From: Opitutales bacterium
GTDB lineage: Bacteria; Verrucomicrobiota; Verrucomicrobiia; Opitutales; Opitutaceae
Assembly (NCBI GenBank): GCA_038249085.1
Contig: JBBRWR010000010.1
Coordinates: 11,009-75,008 of the forward strand
Length of the DNA: 64,000 nucleotides
Direction of reading: 5' to 3'
How positions within the stretch are numbered: position 1 is the stretch's first letter; the number at the start of each line of letters is the position of its first letter. The position numbers and the translations under genes were made by a program. The notes beneath the pieces are model-generated. The model made no database searches and had not been told where the DNA came from. It saw nothing but the letters and a program-made list of their open reading frames with translations. Shown piece after piece: positions 1-64,000 of this stretch.

Positions 1-2
1 AC

Positions 3-896
3 GTCGGCGCCATGGATCCGCAACTCTTCCTTTCGCCCGACGAATGTGGCGATGCGCTGGTGGCCGGCCGACCCACGGGCAAGTACTCACCGCTCGAGGT
101 GGCGCAATGGCTGGAAGACATTGCCGCGGCCGCAGACGCCGGGATCCTCGCGGCCCGCGCCCAACTCGGCGCCGCCGCCGTGCAGCCGGCGTTTCGCCGG
201 ATCGAGGAAGACGTGCTGATCCTGCGGGGGCTGGCCGTCTTCTTCGCGGCCAAATTCCGCAGCGCCGTGCTCTGGCGCATCCACACCCTCACCGGCAGCC
301 GGGCCGCGGGCGAAGCGGCCGTCGCCCGTTACGTCGAGGGGCGCAACGCCTGGGCCGCGATGGCGGAACGCGCGCAGGGCGTGTATCGGCCCGATATTAC
401 GTACGGCCGGGGGCGGACGAGCGGGCATTGGCAGGACATGATTCCCGATTTCGACGCCGACATCGCCGACCTGCGCCGCCGGCTCGCGACGCCTGCCGCC
501 CCGACCAAGGAGGCGGACGCCGCCGCCGGGGAGCGCGCTTTGAAAGTGGCGGGTGCCAAACCGGTGCGGCCCACCGTGGCGGTCGAACACACCCCCGCGG
601 AAAAGTTCCGCGCCGGCCAGCCGCTCGCCGTGGCCTTGCGCAGTGGCGCGGCCGCGCCCGTCCGGGTGGTGTTGCACTACCGCCACGTCAACCAGGCCGA
701 GCGCTGGCAGGCGGTCGATCTCACCCGTGACGGGGCTGCCTGGCGCGGCGAAATCCCGGCCGCGTATACATCCGGCCGATACGCCCTGCAGTATTACTTC
801 GAGATCGTGACCGGACCGACGGCGGCCACGCTGTTGCCGCCGCTCGCCGCCGATCTGGCCAACACGCCGTACTTCGTGGCCCGCCGCTCGGCCTGA
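3..896 (+). CDS. hypothetical protein, C-terminal part (5' end lies upstream of the window)
   Basis: The frame is open from the window edge (no stop between nt 3 and the listed ATG at 12) to the stop at 896. Codon third positions are GC-rich. I can name no family motif (tail ...HYRHVNQAERWQAVDL...YALQYYFEI...). Confidence 0.55.
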   Translation, partial: VGAMDPQLFLSPDECGDALVAGRPTGKYSPLEVAQWLEDIAAAADAGILAARAQLGAAAVQPAFRRIEEDVLILRGLAVFFAAKFRSAVLWRIHTLTGSRAAGEAAVARYVEGRNAWAAMAERAQGVYRPDITYGRGRTSGHWQDMIPDFDADIADLRRRLATPAAPTKEADAAAGERALKVAGAKPVRPTVAVEHTPAEKFRAGQPLAVALRSGAAAPVRVVLHYRHVNQAERWQAVDLTRDGAAWRGEIPAAYTSGRYALQYYFEIVTGPTAATLLPPLAADLANTPYFVARRSA

Positions 897-933
897 AATC
901 CCTGCCATTGGATTACGCTGCCTCCTCTCCACC

Positions 934-3528
934 ATGATTCGCCCCTCCATGACAGTTTTGGCGCTGCTGACCGCGGGTTGGACCCTGGCCGCCAGCCCGC
1001 CTCCGCCGCGCCCCCTGATCTGGGTCACGCCGGCCGACCGCGCGCCCATCCTCGCGAAGATCGCCGCGCAGCCGTGGGCGCAGGCTTCGTTCGACGCGAT
1101 GCAGGCTCGCGCCCGGAGCGCCGTCGCGTCGCACCAGCGCGACCCGGACGCGTTCTTGCGCGGCCTGCCGTTGGTCCCGAATTCCGCGGATCCAAAGCTC
1201 CATCCTACGCTCGCGCACATCCGGCGGAACGCGGAGAGCGAATCCGGCGATGACCGCCGCAACAGTCTCCAGCGTTATCTGCTGATCGGCGAAGACTGCG
1301 GCGTGGCGTATTTTCTCACGCAGGACGAAGCCTACGCCCGTTGTGCCGCCGATATCCTGGGCGCGGTGATCGAGGCCCTGGTGTTGATGCCGCCCAATGA
1401 ATCGCCTGAGAACGGCGGCTGGATCTACCCCGACGATCATCTCTATGAGGCCCGGGCGCTGGGGGCCCAATTGCCCATCGTCTACGATTTTGTCGCCGAC
1501 TTCCTGCGGGGTGGGGCGACGGTCCTCAATCTCGCCACCCGGCGTCAAACCGGATTCGACTTCGGTCACGCGCAGCAGGTGTTTCGTACTTATGCGCGGC
1601 TCGCCATCGAGCACGGCATCATCGACAGCAATTGGCCGGTCCTCGAGATGCCGAGCCTCGTCCACAACGTGCTCGCCCTCGATGATCCCGCGGAACGGGT
1701 GCGCCTGATGGCGTATGTCACGCATCAGAACACCCCGCATCAGGACTCGCTGGAGAAAGTCGTCGCGGAGTACGCGAAGCCCGGCGCCGTGTGGCCCGAG
1801 TCGTTCCAGTATTCCAGTGGCGTCTCCTCCCTCGCGACGTATCTCGTGGCCCTCCTGCGCCGGCAGACCCCGGCGATTCCGCTCCCGGCGGCTTATGCGA
1901 ATATTCCGCTTTCGCTGGCGCGCCTGCGCGACTTTCGCTTTCCCAACGGCGAGAACATCCGCTTTGGCGACAGCCCGCGGCGCAGTGGCGAAGGCTACGA
2001 TTCCTATGAAATCGCCTACGCCCTGGGCCGGCGCGAGGGGGACGCGAACCTGCAGCGAATCTTCGGCGGTCTGATCAATCTCGGGATCAAGCAGGGAAAG
2101 TATCTTCGGTCGGAGCCCCGGGCCAACAATGCCGGCGCCAGTGCCAATCTGGGCCCGCTCAAGTTGTTGTGGTATGCCGCCGAGGTGGCCGGCGAGACGA
2201 CGGCGACCGCCCCACGCGTCACGGACGAACTCCCCTTTGTCGGCGCCGTGCTGCAACGCAATCTGTCCCCGGACGGCGATCCGATCCACGGCCTGATGGC
2301 CGTCGTCAGCGGCGGGCATCACGTCCACGGTCATGCCTCGGGCATGTCGCTGGAACTTTACGGCGCCGGCCAGGTGCTGGGCACCGGTGCCGGCAAGGGA
2401 TCCTATACCACCGACGAGCACGAAAACTACCGCCGCCTCTTCGCCGCCTACAACGGTGTCGTCGTCAACGGGGCCTCGCGCAGCGAAGGCGGCTGGGTGA
2501 GTCTCGGGATCAACCCCGTGGAAAAAATTTCGCTCGAACCGGCGGTGGGCGCGGTGCCGGTGTCAGCCCATCATTCGTTCACGGTCACGCGCTTCACCGA
2601 CGACAAGGGTCCAGGCGCCAAGGCCGGGCAGGAGCGCCTCGTCGGCGTCGTGCGCACCTCGGCCACCACCGGCTACTACGTGGATGTGTTCCGCTCTCGC
2701 TCCGCGCTGCCGCACCAGTTTCACGACTACCTGTATCATAACATCGGCGACGCGGTGACCTTTGCCACCGCGCGCGGGCCGCTGGCGCTGGCGGACTCGC
2801 CCGGCCGCTTCGTTCCGGTCGCGGGCGCCAAATGGGTCCACAACCGCTCCTACCTCTTCCCCGGGTGGCATGTGTTCAAGCAGGCCCGCACTTCGGCGGC
2901 GCTGGCGGAAGATATCACGGTCGAGTTTGCCGCCGGGAAGCTCAGGCCGGGGCCCGCCCGCATGCGCCTCTTCATCCCGGGCAATGAGGGTCGCGAGTAC
3001 TCGCAGGCGCTCGCGCCCGCCACCAAGGAGGCGCCGGATCCATACGGCAAGGCGTCCACGCCGGTGCTGGTGATCCGGCAGTCGGGCGAGGCCTGGGCTC
3101 GCCCCTTCGCGGTGGTCTACGAACCGTTTGGTGGCGCGGCCGGGTCCGGGTCGGTTCAAGCCGTCACCGCCCTGCGCCAGCGCGGGGCCTTTGTGGGCTT
3201 CAAGGTGGTGAACCGGATCGCGGGCGTCACCTCGACGCAATACGTGCTGGTGCTGCCGACGGCGACGAGTGACTTCGAGGATGCGAGCCTGGGGCTCTCC
3301 TTCCGGGGCCGTTACGCGGTGGTTAGCGTGAACGAGCGCAACGAATGCACCGGGCTTTACCTGGGGGAGGGATCGCAACTCCGCTACCGGGATTGCGGCC
3401 TCACCGTCCGCTCCGGGGCCGTGGGGGCCGCCGCCGTCGACCTGAGCACCGCCGTTCCGATTCTGAACGCGAGCGTCCCGACCGAGCTTTCCCTGGCCGA
3501 CGAAACCCGCCCAACACTGAAACCCTGA
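934..3528 (+). CDS. heparinase II/III-like polysaccharide lyase, secreted
   Basis: 864-aa ORF with an N-terminal signal-like segment (MIRPSMTVLALLTAGWTLAA). It carries the Hepar_II_III-type signature HHVHGHASGMSLELYGAGQVLGTGAGKGSY...YRRLFAAYNGVVVNG. Confidence 0.85.
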   Translation: MIRPSMTVLALLTAGWTLAASPPPPRPLIWVTPADRAPILAKIAAQPWAQASFDAMQARARSAVASHQRDPDAFLRGLPLVPNSADPKLHPTLAHIRRNAESESGDDRRNSLQRYLLIGEDCGVAYFLTQDEAYARCAADILGAVIEALVLMPPNESPENGGWIYPDDHLYEARALGAQLPIVYDFVADFLRGGATVLNLATRRQTGFDFGHAQQVFRTYARLAIEHGIIDSNWPVLEMPSLVHNVLALDDPAERVRLMAYVTHQNTPHQDSLEKVVAEYAKPGAVWPESFQYSSGVSSLATYLVALLRRQTPAIPLPAAYANIPLSLARLRDFRFPNGENIRFGDSPRRSGEGYDSYEIAYALGRREGDANLQRIFGGLINLGIKQGKYLRSEPRANNAGASANLGPLKLLWYAAEVAGETTATAPRVTDELPFVGAVLQRNLSPDGDPIHGLMAVVSGGHHVHGHASGMSLELYGAGQVLGTGAGKGSYTTDEHENYRRLFAAYNGVVVNGASRSEGGWVSLGINPVEKISLEPAVGAVPVSAHHSFTVTRFTDDKGPGAKAGQERLVGVVRTSATTGYYVDVFRSRSALPHQFHDYLYHNIGDAVTFATARGPLALADSPGRFVPVAGAKWVHNRSYLFPGWHVFKQARTSAALAEDITVEFAAGKLRPGPARMRLFIPGNEGREYSQALAPATKEAPDPYGKASTPVLVIRQSGEAWARPFAVVYEPFGGAAGSGSVQAVTALRQRGAFVGFKVVNRIAGVTSTQYVLVLPTATSDFEDASLGLSFRGRYAVVSVNERNECTGLYLGEGSQLRYRDCGLTVRSGAVGAAAVDLSTAVPILNASVPTELSLADETRPTLKP

Positions 3529-3920
3529 GTTCTGGCGGCGTTGGTTCGCTGATCCGCTGTTCCCCCCCCACGCCCCCCAGCTGGACCTCGACCGCGCGAG
3601 CGGCGTGGTGTTTCCGCGTCGCGCGTTCCGCGGAAACCCGCGGGCGATTGCGTGGACGCTGCGCATGGACTTCTGAGCCGGCGAGGCCCGCGCGGCGAAC
3701 GGCCACATCGGGCGGGAACGCGGCCGGCTGGCGCGCGGACGAGTATGACCGCGCACCCGCGGCGGCACGGGCTGGATCTTCGACCTCCGGCGAAACGGGT
3801 GTGGGAGGTGGTCATCGAGGATCGCGCCGGCGCGAATCCGATGGGCGGGCAGCCCTGTACGGGCCCGCGCCGGCCCTCGCGGGTCGGGCCGGGGGCCACG
3901 CGCGCAGGCGAGACCCGCGT

Positions 3921-5957
3921 TCACGGCTGCCGGTGATTGACGTACAGCGGCAGGAAGAACTGATAAGTGTACTTCACCGGGCGGGAGGCCACGCCCTCGC
4001 CGGGCCGCGGCGGCAGGCGGGTCAGTGGCAGCGCCTCCCTCCCGTCCCGCCCGCTGTCCACCACGGCCGTGGCGTAGCCGCGCCCGAGGGCCGCGTGACC
4101 ATTGGTGTGCAGGATCAGCGAGGCCTCGGAGTCCTCGAGCAGGACGATGTTCTCGCTGGAGTTTGCCGGATACGTGCCGCTGCCCTTCGGCGAACTGAAG
4201 GGGGTCTGATTCGCCACCCCGCCGAGCACCTCGAGCCGGCTGCCCCGGCGCGCGACGAAGTTCTCGCAGCTGGACTCCACCTTGTATCCGAAAACCCACA
4301 CCACCGCCTGCTCCGCCACGAAGTTGGGGCCGTTCTTCCGCTCCGTGTTGATGAACCGGCAATAGGCTTCCTGATGGATGAACGGGTTCTCCTTGCCGAG
4401 GCCATTCACACAGTTGGCAAAGATCGTCGTCCATTCCTGATTCCGGTTTCGATACGCGGTCCGCGCCGCGATGTTCTGCAGGATCACCGTCCGCGGCGCG
4501 CGGTGCTCGCAGACCACTCCGCGCATCGCTTCAAAGTCCTCGAGCACGAGCGGATGCGGCGAATTCGCGTCGACGCGGAAAAGCACGTCGGGCCCGGAAA
4601 AGTGCGCGAACAGGCCGCTGATGCGGCGCACCGTCGCCGGCACGGACACCGGCTGGCCAAAATGATAATTGCGGCGGGGAAAGCAGATCGCGGACCGCCC
4701 GGAGTTCAGCGCGCGCTGGATCGCCGCGCTGTCATCGGCCTGCCCGTCGCCGACGGCGCCGAAATCGTCCACGCTGGCCCACTCGGAGGCGGAAGCGGGT
4801 GCCGGCACGGCCGGGACGTCCTTGACCGGAAGATTCAGCGAGCGCAGCGAGCGCTGGCCGGCGGCCGCAAATACCGGGCCGGACACGTACTCGTCCGTCC
4901 GGCCGGGCGCGAGCGTCCGCCCGTTCTTCTCCAGCGTGCGGCCATAGCCGCTGACCGTCACCTGCCGCACAAACAGCTGGCCCTCCGGGCTCGCGATGGC
5001 CGGCGCCGCGGGTTCGCCCCCGACGAGTTCGCTCTCGAGCAGCACGACATGCGAGCCGGGCCGCTCCTGGCTGATGGCGGGAACGGCGTTTTCGCTGCGC
5101 AACTTGCGAATGGAGACGCCGCTCTGCAGGACGCGGAGGCCGGCGCGGCGCTGCCCGCGCAGGGTGACGTACTCGAACGAATTCTGCTGCGCATGGTACG
5201 GGTCGGAACTGATCCCGTAATCGAAGCCCGTCACCGTCAGATCGCAGTGGTAGCCCTGCGTCGGCGGCACGCGGAAATGGAGGCCGATCGCGCCGGCGCC
5301 ATCCCCGGAGAGGACGGCGAGGTTGGAAACGGAGTTTCCGTTGGCCCCGTTGAAATCCAGCCCGATCGCGCCGGGGTTTCCGCGGCCGGTGTTGATCGTC
5401 AGATTGCGCAATGCGCTCTTGGTCTCCGCGTTGTTGAAATCGGTTCGGGCGAAGCGAATCACCGGCTTCGCGGCACCGGCTTCGAACCCGGGGCAGCGAT
5501 CGCGCAAACGCACGGTTGTCGCTTCGCGCGACTCGCCGATGAACCGGAGGGAGGCCAGCCCCTCGGCCTGCGGATTGACCTCGTGATAGGGCACGACGGC
5601 GCCGCCATGGATGATCGTGTCGCTGACCAGGTACGTGCCGCGGGGGAGATAGATGATGAAACTCGCCTGGCCGTCGTGGATCCCGTGTTCCCGGATCTTG
5701 TCGGCGACGAAATCGCAGGCTTGGCGCAAGGCGGCGGTGTCATCGGTGCGGCCATCGCCGGCGGCGTTGAAGGGAGGCATCCGCACGTTCAGCACCCGCC
5801 CGCCCTTCCCGGCGTGCCGGAACGCTTCGTCGGGATAAACGCAGACGGTTCCCGGGTGGCGATCCCCGGCCGGGGCTTCCGCGGCGGCCGGCGCCGCGGA
5901 CCCGGGCAAGGCGGCGGTGGCGAGCAGGGCGGCGAGGAGCGGGCGTGGGGGGAGCAT
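3921..5957 (-). CDS. pectate-lyase-fold (GH55-like) protein with two beta-helix modules, secreted
   Basis: 678-aa ORF with a signal peptide (LLAALLATAALPGSAAPAAA). Two copies of the Pectate_lyase_3-type opener are present: NVRMPPFNAAGDGRTDDTAALRQA and SVDDFGAVGDGQADDSAAIQRAL. Confidence 0.8.
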   Translation of the reverse strand: MLPPRPLLAALLATAALPGSAAPAAAEAPAGDRHPGTVCVYPDEAFRHAGKGGRVLNVRMPPFNAAGDGRTDDTAALRQACDFVADKIREHGIHDGQASFIIYLPRGTYLVSDTIIHGGAVVPYHEVNPQAEGLASLRFIGESREATTVRLRDRCPGFEAGAAKPVIRFARTDFNNAETKSALRNLTINTGRGNPGAIGLDFNGANGNSVSNLAVLSGDGAGAIGLHFRVPPTQGYHCDLTVTGFDYGISSDPYHAQQNSFEYVTLRGQRRAGLRVLQSGVSIRKLRSENAVPAISQERPGSHVVLLESELVGGEPAAPAIASPEGQLFVRQVTVSGYGRTLEKNGRTLAPGRTDEYVSGPVFAAAGQRSLRSLNLPVKDVPAVPAPASASEWASVDDFGAVGDGQADDSAAIQRALNSGRSAICFPRRNYHFGQPVSVPATVRRISGLFAHFSGPDVLFRVDANSPHPLVLEDFEAMRGVVCEHRAPRTVILQNIAARTAYRNRNQEWTTIFANCVNGLGKENPFIHQEAYCRFINTERKNGPNFVAEQAVVWVFGYKVESSCENFVARRGSRLEVLGGVANQTPFSSPKGSGTYPANSSENIVLLEDSEASLILHTNGHAALGRGYATAVVDSGRDGREALPLTRLPPRPGEGVASRPVKYTYQFFLPLYVNHRQP

Positions 5958-5991
5958 GAGGCACCGCGGTGACTTCGCGGGAAGCCGGCGT

Positions 5992-8900
5992 TCAAAAACT
6001 GAACGTGTTCGTCAGGATGATGGAGCGCGGCTGCTGCGCGGTGTAGACGGCGCCCGTGCCGGTGATCCCGGTCGTGGACGCCAGTTGCATCAGGAGTGCG
6101 CGATCATCGAAGAGATTGCGCACATTCAGCTGCACCCGCCACAGCACCTTGTGCTGTTTGAACAATCGCCGGCTGTACCCCGCGAAGGCATCGATGCTCC
6201 GCAGTGAGCTGCCGTAGATCGGGTGGTCGACGTCGTCCACTTGCAGCGTGGCGCTGGTGAGCCCGGGAATGAAGAAGGGGTTGTCGTCGATCACGATCTT
6301 GTGGTACCCGGCGGCCATCGGGCTGCGCCAAACATAGTTGAACCCGGTGAAAAGTCCCTTGAGCCGGCCTTGCTCGAAGGTGTACCGGCCCGTGACCGTG
6401 ACGCGGTATTTTCGCTCCGCGGCGTTCAGGTGGCCTTCGGAGAGACGGACGAAGTTGAAACCCTGCACGGCCGCATTCAGCACCTGGCCAACGGTGGCGC
6501 CCTGGGCATTGGGCAGAAACGGCCGGTTCAAGTAGCGCGCCCACACTGGCAGCCGCTCCTGAATGAAGTCGAAATACTGCGGGCCGATGTTGGTCTCGCG
6601 CGTGCCGTTGCGCGCGGCGCTGACGGACAGCCGCCACTGGGGCGTCGGGTTGCCGATCACCGTCAACTCGTACCCTTCCGCCACGCGATCGGACATCAGG
6701 TCGAAGCTCTGCTGGACGGAGTTGCCGGCGTTCGCCCCGGTCGGCAGCAGCGTGGCGAGCGCGTCCTGGTACACGCCGTATTTTTCGCTGCGGGTGAAGC
6801 TGCCTTTCTCCTGGGTTTCGTAGATTTGCACGGAGCGTTCAAGGTTGGCGACCTCGCGCCGGAAGTTGCTGCCGCGGCCGGCAATCGTGGCGGTGGGGGT
6901 GACGGCACGTCCGGAAGCCAGATTCCCGATGCTGGAATTTTCGTACTTCTGCAGCCGCAGGCTCAGGCGGTCGCCCCACCGGACGGAGAGTCCGTACTCC
7001 TTGCTCGTACCCTTTCCCGTCGTCACCAGTTCGCCGGTGAGATTCCGGCGGCTGGAGGTTTCCACCCGCTGCGTGTCCGACTCGAAATAGGAGAGCGACG
7101 CCCAGCGCAGCGGGTGAACCACCACGCCCTTGATGCGGGTCTGGGGCGCACTGGCCCGCGCCAGTTCCCACGGGACACCGCCATTTGCCAGGGCAAAGAA
7201 ATCCGGCGTGGGTACGGCATTGGGAGCCTCATACAGATCCACGTAGTCCTTCCGCTGGCCCAGCGTGGCGACAATCCGGTTCTGGAGCAGCCGGCTCTGG
7301 AGCGCGAACGAACGCGAACTGGCGAGGTTGCGGGTTTCGTTATTGAGCGAGGGCGTGGCCCCGGCGTCCCAGGAGCCAAGATAGATCTGTCTACCATTGG
7401 CATCGAGCGCGCCCGGGACCGCCACGGGGCCGTCCGCGAGCGGGTCGAACGGGAGATGAACGGCCAGGTGCCGGGGATCGATGTACTGGCGAAAGACCAG
7501 CCGGCGTGAGTTGGGGTCGGCGGTGGTGAAACTGTAATCGCCCACCACGCGTGGCGAGGCTTCCCCGCCGAGGGTGAACGAATCCAGCCGATCAAAGAGC
7601 ACGGAAATCTGGTGCTGGCCCAGCCATTGGCGCCAGCCGCCCATCGATTCGAAATCCAGCTGGTAGGCGAACGAGAGCCGCTTCTGCTCCTTTTCGCCGA
7701 AATTCCGGGCCGTGATGATCGCCCCGCTGCTGTTGTCGAAATAGTATTGGCCGAAGTTCGGGTTGGGCGTGACGCGATCGTTCAGGAACCGGTTCGCGTC
7801 AATCTGGAGTTCGGCGGTTTGGTTGCTGAAATAGTCGGAACCCCGGTGGCGGAGCCGTTCGCGATTGTAGCCGACCTCGACGAAGAAATTCCGGAAAGGA
7901 GTGATTTCGGCCACCGCGCCGGTGCTCCAGGCGTTGGTTTTGGACTGGTTGCCATTGCCCGAATAGGCGACGTCAAACGGATACAGCGCCGGGTCGATGA
8001 CGGTGTGCTCGTAGCTGTCGAGCGCGGACCCGTTCGGGCCGGTCATCGAATCGAAACCGCGGGTGAGCACGGTGTTGCCCTGAAAGCCCACCGGCCCGAT
8101 CACGCCAGCGGGGCTCAACCGGAGGTAGGGCTGCGTGGTGATGCTGCGGGCGAACGGCGCACTGGTGGGCGCGGCCGGGAATGCCGCCGCGGTGCCGCCG
8201 CCATTGTTGAAGGCCGGGCTGCCGGCGAGAAGCCAGGGCGTGACATGGTCCTGCAGCAGGCTGTTGCGCACCGGAATCGAGTGGGAGGAAACCGTCTCGT
8301 AATAGGCGCGCAGCGAAATCTTCTCCCCGGGTTTGAACGCCAGCGTGCCATACAGCCGGTCCTCCTTGCGGCCGGCGGGCGCACGCCAGTGATGATCGCG
8401 GTCATGGAGCGCGGCCAGCCGCAGGCCGAGCACGTCGCGCTTCAGGGGTACATTGACATCCGTGGTCGCGCGATGACTGCCGCGTTCGTCGATCCGATAG
8501 CTCACCTCGTATTTCTGGCGCGCCAGCTGCGCCCGCTTCAGGGTGGCATCGATGGTGCCCGAGGGGGCGGAGTTCCCGAAGAGGATCGAGTTGCCGCCGC
8601 TGGCGAAGGTCAGTCGCTCCAGGTTGTACGTGTCCAGCGGGATGAACGTATCGAAAAAGTCATGACCCACGTTGGGCGAGGTCAGCCCGCGGATCCGGCT
8701 GGAACCGCCAAAGGGCCGGATGGTGGCCGAGATCCCGGCGCCGCCGGGCAGCGCGAAGTTCGCCGCCTCGTCCGAAGTTTCGGCATTCAGCGAATACATC
8801 ATCGCCTCATCCATCGTCGTGACCGCCAGGTCCTGCATGAACTCCGCCGTCATTACGTTCACCTGGTTCGCCAGGTCCTTCAGGTCGGTGCGCAGGCGGC

Positions 8901-9378
8901 TGCCGGCAAGTGTCTGCGTCGCCTGGTAACCGACATCGCTCGAGGCGGTGACCTCGAAGGGACTCAGGGTGACGAGTGCGCCGTCCTCGCGCTGATCACC
9001 CGTCGCGGGGCGCCCCGGCGGAGCGGACGCGGGTTGCGGGGCGGCGGGAGCCGCGGAAATGGAAAACGCGCCGGTGGCCGGGTCCTGCCGGGCCACCAGC
9101 CCGGTGCCGGCGAGCATGCGCGCCATCGCCTCCGCCGGCGGCAGCGTTTCGTACACCGGATTCGTCGGCCCTGCGAGCGTCGCGGCGGGGCCAGACACGA
9201 CCTCGACGCCCGCTTGGATCGAGAATTGGCGCAGCGACCTTTCCGCCGCGTCCGCCGACAGGTTGAACGAGCGCGCGGCTTCGGCTGCGGCAGTCGAATT
9301 CGCCGTGCCCAATGAGCCGAGGGCAAGAACCACCAGCGCCAGTTGCCTTACGAGGGAAGCGTATAGTCTGGAGATCAT
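5992..9378 (-). CDS. TonB-dependent receptor with N-terminal STN (secretin/TonB short N-terminal) domain
   Basis: I place the start at the internal ATG (MISRLYASLVRQLALVVLALG..., nt 9378), not the ORF-track start at 9465. An STN-like segment is present (RSFNLSADAAERSLRQFSIQAGVEVV...AEAMARMLAGTGLVA). The body is plug plus beta-barrel-like, and the C-terminus ends in ...LTNTFSF. Confidence 0.9.
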   Translation of the reverse strand: MISRLYASLVRQLALVVLALGSLGTANSTAAAEAARSFNLSADAAERSLRQFSIQAGVEVVSGPAATLAGPTNPVYETLPPAEAMARMLAGTGLVARQDPATGAFSISAAPAAPQPASAPPGRPATGDQREDGALVTLSPFEVTASSDVGYQATQTLAGSRLRTDLKDLANQVNVMTAEFMQDLAVTTMDEAMMYSLNAETSDEAANFALPGGAGISATIRPFGGSSRIRGLTSPNVGHDFFDTFIPLDTYNLERLTFASGGNSILFGNSAPSGTIDATLKRAQLARQKYEVSYRIDERGSHRATTDVNVPLKRDVLGLRLAALHDRDHHWRAPAGRKEDRLYGTLAFKPGEKISLRAYYETVSSHSIPVRNSLLQDHVTPWLLAGSPAFNNGGGTAAAFPAAPTSAPFARSITTQPYLRLSPAGVIGPVGFQGNTVLTRGFDSMTGPNGSALDSYEHTVIDPALYPFDVAYSGNGNQSKTNAWSTGAVAEITPFRNFFVEVGYNRERLRHRGSDYFSNQTAELQIDANRFLNDRVTPNPNFGQYYFDNSSGAIITARNFGEKEQKRLSFAYQLDFESMGGWRQWLGQHQISVLFDRLDSFTLGGEASPRVVGDYSFTTADPNSRRLVFRQYIDPRHLAVHLPFDPLADGPVAVPGALDANGRQIYLGSWDAGATPSLNNETRNLASSRSFALQSRLLQNRIVATLGQRKDYVDLYEAPNAVPTPDFFALANGGVPWELARASAPQTRIKGVVVHPLRWASLSYFESDTQRVETSSRRNLTGELVTTGKGTSKEYGLSVRWGDRLSLRLQKYENSSIGNLASGRAVTPTATIAGRGSNFRREVANLERSVQIYETQEKGSFTRSEKYGVYQDALATLLPTGANAGNSVQQSFDLMSDRVAEGYELTVIGNPTPQWRLSVSAARNGTRETNIGPQYFDFIQERLPVWARYLNRPFLPNAQGATVGQVLNAAVQGFNFVRLSEGHLNAAERKYRVTVTGRYTFEQGRLKGLFTGFNYVWRSPMAAGYHKIVIDDNPFFIPGLTSATLQVDDVDHPIYGSSLRSIDAFAGYSRRLFKQHKVLWRVQLNVRNLFDDRALLMQLASTTGITGTGAVYTAQQPRSIILTNTFSF

Positions 9379-9798
9379 ACGAGGTAGACGCCAGACCCCC
9401 CGGCGTTCGACCACAAGTTCAAATGCGCGCTCCGGGAGTTGCCGCCACGCCGCCGTGTTGTCCACGCGGAGACGACCACTAATCCGCGGCCGGCCGAGCG
9501 CTTGAGCCGCGTGTGGTCACTCGCTTCCACCTCGATTCGGTCTAATCATCTTTTCTCCGTGCGAACCCTGCTCTGCCGCCTCGGCCCCGCCCGGCTCATC
9601 GCCGCGCCCGCCGGCGCCCCTTCCGCTGCTCGCGGCCTGTCCGCCGTCTTTTCCTCCGCGGTGGCCGCCTTGCTCGTCGCGCTCGACTCGGGCAACCATG
9701 CCGCCCAGGTTCTCGGCGACGCTGGCGGCGGTGCCGGGCTCGTCGCGGTCTCCGAAGTCCCCTGACGCCTTTTGCCGCACCCAACCTCTCCCGCCTCC

Positions 9799-10863
9799 AT
9801 GATCATCATCCGCCTCCTTCTGCTCGGTCTCACCGGCCTCGCCACCGTGGCGATCGCCGCCGAACCGGCCGTCAACGACGCGTTGCTGCTTCGCTCCCTC
9901 AAGCGGTTCCCCGCCGCCGACAAGAACCGGGACGGCCGGCTCACCCGCGAGGAATGGCAGGAGTTTCAGCAGGGCCGGCGCCTGCGGGACGAGATGACCG
10001 AGGAGGAGGCCCGGGTGCCGGGTGCGTCGACCGACCGCCGTCCGCGGGTGGTCCCAACGCAGGCGGAGCTTCCCTACGGCCCGCTCCCCGAGCAGCGCTT
10101 GAACCTGTGGATCGCCCCGTCGGCCAAGCCCACCCCTCTCATTGTCCACTTTCACGGCGGCGGTTTCATCCAGGGGAGCAAGCAGGCCACGATCGACCAG
10201 ACCTTGCGGGAAAAACTCGCCGCCGGCGGCGTCTCGTATGCCTCGGTCCAATACCGATTCCAGTCGAAGGATTTCCCCTTGCCCCAGGTCCTGCGCGGCA
10301 TCGCCCGCTCGGTCCAATACCTCCGCCACACGGCCCGCGACTGGAACCTCGACCCCACCCGCGTCGCCGCCTTCGGTTCGAGTGCCGGCGCCGCCGCCAG
10401 CGCCTGGCTCGGCCTGCGCGACGATCTCGCCGATCCGCACCACGCCGATCCCGTCTTGCGCCAGTCGTCGCGGGTACAGGCCGTCTGGGCGATCTCCGTG
10501 GCCGCCACGATGGACGTGTGGGAGTGGCCGAAGTACAACCCGATGTTCACCGAAAAAATGATCCCGGCGTGGATCGCCCGCTGGGGGTACGACCCGAAGA
10601 CCGATCCCACCGCCCCAGACACCGTCGCCTGGCGGCGCGAAGTGCATTTCCCCCGCTGGGCCTCCGCCGACGACGCCCCGATGGTCATCGTCAACGAACA
10701 CTTCGCCGACAACGTCGCGCACAATCCGCAGTCCTCCCAAGCGCTCTACGAGGTGTGCCGCGCCACCGGCCTGGATGTGGCGCTCTACATGCGCGAAATC
10801 GTCCACAACCTCGATCAGATGCCCGACCCGTTCGACTGGATGATCGGCCGCCTGAAAAAATAG
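9799..10863 (+). CDS. secreted alpha/beta-hydrolase esterase with N-terminal EF-hand
   Basis: Signal-like start MIIIRLLLLGLTGLATVAIAA. EF-hand loop DKNRDGRLTREEW. Hydrolase fold-3 motifs HFHGGGFIQGSK and GSSAGAAAS. Confidence 0.8.
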   Translation: MIIIRLLLLGLTGLATVAIAAEPAVNDALLLRSLKRFPAADKNRDGRLTREEWQEFQQGRRLRDEMTEEEARVPGASTDRRPRVVPTQAELPYGPLPEQRLNLWIAPSAKPTPLIVHFHGGGFIQGSKQATIDQTLREKLAAGGVSYASVQYRFQSKDFPLPQVLRGIARSVQYLRHTARDWNLDPTRVAAFGSSAGAAASAWLGLRDDLADPHHADPVLRQSSRVQAVWAISVAATMDVWEWPKYNPMFTEKMIPAWIARWGYDPKTDPTAPDTVAWRREVHFPRWASADDAPMVIVNEHFADNVAHNPQSSQALYEVCRATGLDVALYMREIVHNLDQMPDPFDWMIGRLKK

Positions 10864-11052
10864 GGCCGCCCCCTGCGCGCCAGCCCTGACCGCCTACGGC
10901 GCAGTGGCCGGGCGCGCGCCCGGGTGGCTGGGACGGTCTCGCGCCGTGGTGATCACGCTCAGCGCTTCGCCCGGCGGCGCATCCGGATTTCACGATTTCT
11001 GGGAGCCGGTGGTTGTTGCGGAAGACGACATCCCGGATATTCGATCCCGCCA

Positions 11053-13332
11053 ATGCGAGAAAACGTGCCACCCCATCCGATCTACCTGGATCCGGCCGCT
11101 CCGCTCGCAGCGCGCGTGCAGGATCTGCTCGCCCGCATGACGGTGGAGGAGAAGGCCGCCCAGCTCACTTCCGCCAGCCTGCGGTTGTCGGCGGCGACCG
11201 AGGAGGGCCTGGCCGAAGTGGGCCTGCAGGTGCGCGAACGCCTGACCCACGGCATCGGGCAAATCGAAAACACATTTGATCCCCGCACGCCCCGCCAGAG
11301 CGTCGAGGAAGTCAACGCACTCCAGCGATTGTTGCGGGAGGAAACCCGCCTCGGCATTCCCGCGCTCATCGGCAGCGAGTGCCTGCACGGCCACGTCGGA
11401 TCCCAGTCGACGATCTTTCCCGTGCCGCTGGCGATGGCCTCGAGCTGGAATCCGGCGCTGGTGCGCCGGGCGTTTGACGTGACCGCCCGGGAGGCCCGCG
11501 CCCGGGGCTCGCACGAAGCCCATACTCCCGTCGTGGATCTGGGGCGCGATCCGCGCTGGGGTCGCATCGAGGAAACCTACGGGGAAGACACCTGGCTCGT
11601 CACGCAGATGGGCCTGGCGGCCATCGCCGGGCTGCAAGGCGGCATGGCGGGCAACCCGGGGCGGAGTCACGTCATCGCGGCCCCCAAACATTTCGCGGGT
11701 TACGGCCAGGTGAGCGGCGGGCGTAACTTCGCCGCGACGCCGATCGAGACCAAGACCCTGTGGGATGAAATTCTGCCACCCTTTGCGGCCGCCGTGAAAG
11801 TCGCGCGGGCCCAGGGTATCATGGCCTCGCACGGCGAGGTCGGGGGCGTGCCCGCGCATGGCAACCGGTGGCTGTTGACCGATCTGCTGCGGGACGAGTG
11901 GGGCTTCGAGGGCATGGTGGTTTCCGACTACTACGACATCCTGCGCCTGGATGAATTTCATCACGTGGTGGCTTCGCTCGACGAGGCCGCCCGGCTGGCT
12001 TTGATCGCCGGGATGGACTTGGATTTGCCTGCGGGCGCCGCTTACTGCCGGTTGCCGGCGGTCATCGCGGCGGAGCCTGCGCTGGAAGTGGATTTGGACC
12101 GGAGCGTGAGTCGCATCCTGCGCCTGAAATTCCGGCTGGGCCTATTCGAGGACCCGTTTGTGGATGCGACTGCGGCCGAGAGCATCGTGGGATGCGGAGC
12201 GCATCTGGCCGTGGCGGAGGAACTCGCCGCCGAGTCCATCACGCTGCTCAAGAACGCGGGCGATCTGCTTCCGTTCGATCTCGCCGCGCTCCGGACCATC
12301 GCCGTGATCGGGCCCAACGCGGCCTCGATCGAGACCGGGGGCTACTCGATGACCAATGACCACGTCGTGAGTATCCTGGCGGGCATCACGCAATATGTGG
12401 GCGCCCGCGCCCGGGTGGTCCACGCGGAGGGCTGCCGGATTGGGGCAGTCAGTTACGAGAACCACGAGACCGTGTTCCGGGCGCACCCGCTGGCCGGGGA
12501 ACTTGCCGCCATCGGGGCGGCCGTCGAGGTGGCCCGCCGCGCCGATGTCGCCGTCGTGTGCGTGGGCGGCAACACCAGGACCAGCACCGAGGCCTTTTAC
12601 CTCGCGGGGATCAAGGGTGACCGCGCCACCCTCGGCCTGCTGGGCAACCAGGAGGAGTTGGTCCGGCGTATCCTCGCCACCGGCACGCCGACGGTGGTGG
12701 TGTTGATGGGAGGCCGGCCCTACGCGATTCCCGGGATCGCCGGGCAGGCTCCCGCCCTCCTCAACACGTTCTACCTTGGCCAGGCCAACGGGGCGGCGGT
12801 GGCCCGGGTGCTGTTTGGCGACGTCAACCCGAGTGGAAAATTGCCGATCACCGTCCCGCGCTCGGTGGGGCAATTGCCGATGTACTACTCCCAGAAGGCG
12901 GAGTCCTTTTACAAGGACTACCTGGATGAAGCGCCCGGCCCGCTCTTCCCGTTTGGCTTCGGCTTGTCCTATACCACGTTCGAATATTCCGACCTGCAAG
13001 TCGGCCAGCCGACCTATCGACGGGAGGAATCCGTCCGCTGCCGCGTAACGATCACCAACACCGGCCGTCGCGCCGGCGCGGAGGTCGTGCAGGTGTACTT
13101 CCGTGACTTGGTGGCCTCCGTGGTCCGGCCCGCCAAATTGCTGGTGCGATTCGAAAAGGTCTTCCTGCAGCCGGGAGAGGCGAGGGAACTCACGTTTGAA
13201 CTCAGTCCGGCCAAAGATCTGTCCTTCACGGGGATCGATCTCCAGCGAGTCGTCGAGCCCGGTGAATTCGAACTCATGGTGGGAAGCTCCTCCGCCGATA
13301 TCCGCGCCACGGCGACGTTTGCGCTCTGCTGA
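11053..13332 (+). CDS. glycoside hydrolase family 3 (beta-glucosidase/beta-xylosidase type), no signal peptide
   Basis: Start set at the internal ATG (MRENVPPHPIYLDPAAPLAARVQDLLARMTVEEKAAQL), a typical GH3 N-terminus. GH3 blocks are present (KHFAGYG, GMVVSDY) and the C-terminal part looks like a fibronectin-like domain. Confidence 0.9.
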   Translation: MRENVPPHPIYLDPAAPLAARVQDLLARMTVEEKAAQLTSASLRLSAATEEGLAEVGLQVRERLTHGIGQIENTFDPRTPRQSVEEVNALQRLLREETRLGIPALIGSECLHGHVGSQSTIFPVPLAMASSWNPALVRRAFDVTAREARARGSHEAHTPVVDLGRDPRWGRIEETYGEDTWLVTQMGLAAIAGLQGGMAGNPGRSHVIAAPKHFAGYGQVSGGRNFAATPIETKTLWDEILPPFAAAVKVARAQGIMASHGEVGGVPAHGNRWLLTDLLRDEWGFEGMVVSDYYDILRLDEFHHVVASLDEAARLALIAGMDLDLPAGAAYCRLPAVIAAEPALEVDLDRSVSRILRLKFRLGLFEDPFVDATAAESIVGCGAHLAVAEELAAESITLLKNAGDLLPFDLAALRTIAVIGPNAASIETGGYSMTNDHVVSILAGITQYVGARARVVHAEGCRIGAVSYENHETVFRAHPLAGELAAIGAAVEVARRADVAVVCVGGNTRTSTEAFYLAGIKGDRATLGLLGNQEELVRRILATGTPTVVVLMGGRPYAIPGIAGQAPALLNTFYLGQANGAAVARVLFGDVNPSGKLPITVPRSVGQLPMYYSQKAESFYKDYLDEAPGPLFPFGFGLSYTTFEYSDLQVGQPTYRREESVRCRVTITNTGRRAGAEVVQVYFRDLVASVVRPAKLLVRFEKVFLQPGEARELTFELSPAKDLSFTGIDLQRVVEPGEFELMVGSSSADIRATATFALC

Positions 13333-13510
13333 TTCGGAGTTCCCGTGATGGATCCCTCCACCAAGACCCACCGCGGCAGCCGCAACCAGAGGCTCTCGGA
13401 AATCGTGAAATCGGGCATCTGGAATCAAGAATTCCGGAATTTCCCCACCGGCGAATTTTTGACCGACCACAAGGACCCGGATCGTTCCCAGTTTGAATCC
13501 TTCCCTCGTC

Positions 13511-14893
13511 ATGAATAAATCGTCCCTCCTTGCCCTCGTTTTGATAGTCGCTGCGCCGGTCTCCGCCCAACTCCCGTTTGGGCTGCGCGATGCCCAGGGT
13601 CGCCACGTTGTGGCCCGGGGTTTTGTTGTCACCACCAGCGACGGCCTGGGCGAGGTGACCTACGAGGCCGACGACTATGCCCGCATGGTCCGGATGGGCG
13701 CCAATTACCAGGTCATCCGGCTCGAACTCGGCCAGCTGAGCGCCTTGCCGGGCGCCCGGCGGGATGAAAAGTACCTCCTCAGGTTGGATGGTTTGGTGGC
13801 GTTGGGCCGCAGCGCCGGGATGAAGACGGTCTTCAAGATGACCGTCTACGGCGTGAAGGGCTTCTCCTGGGAGGCATTCTGGCTGAACCAGCACGGCGAA
13901 CTGGATCGGTACGTCGCGGCTTGGCAGGCGATCTGGCAGCGCTACCGCGAGGAGGCCTCGGTGGTGGGTTACGATCTGATCAACGAACCGCGGAAACTGG
14001 CGATGGCCATTTCCTACGACGACCTGACCACCCGGTATCTGCTGCCTCACTACCGGAAGCTGATCGACGAGAGCCATCGGATCAACGCCGCCAAGGTCTG
14101 CCTTTGCCAGGGCATCTTCATGAACAAAGGGGAGGGCATCGAGCACAACCAGTACGCCGAGATCAAGGAGCCCATCGGTCGCCCCAACCTCTACTTCTCC
14201 CCGCACCTCTATCAGGCCAACGCGGAGCACGTCGCGTCCACCCTGCCGCGGCTGATTCAGGAGGCGTCGCGGCAGCAGGCCCCGATGTTCATCGGCGAAT
14301 GGGGTTTCCCCACGTTCGACACGACGGACGCCTCGGTGGCGGAGCAGCAGAAGTATGCCCGGCTGTATCAGGAGACGGCGGACGCCTTCGACCGCCTGGG
14401 GGTCGGCACCATCAAGGCTTGGTTCACCGGGACGCGGGTGAAACAGAATTTTCTCGGTGGCGGACCCTCGACCTGGTCCATCTTCAGCGATGCGAAGGGA
14501 GTGGGCACGGTCGAACGGAAATACATCACCGATGTCATCGCCCGCCCGTATCCGCAGGCGATCGCCGGGGACATCATGTCCTTCCGCTACGATTATGCCT
14601 CCCGCGTGCTGGAGGTGAAGCTCCGGTCCGACAACCGCAAGGGGGAGTCCCGGATCTTCGTCGGGGCCAACCGGCATTATCCGGACGGCTTTTCCGTCTA
14701 CTGCGGCGATACGCTCATCCTCGGCCGCAACCCGCTCAGACCTTCCGGCCTGGAGGTGCTCAAGTCGGGACCTGCTGACGACGCCAGGGATTTCATTTGG
14801 GACGAAGCGCGCCAACAATTGGTTATCCAGAAATGGCCGGTCGACGGGGCCGAACTCCGGCTGAGAATCGCACCCGGGGTCGCGTGGCCCTGA
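13511..14893 (+). CDS. glycoside hydrolase family 5 (cellulase superfamily), secreted
   Basis: The ATG at 13511 gives the signal peptide MNKSSLLALVLIVAAPVSAQ. Acid/base motif LINEP and nucleophile motif GEWGFP are at GH5-like spacing. Confidence 0.85.
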   Translation: MNKSSLLALVLIVAAPVSAQLPFGLRDAQGRHVVARGFVVTTSDGLGEVTYEADDYARMVRMGANYQVIRLELGQLSALPGARRDEKYLLRLDGLVALGRSAGMKTVFKMTVYGVKGFSWEAFWLNQHGELDRYVAAWQAIWQRYREEASVVGYDLINEPRKLAMAISYDDLTTRYLLPHYRKLIDESHRINAAKVCLCQGIFMNKGEGIEHNQYAEIKEPIGRPNLYFSPHLYQANAEHVASTLPRLIQEASRQQAPMFIGEWGFPTFDTTDASVAEQQKYARLYQETADAFDRLGVGTIKAWFTGTRVKQNFLGGGPSTWSIFSDAKGVGTVERKYITDVIARPYPQAIAGDIMSFRYDYASRVLEVKLRSDNRKGESRIFVGANRHYPDGFSVYCGDTLILGRNPLRPSGLEVLKSGPADDARDFIWDEARQQLVIQKWPVDGAELRLRIAPGVAWP

Positions 14894-14943
14894 GATGACC
14901 TGCCTTCGAAGGACGTTCCATCGCTGTTAACGACGCGACTGAA

Positions 14944-15080
14944 GGGTGGGGCGCCGACTCCGTTCCGCGCCGGGAGAAGGGAACGGGGATCGCTACGCCC
15001 GGGCGGCGGTGAAGGGACTCACCGCCCTACCACTAACGAGGTTCGTACGGGTGGGGCGCGGACTCCGTTCCGCGCCGGGG
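14944..15080. repeat. REP-like palindromic repeats, family A (one half unit plus one full unit)
   Basis: GGGTGGGGCGC(C/G)GACTCCGTTCCGCGCCGGG occurs at 14944-14974 and again inside the full unit at 15005-15080. The full unit is GGCGGTGAAGGGACTCACCGCCCTACC...GTACGGGTGGGGCGCGGACTCCGTTCCGCGCCGGGG. Near-identical units lie at 23292-23366 and, inverted, at 26422-26507. Confidence 0.85.
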
Positions 15081-15081
15081 T

Positions 15082-16287
15082 CTACTCCCTCCCGGTCAGC
15101 CTGACCTCGATCCTGCCCTGGTTGCCCGGATCGACGACCCAGCGCACGCCGTCCAGTTCAAACACGAAGGTGCCGGCATCCATGTTGCCATGGCTGATTT
15201 GCGCGGAGCCGCCCTTCACGGCCAGGTACAGTTGCCCCGCGTCGTCCCTGGCCCCGCGGAAGACCGCCACCGGATTCGCGCCCCGGCCGCACCACGCCAG
15301 GGGCAGGACGCTGTTCTGGCGTTCCTCGAATTGACTGAGCCAGACCAGTCCCGGTCCGGCCAGGCGTTCGGCCGCGGCGGGATGTTCGAAGTAAGGCCGA
15401 TCCAGATACAGGCTGTCACCGGTCCGGGCCGCGAACCACGCGAGCAGGGTGGAGGTTTCGCCGTCGGTCCCGCCGTCCGAGTCGGCAAAGTTGAAACACT
15501 CGCCGGAAGGGGCGGTGGTCTGCAGGCGGAAGTTCGCACTCGCCATGAACCCCGGGCTGGCGCTGAGGCCAAAATCGCTTCCGAGGGCGGTCTGCAGCAC
15601 GTTGGCGGCGAGCACGGAAAAGCTGGTGCCGAACCGCCAGTAGCCCGGCCCCTCCGGGTGAGCCCCATCCGGTGCGTATTCCTTGAGTGAATTCGGCAAT
15701 TGCTCGAGCGCGCGGGCGATCGTCCTGGCCGCCAGCTCGGGATCAACCTCGGCGACGGCGAGGGCGGCGGCCACCATGCCGCCATGGCAGACGGAGTTCC
15801 AGTTGTTGTTGCTGCTGATCCACTGCATCCGCTCCCCCTTCACATTGTAGCTCGGGCGGAGGCCTTTCTCGATCAGCGCGGCCTTGGCCCGCCGCACGGT
15901 TTCCGCCGGCAACGCCTCCCCGGTCCAGTCGAGCGCCAGCGCCACGGCGGTCGACATCTGCGACACATCAAGAAAATGCTGGGGATTCCAGTCGGCAAAA
16001 CCGCACACCGCGAGCAGCTCGGCGTTGATGCGGTCCAGGTACCCTTGATCGCGATCGAGACGATAAATCATCGACAGGATCCCCAGGGTCTTCATCGCAC
16101 TGAACGCCACGGGCATCCGGAAGCCCACGAGGACGTGCTGGGCCAACGGTTGCTTCAGGATTTCCGCCGGCGGGGAGGCGGCGATCGGAGGGCCGGCGAC
16201 GGTTCGCACGGTGGCAACGGTCGGAAGGTAGCAGGGCCCGCGCCGGGAAACCAATGTCCCGATGCAGTTTCCCTTGTGGTTTTGCAT
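15082..16287 (-). pseudogene. heparinase II/III-like gene remnant (both ends apparently missing)
   Basis: The central blocks of the family are present (DWNPQHFLDVSQMSTAVALALDW, NNWNSVCHGG, HGNMDAGTFVFELDGVRWVVDPG). There is no signal peptide. The ORF stops right after the start of the C-terminal Hepar_II_III block and directly abuts REP unit 15005-15080. Confidence 0.55.
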
Positions 16288-16381
16288 CCACCCGGGGCTG
16301 CCGCAAAGGTTCGTCTGGCGCGGAGGCGGTCGCCCGGTTGATAGTCCGCGGCTCAATCTCCCCCCTCCCGCGGTCTCCACC

Positions 16382-17356
16382 ATGATCAAGCGCATTCTCC
16401 CGCTCGTGTTTTTGTCGGTCGGCGGCTTGGCGATGGCCGCGGAGAGTTCCGCGCCCCGGTACTTCAGTGTCCGATCCGGGGCGCTGGTGGCCGCGAAGGC
16501 GCAACTGGCCGCGGGCGACGCCATTTTGGTGCCGGCCCTGCAGGCCTTGCAGCGCGGTGCCGCTGAGGCGTTGCAGGTCCCGCCGCCGTCCGTCACGGAA
16601 AAAACCCGGCTGGCGCCGAGCGGCGACGTGCATGACTATGCCAGCACGGCGCCCTACTTCTGGCCGGATCCCAGCAAGCCTGACGGGTTGCCGTACCTCG
16701 CGCACGACGGCAAGGTGAACCCGGAAAGCCGGACGGCCGCCTCCGACCTTCGCCGCATCGAAACCATGAGCCGCACGGTCGAGACGCTGGCGCTCGCCTA
16801 TTACTTCACCGGCAAGGAAGCCTACGCAGCTCACGCGGCGCGGTGCCTGCGGGTCTGGTTCTTGGAGCCGGCCACGTCCATGAACCCGCACTTGGAGTAC
16901 GGCCAGGGCGTGCCCGGCAAGAGTTCGGGTCGAAACATTGGCGTCATCGAGGGCGGCAACCTTCCGAGTGCGGCCGAAGCCGCGGGATTGCTGTTGGGGT
17001 CAGAGGCCTGGACGGCAAAGGAAGACGACGCGTTGAAGGCCTGGATGGCACGGTACCTCGAATGGCTGCTCACGAGCCAGTTTGGCCGGGAAGAGGCGGC
17101 GATGCCGCAGAACCACGGGACCTTGTATGATGTGCAGGTCATGCGGCTGGCGTTGCTGCTGGGGCGCACGGAGCTGGCCCGCGAGGTGGCGGAGGCCGCG
17201 AAAGCCAGGCGCGTCGCCGTACAAATTGAGCCGGATGGCCGGCAACCGATGGAGTTGAAGCGCACGAAGGCCTTCAGCTCCTTCACCCCCGGACCGCCGG
17301 CCCGGATCGACCGTAGTTGCGCACCGCTTTGGCTGATTTTTTCCCGTCATGACTGA
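16382..17356 (+). CDS. alginate-lyase-like (AlgL/PF05426-type) polysaccharide lyase, secreted, possibly C-terminally truncated
   Basis: The ATG at 16382 gives the signal peptide MIKRILPLVFLSVGGLAMA. Family-like blocks include DYASTAPYFWPDP, LPYLAHDGKVNPE and NHGTLYDVQ. Homology appears to end after ...ELKRTKAFS, and the stop lies just before the REPIN at 17391. Confidence 0.7.
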   Translation: MIKRILPLVFLSVGGLAMAAESSAPRYFSVRSGALVAAKAQLAAGDAILVPALQALQRGAAEALQVPPPSVTEKTRLAPSGDVHDYASTAPYFWPDPSKPDGLPYLAHDGKVNPESRTAASDLRRIETMSRTVETLALAYYFTGKEAYAAHAARCLRVWFLEPATSMNPHLEYGQGVPGKSSGRNIGVIEGGNLPSAAEAAGLLLGSEAWTAKEDDALKAWMARYLEWLLTSQFGREEAAMPQNHGTLYDVQVMRLALLLGRTELAREVAEAAKARRVAVQIEPDGRQPMELKRTKAFSSFTPGPPARIDRSCAPLWLIFSRHD

Positions 17357-20300
17357 TCTTCGACCCGATTCCGCAATGACCAGACCGGCGGTAGGAGCGG
17401 CTTTACGCCGCGACTCCAGGTCCGGTCGCGGCGTAAAGCCGCATCTACATGTCGCCCGCCTCATCGCCTTCAGTCTCGCCGGGACCCTCGGCGGAGCGGC
17501 GGCCACCGCGGACCCCGAGGCGGCCGTGTTTGCCGCGCCGCCCGCCGCGTACCACCCCGAAACCTGGTTTCACCTCATCGGCGGCAATGTCTCCAAGCCC
17601 GGTCTCACGGCCGATCTCGAGGCCATCGCGGGCGCCGGGATCGCGGGCATTCAACTCTTTCACGGCTCCGGGAGCGCGTGGCCCGGCGTGGCCCCGCAGA
17701 TCCAGACGCTGAGCCCGGCGTGGGACGGCATGATCGCCCACGTGGCCGACGAGACCAAGCGCCTCGGCCTGCGCTTCACCATGCAGAACTGCCCCGGTTG
17801 GGCGATGTCCGGCGGGCCGTGGATTACGCCGGACAAGGCCATGCGCCACTTGATCTGGAGCCGCACCGAGGTTCGAGGCGGAGCCGAAGTCGCGGTGGCG
17901 CTGGCGCGGCCGCAGCCCAGTGCGGAGGTTTGGCGCGATTATCGCGATGTCGCGGTGATGGCGTTCCCCACGCCGGCCGACGATGACGGGCGGCCTTTGG
18001 CTCCGGTCAGCGTGCGGAGCAATCGACCCAAACTGCCCTGGGCGGAGGTGGTCGCCGGCCAGCCCAACGCCAAACTCCGGATTGAGCCCGGCGCCGAGCC
18101 CGCCTGGTTGGAGGTGACGTTTGCCGAGTCAACGCTGCTGCGCTCCCTCGAGCTTCCGCCCACCGAGGTGCTGCTGGTGCGGCGGATATTCGATCCCGCC
18201 GCGGCGATTCGCGTGCAGGCATCGACCGTTGGCGGCTGGGTCGACGTCGCGCGGCGGGAGATTCCCCGCGGCAACTGGCAGGATCGGACCTGGGACGAAC
18301 GCCCGCTCGTGCTGGCGCTGCCGGATCACCCGGCACGCACGTTTCGGCTCACGTTTGAAAACCAGACCCCGCTGGAGCTGCCCTATTTGCGGTTATCCTC
18401 GGCCGCGCGGATCCACGACTGGCAGGGACAGGCGGGCTACGTGCTGCGCAGCCTCGATCGCAGTCCGCCGCCGATCCAGGATCGCGCGGCGTGGGTGGCA
18501 GGGAAAGACGTGCTCGATCTCAGCCGTTTCGTGGGCGCGGAGGGCAAGCTGACCTGGACCGCACCGGCCGGGGCGTGGACCGTGCTGCGTTTCGGCCATG
18601 TGAACACCGGCGCGAAAAACAAGCCCGCGCCGCCCGAGGCCACCGGCTTCGAGTGCGACAAATTCTCCCCGGCCGGCGCCGAGCAGCACTTCGCCGGTTA
18701 TATTGGCCGGGTCTCCGCGCCGGGCGGACCGGCCGACGGCGGGCGGCTGCAGGGCATGCTGATCGACAGCTGGGAATGTTACACGCAGTCGTGGACCCCG
18801 GCGATGGAAACGGAGTTCGCGGCGCGGCGCGGCTACGCCCTCCGCGCGTGGCTCCCGGCGCTCGCGGGTTGGGTGGTCGGCGACCACCTCACGAGCGAGC
18901 GTTTCCTGCGCGACTGGCGGGCGACGATCAGCGATCTGCTGGTCGACAATTATTTTGGCCGCCTCGCCGCCCTGGCGCGCGCCCGCGGCATGAAGCTCTC
19001 CTTCGAAGCCGCGGCCGGCGACGTGTCGCCGGGCGACATCCTGCAATACTACAGCAAGGCGGACATTCCCATGTGCGAGTTCTGGCAGCCCAACGATCCG
19101 CATGGGGGCGGACTCGAGACCAAGCCCATCGCGCCCGCGACCTCCGCCGGTCATGTCTATGGCAAGCCGGTCATTGCCGCCGAGGCGTTCACCAGCGCGC
19201 CGCTGCGGTGGGATGAACACCCCTTCATGCTGAAGCACATGGCCGACCTGAACTACACCCGCGGGGTCAACCATCTGGTCTTTCACACCTACACGCACAA
19301 CCCGCGCCTCGATGTGGTGCCCGGCACTTCGTTTGGTTCCCGGATCGGCACGCCCTTCCTGCGCGGCCAGACGTGGTGGCGCCACATGCCGCTCTTCACG
19401 ACGTATCTGGCGCGCTGCGAATACCTGCTCCAACAGGGCCAGCCCGTGGCCGACGTACTCTGGTACCTCGGCGACGACCTCGATCACAAGCCGCGCTCCG
19501 ATGAACCGTTTCCCGCCGGTTACCATTTCGACTACGTCAACGCCGATGTGCTGCAGCACCGCCTCAACGTGGTCGGCGGCGAACTGCGCATCCCCGAAGG
19601 AGCCGCCTGGAAGGTGCTCTGGCTCCCCCCGGCCCATTGCCAGCGCCTCACCGTCGCGACCCTCGGTCGCCTGCGCCTGCTCCTGCAGCAGGGCGCGACC
19701 GTGATCGGCGATCCCCCCCCGGGACAACGCCTCGCTGAGCGGCGGGGCGGAGGCCGAGCGGGAGTGGGTTGCCCTTGTGCGGGAGTTGTGGGGGACCCCG
19801 GCTGCGGCCACCGGGGATCGTCGCCTCGGCGCCGGTCGCCTGGTGTGGGGTGGGGGATTGGAGACGGTGCTGCCACGTCTCGGTCTGGCGCCGGACGTCG
19901 GGGGCGCGTCCGCCACCACCTGGTGTCACCGCCGCAGCGATACGGATGAAGTTTATTTCGTCGCGGCCGATCGACAGGCGCCGCTGCAGGCCAACCTGAC
20001 GTTCCGGGCGCAGGGTGATCCGGAGTTCTGGGACCCACTCACCGGCACCCGCCGGCCGGTCGCGGTCTTTCAGCGTGACGGGGTGCACACGCGCATCCCG
20101 ATGGATCTGCCGGCGGCCGGTGCGGTGTTCGTGATCTTCCGCCCCGGCAACCGCGTTCCGGACGCGACCCGCCTCGAACGCGAGGGCGTAACGCTGGTCG
20201 ATGCCCGCGACGCGACGCGGGTCGATCCCGGCGTCCCTCCGCCCACTCAGGGGCTGAAACCCAATGAGCCCGTGCAGCCCTGGGTGGAAAATCCCGCCCC

Positions 20301-20901
20301 GGCCTGCGAGGTGCTCGAGGGTGGCCGGCGCCTGCTCGCCTGGGAACCCGGACGCTACACGCTCACGCGGAACGACCGGTCGACGGTTGCGGTGGTTGCC
20401 TCCGGCCCACGCACTGTTCCGGTGCCGGGACCCTGGACCCTGTCCTTCCCGGCGGGCTGGGACGCGCCCGCGCCTCTCACGCTACCGACCCTCCAACCCT
20501 GGTCTGCGCTCACCGATCCGGCGACCCGCGCTTTTGCGGGCACGGCCACCTACGCCGCCACGTTCACGCTGGAAACGGTCGATCCGGATACGCGCGTGCT
20601 CCTCGACCTCGGCCGCGTGGCGGTGATCGCGGAAGTGGTCGTCAACGGGCACTCCGCCGCGACCCTGTGGGGCGCGCCGTATCGGAAGGAGATCACGCCG
20701 TATGTTTCGGCCGGGATGAACCGGATCGAAATCAAGGTGACCAACCCCTGGTTCAACCGCCTCGCCTACGACGCGTCGCTGCCGGAAGGGAAACGAAAGA
20801 CCTGGGCAATCAACAGCCCGAAGGCGGGCACGCCGCTTGAGCTGGCCGGCCTGGTTGGGCCGGTAGTCGTGCGGATCGGAAGAGTTTGCTCCGCGGAATA
20901 A
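17349..20901 (+). pseudogene. GH106-like glycosidase (alpha-L-rhamnosidase-type with GH2 sugar-binding-like C-terminus), split by a frameshift in a C8 run
   Basis: ORFs 17349-19949 and 19777-20901 are the N- and C-terminal parts of one protein. The N part includes ETWFHLIGGNVSKPGLTADLEAIAGAGIAGIQLFHG. The C part includes RLGAGRLVWGGGLETVLPRLGLAPDV...NGHSAATLWGAPY...IEIKVTNPWFNRL. The frames meet at CCCCCCCC, nt 19713-19720. Confidence 0.75.
17391..17448. repeat. REPIN-like inverted doublet, family C
   Basis: GTAGGAGCGGCTTTACGCCGCGA - 12-nt loop - TCGCGGCGTAAAGCCGCATCTAC, with a perfect 17-bp stem. A second copy lies at 48086-48143 and a half copy at 63362-63384. Confidence 0.85.
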
Positions 20902-20927
20902 AGACAGTGCCTAATCCCCAGGTTCGG

Positions 20928-21004
20928 GTGGGTGGGGTGCCCTCACCCCGCCAGTTGCCGTGGCGGTGCCCGAGTCGTCGCGGGGTGGGGGCACCCCGCC
21001 TACA
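20928..21004. repeat. REP-like palindromic repeat, family B
   Basis: GTGGGTGGGGTGCCCTCACCCCGCC...GCGGGGTGGGGGCACCCCGCCTACA. A second copy lies at 49248-49318. On the reverse strand it reads GTAGG followed by a GC hairpin. Confidence 0.8.
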
Positions 21005-21019
21005 CCTTCTTTTCTTACC

Positions 21020-23260
21020 ATGAAGCTTGCCGTTACCCTGTCCTGCCTGCTCGCGGGCGCGTTGATTGCGCCCGCCTTTGCTGCGTCGACGTTGACGCTC
21101 ACGCTCGATCCGGCCGCCGCCGGGCCGGGAAAATTTGCCGCCGACGAAATCCGGCGCGAAGCGGCGGCGCGCGGCTTGACCGTTGTCGCGGAGGGTTCCG
21201 GTGGGCCCGCCGCGGCCACCCGCGTCGTGCTCACCGTCGGCGCGCCGGCGGGCGGGGCCCAGAGTTATGGCATCCGGGTGCAGCGGGCCAACGGCCGCAT
21301 GATCGTCACGGTGCGCGGGGCTGATGCCGCGGGGGCGATGTACGGCGGCCTCGATATCGCGGAGGCGATTCGCACGGGCACCCTCGAGACCCTGGCCGAC
21401 TCCGACCACGCCCCGCACCTCGAGCAGCGCGGCCTCAAGGTCAACATCCCCCTCGATCTGCGCACCCCGAGTTACACCGATCCTTCGGATGCCGCGCAGG
21501 CCAACATCCCGGAGATGTGGAGCAGGGAGTTCTGGCGCGAGTTCCTGGACGACATGGCGCGCCACCGCTACAATGTGCTCACGCTTTGGAGCCTGCACCC
21601 CTTCCCGAGCATCGTGAAGGTGCCGGAGTTCCCCCACGTCGCGCTGGATGACGTCTGGCGGACCACGGCGAAGCTGGATGAAAAATTCAGCGGCAGTGGC
21701 GACAACTTCGTGCGGCCGGAGATGCTGGCGCAGCACGAGGTGGTGATGAAGCTGACCATCGACGAAAAGATCCGGTTCTGGCGCGACGTCATGGCCCTGG
21801 CGCGGGACCGCGGCGTCGACGTGTATTGGTTTACCTGGAACATCTTTCTCAACGGTGCCGTCGGGCAGGACGGGATCACGGCGGACAAGGGCGCACCGCG
21901 CACGATCGAATACTTCCGCGCCAGCGTGCGGGAGACGATCAAGACCTACCCCCTGCTCGCCGGCTTCGGCATCACCGCTGGCGAAAGCATGCCGGCCACC
22001 GTCGGCGGGATGGGCAAGGAGCAATGGCTCTGGCAAACCTACGGCGAGGGCATTCGCGATGCGCTCAAAGATGATTCCGGCCGAAAATTCCGGCTCATCC
22101 ACCGTTTCCACATGACGGGACTGGGCGACATCCAGACCGCGTTTGCGGAGCTCCCGTGTCGCCTGGACCTCAGTTTCAAATACGCCATCGCCCACATGTA
22201 TTCGGTGCCCCGCCCGCCGATGATCACCCCGGTCCTGCCCTTGCTCAGTCCCCGGCTCCGCTCCTGGCTGACCGTGCGCAATGACGACATCTACAGCTTC
22301 CGCTGGGCCGACCTCGACTTCGCCCGCGCCTTCATCAAGGCCATCCCCGGGCCCGACAAGGTTGCCGGGTTCTACATGGGCACGGACGGGTACCTCTGGG
22401 GGCGCGATTTCCTGACCAAGGATCCCGCCGGTCCGCGGGAGACGGTGATGCAGAAACAGTGGCTGTCCTTTGCGCTGTGGGGCCGTCTCGCCTACGAGCC
22501 CGATCTGCCGGCGGCGACGTTTGATCGGCTGGTGGCGGCGCGCTTCCCCGGCGCGGACGTGCCCCGGCTGACCGCCGCCTGGGCTGATGCGTCCAAGACG
22601 TTTCCCTACATCACGCGCTTCTTCTGGGGCGACATCGATGTGAAGTGGTTTCCGGAGGCGTGCCTGAGCCATCCGCGTTTTCGGGGCTACTATACGGTGC
22701 GACACTTCATCGAGGGCAGCACGATGCCGGGGAGCGGCGTGATGAACATCCTCGACTGGCGCCAGGGCGTGCTGGCCCACGAGCCGCCGGCGGGCACCAC
22801 TCCGCTCGAAATCGCCGCGACCCTGGAAACCAACGCGAACCAGGCGCTCGCCGCGCTCCCGTCACTCCGCCGCGGCGGCGTGGCCCCGGTCGGTAACGCC
22901 CGCGAGTACGCCGCGACGCTCGGCGACATCGAGGCGATGGCGCAGCTGGGTCATTATTACGCCGCCAAGATTCGCGGCGCCTGTGAACTCGCCCTCTTCG
23001 ATCGGACCGGCGACGTCGCGCGCCAGGCTGCCGCCGTGCGCCACCTCGAGACGGCGCTCCAGCACTGGCAGGCTTACGCCGCCGCCTACACGCGCCAGTA
23101 CGTCCAGCCCGTGCTCTACAACCGCGTTGGTTTCGTCGACATCCCGCAACTCGTCGCGCAGGCCGCCGCCGATGTGCAGCTGGCCCGCGACTGGAAGGCC
23201 GGCACCATCAACGAGGCGGTGATCAAGCGCTCCGGCACCGAAGCGGGCTTCAAGAAATAG
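21020..23260 (+). CDS. putative secreted glycoside hydrolase (GH20b/GH67-N-like domain plus TIM-barrel-like body), family unassigned
   Basis: The ATG at 21020 gives the signal peptide MKLAVTLSCLLAGALIAPAFA. A GH20b-type N-domain pattern is present (SYGIRV...MIVTVRGADAAGAMYGGLDIAEAI). It is followed by HLEQRGLKVNIPLD...RYNVLTLWSLHPF. Confidence 0.7.
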   Translation: MKLAVTLSCLLAGALIAPAFAASTLTLTLDPAAAGPGKFAADEIRREAAARGLTVVAEGSGGPAAATRVVLTVGAPAGGAQSYGIRVQRANGRMIVTVRGADAAGAMYGGLDIAEAIRTGTLETLADSDHAPHLEQRGLKVNIPLDLRTPSYTDPSDAAQANIPEMWSREFWREFLDDMARHRYNVLTLWSLHPFPSIVKVPEFPHVALDDVWRTTAKLDEKFSGSGDNFVRPEMLAQHEVVMKLTIDEKIRFWRDVMALARDRGVDVYWFTWNIFLNGAVGQDGITADKGAPRTIEYFRASVRETIKTYPLLAGFGITAGESMPATVGGMGKEQWLWQTYGEGIRDALKDDSGRKFRLIHRFHMTGLGDIQTAFAELPCRLDLSFKYAIAHMYSVPRPPMITPVLPLLSPRLRSWLTVRNDDIYSFRWADLDFARAFIKAIPGPDKVAGFYMGTDGYLWGRDFLTKDPAGPRETVMQKQWLSFALWGRLAYEPDLPAATFDRLVAARFPGADVPRLTAAWADASKTFPYITRFFWGDIDVKWFPEACLSHPRFRGYYTVRHFIEGSTMPGSGVMNILDWRQGVLAHEPPAGTTPLEIAATLETNANQALAALPSLRRGGVAPVGNAREYAATLGDIEAMAQLGHYYAAKIRGACELALFDRTGDVARQAAAVRHLETALQHWQAYAAAYTRQYVQPVLYNRVGFVDIPQLVAQAAADVQLARDWKAGTINEAVIKRSGTEAGFKK

Positions 23261-23291
23261 GCGCGGCCAACCGAGGTTCCCGGTGTACGGT

Positions 23292-23366
23292 GGCGGTGAA
23301 GGGACTCATCGCCCTACCCCCACCGAGGATCGTACGGGTGGGGCGCGGACTCCGCTCCGCGCCGGG
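23292..23366. repeat. REP-like palindromic repeat, family A (full unit)
   Basis: GGCGGTGAAGGGACTCATCGCCCTACC...GTACGGGTGGGGCGCGGACTCCGCTCCGCGCCGGG, near-identical to 15005-15080. Confidence 0.85.
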
Positions 23367-23488
23367 TGGGACCCATTCGTCGTGCCGGCTCGTTCCGGAC
23401 GCAAAACCACAAGAGATTCCCCACCTGCCCATGTCCTTTCCGGCCGGCGCCTGATACTCTGGATCGGCCTCTTCCCCCCGGCCCCTCC

Positions 23489-24961
23489 ATGCGCCCCAAC
23501 ATCCTCTTTGTCATGACTGATCAGCAGCGATTCGACACGATCGCCGCCCTCGGTCATGCCCCCGCGCACACGCCCAATCTGGATCGACTCGTCCGTCGCG
23601 GCCTCGCCTGCACCAACGCCTATTCCTCCTGCCCCGTGTGCGTGCCGGCGCGTTACACCCTGATGACGGGCTGCGAACCCTCCCAGACCAGTTGGCTCAG
23701 CAATTGGGCGCCGGCGGGGCGCGTGCGCGAGCGCTGCGGACCTTACCTGGCCGAGACGCTGGCGGCGCGGGGTTATCGCACCTGGGGCCTGGGCAAGTTT
23801 CACACCGAACCGCGCGATGAGCCCCTCGGCTTCGAAACCCACGAGTACAGCGAGGAGCTTTGGCCGACCGAGGCGGAGTTTGTCGCGGATGATTATGTGC
23901 GTTGGTTGCGCGCCCGGGCGCCGGATCTGGCCCACCTCGAGCAGGTGCACGGCGAGCGGAGCGATATGTACTACGTGCCGCAGATGCGACCGATGCCCGC
24001 CGCGCTCACCGGGGAGGCCTGGCTCGCCGGGCGGGCCGTGGAGGAATTGGGCCGGGACGATGCGCGCCCCTATTTCGGTTTCGTCTCGTTTGTGACCCCC
24101 CATCCGCCGATTGCTCCGCCGATCCCCTTCAACCGCATGTTCAATCCGGATGACATGCCGGATCCCCGGCTCGGTGATCCTGCGATCGACGCGGCCGACG
24201 ACTACCTCGCGTGGATGAACCATGCCGTCTGGGCGGAGAATATTTCGCCGCCGCAGGCCCGCCAGTTGCGGGCGCGCTATTTCGCCACCATCACCCATAT
24301 CGACCAGTGCCTCGGCCGGATCCTCGATGCCGTGGAGGCCCGGCCCGATGCCGACAACACGTTGATCTGTTTCTTCTCCGATCACGGCGATCATCTGGGC
24401 GATCACCGCGCGTGGCAAAAGGAGAGCTTTTTCGAGGCGTCGTGCCGGGTGCCGCTGCTCGTGAGCTGGCCGGACCGGCTGTCCGCCGGGACGCGCTACC
24501 CCGACCTCGCCGCCCTGACCGATCTCTTCGGTCTCGCGACCTCCGCCAGCGGCCGCCCGGAGCTGCGCGACGGCCATGATTTGCTCAACGCGTTGCGGGC
24601 CGCCGCGTCGCCGCGCGCGTCGCTGATCGGCATGTTTGGCACGCCCGGCACCCGGCACTTCAAGTGCATGGTCCGGCGCGGGGACTGGAAATATGTCTGG
24701 CTCGCCAACGGCGGACGTGAACTCCTCTTCAACGTGCGCACCGACCCCGCTGAATCCCGTTCCTGGCTGGCGGACGAACCCGCCACTGCGGCCGCCCTCC
24801 GGGCCGAGGCGATCGGCGTGCTCTCCGCCCGGGAGCTGACGCGGCCGGCGGTCGTGGACGGAGCGCTGCAGGCGTTGCCGTTCGAGCCCTTCCCCCGCGT
24901 GCGCATCAAGCAGTTTGCCCGCGGGGTGACGGATTATGGCCAGGGTCCCACGACCTCCTGA
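23489..24961 (+). CDS. Cys-type sulfatase without signal peptide (predicted cytoplasmic)
   Basis: The ATG at 23489 gives MRPNILFVMTDQQRFD...HTPNLDRL...SSCPVCVPARYTLMTG (C-x-P-x-R formylglycine motif). The stop overlaps the next gene's start (TGATG). Confidence 0.9.
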   Translation: MRPNILFVMTDQQRFDTIAALGHAPAHTPNLDRLVRRGLACTNAYSSCPVCVPARYTLMTGCEPSQTSWLSNWAPAGRVRERCGPYLAETLAARGYRTWGLGKFHTEPRDEPLGFETHEYSEELWPTEAEFVADDYVRWLRARAPDLAHLEQVHGERSDMYYVPQMRPMPAALTGEAWLAGRAVEELGRDDARPYFGFVSFVTPHPPIAPPIPFNRMFNPDDMPDPRLGDPAIDAADDYLAWMNHAVWAENISPPQARQLRARYFATITHIDQCLGRILDAVEARPDADNTLICFFSDHGDHLGDHRAWQKESFFEASCRVPLLVSWPDRLSAGTRYPDLAALTDLFGLATSASGRPELRDGHDLLNALRAAASPRASLIGMFGTPGTRHFKCMVRRGDWKYVWLANGGRELLFNVRTDPAESRSWLADEPATAAALRAEAIGVLSARELTRPAVVDGALQALPFEPFPRVRIKQFARGVTDYGQGPTTS

Positions 24962-26394
24962 TGGCGACCCCGGCACCCACTCCCCCCGGGCGTATCGACC
25001 CGGCTGACACGCCCGCGGGCGAACACGTGCCGCTCGGCACCCGCGTGGCTTATGGGTCGTCGGCCTTTGCCGAGAACATCGCGATCAACTCGGTCAACCA
25101 GAACGCCAACGCCGTCTTCAACCTCGCGCTGGGCGTGAACCCGGTGCTGGTCGGCACGGCCCTGGCGCTGCCCCGCCTGTGGGACGCGGTCATGGATCCC
25201 TGGATTGGATCGTTGAGCGATCATTGCCAGTCCCGGTGGGGCCGCCGCCGCCCCTTCATCTTGGTCGGGGCCATTCTCACCGCGATCTGCACGGCGGGCA
25301 TCTGGTTCTTCCCGTCGGGACACTCCCCGATGTTTTACTTTGGCTGGCTCGCGGGCGGGTCGTTCCTGCTGGCGACCGCCTACAGCATCTTCGTGGTGCC
25401 CTACGGGGCCCTGGGCCTCGAACTCACCCGCGACTACCATGAGCGCACGCGGCTGATGGGTACGAAGTCGATGCTCCACAAGTCGTCGGGCGTGATTAAC
25501 CAGTGGTTGCTGAAGCTCGTGCTCTGGGCGGGCAAAAACAACCTCGTCGCGGGCAGCCGGATCTGCGGCGTCGTGCTCGGCTTTATCGTGGCGACTCTGG
25601 GCGCCATTACCGTGTGGCGGGTGCCGGAACGCCCGCAGCCCGCACGGCCGGCCGGGCCCAGGTTGTCGGTCTGGCGCGGCTGGAAGGAGACGATGAAGCG
25701 GCGGGATTTCAGGCTGCTCATCGCCGCGCAGGTGTTCATCTACGCGAGCATCCTGGTGATCGACAACACGGGTTTCTACCTGAATGTCTTCTACGTGAAC
25801 GGCGGCGACATGGCCCGCGGTGCGCTGTTGAAGGGCGCGGCCGGGTCATGTTTCCAGATTGGCGGACTGCTCTCGATTCCCGGCATTGTCTGGCTCAGCC
25901 GCCGGTTCGGAAAAAAGAACGCCTTCCTGCTCTGCACCGCGACGATCATGCTCGCGGGGATCGCGAAGTGGTTCTGCTACGTGCCGGGCGGCGGCTGGCT
26001 GCTCGTCATCCCCTCCCTGCTGCTCGCGCCCGGATTGGTGGCGGTGATGGTGCTCGTGCCCTCGATGACGGCCGACATCTGCGATCTCGACGAGGTCGTC
26101 ACCGGTGAGCGCCGCGAGGGCATGTTCAACGCCGTCCTCGGATGGATGCTCAAGGTGGCGCTGTCCGGTTCCTATTTTCTGGCGGGTCTCGTGCTCGACC
26201 TCACCGGCTGGCAAACCAGCCTGAAGGAGGCCCAGTCGCCCGAGACCTACCTGACCATGCGCATCGCCTTTTCGGCGGGGACCATTCTCTTCGCGCTCAT
26301 CGCGGCCGCCCTGATCAGCGGCTACCGCGTGACCGAGGAGACCGTCGCCGAGTCGCGCCGCGCCGTGCAACGCGCCCGGGCGGCGGGCGCCTGA
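24961..26394 (+). CDS. MFS glycoside-pentoside-hexuronide (GPH) family cation symporter
   Basis: 477-aa polytopic ORF. A GPH/MelB-type N-terminal block is present (VAYGSSAFAENIA...LPRLWDAVMDPWIGSLSD...RRRPFILVGAI). Confidence 0.9.
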   Translation: MATPAPTPPGRIDPADTPAGEHVPLGTRVAYGSSAFAENIAINSVNQNANAVFNLALGVNPVLVGTALALPRLWDAVMDPWIGSLSDHCQSRWGRRRPFILVGAILTAICTAGIWFFPSGHSPMFYFGWLAGGSFLLATAYSIFVVPYGALGLELTRDYHERTRLMGTKSMLHKSSGVINQWLLKLVLWAGKNNLVAGSRICGVVLGFIVATLGAITVWRVPERPQPARPAGPRLSVWRGWKETMKRRDFRLLIAAQVFIYASILVIDNTGFYLNVFYVNGGDMARGALLKGAAGSCFQIGGLLSIPGIVWLSRRFGKKNAFLLCTATIMLAGIAKWFCYVPGGGWLLVIPSLLLAPGLVAVMVLVPSMTADICDLDEVVTGERREGMFNAVLGWMLKVALSGSYFLAGLVLDLTGWQTSLKEAQSPETYLTMRIAFSAGTILFALIAAALISGYRVTEETVAESRRAVQRARAAGA

Positions 26395-26852
26395 GCCGCG
26401 GCGATCTCCCGCACAACCCTTGGGGTAGGGCGGCGCGTCCTTTTGCCGCCGCAGTGGCCTGGCAATTTCCCTTCCGTCCGGTCCGGCGCGGAGCGGAGTC
26501 CGCCCCCTCCCAAGGTCCAAATCGTAAAATCCAATTTAGGGATGTGCGGATTCCCCGAGGTGTCATGCCCCCATTCCCCAGTCTTGACGCCGCTCGGGTC
26601 GAGGATGCGCTGGTGCAGGTAATCGAGCGGCGTCTGTTTTCGCGCCGCCAGTTTCCGCTTCATAACTTCGCCCAGCACGTCGTGACAACTGGGGCCGTAC
26701 TGAAAAACCGCACCCGGCTCGCGGGGACACGGGACGCCGATGGCGTGGTGGTAGGCGCGAACCTCCTCGAGCGTGGCGGAGCCGTCCTTGTTCGCGTCCA
26801 CGGCGTCGATAATTTCCGGCTGGGCCGGGTCCTCCGGCGGCGCGGGCGGCAA
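26322..26852 (-). CDS. hypothetical EF-hand protein (start and stop uncertain, possibly a relic)
   Basis: Roughly the first 110 codons have coding-like GC3 and an EF-hand loop (DANKDGSATLEEV). The listed start is TTG. The frame then reads through REP unit 26422-26507 and overlaps the 3' end of the symporter gene. Confidence 0.35.
   Translation of the reverse strand: MPPAPPEDPAQPEIIDAVDANKDGSATLEEVRAYHHAIGVPCPREPGAVFQYGPSCHDVLGEVMKRKLAARKQTPLDYLHQRILDPSGVKTGEWGHDTSGNPHIPKLDFTIWTLGGGGLRSAPDRTEGKLPGHCGGKRTRRPTPRVVREIAAAQAPAARARCTARRDSATVSSVTR
26422..26507. repeat. REP-like palindromic repeat, family A (inverted orientation)
   Basis: GGGGTAGGGCGGCGCGTCCTTTTGCCGCCGC...CCGGCGCGGAGCGGAGTCCGCCCCC is the reverse complement of the family A unit. 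Confidence 0.8.
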
Positions 26853-27247
26853 CGCCTGCAGACCATCCGGGGATTTCCTCGCCCGCGGGCGTGTTCACGG
26901 CAAGCCGGCCGGGAACGACCCTGGCGGCGCGCCGCGACGACGGTACGAGGACCGCCACGCCTTCGGGTCGCCCGCGACATCCTCGGGCGCCGAAATCGTC
27001 TCGCCACGTCCGGAGCGGTGCGGCAGTAGCATGCCTGCCGCCTGCCGTGAACATCCCGCCATCGAACTGCGACCGCAATCACCACCACCGACCCCTGCGC
27101 CTCGTCAGTCCACTTGGGGCGGGCCCACGCCGCGTTGCTCCTTTCCGCCGCGATTATCCCGCATCCCACGCGTGGCGGAGATGAACGGACCGCCAGCCAA
27201 CCGCCACCAGGGAGCGCGCCTGCCGAGCGCTTCCCACCCCCAGAACC

Positions 27248-30247
27248 ATGAATACTCCCTCCAACCGTCCCTCCTCCGTGGCCACTGTTCGCGTGGCCAC
27301 TTTCCTCGGCCTCCTGGCCGCCGCGGCAAACTTCCTCTCCGCCGCCACTCCCGACCAGGCCGCCTCCGGGCTCACCGCGACCGGTGAAATCCGCGGCCAG
27401 GTGAGCAATGCCGCGACCGGCGCCTACCTGGAGAATGTCGCGATCAAGGTCCGCGCAACCGGCCGGGAGTACACGACGGAACGCGACGGTTCCTTCGCCA
27501 TCGCCGGCCTGCCCCCGGGCCGGTATGCCTTGGACATCGAATACCCGGGGCTGGATCGGAGGACCGAGGACGTGCAGGTCAGCGGCGGCCAGGTGGCAAA
27601 GTTGGCGGTGGCGCTCACCTCGGATTTGTATGTGATGTCCAAGTACGTCGTCGCCGGGCAGCGCGAGGGCAGCGCGGCGGCAATCTCCGAGCAACGTTAC
27701 GCGCCCAATATTTCCAACATCATCACCGCGGACGCCTTTGGTGACATCACCAAGGCCAATGTCGGCAATCTGCTGCGCCGCATTCCGGGCGTGACCGGCA
27801 TCACCGACGACGAAATCGACACCAGCGTGATTCAGGTGCGCGGCATGGATGCCAGCCTGACCAGCATCGACATCGACGGCACGCGGGCGGCCAGCGCGCT
27901 GAACGGCAGCCGCAAGCAAAACGTGAACGCGATCCCCGTCGACATCATCGAGAAGGTCGAGGTGGCCAAGGCGCCCACGGCGGCGGACGACGCCGATTCG
28001 CTCGGCGGCCGGGTCAAACTCACCACCAAGAGCGCCTTCGACCTCAAGGATCGGTACCTCAACGTGCGGGCGGGTTCCTCCTACAACAAGACCTACGGCA
28101 AGAAGGTCACGGAGGACGGCCAGGACACCCTGCCGGCGAGTGTCGGAGTCATCTATTCGGACGTGTTCGATCTCATGGGCCGGCCGCGCTCCTTCGGGAT
28201 GTTTGTCGCCGCCAACTACGACCGGTTCCTGGACGCGCGCTCTCTCACGCAATTCGGCAATGTCAACGCCACGGGCGGCAGCCCGTCCGCCACCCAGACC
28301 AAGGATTACAGCACGTTCAACTTCACCAGCGACGAGCTGCACCAGCAGAAGCGCATGGGCGGAAGCGTGCGGTTGGAATACAAACTCGCCGACCACACCA
28401 AGCTCGGCGTGTCGGCGCTCTTCAGCCGCTACGTCGACGACTTTGATCGGGCGCGCAACGGCACCAACGGCGCGACGATCGATCTGGCCCTGTCGGATCC
28501 GGATCCCAACTTCACGGTGGTAAACAACGCCTCGTACATGGGGCAGCGGAACCTGCGGGAAAGCCAGACCGACACCATGAACCTGCGCGCGTTCGGCACC
28601 ACGAAGCTGGCCGGCTGCAAGTTCACCTACGATCTGAATTTCCAGCAGGCCCAGAAGTACGAGTTCCGCAATCAGACGCAGTTCATCTCGAACCGGAAAT
28701 TCTCCTACTCCCTGGACTGGCGGCCGGATCCGACGTATCCGTATCCCGTGGTCCGTTCCGGACTGGATCCCTTCACGGATCGTTTCGCCGACACCGCGAG
28801 CACGTCGCTCGAGGTGCGCCGGCAGGCGGTCGACAAGGAAATCTGGGGCAGCCGGTTCGACGTCGAGAAGGCGTACGAGTGGAAATGGCCCCTCAAGCTG
28901 AAGACGGGCCTGCGTTACCGGGACGAGGCGCAGGCGGACGATCAGGACCGGTTCGTGGCCGCCTTGGCGACGGCGGCGGGCCGGAACCTGGGCGCGTATC
29001 TCGACGACAACTGGAAGAACGGCGGCGGGGTCGACCACTACCCGGTCGGCGCGGTGCCCAGCAACCAGAAGGTGCTCGGTTCGAACGTGCAGTTCGTGGG
29101 CGGGGCGGATCCGCGCACGGCGTGGAGCTTCGATCCCCGCGTCATCACGATGAATGCGAGCAGCACGGTGCAAAATTCGCTGCTCAACGATCGCAAGATC
29201 GAGGAGGAGGTTTACGCGGGCTATGTCGAGGGCTCGATGAAGTTCGGGGCGCTGACCGCGCAGGGCGGCGCGCGCTACGAACGCACGGATCTCACCGGCA
29301 CCACCGGGGTGCGCAACCGCGCCGTGAGCGACGTCCTCGCCCAGTTCAACGGCCGGAGCCGCGTCTCCGCCCGTTACGATGACCTCTTCCCCAGCCTGCA
29401 CCTCCGCTACGGCCTCACGGATGCCCTGCTCGTGCGCGCCTCAGTGAGCACCACCATCGGCCGCCCACCCCTCGACACCGTGACGGCCAGCGAGGACGTC
29501 AACCTCTCGTCCCGGGCCATCACCGTCGCCAACCCCGACCTGCAGCCCCAGCGCTCGACCAACTATGACGCCAGCCTCGAGTACTATTTCAGGCCCGTGG
29601 GCGTGGTGTCGGTGGGGGTGTTCCAGAAGGACATCCGCGACTATATCGGCACGGTCTCCACGGTGATCTCGGAGGCGGCGGCCGCCGAATTGGGCGCGCC
29701 GTTGACGAACCCCAATCCCAACACGATGACGTGGACCCTCACCACGGATGAAAACAACGGGACCGCGCGCGTCCGGGGCGTGGAGTTCAATTACTCGCAG
29801 CAATTCGCCTTCCTGCCGGGCGTGTGGCGCGGGCTGGGCGTGTTTGCGAATTACACCTGGCTGCAGTCCTCCGGCACGCGGCAGACGACCAGCGGCGCCC
29901 CGGTGGAGATTCCATTGATCAACTTCATCCCCCGGAGCGGCAATGCCGGGCTCAGCTACACCTACGGGCGGTGGGACGCCCGCCTCCAGGTGAACTACCA
30001 CTCGGATTTCTGCGACGGCTACAACGCGACGAATCCCCGCCTGCGCAACTCCTTCCGGGGGGCGCGTTCGCAGTGGGATTTCAACGGTCGCTGCAAACTC
30101 ACCCGCCAACTCTCGGTGTTTGCGAACCTGAGCAATTTCACCTCGCAGGATGAACCGGATTTCAACGGCTGGGTGGGGCCGACGCGCCGCGACCAGACCA
30201 TCAGTTATTCCTTCATCATCACCGCCGGCGTGAGCGCGTCGTTCTGA
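27248..30247 (+). CDS. TonB-dependent receptor with carboxypeptidase-regulatory-like N-domain
   Basis: 999 aa with a signal peptide. CarbopepD_reg-like segment (GEIRGQVSNAATGAYLENVAIKV...DGSFAIAGLPPGRYAL). Plug block (ITADAFGDITKANVGNLLRRIPGVTG). Barrel ends in ...AGVSASF. Confidence 0.9.
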   Translation: MNTPSNRPSSVATVRVATFLGLLAAAANFLSAATPDQAASGLTATGEIRGQVSNAATGAYLENVAIKVRATGREYTTERDGSFAIAGLPPGRYALDIEYPGLDRRTEDVQVSGGQVAKLAVALTSDLYVMSKYVVAGQREGSAAAISEQRYAPNISNIITADAFGDITKANVGNLLRRIPGVTGITDDEIDTSVIQVRGMDASLTSIDIDGTRAASALNGSRKQNVNAIPVDIIEKVEVAKAPTAADDADSLGGRVKLTTKSAFDLKDRYLNVRAGSSYNKTYGKKVTEDGQDTLPASVGVIYSDVFDLMGRPRSFGMFVAANYDRFLDARSLTQFGNVNATGGSPSATQTKDYSTFNFTSDELHQQKRMGGSVRLEYKLADHTKLGVSALFSRYVDDFDRARNGTNGATIDLALSDPDPNFTVVNNASYMGQRNLRESQTDTMNLRAFGTTKLAGCKFTYDLNFQQAQKYEFRNQTQFISNRKFSYSLDWRPDPTYPYPVVRSGLDPFTDRFADTASTSLEVRRQAVDKEIWGSRFDVEKAYEWKWPLKLKTGLRYRDEAQADDQDRFVAALATAAGRNLGAYLDDNWKNGGGVDHYPVGAVPSNQKVLGSNVQFVGGADPRTAWSFDPRVITMNASSTVQNSLLNDRKIEEEVYAGYVEGSMKFGALTAQGGARYERTDLTGTTGVRNRAVSDVLAQFNGRSRVSARYDDLFPSLHLRYGLTDALLVRASVSTTIGRPPLDTVTASEDVNLSSRAITVANPDLQPQRSTNYDASLEYYFRPVGVVSVGVFQKDIRDYIGTVSTVISEAAAAELGAPLTNPNPNTMTWTLTTDENNGTARVRGVEFNYSQQFAFLPGVWRGLGVFANYTWLQSSGTRQTTSGAPVEIPLINFIPRSGNAGLSYTYGRWDARLQVNYHSDFCDGYNATNPRLRNSFRGARSQWDFNGRCKLTRQLSVFANLSNFTSQDEPDFNGWVGPTRRDQTISYSFIITAGVSASF

Positions 30248-30298
30248 GCGATGGGCGCAGCGATTCTTCCGCGTCGCACGGATTCGTCCTCTATCCGG

Positions 30299-30324
30299 TG
30301 TAGGGCCGCACCTGGGTGCGGGCC
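30299..30324. repeat. single GTAGG-headed hairpin (REP-like, possible terminator of the receptor gene)
   Basis: GTAGGGCCGCACCTGGGTGCGGGCC lies 50 nt after the TGA at 30247. It is an imperfect 8-9-bp GC stem. Confidence 0.5.
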
Positions 30325-30430
30325 TGAAAAGCGGGGCGAGGGTCAGTGCGGGCTTCGCGGCCTGGGCCAAGGTCCGGCCCTGCACGTAGCGCGGGGCGTC
30401 GCCGAGACGTTCCAACGGGTTTGGTCGCGG

Positions 30431-33400
30431 TTGTTCGCCTTCCCGCGGTGGCTTTCCGGTCGACTCCATCCCTGGCTGGCCGCCGGGCTGCTGCTGGGGG
30501 CCACGCCCGCGCCCGCGCCCGGCGCGGCCGTGGCCGGTGGCCTGGTCGGTCATTGGACGTTCGACGATGGCACCGGCCGCGATGCCAGCGGGGCGGGGAA
30601 CGACCTGGTGCCGGGCGCGGCGCAGATTTATCCGCTGGGCCCGGGCCGGGCCTGCCTCCGGCTCAACCCCGACGGGAACGGCGCGACGATTCCGGTGCCG
30701 GCGGGTTCGCCGCTCGCCATCGCCCGCGGAACTTTCTGCTTCTGGCTCAACGTGGGCGTGAAGAGTTCCGGCTCCGTGCTGGAGTTCGACAACCGCGCCG
30801 TTCAGTTGCAGGTGTATCGGAGCCACTTCCAGCCGCGGTTCCGGGGCGAGGGCGATTTCCGCTTCGGCAATGCGCTGCTTGGCCCCGACTGGCCGCGATT
30901 TCTGCTGCGGGAAAGCGCCTTCTACCCCCACGAGCGGGCCGTCACCGGCGAGGGCGAGTGGCATCATTTCGCCGTGGCCTACGACGATCGGGCGAAACAG
31001 ATCACCGGCTGGCGCGACGGCGCGCTGATTTCCGTGGTCGATCTGTCGACGGTGGCGATGGAGCCGTTGCTGCGCGAAGGGTTGAAGGCGATCACCCTCG
31101 GCGAGGGCTTCTCCGGCTTCCTTGACGAGCTCCGCATCTACGATCGGCCCCTGCCCGGCGACGAGGTGCGGCGCCTTTATGCGGCGGAGCGTGCGGCGTT
31201 TGCCGGCCGCCACGATGCGGTGGACGACAGCCGGAAATTGGAGGTTTATTCGTATCAGGAGCAGGACCGCACCCTCTACCGCGCGTGGCTGCAGCACCAA
31301 CCCCTGGCCCGGCCGAAGTCGCGTGAACTTCTCGCGCGCATCGTCGCCGAGGGGACCCACCCCACCGTGCAAAACGCCGCCCGCGAGCTGGCGGCCGCCC
31401 TGCGGGAGATGGTCGGTCCGGCGGAAATTCTCGCGGCGCCGGCTTCCGCCCCGCAGATCATCCTCGGCACGCCCGAGACCTCGGCCTGGATCCGGGCGCA
31501 GGCCGCGGCGCTGGGCCTCGAGGCGATCCGGCACGACGGTTATGTTCTGAAGACACTCGAGGAAAACGGCGCAGCCGTCGTCGTCGTCGCGGCGCGGCAG
31601 CCGGCGGGCGTGGTGTTTGGCGTGTTTGACTTGCTCCGCCGTCTGCAACTCGGCGCCGATCCCGCGCAGCTCGCGGCGGTGGAGAACCCGGGCGTGGCGC
31701 TGCGGATGGTGAACCACTGGGACATCTGGCGCGGCTTCCCGCACGACGACTGGCGCGGCCGGGAACCGGAGCAGGCCGGCGCGGAGGGTAACCGGAGCAA
31801 CTCCCTCTACAGTTGGGACGAACTCCGCCGCGGCGACACCCGCCGGATCCGCGACTGGGCCCGCCTGCTCGCCTCCGCCGGCTGGAACGCCGTGTGCCCG
31901 ACGGAAATCAACTGGGAGTTCCGCAACAACTTTCTCGACCACCTCGACGAGGTGAAGACCCTCGCCGGAATTTTCCGGGAATACGGCCTCACCCTGTACT
32001 GGAGTCCCAATTACCTGCTCGCCCTGCGCCCGGACACCGCGGACCGGCTCTACGCGGCCGTGCCGGATTTCGGCGGGTATCTGCTCAAGCTCGGCTCCGA
32101 GGCGCAGGAGGGCGATCCGCGTCCGCCCATGGTCAATCCCATCGCCGACTGCCTCAAGCCCCACGGCGGCCAGGCGCTCGTCCGCGCCTTCGTCTACGGC
32201 AAGTATCGCTACTCCGCCGACGACATCCGCAGCCTCAATCCCCACGACATCATCGCCCCCGAGGACGGCCGGTACCGCGACAACGTCGTGCTCGTCAGCA
32301 AGGGCAGCCCGCTGGATTGGGATCTGTCGGCGCCCATTCCCGCCCTCGATGGGGCGATCAAGCGAAACCGCTATGGCAGCGAACTCGTGATCGCGAAAAA
32401 CTGGCCGCTTTCGTGGGTGGAGAAATGGAAGTGGTGGCTGGAGCAGGACAACTACGGTCGCGGCCCCGGCAGCCTGAACAAGTTTTCACTGCATTGCCTC
32501 CTCGGCGTCGCGATGATCAATCCCGCCCCGGCGTGGACCACGTGCCCGTTGAACATGGTCAATTATTACGGCCTCGGCCGGCTGGGCTGGAATCCGGATC
32601 TGACCCTGGACGAAATCTACACCGAGTGGATCCGGCTCACCTTCGGCGACGATCCGGAGGTCATGGCCACGATCAAGACGATCCTGCTGCTCTCGGACGA
32701 CGCCACCCGCAAGCTCTACCTGTACCGCGGGTACCGCGGCGTGTGGCTCGACCGCCGCGAATCCCGCGACCTGGTCCAGAAGAAGACTCCCCATGCGATC
32801 ACGCGGGAAGGCCTGGGCATCGCGACCCCGGCGCGGCGGGAGCGCGTGCTGGGCCAGTATGCGCCGGGCCTGCGCGAAATCTACGGCGACCCGCGGCGCG
32901 GCGAGGAGTTCTTCGCCTCGTTCAACTTCGAGTCTCTCGATTACCGGCTGCTCTCCGGCCGGACCGTGATGCAGGATGTCTACGCGAACCTCGACGAAGG
33001 CGTGCAACTGGCCGCCGCCCTGCCGCGGCTGTGGCGCCGGCTGGAGGCGAAGATCGACGGGCGCCGCTTCCAAGCCACCCTCGAGACGCTGGACGAGTTC
33101 GCCCTCACGGCGCAGCAGGAGCGCGACGCCACGGTGAAGAGTTTCGAAGCGGTCACCAAGCGGCCCTACGCCAAGACCATGGCCGGGCTCGCGCCGGCGA
33201 ACCGGGCGGAGTCGCAGCTGTTCAACGTGCGCGATTTCGGCGCCCGGGGCGACGGCACGGGGAATGAGGCTGCAGCGCTCAACGCGGCCATCGAGGCGGC
33301 GCACGCCGCGGGCGGCGGCACGGTGTTGGTGCCCGCCGGCGTCTACGCCACCGGTTCGGTCCGCCTGCAAAGCAACGTGACGCTGGCGCTCGATACCGGC

Positions 33401-34597
33401 GCCGTGCTGCGCGCGCTCGCCGGGGCGATGAATCCCTGGGAGCCGAACCCGCACGATCGGGGACTCATGGACGCCGCCTATTATCACTGGCAGGCTTCGC
33501 TGCTTTGGGGTGAAAACCTTGAGCACGTGAAGATCCTCGGCCCCGGCACGCTGGACGGCGCGGCGCTGACGCGCAGCAGCAAGGTGCCGGCCGGCACCGG
33601 CGACAAGGCCATCGCGCTGAAGCAGTGCCGCGGCGTGGAGATCCGCAACCTGCACATCGAACAGGGCGGCCACTATGCGATCCTCGCCACCGGGTGCCGG
33701 GATGTCGTCATCGACCTGGTGACCATCCACACCGGGCGCGACGGGCTCGACTTGATGCAATGCCGCGATGTCACGGTCTCGAACTGCCACATCGATTGCG
33801 TCCGCCGCGAGGACGGTCGGCCCGCGGGCGGCGACGACGCGATCAAGCTGGGCAGTGATCTATCGCTGGGCGAGGTCCTGCCCAGCGACAACATCACGGT
33901 ACGAAATTGCTTCCTGGCCAGCGGCTGCAACACGCTGCAATTCGGCTCCGAGACCATCGGCGCGTTTCGCAACCTCCGCTTCGAGAATATCCGGATCGTC
34001 GGGGCCGGGAAGGCGGGCATCAGCGTCACCAGCAACGACGGCAGCGTGATTGAGGACGTGTCTTTTCGGGACATCACGATGGAGCAGACCTTCGCCCCCA
34101 TCTTCCTCAAGATCTCCGATGTCGCGCGCGTGCCGGACGGGGCCTACCGGCGCGGATCTATTCGCAAGGTGCGCTTCGAGAACATCACGGCCACCGACTG
34201 CTATTCGGCGATTCGGCGGGCCGGGATGCCCTCCGTGATCTGGGGCAAGCCCGGCAGTCCGATCGAGGACATCGAGTTTCGGAACGTCCGCCTGCTCGTG
34301 AAAGGCGGGCATCCGTCGCAGGAGGCCACCCTGCAGCCCGCCGAGAACGACGCCCGGTTCCCCCGCGACGTCGGGGCGGTGCCGGCCTATGGGTTTTACC
34401 TGCGTCACGTCCGGAACATCAATTTCACCGACTGCGCCCTTGGCTTCGAGCAGGATGACGGCCGACCGGCCCTCGGGGTGGATGATGGCGAGCAGGTCGT
34501 CCTGCGCGGCTGCGAGCTGCAGAACGGGGCCGGGCGTCAATCCCCGGTCGGTGGGCGTGGCGGTTCCGGTGTGTCGATCGGGCCACGGCAGCGATGA
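30431..34597 (+). CDS. multidomain glycosidase: LamG/concanavalin-like + GH67-like (alpha-glucuronidase family) + GH28 (polygalacturonase family)
   Basis: The long ORF is listed from 30251, but its first ~60 codons cover the hairpin at 30299. The TTG at 30431 would give a signal-like N-terminus (..RLHPWLAAGLLLGATPAPAPGAA). LamG blocks: LVGHWTFDDGTG...LDELRIYDRPL. GH67-like blocks: RMVNHWD, RIRDWARLLASAGWN, PDFGGYLLKLGSE, NYYGLGRLGWNPDL, TFGDDPEV. GH28 blocks: NVRDFGARGDGTG, GRDGLDL, DDAIKLGSD. Confidence 0.85.
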   Translation: MFAFPRWLSGRLHPWLAAGLLLGATPAPAPGAAVAGGLVGHWTFDDGTGRDASGAGNDLVPGAAQIYPLGPGRACLRLNPDGNGATIPVPAGSPLAIARGTFCFWLNVGVKSSGSVLEFDNRAVQLQVYRSHFQPRFRGEGDFRFGNALLGPDWPRFLLRESAFYPHERAVTGEGEWHHFAVAYDDRAKQITGWRDGALISVVDLSTVAMEPLLREGLKAITLGEGFSGFLDELRIYDRPLPGDEVRRLYAAERAAFAGRHDAVDDSRKLEVYSYQEQDRTLYRAWLQHQPLARPKSRELLARIVAEGTHPTVQNAARELAAALREMVGPAEILAAPASAPQIILGTPETSAWIRAQAAALGLEAIRHDGYVLKTLEENGAAVVVVAARQPAGVVFGVFDLLRRLQLGADPAQLAAVENPGVALRMVNHWDIWRGFPHDDWRGREPEQAGAEGNRSNSLYSWDELRRGDTRRIRDWARLLASAGWNAVCPTEINWEFRNNFLDHLDEVKTLAGIFREYGLTLYWSPNYLLALRPDTADRLYAAVPDFGGYLLKLGSEAQEGDPRPPMVNPIADCLKPHGGQALVRAFVYGKYRYSADDIRSLNPHDIIAPEDGRYRDNVVLVSKGSPLDWDLSAPIPALDGAIKRNRYGSELVIAKNWPLSWVEKWKWWLEQDNYGRGPGSLNKFSLHCLLGVAMINPAPAWTTCPLNMVNYYGLGRLGWNPDLTLDEIYTEWIRLTFGDDPEVMATIKTILLLSDDATRKLYLYRGYRGVWLDRRESRDLVQKKTPHAITREGLGIATPARRERVLGQYAPGLREIYGDPRRGEEFFASFNFESLDYRLLSGRTVMQDVYANLDEGVQLAAALPRLWRRLEAKIDGRRFQATLETLDEFALTAQQERDATVKSFEAVTKRPYAKTMAGLAPANRAESQLFNVRDFGARGDGTGNEAAALNAAIEAAHAAGGGTVLVPAGVYATGSVRLQSNVTLALDTGAVLRALAGAMNPWEPNPHDRGLMDAAYYHWQASLLWGENLEHVKILGPGTLDGAALTRSSKVPAGTGDKAIALKQCRGVEIRNLHIEQGGHYAILATGCRDVVIDLVTIHTGRDGLDLMQCRDVTVSNCHIDCVRREDGRPAGGDDAIKLGSDLSLGEVLPSDNITVRNCFLASGCNTLQFGSETIGAFRNLRFENIRIVGAGKAGISVTSNDGSVIEDVSFRDITMEQTFAPIFLKISDVARVPDGAYRRGSIRKVRFENITATDCYSAIRRAGMPSVIWGKPGSPIEDIEFRNVRLLVKGGHPSQEATLQPAENDARFPRDVGAVPAYGFYLRHVRNINFTDCALGFEQDDGRPALGVDDGEQVVLRGCELQNGAGRQSPVGGRGGSGVSIGPRQR

Positions 34598-34729
34598 AAG
34601 TTCCGGAGCTCGCTCCAGGGTGGCCAGGCGTAGAGCGAGGGTTCACGCTGGTTTCGCCCGGAGAAAATTCTTCGGAAACGCCGACTAACGCGGTTGCATT
34701 ACCCCGGGGAAGCCACTGGAAATTCCCCG

Positions 34730-37351
34730 ATGTCCAGCCCGCCCTCACTTGCTTCGCCGCCGCCCGCTGCCGAGGAGCATGCCCGCCGGCTGTTGATCCA
34801 GGAAAAGTGGCGGCAGGCGCGCGATGAGCTGAAGCCGCTCGTCAAGGTCGACCGGGTGCGCTTCCTTCCGCTGCTGGTCGAAGCCAACCTCGGCCTGGCC
34901 CGCAAGATGATGGCGGACGGGCAGACGGACGGGGCCCGGCAGGTTCTGAACTATCTCGCGACGCTCGTCCCAAGGGAACAGTTGCGCGCCGTCGAGCTGG
35001 AACTGGCGACCAAGTCCGGGGCGACCGAACAGACGCGGCCGAAGTACGTCGCCGCCCTGGTGGATGCCGGGATCGCGCTCCCCGCCGCGGAGCGCGTGCG
35101 GCTTGCGGATGCGTTGGTGCTGGCGTTTGAACCGGTCGTGCCGGACGACCCGGCGTCGCCGGAGCAGGCCCGGGCGGTCGCGGAAGTGGACGCAGTGCAC
35201 GCGGCCTTGCGGGCGGTCGCGGAGGCGCAGTGGCCGCGGGTGACGGAGCTGCTCCGGCTCGTGCCGCACCGCTCGGTGGTCAGCCACTGGGCCGGGTTCA
35301 TCAAGGGCATCGCGGCGTTTTATGCGGGCGACGCCGCCAGGGCGGCGAAGCTCCTGCGCAACCTGCCGGCGGGTTCGGTACCAGCCCGGGCCGGCGCGGC
35401 TTATCTCCTGCTGGCGGACGAATCCGCCGCTCCACCGGTGATCGCTCCGGTCCTCGAAGCCCTCGGCGGACTGATCGGGGCGGGCGGTGGCGTCGCCAGC
35501 AGTCTGCTGCGCGCGGACCAGCTCTGGCGCCAGGGCAACCACACCGAGTCTTATCGGGTCTTGCGCGAGGCGGTGCCTGCCTTTCCGGGCCCGGGCCTCG
35601 ACTGGATCGGCGGGCTCACGGAGTTCTATTTCAAGTCTCCCCACGGGATGGCGCCGGACGCCGGGAGGCGGGTGGTGATGATGTTCGATCGGCTCTTCTC
35701 CCGGGGGCAGGGCAAGAACGACACCGAGACGATGCTGGCGCACCGGATGTTTTCGCTCGTCGGCAGCGCGATTGGGCGCGGTGAGGACCTGCGCCGGGAC
35801 TGGGCGCGTTTCCTGAACCAGCGCGAATCGATCCACGGCCGGAACCCGCGGCTGGCCTCGCTCGCCTACGGCTGGCTGGGCGAACAGCTCGCGATGACCC
35901 GCCGGGCCCCGGGATTCCATGCGGGTACGCCCACGCTGCGAGACCCGGCGGGGGCGCTCGACGCCTTGCAACGGAGCATCGCGCTCGATCCCACGAACCT
36001 CGCGGCGCACCTGCAGTTGTGCGCCTTGTACGGCGTGTTGAAGAAGACCAGCGAGCGCAACCGGCTGCTCGACGACATGACGGCGCGGTTTCCGGACGAC
36101 AAACAGGTGTTGTTGCAGGCCGCGGCCGGCTGCGTCGACCGGAAGGCCTACGGCAAGGGGCTCGAGTATCTGGATCGGGCGCGGCACGTCGATCCGCTCG
36201 ATCCGCGAATTCCTGAAGCGACCGTCACGGCCTTGCTGCGACAGGCAATGCGGCAGTTCAAGGAGCGGCGTGCCGCCAAGGCGGAACAGACGCTTGCCCG
36301 CGTCGAGGAATTCCAGACCGACAATCCGGAGGATTTTTGCCGCAGCCGCTGGACTTTGCGGCTGCGCCACGGGGTGATGCAGACGATCTGGGGCGAAGCC
36401 GCCCGGGGCGCCGCGCTGCTCGCCGAGGCGGCGGAGCTGGCGCCGAGCCGGATGGCATGGTTGTGGTTCAGCCATCTGGCGCACCGGGTTTGCGCGCAGG
36501 AGTACCGCGGCGAGTCGCCGTTTCTCGCGGAGCTCAAAGCGGTGCTGCGCCGGGCTCCGCGCCTCGGCGAGCTCAGTCTCCCGCTGCGCCTGCTCGCGTA
36601 CTGGCGGCAGGCGCCGGAAAACCCCCGGACGTACGAGGAGGAGCGTCTCCTGGCCGCGGCCATCGAGCGAGCGGTGGGGCAACCCTTCACCCGCGCCGAG
36701 GCGGTCAAGGTGGTCGAAAGCGCACGCGACCATCACGAGTTTGCCAATGCCATCCGAAAACTGGTGAAGAAATTCCTCCGGACCGACCGGCACGATCCGC
36801 GGTTCCGGCTGTGGAGGATCGAATTCGCCAACCCCTTTACCTTCGGGCCGCCCGCCAGCCGCGCGGAGGTGCAGGCGATTCTCGATGAAGCGGGGCGCCG
36901 GCACGATGAGCCGGCAATCCGCGAGGCCCGCCGATTGCTCAGCGACCTCGACCATCCGCCGCCGTCCATACCGGGCCCGTTCGGGCCCTGGTCCGATTTT
37001 GCGGAGGGCCCGGACGACGATGAAGAGGAGGGCTTCGGGCCCGACGACGGGTTGCCGCCGCCGGAGATGACCCCGGAGATGGTCACCCAATTCGCGGAAT
37101 TGTTCGAAGAGCTCCGGGATGCGCCCGATGCCGTCGTGCGGAAACTGCGGCGACAGACCGCCGGGCTGGTCCCGGATGGCCTCTTCGACGCGATGGTGCA
37201 GATGGCCAGGCAAGGCATCATGCCGCCGCGGCCGTCCCCGCGGGCGCAGCCTTCGCTGCCGGCGCCCGGGCCGCCGCCGCCGAAGCCCGCCCCGCGACCA
37301 CCGCCAAAGTCGCTGCCGCCGCCCGACCCGAACCAGTTGAATTTATTCTGA
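34730..37351 (+). CDS. large TPR-like all-helical repeat protein with acidic and proline-rich C-terminal tail
   Basis: ATG at 34730 (the ORF track starts at a TTG at 34694). 873 aa of helical-repeat-like sequence (e.g. ALQRSIALDPTNLAAHLQLCALYGVLKK...YGKGLEYLDRARHVDPLDPRI). Tail: DDDEEEGFGPDD...PPPPKPAPRPPPKSLPPPDP. The stop is 1 nt before the next ATG. Confidence 0.8.
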   Translation: MSSPPSLASPPPAAEEHARRLLIQEKWRQARDELKPLVKVDRVRFLPLLVEANLGLARKMMADGQTDGARQVLNYLATLVPREQLRAVELELATKSGATEQTRPKYVAALVDAGIALPAAERVRLADALVLAFEPVVPDDPASPEQARAVAEVDAVHAALRAVAEAQWPRVTELLRLVPHRSVVSHWAGFIKGIAAFYAGDAARAAKLLRNLPAGSVPARAGAAYLLLADESAAPPVIAPVLEALGGLIGAGGGVASSLLRADQLWRQGNHTESYRVLREAVPAFPGPGLDWIGGLTEFYFKSPHGMAPDAGRRVVMMFDRLFSRGQGKNDTETMLAHRMFSLVGSAIGRGEDLRRDWARFLNQRESIHGRNPRLASLAYGWLGEQLAMTRRAPGFHAGTPTLRDPAGALDALQRSIALDPTNLAAHLQLCALYGVLKKTSERNRLLDDMTARFPDDKQVLLQAAAGCVDRKAYGKGLEYLDRARHVDPLDPRIPEATVTALLRQAMRQFKERRAAKAEQTLARVEEFQTDNPEDFCRSRWTLRLRHGVMQTIWGEAARGAALLAEAAELAPSRMAWLWFSHLAHRVCAQEYRGESPFLAELKAVLRRAPRLGELSLPLRLLAYWRQAPENPRTYEEERLLAAAIERAVGQPFTRAEAVKVVESARDHHEFANAIRKLVKKFLRTDRHDPRFRLWRIEFANPFTFGPPASRAEVQAILDEAGRRHDEPAIREARRLLSDLDHPPPSIPGPFGPWSDFAEGPDDDEEEGFGPDDGLPPPEMTPEMVTQFAELFEELRDAPDAVVRKLRRQTAGLVPDGLFDAMVQMARQGIMPPRPSPRAQPSLPAPGPPPPKPAPRPPPKSLPPPDPNQLNLF

Positions 37352-37352
37352 G

Positions 37353-37658
37353 ATGAACCCCTACGTGATTCTGGGCGTGCCCCGCGAGGCCGCCGATGGC
37401 CGCATCCGCCAAGCCTACCTCGACGCGGTCAAACTCGCCCCGCCCGAAACCCATCCCGTCCGCTTCAAGGCAGTCGCGGCGGCGTATGAGAAAATCAAAG
37501 ACGAAGCGGCCCGCGGCCGGTATGAGCTCTTCGACACCGAGGCGCCGGGCGACTCCCCGCTCGAGGTCTTTCTGCACCACGCGCGCCTGACGGCGCGGCG
37601 GGCGCCGCCCGGCTTCGAAGCCCTGAAGGCGTACCTGCGCACCTGTTCCAAACCGTGA
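37353..37658 (+). CDS. stand-alone J-like domain protein lacking the HPD tripeptide
   Basis: 101 aa. The J-domain helix I-III pattern is present (NPYVILGVPREAADGRIRQAYLDAVKLAPPETHPVRFKAVAAAYEKIKDEAARGRYELFD). There is no G/F region, zinc finger or C-terminal domains. The stop overlaps the next start (GTGA). Confidence 0.8.
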   Translation: MNPYVILGVPREAADGRIRQAYLDAVKLAPPETHPVRFKAVAAAYEKIKDEAARGRYELFDTEAPGDSPLEVFLHHARLTARRAPPGFEALKAYLRTCSKP

Positions 37659-38506
37659 AGCCAACCTCCGACGAATCGCTCCCGCTCTTCAACCTGGACG
37701 CACTCCCGCTCCCGCCGGCGCCCGGCGCTCCGTCCGGCCCCGCGGCCCCGCCCGATGTGGCGCCGCAAATTCCGCCCGGCCCCGCGGCCGAAAGAACGGA
37801 CGCCGCCCCGCCCCGGCCCGACGACGACGCGGAGCTGGTGGACTGGAAGGACGACCTCCGCCGCGACTTCGAGGTCTGGCTGGCGTCAATCGACGAAATC
37901 TCCGCACCGCCGGAGGACCCGGGCGACGCCGCCAGCGATCCGCCCGATCTTTACTCGTTCTACGAACAACTGGCCGCGGCCAGCGCCGAGTCGCGCAAGG
38001 CGAACCGCCGCACCGCCGAAGCCATGAGTCAGTGGGGCGAGACGCTGGCGCGCTTCGAGAACGGCTTGCAGCCGCTGCGTGAAGCTGCGGCGCAACTCAC
38101 CGCCGCCCAGCCGGTGGCGGGCCGGATGGCGCGCGCCCATTGTCTCATTCTCGTGGAACTGCTCGACCGCATGCACCGCCTGGCCGGCGCCTTCGCGTCG
38201 CCGCCCGCGGCGAAACGCGCCTGGTGGGGCGCGGCGGTCGACCGCGCGTGGCGGCAATCGTGGGAAGCGCAACACCAGGCCCTCGACATTCTCGTGGGCC
38301 ACGTCGAGGCGCTGCTGGCCCGGGAGGGGGTCAGCCGCATCGCCACCGCGGAGCAGCCCTTCGATCCCGCCTTCATGCTGGCCGTCGCCGCCGAACCCGA
38401 TGCCACCCGGCCGCCCCAAACGGTCGTGGCGGAAGTCGCGGCCGGTTTCCTGCGCGACGGTGAGCTCCTCCGCGCCGCCCAAGTCAAGGTCACCCGCCAG
38501 GTTTGA
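37655..38506 (+). CDS. GrpE-like nucleotide exchange factor with long Pro-rich N-terminal extension
   Basis: GTG start overlaps the upstream stop. GrpE-type blocks: LILVELLDRMHRLAGAF and LLAREGVSRIATAEQPFDPAFMLAVAAEPD...VVAEVAAGFLRDGELLRAAQVKV. Confidence 0.75.
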   Translation: MKPTSDESLPLFNLDALPLPPAPGAPSGPAAPPDVAPQIPPGPAAERTDAAPPRPDDDAELVDWKDDLRRDFEVWLASIDEISAPPEDPGDAASDPPDLYSFYEQLAAASAESRKANRRTAEAMSQWGETLARFENGLQPLREAAAQLTAAQPVAGRMARAHCLILVELLDRMHRLAGAFASPPAAKRAWWGAAVDRAWRQSWEAQHQALDILVGHVEALLAREGVSRIATAEQPFDPAFMLAVAAEPDATRPPQTVVAEVAAGFLRDGELLRAAQVKVTRQV

Positions 38507-38514
38507 GCGAAACG

Positions 38515-38569
38515 GTCTTCTCTCGTCTTCACTTTTCCTCTCACTCTCACTCTCACTTCCCCTTCCTCC
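38515..38569 (+). promoter_or_regulatory. polypyrimidine (CT-rich) leader directly upstream of the Hsp70 ATG
   Basis: GTCTTCTCTCGTCTTCACTTTTCCTCTCACTCTCACTCTCACTTCCCCTTCCTCC-ATG. It has three tandem CTCTCA units, locally low GC, and no GGAGG-type Shine-Dalgarno (it ends in CCTCC). Function unknown. Confidence 0.3.
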
Positions 38570-40342
<1,773 letters not shown>

Positions 40343-40345
40343 CCA

Positions 40346-40648
40346 GTGCCGATCGTCTGCCCCGCCTGCAACAAGGCCAGCCAGACCGCCGCCGCGTGCC
40401 AGCGCTGCGGCTGCGATCTCACGAGGCTGCAGGAGATTGTCGCCACCGCCGGGGCGCTCCGGGGCGCCGCGGTCGCTGCCCTGGCCGACCGCGACTGGTC
40501 GGCGGCGCAGGCCGCGGCCGGGCGCTCATGGCAGTTGTGTCACCGCGTGGAGTCCGCGCGGGTCGCGTTCCTGGCCGCCGCCGCCGCCGGTGAGACGGCG
40601 CAGGCGTTGCGCTGGCGGGAACGGGCGGGGAATGCCGGCAGTGAGTGA
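40346..40648 (+). CDS. small zinc-ribbon protein with helical-hairpin C-terminal part
   Basis: GTG start 3 nt after the Hsp70 stop, with a GGAGG 8 nt upstream. CPAC-x9-CQRC motif at the N-terminus. GC3-rich codons. The 3' end overlaps the recQ start by 17 nt. Confidence 0.6.
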   Translation: MPIVCPACNKASQTAAACQRCGCDLTRLQEIVATAGALRGAAVAALADRDWSAAQAAAGRSWQLCHRVESARVAFLAAAAAGETAQALRWRERAGNAGSE

Positions 40649-42614
40649 ATCTCCCCCCAACCCGGCCGATCCTGCCCGCGCCCTCCTGCGCGAGCGCTTC
40701 GGCTTTGAGAGTTTCCGACCGGGGCAGGAGGCCGTGATCGGGCACCTGCTGGCGGGGCGTTCGGCACTGGCGGTGTTTCCCACCGGGAGCGGCAAGAGCC
40801 TCTGCTTTCAGCTCCCGGCGCTCCTCCTGCCCGGGCTCACGGTCGTGGTCTCGCCGCTGATCGCGTTGATGAAGGATCAAACCGATTTCCTGCAGGCGCG
40901 GGGGATCGCGGCGGCGCGGCTCGATTCGAGTGTGAGCCGCGAGGAGTACACCGGCATCCAGGACGCGCTGCGCGCCGGCCGCCTGAAGATCCTGTATGTG
41001 GCGCCGGAGCGTTTCTCCAACGAACGGTTTCTCGCGCGATTAAAGACACTGACGATCGACCTGCTGGTGATCGACGAGGCGCACTGCATCTCCGAATGGG
41101 GCCACAACTTCCGCCCCGACTATCTGAAGCTGGCGCGCTTCTCCCGCGACTTGCGGGTGGGGCGGGTCCTGGCGTTGACCGCGACCGCCACTCCGGGCGT
41201 GGCGCAGGATATCTGCCGTGAGTTCGCCATTACCCCCGCAGCGCACGTGCACACCGGGTTCTACCGGCCCAATCTTCACTTGCGCGCGACCGCCTGTGCG
41301 CCCGGGGAGCGCCTGCGCGTGCTCATCGAGCGGCTGCAGGTCGGGCCGCCGGGGCCGACCATTGTCTATGTGACGCTGCAGAAGACCGCCGAGGCGGTGG
41401 CGGCAGCGCTCGCGCAGGCGGGCTTTGCCGCCGAGGCCTACCACGCGGGCATGGAATCGGAAACGCGCGAAGCGGTGCAGAATCGCTTCATGGCCTCGGA
41501 CGACGCGATCGTGGTTGCGACGATCGCGTTCGGGATGGGCATCGACAAGGCAAACATCCGCGCGGTGTACCACTACAACCTGCCGAAGAGCCTCGAAAAC
41601 TACGCGCAGGAAATCGGCCGGGCCGGGCGCGACGGGGCGCCCTCGCACTGCGAGATGCTCGCGGCGGCGGAGGATCTCACCGTGCTGGAAAACTTCACCT
41701 ACGGCGACACGCCCACGCCGGAGGCCTTGCGGGATCTGCTCAAGGAGCTGTTGGAAGCGCGGACGGTTGGGCAGGTCTTCGACGTTTCCATGTACGAATT
41801 GTCGGCGCGCCACGACCTCCGCCAGTTGGTTGTGTCGACCGCCCTCACCTATCTCGAGCTCGATGGACTGATCGCGGCGACGGCGCCGTTCTACACGACC
41901 TACCAGTGGAAGTTACTGCGCCCGGTGGAGGAGATCCTCGGGCGCTTCGACGCGGCGCGGCGGGAGTTTCTCGAACGTCTCTTCGGGCTCGCGAAGGTGG
42001 GCCCGGTCTGGAATTCGGTGGTCATGGCGGAAGCGGCGGCGGCGTTGGGGGGCGAACGCGAGCGCATGGTGAAGGCGCTGAATTACCTCGAAGAGCAGGG
42101 CGACCTCGCCCTGCAGGTCGCCGGCGTGCGCCAGGGCTATCGCGTGCTCCGGGTGCCGGACGACCTGGCGGCGGAGTGGCGGGAGCTGCGCCGGCGCTTC
42201 GCGGCGCGCGAGCGCAGCGACATCGTGCGCGTGCAAAGGGTCGCCGAGTTGGCGGGTGGCGAAGGCTGCCTTGTACGGCGGCTGCTCGGCTACTTCGGCG
42301 AGGAACTCGGGCGCGAATGCGGCCATTGCGGGCGCTGCGCCGGCGACCCACCAGCGCGGCTGGAGCGCGCGCCGGTCGCCTTCGCGTTGCCGGCCGGCGA
42401 ACTGGAGGCGTTGCGCACCGCGCACCCCCGCGCGCTCGGAGGACCGCGACAGGTGGCGCGGTTTCTCTGCGGCCTCAACTCGCCGGCGCTGTCGGCGGCG
42501 AAGCTCACCCGGCATCCGCGGTTTGGCGGTCTGGCGGAGATTCCCTTCGCCCAGGTAATCGCAGCGGTGAAGCCGGCGCCGCCGGTCGACCCGGAGCCGG
42601 CGCCGGAAGAGTGA
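40632..42614 (+). CDS. recQ: RecQ-family ATP-dependent DNA helicase
   Basis: The ATG at 40632 gives ...LLRERFGFESFRPGQEAVI..., a typical RecQ N-terminus. Walker A is FPTGSGKSL and the DEAH box is VIDEAHCISEWGHNFRPDY. Other blocks are LALTATAT and QEIGRAGRDG. The Zn-binding block is CLVRRLLGYFGEE...CGHCGRC. The longer ORF from 40221 is an out-of-frame overlap with Hsp70. Confidence 0.9.
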   Translation: MPAVSESPPNPADPARALLRERFGFESFRPGQEAVIGHLLAGRSALAVFPTGSGKSLCFQLPALLLPGLTVVVSPLIALMKDQTDFLQARGIAAARLDSSVSREEYTGIQDALRAGRLKILYVAPERFSNERFLARLKTLTIDLLVIDEAHCISEWGHNFRPDYLKLARFSRDLRVGRVLALTATATPGVAQDICREFAITPAAHVHTGFYRPNLHLRATACAPGERLRVLIERLQVGPPGPTIVYVTLQKTAEAVAAALAQAGFAAEAYHAGMESETREAVQNRFMASDDAIVVATIAFGMGIDKANIRAVYHYNLPKSLENYAQEIGRAGRDGAPSHCEMLAAAEDLTVLENFTYGDTPTPEALRDLLKELLEARTVGQVFDVSMYELSARHDLRQLVVSTALTYLELDGLIAATAPFYTTYQWKLLRPVEEILGRFDAARREFLERLFGLAKVGPVWNSVVMAEAAAALGGERERMVKALNYLEEQGDLALQVAGVRQGYRVLRVPDDLAAEWRELRRRFAARERSDIVRVQRVAELAGGEGCLVRRLLGYFGEELGRECGHCGRCAGDPPARLERAPVAFALPAGELEALRTAHPRALGGPRQVARFLCGLNSPALSAAKLTRHPRFGGLAEIPFAQVIAAVKPAPPVDPEPAPEE

Positions 42615-42898
42615 AGCACCAACGGTCCGGTGCGCGGGAAATGGTGCCTTCCTGTCCGCCGTGACCTTGCCCGGTGCCCAAGCGACTGGGTTGATTGTAC
42701 GCGGCCCCATGCCGTGTTGCGAAGTGCCTCGGCAAAACGAGAAACGCACAATGTAACCGGTTAGGTTAGCCGATTTCGAGCTTCGTTCGAGGTGCCCGTC
42801 GTGGCGGGTGAGATTCGCCAGGATCTTGAGCACCTCGAATGCCGCACTGAGCGGAAGAAAGATTTTGCGTTGCCGGCCGGGCTGGGCAGCTTGCCCGC

Positions 42899-43171
42899 AT
42901 GCCACACGATACCAACGCCGCGGCCGTTGATGGCAGTCTGCTGGAATCGGCCGCGCTCTGCTTGGATGTTGCCAGCGTCAGGGCATTGGGCGGCCTCAAA
43001 CTCGACGTGACGGCACAGGCCCGGCTCGACGAACTCGCACGCAAGGCGAACGAGGGGCAACTCGCCGCCCAGGAGGCGGCAGAATACGACCGCTTCATCG
43101 AATTGAGCGACATCCTGGCGACGCTGCGATTGAAGGCTGAACGGCAGTTCAGCGCCGCGGCGGGTCGATGA
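42899..43171 (+). CDS. small helical protein paired with the downstream HNH nuclease (putative partner/antitoxin-like)
   Basis: 90-aa ORF whose stop overlaps the HNH start (ATGA). It has a helical, Glu/Ala-rich C-terminal half (ARLDELARKANEGQLAAQEAAEYDRFIEL). Confidence 0.55.
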   Translation: MPHDTNAAAVDGSLLESAALCLDVASVRALGGLKLDVTAQARLDELARKANEGQLAAQEAAEYDRFIELSDILATLRLKAERQFSAAAGR

Positions 43172-43566
43172 GCGGGAGGGGGCGGCACTCGGTGCAGGAA
43201 CGGGCCGCGGGGCGATGCGAATATTGCCGGCTGCCGGACTTCCGACCGCCGCTGGAGGATTTTCACCTGGAGCATATTGTCGCGCGGCAACACGGCGGCG
43301 GGACCACCAGCGAGAACCTTGCTTGGGCGTGCCACCGGTGCAATCGCCACAAGGGCACCAATCTGACCGGCATCGATCCGGCCACGCGCGAAGTCGTGGC
43401 GCTCTACCATCCGCGTCGCGACATTTGGCACGAGCACTTCACCGTCGAGGACGTTCGTTTGCGCGGACTCCCGGCCACCGGACGGGCGACCGTTTGGTTG
43501 TTGCAGAGGAATGCCCAGCGACGACTGGAACGGCGGGCGGAACTTATGCTGCGTGGCTGGTATTAA
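43168..43566 (+). CDS. HNH endonuclease
   Basis: 132 aa with CEYCRLP...HLEHIVARQHGGGTTSENLAWACHRCNRHKG (HNH/zinc-finger signature). Confidence 0.85.
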   Translation: MSGRGRHSVQERAAGRCEYCRLPDFRPPLEDFHLEHIVARQHGGGTTSENLAWACHRCNRHKGTNLTGIDPATREVVALYHPRRDIWHEHFTVEDVRLRGLPATGRATVWLLQRNAQRRLERRAELMLRGWY

Positions 43567-43928
43567 ACGCAGCTCGCTGTGCCGCGACGGCGGGACGGTC
43601 AGCGTGATCCGCTTCCCGGATGGTCCGCATTCGTTACCGCCCGCGCCAGCCAGCCTTCGGCAGACAAGCCCGACGCCTCGCCCGTCTGGCAGGTTCTCCA
43701 CGAACACGCGGAGATCTTTCGCTTGACGTTGCCACCGCGATCCAGGCGTTCCTCGGCGACCGACCAACGGGGTCAGGACGAAACTTGCAACGCCGGCCGC
43801 CAGCCGCTCCCCTTTGCGCGAGGCGCTCCGCAGCTCCTGCGGTTCGGCGCAAGGGAGATCCGGCGCCAACCGGGGCAGAAAAACCGCTGCTCGCGCGTCC
43901 CATCGCCGGGTTGCGACGAGCAACTCAC

Positions 43929-44012
43929 GGACTGACCCCGTTGGGCCCGCCCTGACGAAAGATAAAGATAAAGAGCAAAGAGAAAGATGGTACGGCCAAA
44001 AGAGGTCAGTCC
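43929..44012. repeat. purine-rich low-GC element flanked by a 9-bp inverted repeat (family D)
   Basis: GGACTGACC...CCCTGACGAAAGATAAAGATAAAGAGCAAAGAGAAAGATGG...GGTCAGTCC. The core at 43950-43990 matches 56017-56057 in 38 of 41 positions. Confidence 0.75.
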
Positions 44013-44165
44013 CTGAAATGCTGATGCGAGGTCGGGCCGGTCCGCGCATCGATGGGTGGCGAACGGGGTCAACCCGCTGGTTGCTGCTTGGCTGCACCAG
44101 ACATGTCAGGAATGAGAAGAGCTTCACCGGCAATCAGCGGGTTGACCCCCTGCGTACCCGGCGAC

Positions 44166-44576
44166 TTACCAAATTGTCCTGAAGCCGCGCACGCCGACGA
44201 GATCGTGCATCTTCTCGTCGATGGTGAGCAGCGGCAGCCGGTGTTCGACCGCGGTGGCGACGATGTGACGGTCGCATGGATCGCGGTGGGGCCGGCCGGC
44301 CGTAGTCCAGTCGAGATAGGCGGCGCGGAGGGCAATTTTTCGCGTGACTGGGAGTACTTCCATGTACGCGGTGGCGTTTGCGAGCCATTGGCCCGGCGCC
44401 ATCGGGGTAATGATGGCGCCACTGGCCAGATGGCGGGAGAGTTCGGCCAGAGTAACATCGGAAATCGCGAGTTCACCGGGCCCGGCAGCCGCCAGGATTT
44501 CGAGCGCTTTGACCGACAGCCGGGGATCGCGGTGTGCGGCCCAATCGACGACGTGGGTGTCCAGAAGATACTTCAC
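44166..44576 (-). CDS. vapC: PIN-domain toxin (VapC family)
   Basis: 136 aa. N-terminal MKYLLDTHVVDW (PIN acidic residue), plus ...DRHIVATAVEHRLPLLTIDEKM. The GTG start overlaps the upstream antitoxin stop. Confidence 0.85.
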   Translation of the reverse strand: MKYLLDTHVVDWAAHRDPRLSVKALEILAAAGPGELAISDVTLAELSRHLASGAIITPMAPGQWLANATAYMEVLPVTRKIALRAAYLDWTTAGRPHRDPCDRHIVATAVEHRLPLLTIDEKMHDLVGVRGFRTIW

Positions 44577-44809
44577 TTCTTCAGCCTATCCCACGCGTCC
44601 TCATCGAAGGCGGGCTTGGCCGGGTCGTAGGTCGAGGGCTTCCAACCGTCCTGGCGACAGGCGCCCAGCAGCCAGCCGCGTCCATCGGCGGGAAAGTCCT
44701 TTTCGACCGTGGTCCGTACGAGTTCGGACACCGAGACCTTGCGCTGGCGGGCGGCGCGGGCGAGGCGCCGCTTGAAATCGGGAGACACTTTGAGGGTCAG
44801 GGTCGGCAT
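44573..44809 (-). CDS. antitoxin of the VapBC-type pair (RHH/CopG-like N-terminus)
   Basis: 78 aa. MPTLTLKVSPDFKRRLARAARQRKVSVSELVRTTVEK resembles a ribbon-helix-helix. There is a 4-nt overlap with the PIN gene. Confidence 0.7.
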   Translation of the reverse strand: MPTLTLKVSPDFKRRLARAARQRKVSVSELVRTTVEKDFPADGRGWLLGACRQDGWKPSTYDPAKPAFDEDAWDRLKK

Positions 44810-45401
44810 GGTGTTACCGTGGTATTACCCTGTGCTCGTGTCAAGAGGCCGGCGGCGGCGTGCGTTGACCGGGGCCGGCCACGACGTTTGCACGGTGCCG
44901 ATGCAGGGTTTGCAGTCGTCTGTCGATGGTGAGTGTCGGACGGGCTGATTCGATTCGCAACCTGCAACAGTCCGACCCCGCCGCCGTCGACTACGACTCA
45001 GGTGTCTTGCCTCAGCTGCGCCGTGGGGCTCGAGCGAAGCAGTTGGCGCAGTGAGTCCACGCCACAGCGCGCGGGCAGAGGGCGCTGCTTCGCGGGGCGG
45101 AACCTGGTGTACTCGCGCCGAGCTGCCCGACTCCAGGGGCCCCGCGGACTGAAAATAGCCGGTAACCATTCCGCCCCCGCCGGGTTATCACGGGCGACAC
45201 CCACTATGTTCCGTTGCCGCCGTGATTGCCACCTTCGACGAATCTCCCGCCTCCCCGCTCATGCGCCCGTTCGCCGCCGCCGCTAGCGCTTCATGTCTGA
45301 CGGTGAATCGCCTCGCGCCCACGGCTGCTTCCGTGGTTAATCGCCGGTCCGCTTCTCCCGCCGTGGCTTCCGCTTCCGCACAACGCTCCGACCACGCGCT
45401 C

Positions 45402-45938
45402 ATGCTGGCCGTCCGCGACGGCGAGCTCGACGCGCTGGGCGATCTCTTCGAGCGCCACCACGGTCCGCTCTTCGGTTTCCTGGTCAAACTCATGGGCCAT
45501 CATGCCGCCGCCGAGGATGTTTCCCAGACGGTCTTCCAGCGCATGCTCAAGTACCGCCACACCTATCGGGACGACGGCAGCTTCACCGCGTGGATGTATC
45601 ATCTCGCCCGTCGCTGCGCCGCGGATCACTTCCGCAAGGCCAAGGTGGCACCGTATGCCACCGATCCCGCCGACCTGACGGACGTCGCGGACGATGCGCC
45701 CCATGCCGACGACCAGGCGACGAGGAGCGACGATCACGCGCTCCTCCACGCCGCCCTCGCCCGGCTCGACCGCGACGACCGCGAGGTGCTGCTCCTGGCC
45801 CGTTTCCGGGAACTCTCGTTCGCCGAAATCGCCGGCATCCTCGAATGCTCGATCGGTGCCGCCAAGGTCCGCGCCCACCGCGCCCTGCGCGAATTGCGCG
45901 ACCTCTACTTCAAATTACAAAAGGAACCCCGCTCATGA
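45402..45938 (+). CDS. ECF-type RNA polymerase sigma-70 factor
   Basis: Region 2 block: DALGDLFERHHGPLFGFLVKLMG...AEDVSQTVFQRMLKYRHTY...FTAWMYHLARR. Region 4 block: REVLLLARFRELSFAEIAGILECSIGAAKVRAHRALRELR. The start is uncertain, with in-frame alternatives at 45222 (GTG) and 45261 (ATG). Confidence 0.85.
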   Translation: MLAVRDGELDALGDLFERHHGPLFGFLVKLMGHHAAAEDVSQTVFQRMLKYRHTYRDDGSFTAWMYHLARRCAADHFRKAKVAPYATDPADLTDVADDAPHADDQATRSDDHALLHAALARLDRDDREVLLLARFRELSFAEIAGILECSIGAAKVRAHRALRELRDLYFKLQKEPRS

Positions 45939-46765
45939 ACTGCCCCGACGCCCGCGATCTCTTTCCCGCGCTGCTCGACGCCCGCACCGCCGCCACCGAA
46001 CACCTCGAGGCCCGCGCCCACCTCGCCGCCTGCCCCGCCTGCCAGCGCGACTTCACGGCCCTCTGCCAGACGATCTCCGCCCTGGATTCCCTGCCGGTGC
46101 CCGCGCCCTCGTCCCACCTGCGCCGGAATTTCTACGCGATGCTCGAGGAGGAAAAGCACTCCGCCGCCAGCGTGCGCGCCGCCACGGTCCGCGAACAACG
46201 CGTGCGCCGCGTCGCGCGGTGGCGCTGGATCCTCGCGCCCGCCTTCGGCACCGCACTGTTGATCGGCGGCTTCCTTACCGGCACGCGTTACCCGTCGGCC
46301 CCGGCGCCCGCCGAGTTTGCCGCCGACGCCACCCAGCGGGAAATCCGCCAGTTGCGCGATCAGGTGAACAAGATGGGCCGGCTCGTGGGCTACCAGCTCC
46401 TGCAGCAGCAGCAGGGCCCGGCCAATGACCGCCTGCGCGACGTGCTCGTCGCCGCCCGCTCCGAGGAACCCGGCGACCGGGTGCTCGACAATCTTATCAG
46501 CGCCCTCGCGTTCGATCCCAGCGCCAACGTGCGCCTCCGCGCCCTCGAGGCCCTCTACCCGCACGCCGACAACGCGCTCGTCCGCGCCGGGGTGCTCGCC
46601 GCCCTGCCGCGCGAGCAAAACCCGCTCGTGCAACTCGAACTCATCGACTTCGTCGGCTCCGCGAGCGATCGCGAGGCCGTTCCCGCCCTCCAGGAGATGT
46701 CCCAGAGCGAGTCGGTCGACCGCAGCGTCCGCGATGCCGCCCGCCGCGCGCTGGCCCAACTCTGA
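45935..46765 (+). CDS. anti-sigma factor (zf-HC2) with transmembrane segment and HEAT-like C-terminal repeats
   Basis: The ATG overlaps the sigma gene stop (ATGA). HLAACPAC zinc motif. TM segment WRWILAPAFGTALLIGGFLTG. HEAT-like repeats: NVRLRALEALY.../VRAGVLAAL.../SVRDAARRAL. Confidence 0.8.
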   Translation: MNCPDARDLFPALLDARTAATEHLEARAHLAACPACQRDFTALCQTISALDSLPVPAPSSHLRRNFYAMLEEEKHSAASVRAATVREQRVRRVARWRWILAPAFGTALLIGGFLTGTRYPSAPAPAEFAADATQREIRQLRDQVNKMGRLVGYQLLQQQQGPANDRLRDVLVAARSEEPGDRVLDNLISALAFDPSANVRLRALEALYPHADNALVRAGVLAALPREQNPLVQLELIDFVGSASDREAVPALQEMSQSESVDRSVRDAARRALAQL

Positions 46766-46837
46766 ACCGTCCTGCCCCACGTCCGCCCAACCGCCACCGA
46801 GCGTTCCGCCCCGACCCTCTCCTCCCACTCTCCGTTT

Positions 46838-47974
46838 ATGAATGCCCGTCTTCATCCCTCCTTCCTCGTTGCCACGGTCCTGACCCTGGTCTTTCTCGTC
46901 GCCGCCCGCGGCGAAGAGGCGACCACCGCCATCAAGTTCAGCGATCCCGCCAAGCCCGGCACGGTGAAGATCGTCCTCGCCCGGGGTAATCTCCGGATCG
47001 CCGGCACCGATTCCGTCGAGGTCAGCGTCAAGTCCACGGCGAGAGCCGCTTCACGGGCTCCGCGCAAGGACGGGCTCCGTGTGCTGACGTCCTCCTCCAG
47101 TTTCTCGCTCAGCGAGAAGGACAATGTCGTCACGCTCGACGCGGCTTCCGATGGCTGGAGTGGCGCCGGCTCCGATTTCAACCTCACCGTGCCCCGGAGT
47201 TCCGCGGTGGTCGTCCAGAGTTCCTGGGGTGGTGATGTGGAGTGCGGTGGCGTGGCCGGCGACATCGAGATTCACAGCATGAACGGCCAGATCCAGCTCG
47301 ACGAGGTGACGGGCGGAATCGTGGTCGACACGATGAACGGAAAAATCAGCGCCAGCATCAACGAACTCCACGAGAACAAGCCGCTCTCCTTCACCTCCAT
47401 GAACGGCGAGGTCGTGCTGCGCCTTCCCGCCGAGGCCCGGGCCAGCGTCCGCCTCCGCACGCAGAACGGCGCGGTCCTCACCGATTTTCCCGAGTCCGCG
47501 CTCGTCACCAAGACCGAGAACGCCCCGCGCACGGTGTCGCGGCACACCGGGAAGACGATCGTGATCAACGGGCACACCGTTTTCGGTCCCGAGGCGCACG
47601 ACGCCATCCGCGAGGCGGCGCGCGTCGGGGTGCAGGTGGCGCGCGAGACCGCGCAAGCCATCCGCGAGGGGGTCGAGGCGGCCCGCCTCCATGCCGAGGT
47701 GGTGCGGGAACAGGCCGAAGCTGCGCGGGAACAGACTGAGGCCGTTCGTGAGCAGGCCGAGGGCGCCGCGGGTCGCTCCCCCGCGCGCGCCCCCCGCGCT
47801 CCGCGGGTTCCGTCGGACCCGACCTCGCCGGTGCCGCCCGTGCCGCCGGTTCCTGTGATCCCGACCATTTCCGGCGGCAAGCTGGTCACCGGCACGCTCA
47901 ATGGGGGTGGACCCGAGATCAGCGTCGCGACGATGAACGGCGACGTCGTCCTCCGCCAACTCGGGCGGAAATAG
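46838..47974 (+). CDS. secreted DUF4097-like beta-repeat protein with charged helical repeat tail
   Basis: Signal peptide MNARLHPSFLVATVLTLVFLVAARG. Repeated ...MNGQIQL/...MNGKISA/...MNGEVVL/...QNGAVLT strands. Followed by REGVEAARLHAEVVREQAEAAREQTEAVREQAEG and a Pro-rich tail. Confidence 0.7.
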   Translation: MNARLHPSFLVATVLTLVFLVAARGEEATTAIKFSDPAKPGTVKIVLARGNLRIAGTDSVEVSVKSTARAASRAPRKDGLRVLTSSSSFSLSEKDNVVTLDAASDGWSGAGSDFNLTVPRSSAVVVQSSWGGDVECGGVAGDIEIHSMNGQIQLDEVTGGIVVDTMNGKISASINELHENKPLSFTSMNGEVVLRLPAEARASVRLRTQNGAVLTDFPESALVTKTENAPRTVSRHTGKTIVINGHTVFGPEAHDAIREAARVGVQVARETAQAIREGVEAARLHAEVVREQAEAAREQTEAVREQAEGAAGRSPARAPRAPRVPSDPTSPVPPVPPVPVIPTISGGKLVTGTLNGGGPEISVATMNGDVVLRQLGRK

Positions 47975-48085
47975 GGTGGGGCGGCGGCCCGGCATCGTGC
48001 GCCGCAATGCGATTAAGGGGTACTCCGCGCTTCATGCATTTGTGATGGGTCCGATACCCCGGAGCTTGCTCCGGCTTGGATGAGT

Positions 48086-48143
48086 GTAGGGGCGGCTTTA
48101 TGCCGCGATTCGTGGGATCTTCGCGGCATAAAGCCGCTCCTAC
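48086..48143. repeat. REPIN-like inverted doublet, family C
   Basis: GTAGGGGCGGCTTTATGCCGCGA - 12-nt loop - TCGCGGCATAAAGCCGCTCCTAC, with a perfect 17-bp stem. It lies between convergent genes. A degenerate family A-type hairpin follows at 48232-48262. Confidence 0.85.
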
Positions 48144-48551
48144 AACGGATGGTGAGAACACGCGCGTGTTGGTTTGATCAAATGCCCCGCGGCTTGCGGC
48201 GGAGATGTTTACTCGTGAAAACGAAGCCGCTGTACAGTGGGGCGCGTTGTCCCCACCGCGCCTTGGTGCGTGCGCTCTCATGTTCAGCGGGTTGAGATCA
48301 ACGCGCTCCACTCGGTGGCATCATTACGGCTTGGTTCGAGGAACGCCGGGCGTCGCGCCCCGGTGCCGGTGGGTACCGTTGCACGGTACAGCCTGGCCGG
48401 GGTGCCTCTGCGAGTTGGCGGTGATGCCTCTGGGAGTAGCGCCGCGTCGCCGGAGGAAGAGCGGGCGTTGCGCGAATTCTGCCAATCGGACGGGCGCCCG
48501 GGTTGAAACGGCGGGCGACGAGTTCCTGCCTCTCGGCCCGCCGGCGCGTCT

Positions 48552-49085
48552 TCAGCGACCTGGCTTCGGTCGAGGCGGAGGGTTGCGACTCATCCATTCC
48601 AACAGGCCGGGGAGGGAAGCGGTCTGTTTCACGATTTGCCCCTCCTGTACCACCATGACGATCCACCCGTGGGGGGCGGAGTTGGCGGATACCAAGACGC
48701 TCGTCTGGAGTGCCTGCTTCTCCGCGTCGCCCAGTCGCAGCGGATCCGACACCACTCGCAGGCGCAGACTTTGCCGGCGGGGGATGGAAACTTCCGTGGC
48801 GCCCAGCGCATAGTAGTCGAATTTTCCGTCCCGCTGATCCTTGCCAATGAAGAACCATCGCACCGTGGCGGGCTCGGGTTTTCCGTCCCCCTGGTACCGA
48901 CAGGAAATATCCAGGACGCGAACCCGCTTGGTGCTGCGATCCCTGGCGCCGTCACGGCCGCGGGCGTTTAACCCGGCTCTTTGCGCCTGCTCCTGGCGGA
49001 CCTCCATGACCAGGCCCGCGGGATCGATCGCGGCCATCAGGCCCGTTGCCCCCAGCGCCAACATCACCCTTGCGAACCGTATCAT
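48552..49085 (-). CDS. hypothetical secreted protein
   Basis: The internal ATG (nt 49085) gives the signal-like MIRFARVMLALGATGLMAA. Codon use is coding-like. No recognisable domain. Confidence 0.5.
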   Translation of the reverse strand: MIRFARVMLALGATGLMAAIDPAGLVMEVRQEQAQRAGLNARGRDGARDRSTKRVRVLDISCRYQGDGKPEPATVRWFFIGKDQRDGKFDYYALGATEVSIPRRQSLRLRVVSDPLRLGDAEKQALQTSVLVSANSAPHGWIVMVVQEGQIVKQTASLPGLLEWMSRNPPPRPKPGR

Positions 49086-49247
49086 GCGTCGAGGGTGCTC
49101 AGCCGGGGCGCGACCGGCAAGTCGTCGGTCTCGTTTCCGCCGGATTCCGCATACCCAAAATTGGGGTATTGCCATGGCTTCGTGTCTGCCATCGGCGCGG
49201 GTGTCGCCGCGGGGCGGGTGGATCTGCGAGTGGGCGGTGACTTCCCT

Positions 49248-49318
49248 GTGGGCGCGGTGCCCTCACCGCGCGGCCCGGCGGGGACGACCTATCGCGGGGT
49301 GGGGGCACCCCGCCTACA
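49248..49318. repeat. REP-like palindromic repeat, family B
   Basis: GTGGGCGCGGTGCCCTCACCGCGC...GCGGGGTGGGGGCACCCCGCCTACA. The 3' half is identical to the copy at 20982-21004. Confidence 0.8.
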
Positions 49319-49443
49319 ATCGCCAATTCGGAGATGCGCCCCTGCGGGGCCGGCCGCGCAACCGGCCATTGAACTCTCAGTCGCAATCCTCTCTAGTCGC
49401 GGCCGGATCGTGGCAAGCGGACCCTCCGTCGGAAAATCTTCTT

Positions 49444-51999
49444 ATGAAAAAACACAGCAGGTTTTTGGTCGCCGTACTGATAACCATGGTGAGCGCCGTC
49501 CAGGCGGCGAACCTGACGGTGCCGTTGAAAAGCGATACCAAGATCGGCCGGCAAGCCGATGACCTGTATCTGCTGCCCACCAGCCAGCTCCTCCATCCCT
49601 GGGGGGAGCAGACCCTGGTCAAGGGGCGTCCGGTCGATCTCGCGTTTGATTCCACCCGTGAAACGCTCGCCGTGCTGAATACCCGCAACGTGCTGTTGCT
49701 GGATGCGGCCACCGGCAGACAGACGGGCAAGATCGAAGGCAAGACGACCAGCTACACCGGCCTCGCCTTCCGCCCCGGCCATCGTGAGTTGTGGGCGAGT
49801 GAAGCGACGCGCAACGGTCCGGATTACATTCTGGTCGCCGATGTGGCCGCCGGCGGCACGGGCGGCAAACCCCGGCATCTCGATCTGAAAGGCCACCCGG
49901 TGCCTGCCGGCATTGCGTTCTCGGGCGACGGCAACACCGCCTACATCGCGTTCAGCCGGAACAATTCGCTGGCGGTGTTCGACGCCGTCACGCGCACGTT
50001 GCAGCGCGAAATCCCCGTCGGCATGGCGCCGTTCGGCGTGGTCGTATCCACCCAGGCAGGTCGGGTGTTCGTTTCGAATCGCGCGGGTCGGCGTCCCGGC
50101 GCGGGCGACACCGTCGCGCCCAGCAGCGGCTCGGAGGTGGTCAGTGATCCGGCCACCGGCGCGACGACCGGCGGCACCGTGAGTGTGATGGAGATGAAAT
50201 CCCAGACGGTGCGCGAAATCAAAGTCGGGCTGGCGCCTTCGAAGCTGGTTCTGAGTCCGGACGAAAAGACGCTCGCCGTGGCGAATGCGCACTCCGACTC
50301 GATCACCTTCCTCGACACCGCGACGCTGGCCACGACGGAACTGAAAGTCCCCGCGTTCCCGGAAGGCACCCTCGGGAGCCAGCCCGTGGACGTCCGGTTC
50401 GCCGCCGACGGCAGCCGGCTCTACATTGCGTGCGGCGGCAACAACGCCGTGGCCATCGCCACCAGGGTCGCCGGCAAGTGGAACATTGCCGGGGCGATGC
50501 CGATCATCGCCGGCTCGATTGCGACGGGCTGGTTTCCGTCGGCGATCGAACTGGACCGCACGGGCGCGTTGTGGGTGGTGAACATCAAGGGGGTGGGCCA
50601 CACGGCCGACGCCAAGGGGACCTTTAACTCGCGCGAATTTGAAGGTTCGCTCGTCAAGCTGCCGGCCCCCAGCGCCGCCCAGATCGTCGCGGGCACCCGG
50701 GAAGTGCAGGCGGCCAACTCCCCACAGTTCGAGCCGAACGGCGGCGTGAAGAACCTTTCCGCGCTGGGCATCCAGCACGTCTTCTTCATCATCAAGGAGA
50801 ATCGCACCTACGACCAGATTTTCGGCGACCTGCCGCAGGGCAACGGCGATCCCGCCCTCGTGATGTTCGGCCGCGAGGTCACGCCGAATCACCACGCGTT
50901 GGCCGAGCGGTATGTCCTGCTCGACAACTTTTACGCCAGCGGGGCGATCAGCTTCGACGGCCACCAGTGGCTCATGCAGGCGTTCGTGAGCGATTACGTC
51001 GAGCGCGCCTTTGCCGCCTCGCCGCGGGGTTATGCCTGGAACATGTGCGACGCGCTGACGCTCTCGCCCGCCGGCTTTTTCTGGCAGGGCGCGCCGAAGC
51101 CGCTCGAGCTGCGCGTCTATGGCGAGTTCTCGTCGCCCGCGCAATTTGATCCCGCCACCCAAGGGGTCCGCGACATCAACGAGGAAGCCGCGAGTTGGGC
51201 CGATTACTGGAAGCTCTACCAATCGGGCCAGTGGCGCGACGTGGTGCGCAGCCGGTGTGGCATTCCGGCCGTGGCCCCGTGGGTGTGCGACCGCTACCCG
51301 GTCGGCGTGAACATCACCGACCAGATTCGCACGGAGATCCTGCTCGATGAACTGGCCGGCTGGGAGAAACAGGGTCGCGCGCCGCACCTGGCGGTCATTT
51401 GCCTGACGAGCGACCACACCATGGGCACCAAGCCCGGCTCGCCGACCCCCCGCGCGATGGTGGCCGACAACGACCTGGCGCTGGGTCGCGTGGTGGAGGC
51501 GATTTCCAAGAGTTCATTCTGGCCGCGGAGCCTCATCCTCGTGGTGGAGGACGACGCGCAAAACGGCGTCGATCATGTCGATGGCCACCGGACCGTGGCC
51601 CTGGCGATTGGACCGCATATCCGCCGCGCCGCAGTGGACTCGAACCACTACACCCAATTGAGCATGGTCCGCACCATCCAGGAGATTTTTGAAATTTCCG
51701 CGCAGACCCGTTACCTGAAGAGCGCCCGGGCGATGAACAGCATCTTCACCGTCGAGCCCGACCTCGCCCCCTACGCGCATCTGCCGGCGAACCTCGCGTT
51801 CGACACCCTGAATCCGCCGCTCAATCAAACGAAAGGCAAGACCGCGTGGGCGGCCCGCAAGTCGCTGGCGATGAATTGGAGCGACGTGGATGACGTGCCC
51901 CAGGACACCTTGAATCACATCCTCTGGTGGGACAGCAAAGGTTACGACACCCCCTATCCCGTCCGCCCGCCCAAGGGTCTGCCCGCCGGGGAAAATTAG
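49444..51999 (+). CDS. secreted beta-propeller (YncE/YVTN-like) fused to phosphoesterase-family (PLC/AcpA-type) domain
   Basis: The ATG at 49444 gives the signal peptide MKKHSRFLVAVLITMVSAVQA. Propeller-like repeats are present (..LAVLN..., ..AYIAFSRNNSLAVFD..., ..VFVSNRAG..., ..LAVANAHSDSITFLD...). Phosphoesterase motif FFIIKENRTYDQIFGDL...TSDHT...EDDAQNGVDHVDGHRT. Confidence 0.85.
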   Translation: MKKHSRFLVAVLITMVSAVQAANLTVPLKSDTKIGRQADDLYLLPTSQLLHPWGEQTLVKGRPVDLAFDSTRETLAVLNTRNVLLLDAATGRQTGKIEGKTTSYTGLAFRPGHRELWASEATRNGPDYILVADVAAGGTGGKPRHLDLKGHPVPAGIAFSGDGNTAYIAFSRNNSLAVFDAVTRTLQREIPVGMAPFGVVVSTQAGRVFVSNRAGRRPGAGDTVAPSSGSEVVSDPATGATTGGTVSVMEMKSQTVREIKVGLAPSKLVLSPDEKTLAVANAHSDSITFLDTATLATTELKVPAFPEGTLGSQPVDVRFAADGSRLYIACGGNNAVAIATRVAGKWNIAGAMPIIAGSIATGWFPSAIELDRTGALWVVNIKGVGHTADAKGTFNSREFEGSLVKLPAPSAAQIVAGTREVQAANSPQFEPNGGVKNLSALGIQHVFFIIKENRTYDQIFGDLPQGNGDPALVMFGREVTPNHHALAERYVLLDNFYASGAISFDGHQWLMQAFVSDYVERAFAASPRGYAWNMCDALTLSPAGFFWQGAPKPLELRVYGEFSSPAQFDPATQGVRDINEEAASWADYWKLYQSGQWRDVVRSRCGIPAVAPWVCDRYPVGVNITDQIRTEILLDELAGWEKQGRAPHLAVICLTSDHTMGTKPGSPTPRAMVADNDLALGRVVEAISKSSFWPRSLILVVEDDAQNGVDHVDGHRTVALAIGPHIRRAAVDSNHYTQLSMVRTIQEIFEISAQTRYLKSARAMNSIFTVEPDLAPYAHLPANLAFDTLNPPLNQTKGKTAWAARKSLAMNWSDVDDVPQDTLNHILWWDSKGYDTPYPVRPPKGLPAGEN

Positions 52000-52353
52000 C
52001 CCGCGCTCGCTTCGCTCCGTTCCGGCGGCGAGCGAGGCCGCGACAATTCCAGCGGTCGGGCTATCTCCGCCTGACGGCAGCGCGGATCAGGGGCGGAGCG
52101 GTTCCCCGCCGGCGGCCGTCTTGAGATCGCCGGCGAGATCGCGCAGCAGCGTCTCGTAGATCTCCGGGCGGCGCACGAGCAGGTAGCGCTGGTTGATCGG
52201 CTGGCCGCTGTAATTGGGCGCAGCCGGACCCGGACCAACGATCCGCAGCTTGCGCCCCGCCTCGCCCGAGAGTTCGCGCGGATTGATTTGCTGGCGCGGA
52301 TCGACTTAGCTCGGGCGGTCCACTTGGAATCGCAACGAATCGCCCTTCCTGCC

Positions 52354-53529
52354 ATGCTGCCCACCTGTGTCCGCCCCGGATCCCTGCAAAAATCTCTCGC
52401 CCGCCTTGGCTGCGTCGCCGTCGCGACGATGTTGCCGACGGCCGCCTGGTCGGGCGCCGCGGAAGGTGCCCGGCCCGGCGGTGAGCGGGTCATCTACCGC
52501 GACGCCGAGACCGGCCGGGTCATCTGGCGGATGACGGGGTCGAAGACCAACGACAAACACTGCTATTACAGCGACCAGCCCTGGAGCCCGGACATGAAGC
52601 ACATCCTCTGGTCGTCGGGCCAGCCCTCCGCGCTGTCGAAGAAGGGATCGATATGGGTGATGGACGCCGACGGCTCGAACTTCCGCCAACTCGTCGACGG
52701 TGTTCCCTACAACATGCACACCGGCGCAAATCCCGTGTGGAGCCCCGACGGCCGGCAAGTCTACTGGGGAGGAGACGGGGCCTGTGATCTGGCGGGCCAG
52801 CGGATTGGCCGGCCCAACGAGGATGCGTATCTTCGCAGCAAGGACGAGTACCGTCGCGGGCCGGTTCACATCACCAATGCCATGTGCTATGCGTTGTCAG
52901 CCCACCAGAAACTGATCGATGAAAAGCCCGCAGCCGTGCGCAATCCGAAGTGGAGCCCGGACGGGCGGACCTTCATGATCGGCTACTCCAACGAGCACGA
53001 GGATCCGGTGACGTTCAAGTTCACCCCGCCCACGGTGAAGGAACTCTACCTGATCGATGCCGACGGCAAAAACTTCCGGCGCCTGGGCGACTACGGGCAC
53101 CATCACAGTTGGACGCCGGACAGCCGGCATGTGATCTTCGCCGGTCCGAACGACGAGGGACTCGTGTATCAGGCGATCGACGGCAGTTCGCGCCGGAACG
53201 TGTCCAAGGTCACCGGCACCCATGCTTCCGTGAATCCGCAGCACACCTACGTCGTGACGGATGTCTATCACAACAACACCGGACCCTACCTGGACTTCCT
53301 GGTCCTGATCCGTCTGGCGGACGGCCGGGTGGAGAAGCTCTGTCACACTCCGCGCACTCATGCGCGCAGTCACGCGTGGACGCATCCCAACCCGAGCTGG
53401 AGCCCGGACGGCAGCATGATCATGTACGATTCCGACGAGTCGGGCGTGTGCCAGGTCTACATCGTGGTGGTCGACGAGGCCCAGGTGCGGGCGCGTTTCG
53501 GCGCCGCGGCGATTCCGCCGAAATCCTGA
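52354..53529 (+). CDS. PD40/TolB-like beta-propeller repeat protein
   Basis: ATG at 52354 with a signal-like LARLGCVAVATMLPTAAWSGAA. Recurrent WSPDG blocks: PWSPDMKHILW, VWSPDGRQVYW, KWSPDGRTFMI, SWTPDSRHVIF, SWSPDGSMIMY. Confidence 0.75.
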   Translation: MLPTCVRPGSLQKSLARLGCVAVATMLPTAAWSGAAEGARPGGERVIYRDAETGRVIWRMTGSKTNDKHCYYSDQPWSPDMKHILWSSGQPSALSKKGSIWVMDADGSNFRQLVDGVPYNMHTGANPVWSPDGRQVYWGGDGACDLAGQRIGRPNEDAYLRSKDEYRRGPVHITNAMCYALSAHQKLIDEKPAAVRNPKWSPDGRTFMIGYSNEHEDPVTFKFTPPTVKELYLIDADGKNFRRLGDYGHHHSWTPDSRHVIFAGPNDEGLVYQAIDGSSRRNVSKVTGTHASVNPQHTYVVTDVYHNNTGPYLDFLVLIRLADGRVEKLCHTPRTHARSHAWTHPNPSWSPDGSMIMYDSDESGVCQVYIVVVDEAQVRARFGAAAIPPKS

Positions 53530-53566
53530 AGGAGCCGGCCCCTCGACTGGCAGCCTTGCCTTCTTG

Positions 53567-55870
53567 TTACCGGCCCGCGGCGAGTGCCCGCGCGAGAAAG
53601 GCCCGGATCCTCGCCTTGATCTCCTCGGTCGCAAATTCCTTGCCGCCATGGCCGGCGCCGGGGAGCACGACAAGTTCCGACGCGACCCCCGCCTCCCGTA
53701 ACTTTACGTGCAGGCGCCGGCTCTGGTCGAGCGGCACCTGCGGATCCTGGTCACCATGGAGGATCAGGAAGGGCGGATCGTCATGGGAAACCTGGTACAG
53801 GGCACTCGCCTGCTTCGCGATCTCGGGGCGGTCGCGTACGATGCCGCCGAGCATCCTGGCGCCATTGGATTTCGCCAGATCGGCGTCGGTCTTGCCGGGA
53901 CCGGGGAGGTTGCTCGGGGTCGTCAGCAGATCCGTCGGTCCATAGAGATCGATCACGGCCTGCACGCGGCTCGAGATCGTCTCTCCGGGTGGGGTCGACA
54001 GGGTGCCGACGAGGGCGGCGAGGTGGCCGCCGGCGGAGCCGCCGCTGACGGCGAGGCGTTGCGGGTCGAGTTGGTAACGTCCGGCGTCGGCGCGCAGCCA
54101 GCGGATCGCGGCGCGGGTGTCGTCGAGTTGCGCGGGCCAGTGGGCGAGCCAGCTCAGGCGGTAGTTGATGCTGGCAACGGCGTAGCCCTCGGCGGCGAGC
54201 CACTGCAGCGGACAATTGTCCTTGGTGCCGTTCTTCCAACCGCCGCCATGGATCCACATCACCACGGGCAGGGGGTGGTCGGGAGCCTTTTCCGGCAGGT
54301 AGAGGTCGAGCAGGACGGCGCCCGAGGTGGGAGTGGTGAAGGTGAGATTGGAGATCCGTTTCACGCCGGCCGGCAGCGCGACGCGGATGTCGCCGGCCGG
54401 GCGGATGTGGGTGCCCTTGACGTTGGTCAGGGAATCGCCGAGGTCGGCGCGGGCGGCCTGCACCCGCTCCTGCAGCCGGGCCACGATCTCCGGATGCGCC
54501 GCGGCCAGGTTGGTCGTCTCACCCGGATCCTCGCGCATGTTGTACAGGGCGAGGCCCAGTTGCTCGACCCGATAGCCGTGCCGGCTCGCGATGCCGCGGA
54601 TACCGGAGTTCTCGATCGACTGCGGTTTCATGTTGGCCCAATTCGACGGCTTGCCGCCCCGCCCGGGCTCGGCGGCCACCGTGAGATACTCATGGGGCAC
54701 GTGAAGCTTCCAGTCGCCGACGCGCACCGCGTGAAGTTCCTGGCCGGCGTAGAACCAGTATTCGTCGCGGCCGCGGGCGCCGGGGGCGCCGAAGATCAGG
54801 GGCGCGAGGTCGAAGCCGTCGCGCTTCACCGGCGGGAGCTGGCCGCCAATCAGCCCGGCGAGCGTGACGTGCAGATCCATCGTGCTCAGCATCTCGGCGC
54901 TCTCGCGGCCGGCCGGCACCCGGCCCGGCCAGCGGATGATACAGGGCGTGCGCATGCCGCCCTCGAAGGAGGTCAGTTTGCCTTCGCGCAGGGGATCGGC
55001 CAGTCCCGCGTGTTCGCCGTAGGAGAGGAACGGGCCGTTGTCGGAGCTGAAGATGACGAGGGTTTTCTCGTCGAGCCCGAGCCGGCGCAGCGTCGCCAGG
55101 ATTTCGCCCACCGACCAGTCGATCTCCTCGACGACGTCGCCGTAGAGCCCGTGGGCGCTGGTGCCCTTGAATTTGGCCGAGGCGAAGATCGGCACGTGCG
55201 GCATGACGTGCGGCACGTAGAGGAAGAAGGGTCGGTCGCGATTGCGCTCGATGAACGCGATCGAGCGTTCGGTGAAACGCCGGGTGAATTGGGACTGATC
55301 GGGATCCACCTCGACCACCTCCTCGCCGTCGAAGAGCGGCAGGGAGGGGATGCCCTTGGTCACGGGATGGAGCGGGCCGTTGTCGTTGGAGTAGGGGAGG
55401 CCGAGCCATTCGTCGAAGCCGCGGCGCGTGGGCAGGAATTGCGGGTGTTGCCCGAGGTGCCATTTGCCGAACATGGCCGTGGCGTAACCCTGCTCCTTGA
55501 ATACCTGGCCGAGCGTCTTCTCCTTCGGGTTCAGCCCTGTCGTGCTCGTGTGGTTGAGCGCGCCGCTCATGCTCACGCGATTCGGATAGCTGCCGGTCAT
55601 GAGCGCGGCGCGGGAGGCGGTGCACACCGCCTGTCCCACGTAGAAACTCGTGAAACGCGTGCCCTCCGTGGCCATGCGATCGAGGTTGGGCGTGCGGATG
55701 TCCTTCGAGCCGTAGCAGCCGAGGTCGTCGTAGCCGAGGTCGTCGACGAAGATGAAGACGACGTTCGGGTGCGCCGGGGTCGCCGCGCGCACGGCGGGGG
55801 AGAAGGTGCCGGCGAGGCACAGGGCGGCCACGGCAAGCCGGCCATGGGGATGACGGGAGGGGGGCATCAT
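53567..55870 (-). CDS. secreted sulfatase fused to C-terminal alpha/beta-hydrolase esterase domain
   Basis: ATG at 55870 (the listed start at 55876 is TTG). Signal peptide present. Sulfatase blocks: PNVVFIFVDDLGYDDLGCYGS...TPNLDRM...AVCTASRAALMTG (C-x-A-x-R variant). C-terminal esterase blocks: VVMWIHGGGWKNG and GGSAGGHLAA. Confidence 0.9.
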   Translation of the reverse strand: MMPPSRHPHGRLAVAALCLAGTFSPAVRAATPAHPNVVFIFVDDLGYDDLGCYGSKDIRTPNLDRMATEGTRFTSFYVGQAVCTASRAALMTGSYPNRVSMSGALNHTSTTGLNPKEKTLGQVFKEQGYATAMFGKWHLGQHPQFLPTRRGFDEWLGLPYSNDNGPLHPVTKGIPSLPLFDGEEVVEVDPDQSQFTRRFTERSIAFIERNRDRPFFLYVPHVMPHVPIFASAKFKGTSAHGLYGDVVEEIDWSVGEILATLRRLGLDEKTLVIFSSDNGPFLSYGEHAGLADPLREGKLTSFEGGMRTPCIIRWPGRVPAGRESAEMLSTMDLHVTLAGLIGGQLPPVKRDGFDLAPLIFGAPGARGRDEYWFYAGQELHAVRVGDWKLHVPHEYLTVAAEPGRGGKPSNWANMKPQSIENSGIRGIASRHGYRVEQLGLALYNMREDPGETTNLAAAHPEIVARLQERVQAARADLGDSLTNVKGTHIRPAGDIRVALPAGVKRISNLTFTTPTSGAVLLDLYLPEKAPDHPLPVVMWIHGGGWKNGTKDNCPLQWLAAEGYAVASINYRLSWLAHWPAQLDDTRAAIRWLRADAGRYQLDPQRLAVSGGSAGGHLAALVGTLSTPPGETISSRVQAVIDLYGPTDLLTTPSNLPGPGKTDADLAKSNGARMLGGIVRDRPEIAKQASALYQVSHDDPPFLILHGDQDPQVPLDQSRRLHVKLREAGVASELVVLPGAGHGGKEFATEEIKARIRAFLARALAAGR

Positions 55871-55950
55871 GCCCAAAAACGTAGAACCACGACCGCTGGT
55901 GGCGAGCGTGGAGTGGGGAAGCGGCGGAGCCCCGGCAGGGCAGGGTCAAA

Positions 55951-56063
55951 GTCGTTCTCTCGCCTCGTAGTCTTTCTCTTTCTTCTTTCTCTTAATCTTT
56001 CTCTCCTGCGGGCAAACCCTGACGAAAGAGAAAGATAAAGAGCGAAGAGAAAGATTGGCCAAA
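55951..56063. repeat. pyrimidine-rich / purine-rich inverted pair of family D elements
   Basis: The left arm (55951-56007) is a CT-rich tract (TCTTTCTCTTTCTTCTTTCTCTTAATCTTTCTCTCC). The right arm at 56017-56063 is CCCTGACGAAAGAGAAAGATAAAGAGCGAAGAGAAAGATTGGCCAAA. It lies in a divergent intergenic region. Confidence 0.75.
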
Positions 56064-56256
56064 CGCCTTTGACACCGCTCTGGGAGCCCCGGGCGGCGCA
56101 TCTTCCGGCTTCCGTTCATCCGGAATTGGCGGGCATTGGCCAAGCGATGCGGAGGCCGGCGGCCGGCCCTCTGATAGCTTGGGGCTTGATCATCGGTGTG
56201 TTCAGGTCTGGCTCCGGGCCACCTGCTGTCGTCGATCTTCTCCTCCCATTCCGACC

Positions 56257-57498
56257 ATGCCGAGTTTCCTCCTCCCCCGCCGCATCCGAAGCCACGCGCG
56301 CGCCAGCTTGCTGGCGATCCTCCTTTCCGGATTGCCGGCGTTCGCCGCCCCCCTGACCAAGGGCCCCTACCTGCAGGCACCAAGCCCGGAATCGATCACC
56401 GTGATGTGGGAAACCCTCGCGGACGAGCCCGGCACGCTCTCTTTCGGTGAAGGCACCCGCCTTGATCGCACCATCGGGCCGATCCAGCCGACCCGCGTCA
56501 CCGGCGCCGCCACCCCTTTCTTCGTCTACGAAGCCGCGCTGAAGGGACTGAAACCCGGCACGACCTACCGTTACGAGGCGAGCGTCGGCGGCGACCGCAG
56601 CGGCCCGCGGCAGTTCAAGACCTTCAGCCGCGACGCCACCGAGGTGACGTTCATTGCTTATGGCGACTCGCGCACCAACCCGGACAAACATGCGGCCGTC
56701 GCCGCCCGGTTCCGGCAATTTGCGCCCGAATTCATCCTGCACTCCGGTGATCTCGTCGCCAAGGGCACCGAGCACCAACTCTGGGCGCGCGAATTCTTCG
56801 ACCCCTTGAAGGGGGTCATCGACGAGGTGCCGATGCTGCCCTCGATCGGCAACCATGAGCAGGATGGCGTCAACTACCTCACCTACTTTCACCAACCCGG
56901 GGACAAGCGGTATTATTACAGTTGTGACATCGGACCCGTGCACATGCTCACGCTGGACTACCGGTCCACCCAGTCGACGGACGAGCAGTTCGCCTTTGTG
57001 CAGGCCGACCTGAAGGCGAGCCGGGCGCCGTGGAAGATCGTGATGCTGCACATGCCGATGTTCAATCTGGGTGGCCATGCCTCGCTATGGGGGCACGAGG
57101 CGTATCTGCCTTTGTTTCGCGCTGCGCAGGTCGATCTCGTGGTGGCCGGTCACTCGCATTTGTACGAACGCTTCCGGCCGCTCGCGCCCCGGGACCAACC
57201 CGGCGCCTGGGCCATCCAGCATATCACCACCGGCGGCGGCGGCGCCCCGCTGTCCCCGGCCATACCCGATCCTTCGATCGTCGCCGCCGCGCAGGTGTAC
57301 CACTTCGTCGTCTTCACCGCCGGCCGCGATCGCCTCGATGCGCGCGTCATCGACATCGATGGGAAGGAGATCGATCGCTTTTCACTGCGCAAGGAGGACG
57401 GCCGCCAGCCGAAGGAGTACCTTGCCGCCGTCTATCCGGAGGAGGATGTCATCGCGGCCGTGAAACGGATTCCGCCGAAGAAGGCGAAGAAGAAGTGA
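56257..57498 (+). CDS. secreted metallophosphoesterase (purple-acid-phosphatase-like)
   Basis: The ATG at 56257 gives a signal peptide (..ASLLAILLSGLPAFAAP). PAP N-domain pattern PYLQAPSPESITVMWET. Metallophosphoesterase motifs: YGDSR, HSGDLVAKG, GNHE, MLHMP, GHSH. Confidence 0.85.
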   Translation: MPSFLLPRRIRSHARASLLAILLSGLPAFAAPLTKGPYLQAPSPESITVMWETLADEPGTLSFGEGTRLDRTIGPIQPTRVTGAATPFFVYEAALKGLKPGTTYRYEASVGGDRSGPRQFKTFSRDATEVTFIAYGDSRTNPDKHAAVAARFRQFAPEFILHSGDLVAKGTEHQLWAREFFDPLKGVIDEVPMLPSIGNHEQDGVNYLTYFHQPGDKRYYYSCDIGPVHMLTLDYRSTQSTDEQFAFVQADLKASRAPWKIVMLHMPMFNLGGHASLWGHEAYLPLFRAAQVDLVVAGHSHLYERFRPLAPRDQPGAWAIQHITTGGGGAPLSPAIPDPSIVAAAQVYHFVVFTAGRDRLDARVIDIDGKEIDRFSLRKEDGRQPKEYLAAVYPEEDVIAAVKRIPPKKAKKK

Positions 57499-57565
57499 TC
57501 GGTGGCGCCGGGGCGCGCGGAGGGTCAGTCGGCCCCGCCGCCGGGAGGCGAAGGACCCCCATTTC

Positions 57566-59158
57566 ATGACCACGAACGAACCCGCCCCCGCGAGGAACGA
57601 CGACAGGGAGATGCCGCGTTCGCTGCCGGATCTCACGCGCCGCGGTTTTCTCCGGGCCGGCGCGACCGCAACCGCGGCGGCGACCCTTCTGCCGCGGCCC
57701 ACCTTGGGCGGGGAGGGTAAGATCGCGCCCGGCGGAAAGCTCACCGTCGCCTACATCGGCTGCGGCACCCAGGGCCTCCGGGAACTGCTGCGTTTGCTCG
57801 TGATCCCGGAGGTGCAGGTGGTCGCGGTCTGCGACCCGGTCAAGGACGGCCACGACTATGTCGACTGGTCGCGCGACGGGCTGCGGAAGGCGATCGCGAC
57901 CGCGCTGGGCCAGCCGGACTGGCGGCGCGACGCCCCGGGCATTCCCGGCGGGCGGGACGTGGCCCGGGAAATCGTTGAGACTTGGTACGCGAAGCAACGA
58001 CCGTCCGAGCGTTTCCCGGGCTGCGCGACCTACGCCGATTTCCGCGAGCTGCTGAAGAAGGAAACGAGGGTGGACACCGTCAAGATCATGACGCCCGACC
58101 ACCTCCATGCGACGATCGCCATCGCCGCCATGAAGCGGGGCAAAAACGTGGTGATGCACAAACCGATCGCCAACCGGCTCCACGAGGCCCGGATGGTCAT
58201 CGCCACGGCCCGCGCGACGAACGTTCACACCCACTTCATGCCGGCGAGCGATGGCGCCGAGATCCGCGTCATCAAGCAGTGGATCGACGATGGCGCCATT
58301 GGTCCGCTGCGCGAGGTGCACAACTGGTCCAACCGGCCGGTCTGGCCGCAGTATCCGTCCGTGCCGGTCGAGACGCCGCCGATCCCGGAGAACTTCGACT
58401 GGCCGCTCTGGCTGGGTCCCTCCTTGGATCGGCCTTATCATCCCCACTATACGCATGCCGTGTTCCGCGGCTGGTATGAGTTCGGGGGCGGGGCCTTGGC
58501 GGACATGGGCCACTACAGCCTCTGGCCGGTGTTCACGCAGTTCGATCTCGACGCCCCGACAACCGTGGAATCCACCCCCGCCCATGCCTGCACGCTCAAC
58601 GGGCAGGTCGCCGGCAGAATCAAGAACGACACCTCCTTCCCGACAGCCTGCACGATTCGTTTCAAGTTCGCGGCGAAAGGCGCCCGGCCGCCCCTCGATC
58701 TCTTTTGGTATGACGGCTCGATGCAGCCGCCCACGCCCGCGGTACTGGCGGCGGACGACCGGGAATTGCCGCCCGAAGGATTGATGTTTGTCGGGGACAC
58801 CGGCCGGATTCTCGCCGGATTTCGCGGAGAAGATCCCTCGCTGATTTCGGAGCAAAAGCTGCGGGTCGACCGGGTGGCGAAGCCGCTGCCGGCGGCCGCC
58901 CCGGGCCGGCGCGAGCGGGGGCAGGGCGACGTCGACTGGGTGGCCGCCTTCCGGGCCGGTCACTCCACCTATGGGGATTTCCGGCTGGCCGGGCCGATCT
59001 CGGACGCCTTCAACCTGGGCGCGATCTCCCTGCGCCTGGGGGGCAGGCGGCTGCGCTTCGACGCCGCGGCCATGAGGATCACCAACGTCGCCGCCGCGAA
59101 CAAGTATCTGGTTCGTGAATATCGCCCGGGCTGGGAGCTGACCGGCGGGGTGACCTGA
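57566..59158 (+). CDS. Gfo/Idh/MocA-family oxidoreductase with twin-arginine (Tat) signal
   Basis: Tat motif TRRGFLRAGATATAAA. Rossmann start VAYIGCGTQG. Family blocks: MTPDHLHATIAIAAMKRGKNVVMHKPIAN. Confidence 0.9.
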   Translation: MTTNEPAPARNDDREMPRSLPDLTRRGFLRAGATATAAATLLPRPTLGGEGKIAPGGKLTVAYIGCGTQGLRELLRLLVIPEVQVVAVCDPVKDGHDYVDWSRDGLRKAIATALGQPDWRRDAPGIPGGRDVAREIVETWYAKQRPSERFPGCATYADFRELLKKETRVDTVKIMTPDHLHATIAIAAMKRGKNVVMHKPIANRLHEARMVIATARATNVHTHFMPASDGAEIRVIKQWIDDGAIGPLREVHNWSNRPVWPQYPSVPVETPPIPENFDWPLWLGPSLDRPYHPHYTHAVFRGWYEFGGGALADMGHYSLWPVFTQFDLDAPTTVESTPAHACTLNGQVAGRIKNDTSFPTACTIRFKFAAKGARPPLDLFWYDGSMQPPTPAVLAADDRELPPEGLMFVGDTGRILAGFRGEDPSLISEQKLRVDRVAKPLPAAAPGRRERGQGDVDWVAAFRAGHSTYGDFRLAGPISDAFNLGAISLRLGGRRLRFDAAAMRITNVAAANKYLVREYRPGWELTGGVT

Positions 59159-59288
59159 TCCGCCCCGGCCTCGCCCCCATGGCCGTCACCGCCCACTCGC
59201 GGCGGCACCTGTTGCGTCCCGGCGCACGCATTGGTCATTGCCTCGGGGGGGCGCTAACGAGTCCCTTTGCGTGCTTCGCCCTACTACC

Positions 59289-60647
59289 ATGCCACTGCCG
59301 ACCCACCTCCGCCGCACGAAGCTTGTCGCCGCCCTGATTGAAACGTTCGGGTTCAGTCCGCTGCTGGCCACCTTGGTCGCGTTGCTGCTGTTGGCGCTCG
59401 GCCTCGGGGCGATGCTTTGGGTCGTGCTGTCGGCTCCGCCCAGCACGATTACGATCGTCAGCGGCCCCCCCGGCAGTTCCTTTCAGCGCTACGCCGAGGC
59501 CTACCAGCAGGCTCTCGCCCAGCATAAGATCACCCTCAAGATCGTGCCCACCGGTGGATCGACGGATAATCTGCAACAGTTGACGGCGCCCGGCTCCGGC
59601 ATCGACCTCGGCTTTGTGCAAGGTGGGCTCGTCGGCGCCGCGCCTCCGCCCGGCCTGGTCTCGCTCGGCAGTGTTTCCTACCAGCCGCTTTGGGTGTTCT
59701 ACCGGGCCAAGGCGCCGATCAGCCTCCTCTCCGAACTGGCGGGCAAGCGCCTCGGGATCGGCGCCACGGGCAGTGGGGGCCAGACGCTGGCCCGCGCCCT
59801 CCTCGAGGCCAACGGCATCACCGGCGCGCCCGGCACGCTCGTGGAGCAGCCCGTTGAGTCCTCCAGCAAAGATTTGCTCGAGGGCCGGCTCGACGCCATT
59901 TTTCTCATGGGCGATTCCGCGCCCCTCCAGACGCTGCGCACGCTGGTCCGCACCCCCGACGTGCAGGTTTACAACTTCACCCAGGCCGACGCCTACGTGC
60001 GCCGCCTGCCCTATCTCAACAAGATCGTCCTGCCGCAGGGCTCCATCGACTTCGGTCGCAACCTGCCGGCGCAGAATGTCGCCCTGATCGGCCCCGCGGT
60101 CGAACTCATCGCGCGCGACGGGCTCAACTCCGCCGTCTCCGACCTCCTGCTCGGGGTCGCCCAGCAGGTGCACGGCAAGGCCGGGCTGCTGGCGAAACGA
60201 GGTGAGTTTCCCGCGCCGGTCGAACGCGAATTTCCGCTCAGTGACGATGCCCTGCGCTACTACAAGTCAGGAAAGGGAATCACCTACAAACTCGTCAGCT
60301 CCTTCTGGCTCGCGAGCCTCTTGAATCGCCTCCTCGTCGCCATTGTGCCGGTCGTGCTCATTCTGATCCCGGCGGTCCGCTTCCTGCCCGTGGTCTACCG
60401 TTGGAGTGTGCAGTTGCGCATCTACCGCTGTTACCGGCCGCTGCTGCGGCTGGAGCGTGAGGCCGAGGTGGAGCTGGCGACCCAGGACGCCGCGGATTGT
60501 CTCCGCCGGCTTGAGGCGATCGAACGCGACGTCAACGCCCTGAAGGTCCCGGCCTCGTTCGCGTGCCAGTACTACGATTTGCGCCACCACGTCGCCTTCG
60601 TGCGCCACCGCCTGAATTCCGCCGGTCCGGCCGCCCCGCGTGCGTGA
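59289..60647 (+). CDS. TAXI-family (TRAP-type) solute-binding protein with N- and C-terminal membrane anchors
   Basis: ATG at 59289. N-terminal TM (LLATLVALLLLALGLGAMLWVVL). TAXI block: ITIVSGPPGSSFQRYAEAY...IVPTGGSTDNLQQL...IDLGFVQGG. C-terminal TM (LLVAIVPVVLILIPAV). No TRAP permease gene nearby. Confidence 0.8.
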   Translation: MPLPTHLRRTKLVAALIETFGFSPLLATLVALLLLALGLGAMLWVVLSAPPSTITIVSGPPGSSFQRYAEAYQQALAQHKITLKIVPTGGSTDNLQQLTAPGSGIDLGFVQGGLVGAAPPPGLVSLGSVSYQPLWVFYRAKAPISLLSELAGKRLGIGATGSGGQTLARALLEANGITGAPGTLVEQPVESSSKDLLEGRLDAIFLMGDSAPLQTLRTLVRTPDVQVYNFTQADAYVRRLPYLNKIVLPQGSIDFGRNLPAQNVALIGPAVELIARDGLNSAVSDLLLGVAQQVHGKAGLLAKRGEFPAPVEREFPLSDDALRYYKSGKGITYKLVSSFWLASLLNRLLVAIVPVVLILIPAVRFLPVVYRWSVQLRIYRCYRPLLRLEREAEVELATQDAADCLRRLEAIERDVNALKVPASFACQYYDLRHHVAFVRHRLNSAGPAAPRA

Positions 60648-60683
60648 CCCGCCGCCGGTCGTCTGCGCCCGACCCGGGCCGGG

Positions 60684-62372
60684 TTAGTGCCCAAGTTTCC
60701 GATACTTGATGCGGTGCGGCTGGTCGGCGGCCTTGCCCTTCCGCCGGTGGAGATCCTCGAGGTAGCTGGAGAAGTTGCCGTTGAACCACGTCACCATGCT
60801 GTCGCCCTCGAAGGCGAGGATGTGCGTCGCCACGCGATCGAGAAACCAGCGATCGTGCGACACGATCACGGCGCAGCCGGCGAAGTTCTCCAGGCTCTCC
60901 TCCAGCGCGCGAATGGAGTTTACGTCGAGGTCGTTGGTCGGCTCGTCGAGCAGGATGAGGTTGGCGCCGCGCTTGAGCAGGCGCGCGAGGTGCACCCGGT
61001 TGCGTTCGCCACCGGAGAGCACCCCGACCTTCTTTTGCTGATCGGCCCCGGTGAAGCCGAATTGCGCGCAGTAGGCCCGCGAGTTCACCTCGCGCCCCGG
61101 CATCCGCATGATCTCCTCGCCGTCGCTGATCGCCTCCCAAATCGTCGCCCCGTTGGGCAGGGAGTCGCGCGACTGGTCGACATGCGCGATCTGCACCGTG
61201 TCGCCCACCCGCAGGGTGCCGGCATCGGGTTTTTCCGCGCCGATGATGAGCCGGAAGAGCGTCGTCTTGCCGGCGCCATTCGGCCCGATCACGCCGACGA
61301 TGCCGCCGGGCGGCAGGGAGAAGTTCACGTCGTCGAAGAGCAGGTTGTCCCCATAGCCCTTGGCGAGTTGCTGCGCCTCGACCACGAGCGTGCCGAGGCG
61401 CGGTCCGGGCGGAATCAGGAACTCGAACTCCCGCTCCTTCTCCGCGACGTTTTGCTTGAGCATCGATTCGTAGGCGTTGATGCGCGCCTGCGATTTGGCC
61501 TGCCGCGCCTTGGCGGATTGGCGAATCCACTCCAGTTCGCGCGCCATCGCCTTCTGGCGGCGATCCTCGGTGCGCTGCTCGATGCCGAGGCGCCGCTGTT
61601 TCTGCTCGAGCCACGACGAATAATTGCCCTTCCACGGGATGCCGTGGCCGCGATCGAGCTCGAGGATCCACTGCGCCACGTTGTCGAGGAAGTAGCGATC
61701 GTGCGTGACTGCGATCACGGTGCCCTCATAGCGCGCCAGGTGCTGCTCGAGCCACTGCACACTCTCGGCGTCGAGATGGTTGGTCGGCTCGTCGAGCAGC
61801 AGGATCGCGGGTTTCTGCAGCAGCAGTCGCGCGAGGGCGACGCGGCGGCGCTCCCCGCCGGACAGCGTGTCCACCAGGGAGTTACCCGGCGGGCAGCGCA
61901 GGGCGTCCATCGCCATCTCGACCTGGGGGGCCACGTCCCAGGCGCCGAGGGTGTCGATCTTCTCCTGCAACTCGCCCTGCCGCGCCATGATGGCGTCCTT
62001 GGCGGCGTCGTCCGTGGCGTCGTTGAGTTCATCCCACGTGGCGTCGTAGGCCGTCGTGAGGGCGGTGAGGTGCGCCACGCCCTCCTCCACGGCGGCGCGG
62101 ACGGTGGTGCCCGGCGTGAGGTGGGGTTCCTGTTCGAGCAGGCCGACCGCGTATCCAGGTTCAAAATGCACGCGCCCGTCGATCTCGGTGTCGCGCCCGG
62201 CGAGGATCTTCAGGAGCGACGACTTGCCGGAGCCGTTGAGGCCGAGCACGCCAATCTTCGCGCCGTAGTAGAACGAGAGCGAGATGTCGCGGAGGATCTC
62301 CTTGCGCTCGATTTTTTTCGAGACGCCGAGCATGGAGAAGATGATGGTGGGAGCTTCGTCGGGTTTGGCCAC
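60684..62372 (-). CDS. ettA: ABC-F ATPase, energy-dependent translational throttle protein EttA
   Basis: 562 aa with two ABC cassettes (GVLGLNGSGKSS...LSGGERRRVALARLL...LLLDEPTNHLD and GVIGPNGAGKTT...LSGGERNRVHLARLL...LILDEPTNDLD). It is EttA-like from end to end, including the C-terminal ...HRIKYRKL. Confidence 0.95.
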   Translation of the reverse strand: MAKPDEAPTIIFSMLGVSKKIERKEILRDISLSFYYGAKIGVLGLNGSGKSSLLKILAGRDTEIDGRVHFEPGYAVGLLEQEPHLTPGTTVRAAVEEGVAHLTALTTAYDATWDELNDATDDAAKDAIMARQGELQEKIDTLGAWDVAPQVEMAMDALRCPPGNSLVDTLSGGERRRVALARLLLQKPAILLLDEPTNHLDAESVQWLEQHLARYEGTVIAVTHDRYFLDNVAQWILELDRGHGIPWKGNYSSWLEQKQRRLGIEQRTEDRRQKAMARELEWIRQSAKARQAKSQARINAYESMLKQNVAEKEREFEFLIPPGPRLGTLVVEAQQLAKGYGDNLLFDDVNFSLPPGGIVGVIGPNGAGKTTLFRLIIGAEKPDAGTLRVGDTVQIAHVDQSRDSLPNGATIWEAISDGEEIMRMPGREVNSRAYCAQFGFTGADQQKKVGVLSGGERNRVHLARLLKRGANLILLDEPTNDLDVNSIRALEESLENFAGCAVIVSHDRWFLDRVATHILAFEGDSMVTWFNGNFSSYLEDLHRRKGKAADQPHRIKYRKLGH

Positions 62373-62697
62373 GCGCGCGACTCAAGCGGGCGCTCCCCGG
62401 GCCGCAAGCGCGGAGCGTGCGGAGCGCGAGACGGGCCTTGCTCCCGGGGGCGGCAGCGCCGGGGTTCCCGCGGTCGGGAAGCGCTCCCGCGGCTGGCATC
62501 ACTCCGGCCAGAAGTCCTCAACCGGCCGGTTAGCAGGTAATTAGGGGCGAAAGCGGGGGTGGGGCGGGCGGGTTTTTGCGGCCCCAGGCGCGGAAAGTTA
62601 CCGGAGGAGCGAAAATTTATCCGCCTTTTTCCCGGGGATTACCGTACCGGGCCGGGGGCGACCTGCGTCATGCTAGAGTAGCCCAAGTGCCGCCACC

Positions 62698-63273
62698 ATG
62701 AAAAACGCCTCCCGCTCCCACCTGTTCGCCACCGTCGCCCTCGCCGGGGTGATGCTCAGTCTCCTGCCCGTCAGCCTCTCCGCCGCTGAGTCCGGCCAGA
62801 ACGAAACTGCCGCCCGCCCCCGGGCCAAGGGCCGGGCGAACGAAAGTGTCCGCGCCGGCACGGTCGTCGCCCCGGACGGCCAGGCGGCCGTGACCTCGAT
62901 CGATCGCAAGTGGGACAACAAGTCGGGCACCGGCACGCTCAACGAGGCGGCCGCCACCCCGGACGGCAAGATTTCCACGCGCGAAGCCAACCTGAAACGC
63001 AATCCGGATGGCTCGATCACCACGCGGGGTACGTTCACCGATTTCGATGGTCGCTCCTTCAACTACACCGAGACGACGAAGAGCGGTGGGCCGAGCCAGA
63101 CAATCAAGGGAACCATGGTCGACATGGACGGGAAGGTCTCCACCTACGTCACGACCTTCGCGAAGGCCGGTGGCGGCCAGACCAGGCGCACGACCGTGAT
63201 CGCGCACGCCGACGGCACGGCGGAAACCCGGGTCGAATTGCTCGCGCCCGCCAAGGTGGCGTCCGTGTACTGA
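62698..63273 (+). CDS. hypothetical small secreted protein
   Basis: ATG at 62698 with the signal peptide MKNASRSHLFATVALAGVMLSLLPVSLSAA. Thr/Gly/Asp-rich beta-like repeats (PDGKISTRE.., PDGSITTRG.., DMDGKVSTY.., ADGTAETRV..). Confidence 0.55.
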   Translation: MKNASRSHLFATVALAGVMLSLLPVSLSAAESGQNETAARPRAKGRANESVRAGTVVAPDGQAAVTSIDRKWDNKSGTGTLNEAAATPDGKISTREANLKRNPDGSITTRGTFTDFDGRSFNYTETTKSGGPSQTIKGTMVDMDGKVSTYVTTFAKAGGGQTRRTTVIAHADGTAETRVELLAPAKVASVY

Positions 63274-63457
63274 GCGCCGCGGCGCTTCGTTTTGGAAGCC
63301 AGGCTGGAGGTGAATTCCGGGCACGCGTTGCGCGTATCCGAATTCCCGGGGCGGACGGCAGGTGGGAGCGGCTTTACGCCGCGAGATCACGCGTGCCTTG
63401 CGGCAGGCCTTTGCGGCTCGTCCGGCGTCGGCCTGCCCGGGAGCCGGCCGCCGCCGT

Positions 63458-64000
63458 TCAGTCCAGCTCGACCCGGTAGGCAAAATCGGCCGATCGGGCG
63501 CGCAGCGTCAGTTCACCCTCCCTCACGGCAAACACCACCGGAGACTGGGGCTCACCCCGGGCATTGATTGCAACAACTGAGCGCACCTTCACCGGCCGCG
63601 CCACGATTCGCGCGAGGTGGAGCTGCAAGTCGAAATCCACCCCGTCCGGCAGCGGGGTGATGACGAGGTGATGGTCCGCAGTTTCGCAGCGAAACGCGCC
63701 CGTGGTGGTCGCCGGCCCAAAATCGACTGCAGCCGGCGGAGACCGCCAGCGGGACGAGGCGATGAATGGTTGCGCGGGCGGGACCAGCCGCACGTTGGTG
63801 ACTCCGGTTTGCTTGCCTCCCTCCACGGCGAGGGTGCCGAGGCGATAGCGCCGCCGCGAATCCTCGTCGCCGAGCAGGCGCAGACGGTTGTTGCGGTTCC
63901 TCGGCTCATGCAGGCCAACGAGGATCTCGTATTCGCCGGGAGGCATCCCGTCCGGAATCGTGATCGTCCAGTCGTCGCCGGTGGCTACCCGGCCCTGCCA
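63458..64000 (-). CDS. hypothetical protein, C-terminal part (5' end beyond the window)
   Basis: The frame stays open from the listed ATG (63946) up to nt 64000 (WQGRVATGDDWTITIPDG-MPPGEYEILVGL...). The product looks beta-sandwich-like. No named motif. Confidence 0.5.
   Translation of the reverse strand, partial: WQGRVATGDDWTITIPDGMPPGEYEILVGLHEPRNRNNRLRLLGDEDSRRRYRLGTLAVEGGKQTGVTNVRLVPPAQPFIASSRWRSPPAAVDFGPATTTGAFRCETADHHLVITPLPDGVDFDLQLHLARIVARPVKVRSVVAINARGEPQSPVVFAVREGELTLRARSADFAYRVELD

Follow-up and report, generated by a model that had tools for sequence, protein, structure and literature searches.

A five-gene HscC-type Hsp70 module of Verrucomicrobiota with a clamp-type motif at the end of its scaffold

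Our sequence comparisons indicate that an Opitutales bacterium carries a five-gene specialised Hsp70 chaperone module, i.e. a TPR-like scaffold, a mini J protein, a GrpE paralogue, an Hsp70 and a Zn-ribbon protein, which is conserved in Verrucomicrobiota and vertically inherited there. The best explanation, for which we see about even chances, is a self-contained HscC-type Hsp70 machine passed on vertically and probably tethered to the beta clamp via its scaffold.

The gene module and its neighbourhood

The window, i.e. the whole stretch of DNA that was analysed, covers 64,000 nt of contig JBBRWR010000010.1, and all gene coordinates are given as positions in it (Table 1). We re-read the six open reading frames described in an earlier note on this DNA, and all their coordinates and lengths agree; every operon-type junction claimed there also matches the sequence. 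Direct reading gives ttcTGAgATG (37349-37355) between the scaffold and J genes, a 4-nt overlap GTGA (37655-37658) between the J and GrpE genes, and a CT-rich spacer of 63 nt (38507-38569) between the GrpE and Hsp70 genes. The Hsp70 stop codon TGA (40340-40342) is followed by cca and then by the Zn-ribbon start codon GTG at 40346, with a GGAGG at 40333-40337, at the 3' end of the Hsp70 gene and before that start, and the Zn-ribbon and RecQ genes overlap by 17 nt (40632-40648). A scan of the + strand revealed no terminator-like site at any junction of the six genes, the sole such site lying within the J gene. The domain assignments proposed for the six reading frames are upheld, with profile matches to DnaJ (1.8e-7), GrpE (4e-14) and HSP70 (1.8e-135), and to DEAD, Helicase_C and RecQ_Zn_bind in the RecQ protein.

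Table 1. Features of the locus, in window positions (nt) or protein residues (aa)
Feature	Position	Strand	Remark
TPR-like scaffold gene	34730-37351	+	873 aa; a database protein has the identical sequence
TPR-type alpha-solenoid	scaffold aa 12-741		AF2 model
Acidic disordered linker	scaffold aa 742-781		AF2 model
Three-helix minidomain	scaffold aa 782-827		AF2 model
Pro-rich disordered tail	scaffold aa 828-873		AF2 model; ends DPNQLNLF
C-terminal pentapeptide QLNLF	37334-37348 (scaffold aa 869-873)	+	sequence read
Mini J protein gene	37353-37658	+	101 aa
J-fold helices	J protein aa 3-7, 15-28, 35-48, 51-60		AF2; two extra C-terminal helices follow
PPE at the HPD position	37440-37448 (J protein aa 30-32)	+	hhalign: PPE opposite DnaJ HPD
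GrpE paralogue gene	37655-38506	+	283 aa
Hsp70 gene	38570-40342	+	590 aa
FYLED C-terminus	40325-40339	+	108/120 Hsp70 orthologues end in FYLED
Zn-ribbon gene	40346-40648	+	100 aa
RecQ-family helicase gene	40632-42614	+	660 aa
HNH gene	43168-43566		90-aa ORF precedes it, no family match

The order scaffold-J-GrpE-Hsp70 is kept in every related locus with enough contig (~33 of the loci L001-L042) and also in three divergent low-GC loci (members at 33-49% GC), in a comparison that covered +/-10 kb of each contig. Because it recurs in every related locus of sufficient length, this order exceeds chance. The GrpE-like gene lies 3' of the J gene in 31 loci. The module ranges over four orders of Verrucomicrobiota, i.e. 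Opitutales, Pedosphaerales, Chthoniobacterales and Verrucomicrobiales, and 58 close homologues of the scaffold were found. The recurrence sought by the earlier note therefore holds for TPR-J-GrpE-Hsp70 over distinct genera, orders and classes, and the possibility that the order is unique to this genome falls away, since related loci have it in common. The genes flanking the module otherwise differ from locus to locus, and identity drops with taxonomic distance for all core proteins, which fits vertical inheritance of the module.

At least 21 loci have a Zn-ribbon homologue immediately 3' of the Hsp70 gene, as do L044 and L046 among the low-GC loci; in L047 the contig stops within the gene and leaves a partial copy. 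L028-L038 are without it. The protein consists of CPxC...CxRCxC followed by a helical Trp-containing region, and matched no Pfam family. Gene order points to it as the fifth module gene in most lineages.

The helicase that follows is, by its profile scores, a RecQ-family paralogue and not RecQ proper: it passes TIGR00614 recQ_fam (384 bits vs 219.8), does not pass the recQ equivalog TIGR01389 (432.8 vs 640.2), and had no HRDC detected in the profile search. The earlier proposal was that all six genes form one system within a conflict islet, in which the Hsp70 triad is hard-wired to RecQ and either loads or activates the helicase or serves as a switch triggered by stress or phage. The 17-nt overlap with no terminator between the two genes, RecQ orthologues within 10 kb of the module in 3 further loci, and the HNH gene and PIN/RHH pair downstream all fit this proposal. 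However, RecQ is absent near ~30 of the ~34 loci, and elsewhere its position and strand differ: three inserted genes separate it from the module in L007, it is convergent to the module in L024, and it lies upstream and divergent in L029. RecQ is the sole flanking family to recur in 4 loci, a marginal recurrence given that two of the four share ancestry and that ~5000 gene families could recur by chance. The neighbourhood table largely refutes the six-gene proposal, and we consider it very improbable. RecQ is probably co-transcribed with the module in this genome, yet a local acquisition or lineage-specific neighbour.

The conflict-system context fares no better. PADLOC gave no match for the five core proteins and only generic helicase matches for RecQ, tblastn with the scaffold as query found no plasmid or phage match, and the HNH and VapBC-like genes are specific to the window and adjoin no other module copy. 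The PIN and RHH (VapBC-like) pair is confirmed downstream, while the supposed HNH pair comes down to one HNH gene. The missing PADLOC, plasmid and phage matches argue against a defence islet, and with the variable flanks they led us to reject a defence system.

The recurrence of RecQ in 4 loci and the UV sensitivity reported for an E. coli hscC deletion lend weak contextual support to the best explanation given above.

The Hsp70, its J protein and its GrpE paralogue

The Hsp70 is HscC-type by its hallmark indels, which match the published definition. The hallmarks of this class are a 4-8 aa insertion in loop L1,2 of SBD-beta (Kluck 2002, as cited in PMC8215388), a lid helix B shorter by about nine residues, and NBD deletions relative to DnaK (PMC8215388). 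We found an L1,2 insertion of 7-9 aa in 9 of the 9 aligned family members, placed as in E. coli HscC (Hsc62), and the alignment gives the two proteins a lid gap of 10 aa (~9-10 aa) and NBD gaps of 24 aa and 4 aa in common. They also have the same C-terminal end point, the module Hsp70 being without a disordered tail. The identity in one alignment is 35% to HscC, 37% to DnaK and 34% to HscA. The NBD catalytic motifs are intact as in DnaK, including the Arg equivalent to DnaK R167, and the orthologues are named 'Hsp70 family protein' at NCBI.

An ordinary housekeeping grpE-dnaK-dnaJ locus would likewise bring together genes for an Hsp70, a GrpE homologue and a protein with a J domain, and the module does provide this complete set for an Hsp70 cycle, with a GrpE-fold NEF. 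But the Hsp70 does not reach the DnaK equivalogs (NF001413, 471.6 bits vs 648; TIGR02350, 469.5 vs 822.55) and has the HscC-type indels, the GrpE equivalog scores are far under the cut-off, and the J protein is without the HPD His, the G/F region, the zinc finger and the client-binding domains. The module also has no class A/B DnaJ, another gene order and an added scaffold gene. No second Hsp70 was found within the 64-kb window, and a canonical dnaK/dnaJ/grpE set would be expected elsewhere in the genome. A housekeeping locus is hardly credible to us, and the claim of a dedicated Hsp70 machine that includes a J protein without HPD and is coupled to a TPR scaffold stands, its non-housekeeping character being indicated by the failed equivalogs and the HscC indels. 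The module resembles the HscA-HscB system of Fe-S clusters in that a specialised Hsp70 is combined with a dedicated J protein targeting a defined partner; unlike that system, its Hsp70 does not reach the HscA equivalog (404.9 vs 708.55) and it has no isc context. An HscB-type J protein was considered and rejected, the J profile having no match to HscB.

The J protein has the four-helix J fold, with a Pfam DnaJ score of 31.6 bits against a cut-off of 27.8, an AF2 model of pLDDT 82.6, and Foldseek matches to J domains exclusively. It is about 101 aa long, with 99-116 aa across members. Its HPD motif is replaced as claimed earlier: [P/T/S]P[D/E] stands in this place in all loci-derived members examined and in 57 of the 62 database homologues, i.e. 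the His is replaced across the family. E. coli DjlB and DjlC, which read HPE, likewise have the short loop xPETxP between helices II and III, and the identity to the DjlC J domain is 42%, gapless, over helices I-III. These likenesses place the J protein in the DjlB/DjlC (HPE) lineage, with its His replaced. Mutations of the HPD His eliminate J function in every system tested, and hence this protein may regulate the Hsp70 instead of stimulating it.

The GrpE-like protein has the GrpE fold: it scores 53 bits against a Pfam GrpE cut-off of 25.8, aligns with E. coli GrpE, and has a Pro/acidic disordered N-terminus, a long helix and a C-terminal beta domain. We consider it to be a paralogue because it is far under the cut-off of all NCBIfam GrpE equivalog models. 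The N-terminal 'SLPLF' was tried as a second short motif and rejected, being present in two or three sequences only.

The nearest known relative is the E. coli HscC locus, ybeQ-ybeR-djlB-ybeT-ybeU-djlC-hscC, another specialised, non-housekeeping system that also encodes TPR-like proteins (Sel1 repeats in E. coli). The differences are considerable. The E. coli J proteins are class C, 475-483 aa long and have a C-terminal tail anchor, whereas the module J protein is small and soluble. HscC is described as NEF-independent, whereas the module always encodes a GrpE paralogue, which argues against a NEF-independent Hsp70 here. The module has a single giant solenoid, which ends in a clamp-type motif, and a Zn-ribbon protein; the scaffold profile showed no relationship to DjlC or YbeR in hhalign. 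The E. coli system is sporadic, whereas the module is kept throughout the orders sampled within a single phylum. The statement that no characterised system has this composition thus needs division: for the Hsp70 and the J protein it does not hold, as they are of the HscC and DjlB-DjlC types, but the full composition with GrpE, clamp-type scaffold and Zn-ribbon was not found in the literature searched. Publications on Verrucomicrobia Hsp70/TPR proteins, on HscC/DjlC and on Hsp70 and the clamp yielded no description of the module.

The scaffold tail and its possible partners

The AF2 model of the scaffold (mean pLDDT 86.9) predicts a TPR solenoid, in agreement with the earlier reading of this protein as TPR-like. 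The Foldseek search against the PDB returned generic TPR superhelices alone (TTC7B, Ctr9, Ski3 and Naa15, TM 0.15-0.3) and gave no lead on function.

The tail of the scaffold suggests a partner. The pentapeptide that terminates its predicted disordered end matches the consensus QL[S/D]LF for binding to the beta sliding clamp and is identical to the motif of UmuC; such motifs are usually located in terminal, flexible regions (PMC3716654, PMC6511837). We found Qxx[LMIFV][FLYW] within the last 30 residues of 132 of the 173 scaffold family members, compared with 2.9% of shuffled tails, and the exact QL[SDNE]LF in 52 members, never elsewhere in the protein. The logo of the 132 tails reads P-D-P-N-Q-[L/M/P/G]-[D/N/E]-L-F, with a near-invariant Gln, an acidic or polar residue at position 3, and often a less canonical P or G at position 2. 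The motif is followed by 1-16 further residues in 32 of the 132, and its Phe thus need not bear a free carboxylate. Directly upstream lies a Lys/Arg/Pro-rich spacer, and divergent members retain the motif core although Lys-rich sequence replaces the DPN flank and the Pro-rich spacer. About one quarter of the scaffold members are without the motif; some of these are fragments, and the scaffolds of L046 and L047 are intact with other tails, that of L046 being acidic-aromatic.

Motif identity and conservation suggest that the scaffold binds the clamp. It would resemble Pol II, Pol IV, UmuC, Hda and MutS/MutL in having Q-L-[S/D/N]-L-F at the end of a flexible terminus, and differ from them in that the putative carrier is the TPR scaffold of a chaperone module and not a DNA enzyme. 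In the literature on Hsp70 and the clamp we found no chaperone component with a clamp-type motif. Against a link to replication, no replication gene consistently accompanies the module.

The tail could instead be a tethered substrate of the Hsp70. The J protein would recruit the Hsp70 to the C-terminal motif and the basic spacer, the solenoid would be a client or form assemblies, and the Hsp70 would disassemble or activate scaffold oligomers, much as the clathrin heavy chain is acted on by Hsc70 and auxilin at a QLMLT motif in its flexible C-terminal tail. A Leu/Phe core with basic flanks on a flexible tail does resemble the DnaK recognition rule, HscC prefers positive charge, the J protein itself lacks a client-binding domain, and the module is self-contained with variable flanks. 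We nevertheless find a tethered substrate unlikely: a near-invariant Gln and an acidic or polar residue at position 3 typify clamp motifs and not Hsp70 sites, many variants (e.g. QGKLF and QPELF) have just two hydrophobic residues, solenoid oligomerisation is without support, and acidic residues disfavour DnaK binding (PMC8215388).

Another possibility is a proteostasis module for unrelated clients, e.g. of the envelope or membrane, with the TPR scaffold as client adaptor and the motif bound by a TPR groove (its own or that of the Zn-ribbon protein) or by some other hub. Envelope or membrane protein clients have been proposed for E. coli HscC-DjlB/C, and the HscC/DjlC homology, the Sel1/TPR-like proteins of the E. 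coli hscC locus, and the members that keep the module without a QxxLF tail would agree with such clients. The near-invariant FYLED at the Hsp70 C-terminus, beside a TPR partner, also recalls the docking of EEVD tails in TPR domains. FYLED, however, falls at the end of the last lid helix in the alignment, the end point being that of HscC, and a free EEVD-like tail is only a minor possibility. Furthermore, inspection of the sequences and AF2 models by eye revealed no evident membrane anchor or signal peptide in the J protein, which has no hydrophobic anchor, or in the scaffold, and the motif equals the well-defined consensus of another, universal partner. We therefore regard unrelated clients as improbable.

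Proposed function and implications

If the scaffold does bind the clamp, it would be the targeting subunit of the machine, the QL[D/N]LF of its long flexible tail docking in the peptide cleft of DnaN, the beta sliding clamp, and positioning the chaperones at DNA-loaded clamps. The mini J protein would bind the scaffold by its two extra helices and trigger ATP hydrolysis in the cognate Hsp70, which the GrpE paralogue would then reset. The Lys/Arg/Pro-rich spacer before the motif could plausibly be gripped by an HscC-type substrate-binding domain, since E. coli HscC favours positively charged peptides (PMC8215388). The likely clients would be clamp-bound proteins or the clamp itself, remodelled or released at replication or repair sites. 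We propose, tentatively and with less than even chances, that an Hsp70 machine tethered to the replication clamp would use ATP to remodel or unload complexes bound to the clamp on DNA, which, if true, would point to a DNA-linked role for the HscC class.

Of the three Hsp70 classes of bacteria, HscC is to our knowledge the most poorly understood, both in its clients and in the UV sensitivity reported for the E. coli mutant. The module offers an HscC-type Hsp70 with its own exchange factor, a His-less J domain and a candidate partner, DnaN. If confirmed, it would lend itself to the study of how an Hsp70 is driven, or held back, by a J domain that has lost the His otherwise held to be essential, and if the clamp binding is true, it would be the first chaperone system recruited through the clamp-binding code. 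Even without clamp binding, the module stands for a large family yet to be characterised, its scaffold forming 395 clusters at 50% identity (E<=1e-30).

Composition and conservation of the module

We conclude with high confidence that the conserved unit consists of four to five genes and does not include RecQ. These genes encode a TPR-like scaffold, a mini J protein, a GrpE-like protein, an Hsp70 and, as the fifth, a Zn-ribbon protein. All six co-directional ORFs of the operon proposed in the earlier note are present at the positions it gave, and its junctions were recovered by reading the sequence: TGA-g-ATG between the scaffold and J genes (37349-37355), a GTGA overlap between the J and GrpE-like genes (37655-37658), a CT-rich spacer of 63 nt before the Hsp70 gene, a 3-nt gap with GGAGG within the final Hsp70 codons before the Zn-ribbon gene, and a 17-nt overlap between the latter and RecQ. 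Searches against Pfam and NCBIfam confirmed the DnaJ domain, the GrpE domain, the Hsp70 and the RecQ-family helicase, found only a weak TPR_19 match in the 873-aa scaffold, and returned no family match for the 100-aa Zn-ribbon protein. The spacer before the Hsp70 gene carries tctc and cactct repeats and no Shine-Dalgarno-like purine run; its length varies widely among the loci, from 12 to ~95 nt.

Features of the window and of related loci, with their coordinates
Feature	Position	Strand	Remarks
TonB-dependent receptor	window 27248-30247
GH67/GH28 fusion, 1448 aa	window 30251-34597	+	Laminin_G_3, all three GH67 domains, GH28/pectate-lyase-like beta-helix
Scaffold	window 34730-37351	+
Acidic, aromatic-rich stretch of scaffold	window 36953-37072		aa 742-781
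J protein	window 37353-37658	+	101 aa
GrpE-like protein	window 37655-38506	+
Spacer before Hsp70 gene	window 38507-38569
Hsp70	window 38570-40342	+
Acidic insertion of Hsp70	window 40028-40129		aa ~487-520
Zn-ribbon protein	window 40346-40648	+
RecQ-family protein	window 40632-42614	+
90-aa ORF, then HNH endonuclease gene	window 42899-43566	+	no family match for the ORF; 4-nt overlap at HNH start
PIN (VapC-like) and RHH antitoxin pair	window 44166-44809	-	3' of HNH gene
Split Hsp70 gene	L003 13781-15552
Three genes between Zn-ribbon gene and RecQ	L007 8282-10649
ybeR (E. coli K-12)	L048 4712-5419		DUF1266
ybeU (E. coli K-12)	L048 7509-8216		DUF1266

The scaffold has 58 close homologues, labelled Verrucomicrobiota in nearly all cases, and an exhaustive profile search (E<=1e-30) gave 395 clusters at 50% identity for its family. 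We scanned one genome per species and obtained 39 loci, which come from Opitutales, Pedosphaerales/Limisphaerales, Chthoniobacterales/Spartobacteria/Terrimicrobiaceae and Verrucomicrobiales (Prosthecobacter, Haloferula and Akkermansiaceae), plus a few MAGs with other taxonomic labels. Using the six window proteins as tblastn queries, we found the order and strand of the scaffold, J, GrpE-like and Hsp70 genes kept in ~33 loci, i.e. all those with sufficient contig; this part of the gene order thus recurs across distinct genera. A Zn-ribbon homologue lies directly 3' of the Hsp70 gene in at least 21 loci, and none was found in the Verrucomicrobiales/Terrimicrobiaceae group (L028-L038). The five-gene order is unchanged in three divergent members on contigs of 33-49% GC, the fifth gene being cut by the contig end in L047. 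Identity drops in parallel for all module proteins from Opitutales to Verrucomicrobiales (the Hsp70, for instance, goes from 87% to 51%), as expected under vertical inheritance. In one related locus (L003) the Hsp70 gene is split into a 429-aa ORF and out-of-frame fragments, which points either to a pseudogene disrupted by a frameshift or to a mistake in the assembly.

RecQ and the genes around the module

When the flanking ORFs of all loci were clustered, RecQ was the sole recurrent neighbour, in four loci including the window, which is suggestive yet statistically marginal. Its arrangement differs among them: three genes lie between it and the module in L007 (Opitutus sp. GAS368), it is convergent to the module in L024, and it is 5' of the module and divergent in L029. 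The suggestion that the Hsp70 triad is hard-wired to this helicase is hence not borne out. The conflict-system context proposed along with it also failed to find support, as none of the five core proteins matched a PADLOC anti-phage defence model and no scaffold copy was found on plasmids or phages. With high confidence, neither RecQ nor a defence role belongs to the module.

The C-terminal architecture of the window RecQ is non-canonical, since its zinc-binding match (aa 526-569) lies ~170 residues past Helicase_C instead of directly after it and no HRDC domain was detected. The first inserted gene in Opitutus sp. GAS368 encodes a DUF7309/DUF6930 protein on the same strand, 7 nt 3' of the Zn-ribbon gene; the second and third run in the opposite direction, and one of these encodes a LexA-type DNA-binding domain.

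The genes 5' of the module are unrelated polysaccharide-utilisation genes, i.e. a TonB-dependent receptor, the adjoining GH67/GH28 protein, GH3, GH106, a sulfatase and an MFS transporter. The GH67/GH28 protein is an unusually large fusion with two glycoside hydrolase types in one. As for the accessory islet 3' of RecQ, the PIN/RHH (VapBC) pair stands, while the reported HNH pair is actually a single HNH gene preceded by the unassigned 90-aa ORF. These neighbours are specific to the window.

The Hsp70 and its co-chaperones

Our analysis indicates with high confidence a specialised and conserved Hsp70 machine. The Hsp70 has intact NBD motifs, falls below both the DnaK and the HscA equivalog cut-offs of NCBIfam, and its orthologues are named "Hsp70 family protein" by NCBI. 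Alignment with E. coli DnaK, HscA and HscC showed that the family shares with HscC two NBD deletions (24 aa and 4 aa), an insertion of 7-9 aa in the SBD-beta loop L1,2, a 10-aa lid deletion and the point at which the C-terminus ends. Two of these features, the L1,2 insertion and the lid deletion, are the hallmarks by which HscC is described in the literature (PMC8215388). The C-terminus reads FYLED in 108 of 120 orthologues. A variable acidic low-complexity insertion of ~20-60 aa separates SBD-beta from the lid; it has the same place in three other loci (L001, L029 and L037), is longest in Verrucomicrobiales members and is not present in E. coli DnaK, HscA or HscC.

The mini J protein adopts a J fold in the predicted model, with J domains as its exclusive structural neighbours. 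In the profile alignment its PPE sits opposite the HPD of DnaJ. All the loci-derived members that were examined read [P/T/S]P[D/E] at this position, as do 57 of the 62 homologues from databases, and there is no conserved His near it. A gap-free alignment with the DjlC J domain of E. coli gives 42% identity, and a short loop is common to both (HPETDP in DjlB and DjlC, PPETHP here). These two HscC partners are already known as J proteins carrying HPE. A J domain without His may either stimulate or restrain the Hsp70, since J-domain His mutants were null in all systems tested. The GrpE-like protein aligns with E. coli GrpE in both its long helix and its beta domain. That the module has a NEF of its own is surprising, given the description of HscA and HscC as NEF-independent.

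The scaffold tail and a possible link to the sliding clamp

In the scaffold model (mean pLDDT 86.9), residues 12-741 form a TPR-type solenoid, after which come an acidic disordered linker, a minidomain of three helices and a disordered tail rich in Pro; the model resembles generic TPR scaffolds only. The last residues of the tail are ...PPPDPNQLNLF. Of the 173 family members with 700 aa or more, 132 carry Qxx[LMIFV][FLYW] within the final 30 residues, compared with 2.9% of shuffled tails; the motif is the exact C-terminus in 100 of these 132 and is followed by 1-16 residues in the other 32. The tail logo is P-D-P-N-Q-[L/M/P/G]-[D/N/E]-L-F, and the exact QL[SDNE]LF occurs in 52 of the 173 and nowhere else in these proteins. 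Divergent members keep QL[D/N]LF with Lys-rich sequence instead of the Pro-rich spacer and DPN flank. The L046 and L047 scaffolds are intact, yet lack the motif.

The bacterial clamp-binding consensus QL[S/D]LF tolerates variation and usually lies in flexible terminal regions, and the motif of UmuC is QLNLF (PMC3716654, PMC6511837). From this match in motif and placement we infer that the scaffold may bind DnaN, the beta sliding clamp. The main rival hypothesis is that the tail could be a tethered substrate of the Hsp70, by analogy with clathrin. The basic spacer would fit HscC, which is reported to prefer positive charge, but the motif's conserved Gln and acidic third position count against this rival, because acidic residues disfavour DnaK-type binding (PMC8215388). 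Alternatively, the clients could be an unrelated set and the terminal motif could be bound by some other partner.

An acidic, aromatic-rich disordered stretch was found in every scaffold examined (e.g. PWSDFAEGPDDDEEEGFG ), and in L046, whose scaffold has no QxxLF tail, such a stretch forms the C-terminus (FENFFDDDDDFY); these stretches recall acidic SSB-type tails. In E. coli K-12, the DUF1266 proteins YbeR and YbeU, encoded directly 5' of djlB and djlC, begin with MDMESQKILF... and MNKEEQYLLF..., so that both carry Qxx[LI]F at residue 6. This pentapeptide echoes the clamp-type motif of the verrucomicrobial scaffold, though it could be due to chance or belong to a folded helix.

A literature search found no description of the five-gene module. 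Among known systems, E. coli HscC with DjlB/DjlC comes closest, and its locus likewise encodes Sel1/TPR-like proteins. The module differs in having a GrpE of its own, a mini J protein that is soluble and lacks the His, a single giant solenoid with a clamp-type motif and the Zn-ribbon protein, and in being conserved across the orders sampled in one phylum. The evidence best supports a self-contained Hsp70 machine of the HscC type in which the scaffold would serve as the targeting subunit. Through its tail, the scaffold might tether this machine to the sliding clamp, a step to which we give about an even chance.
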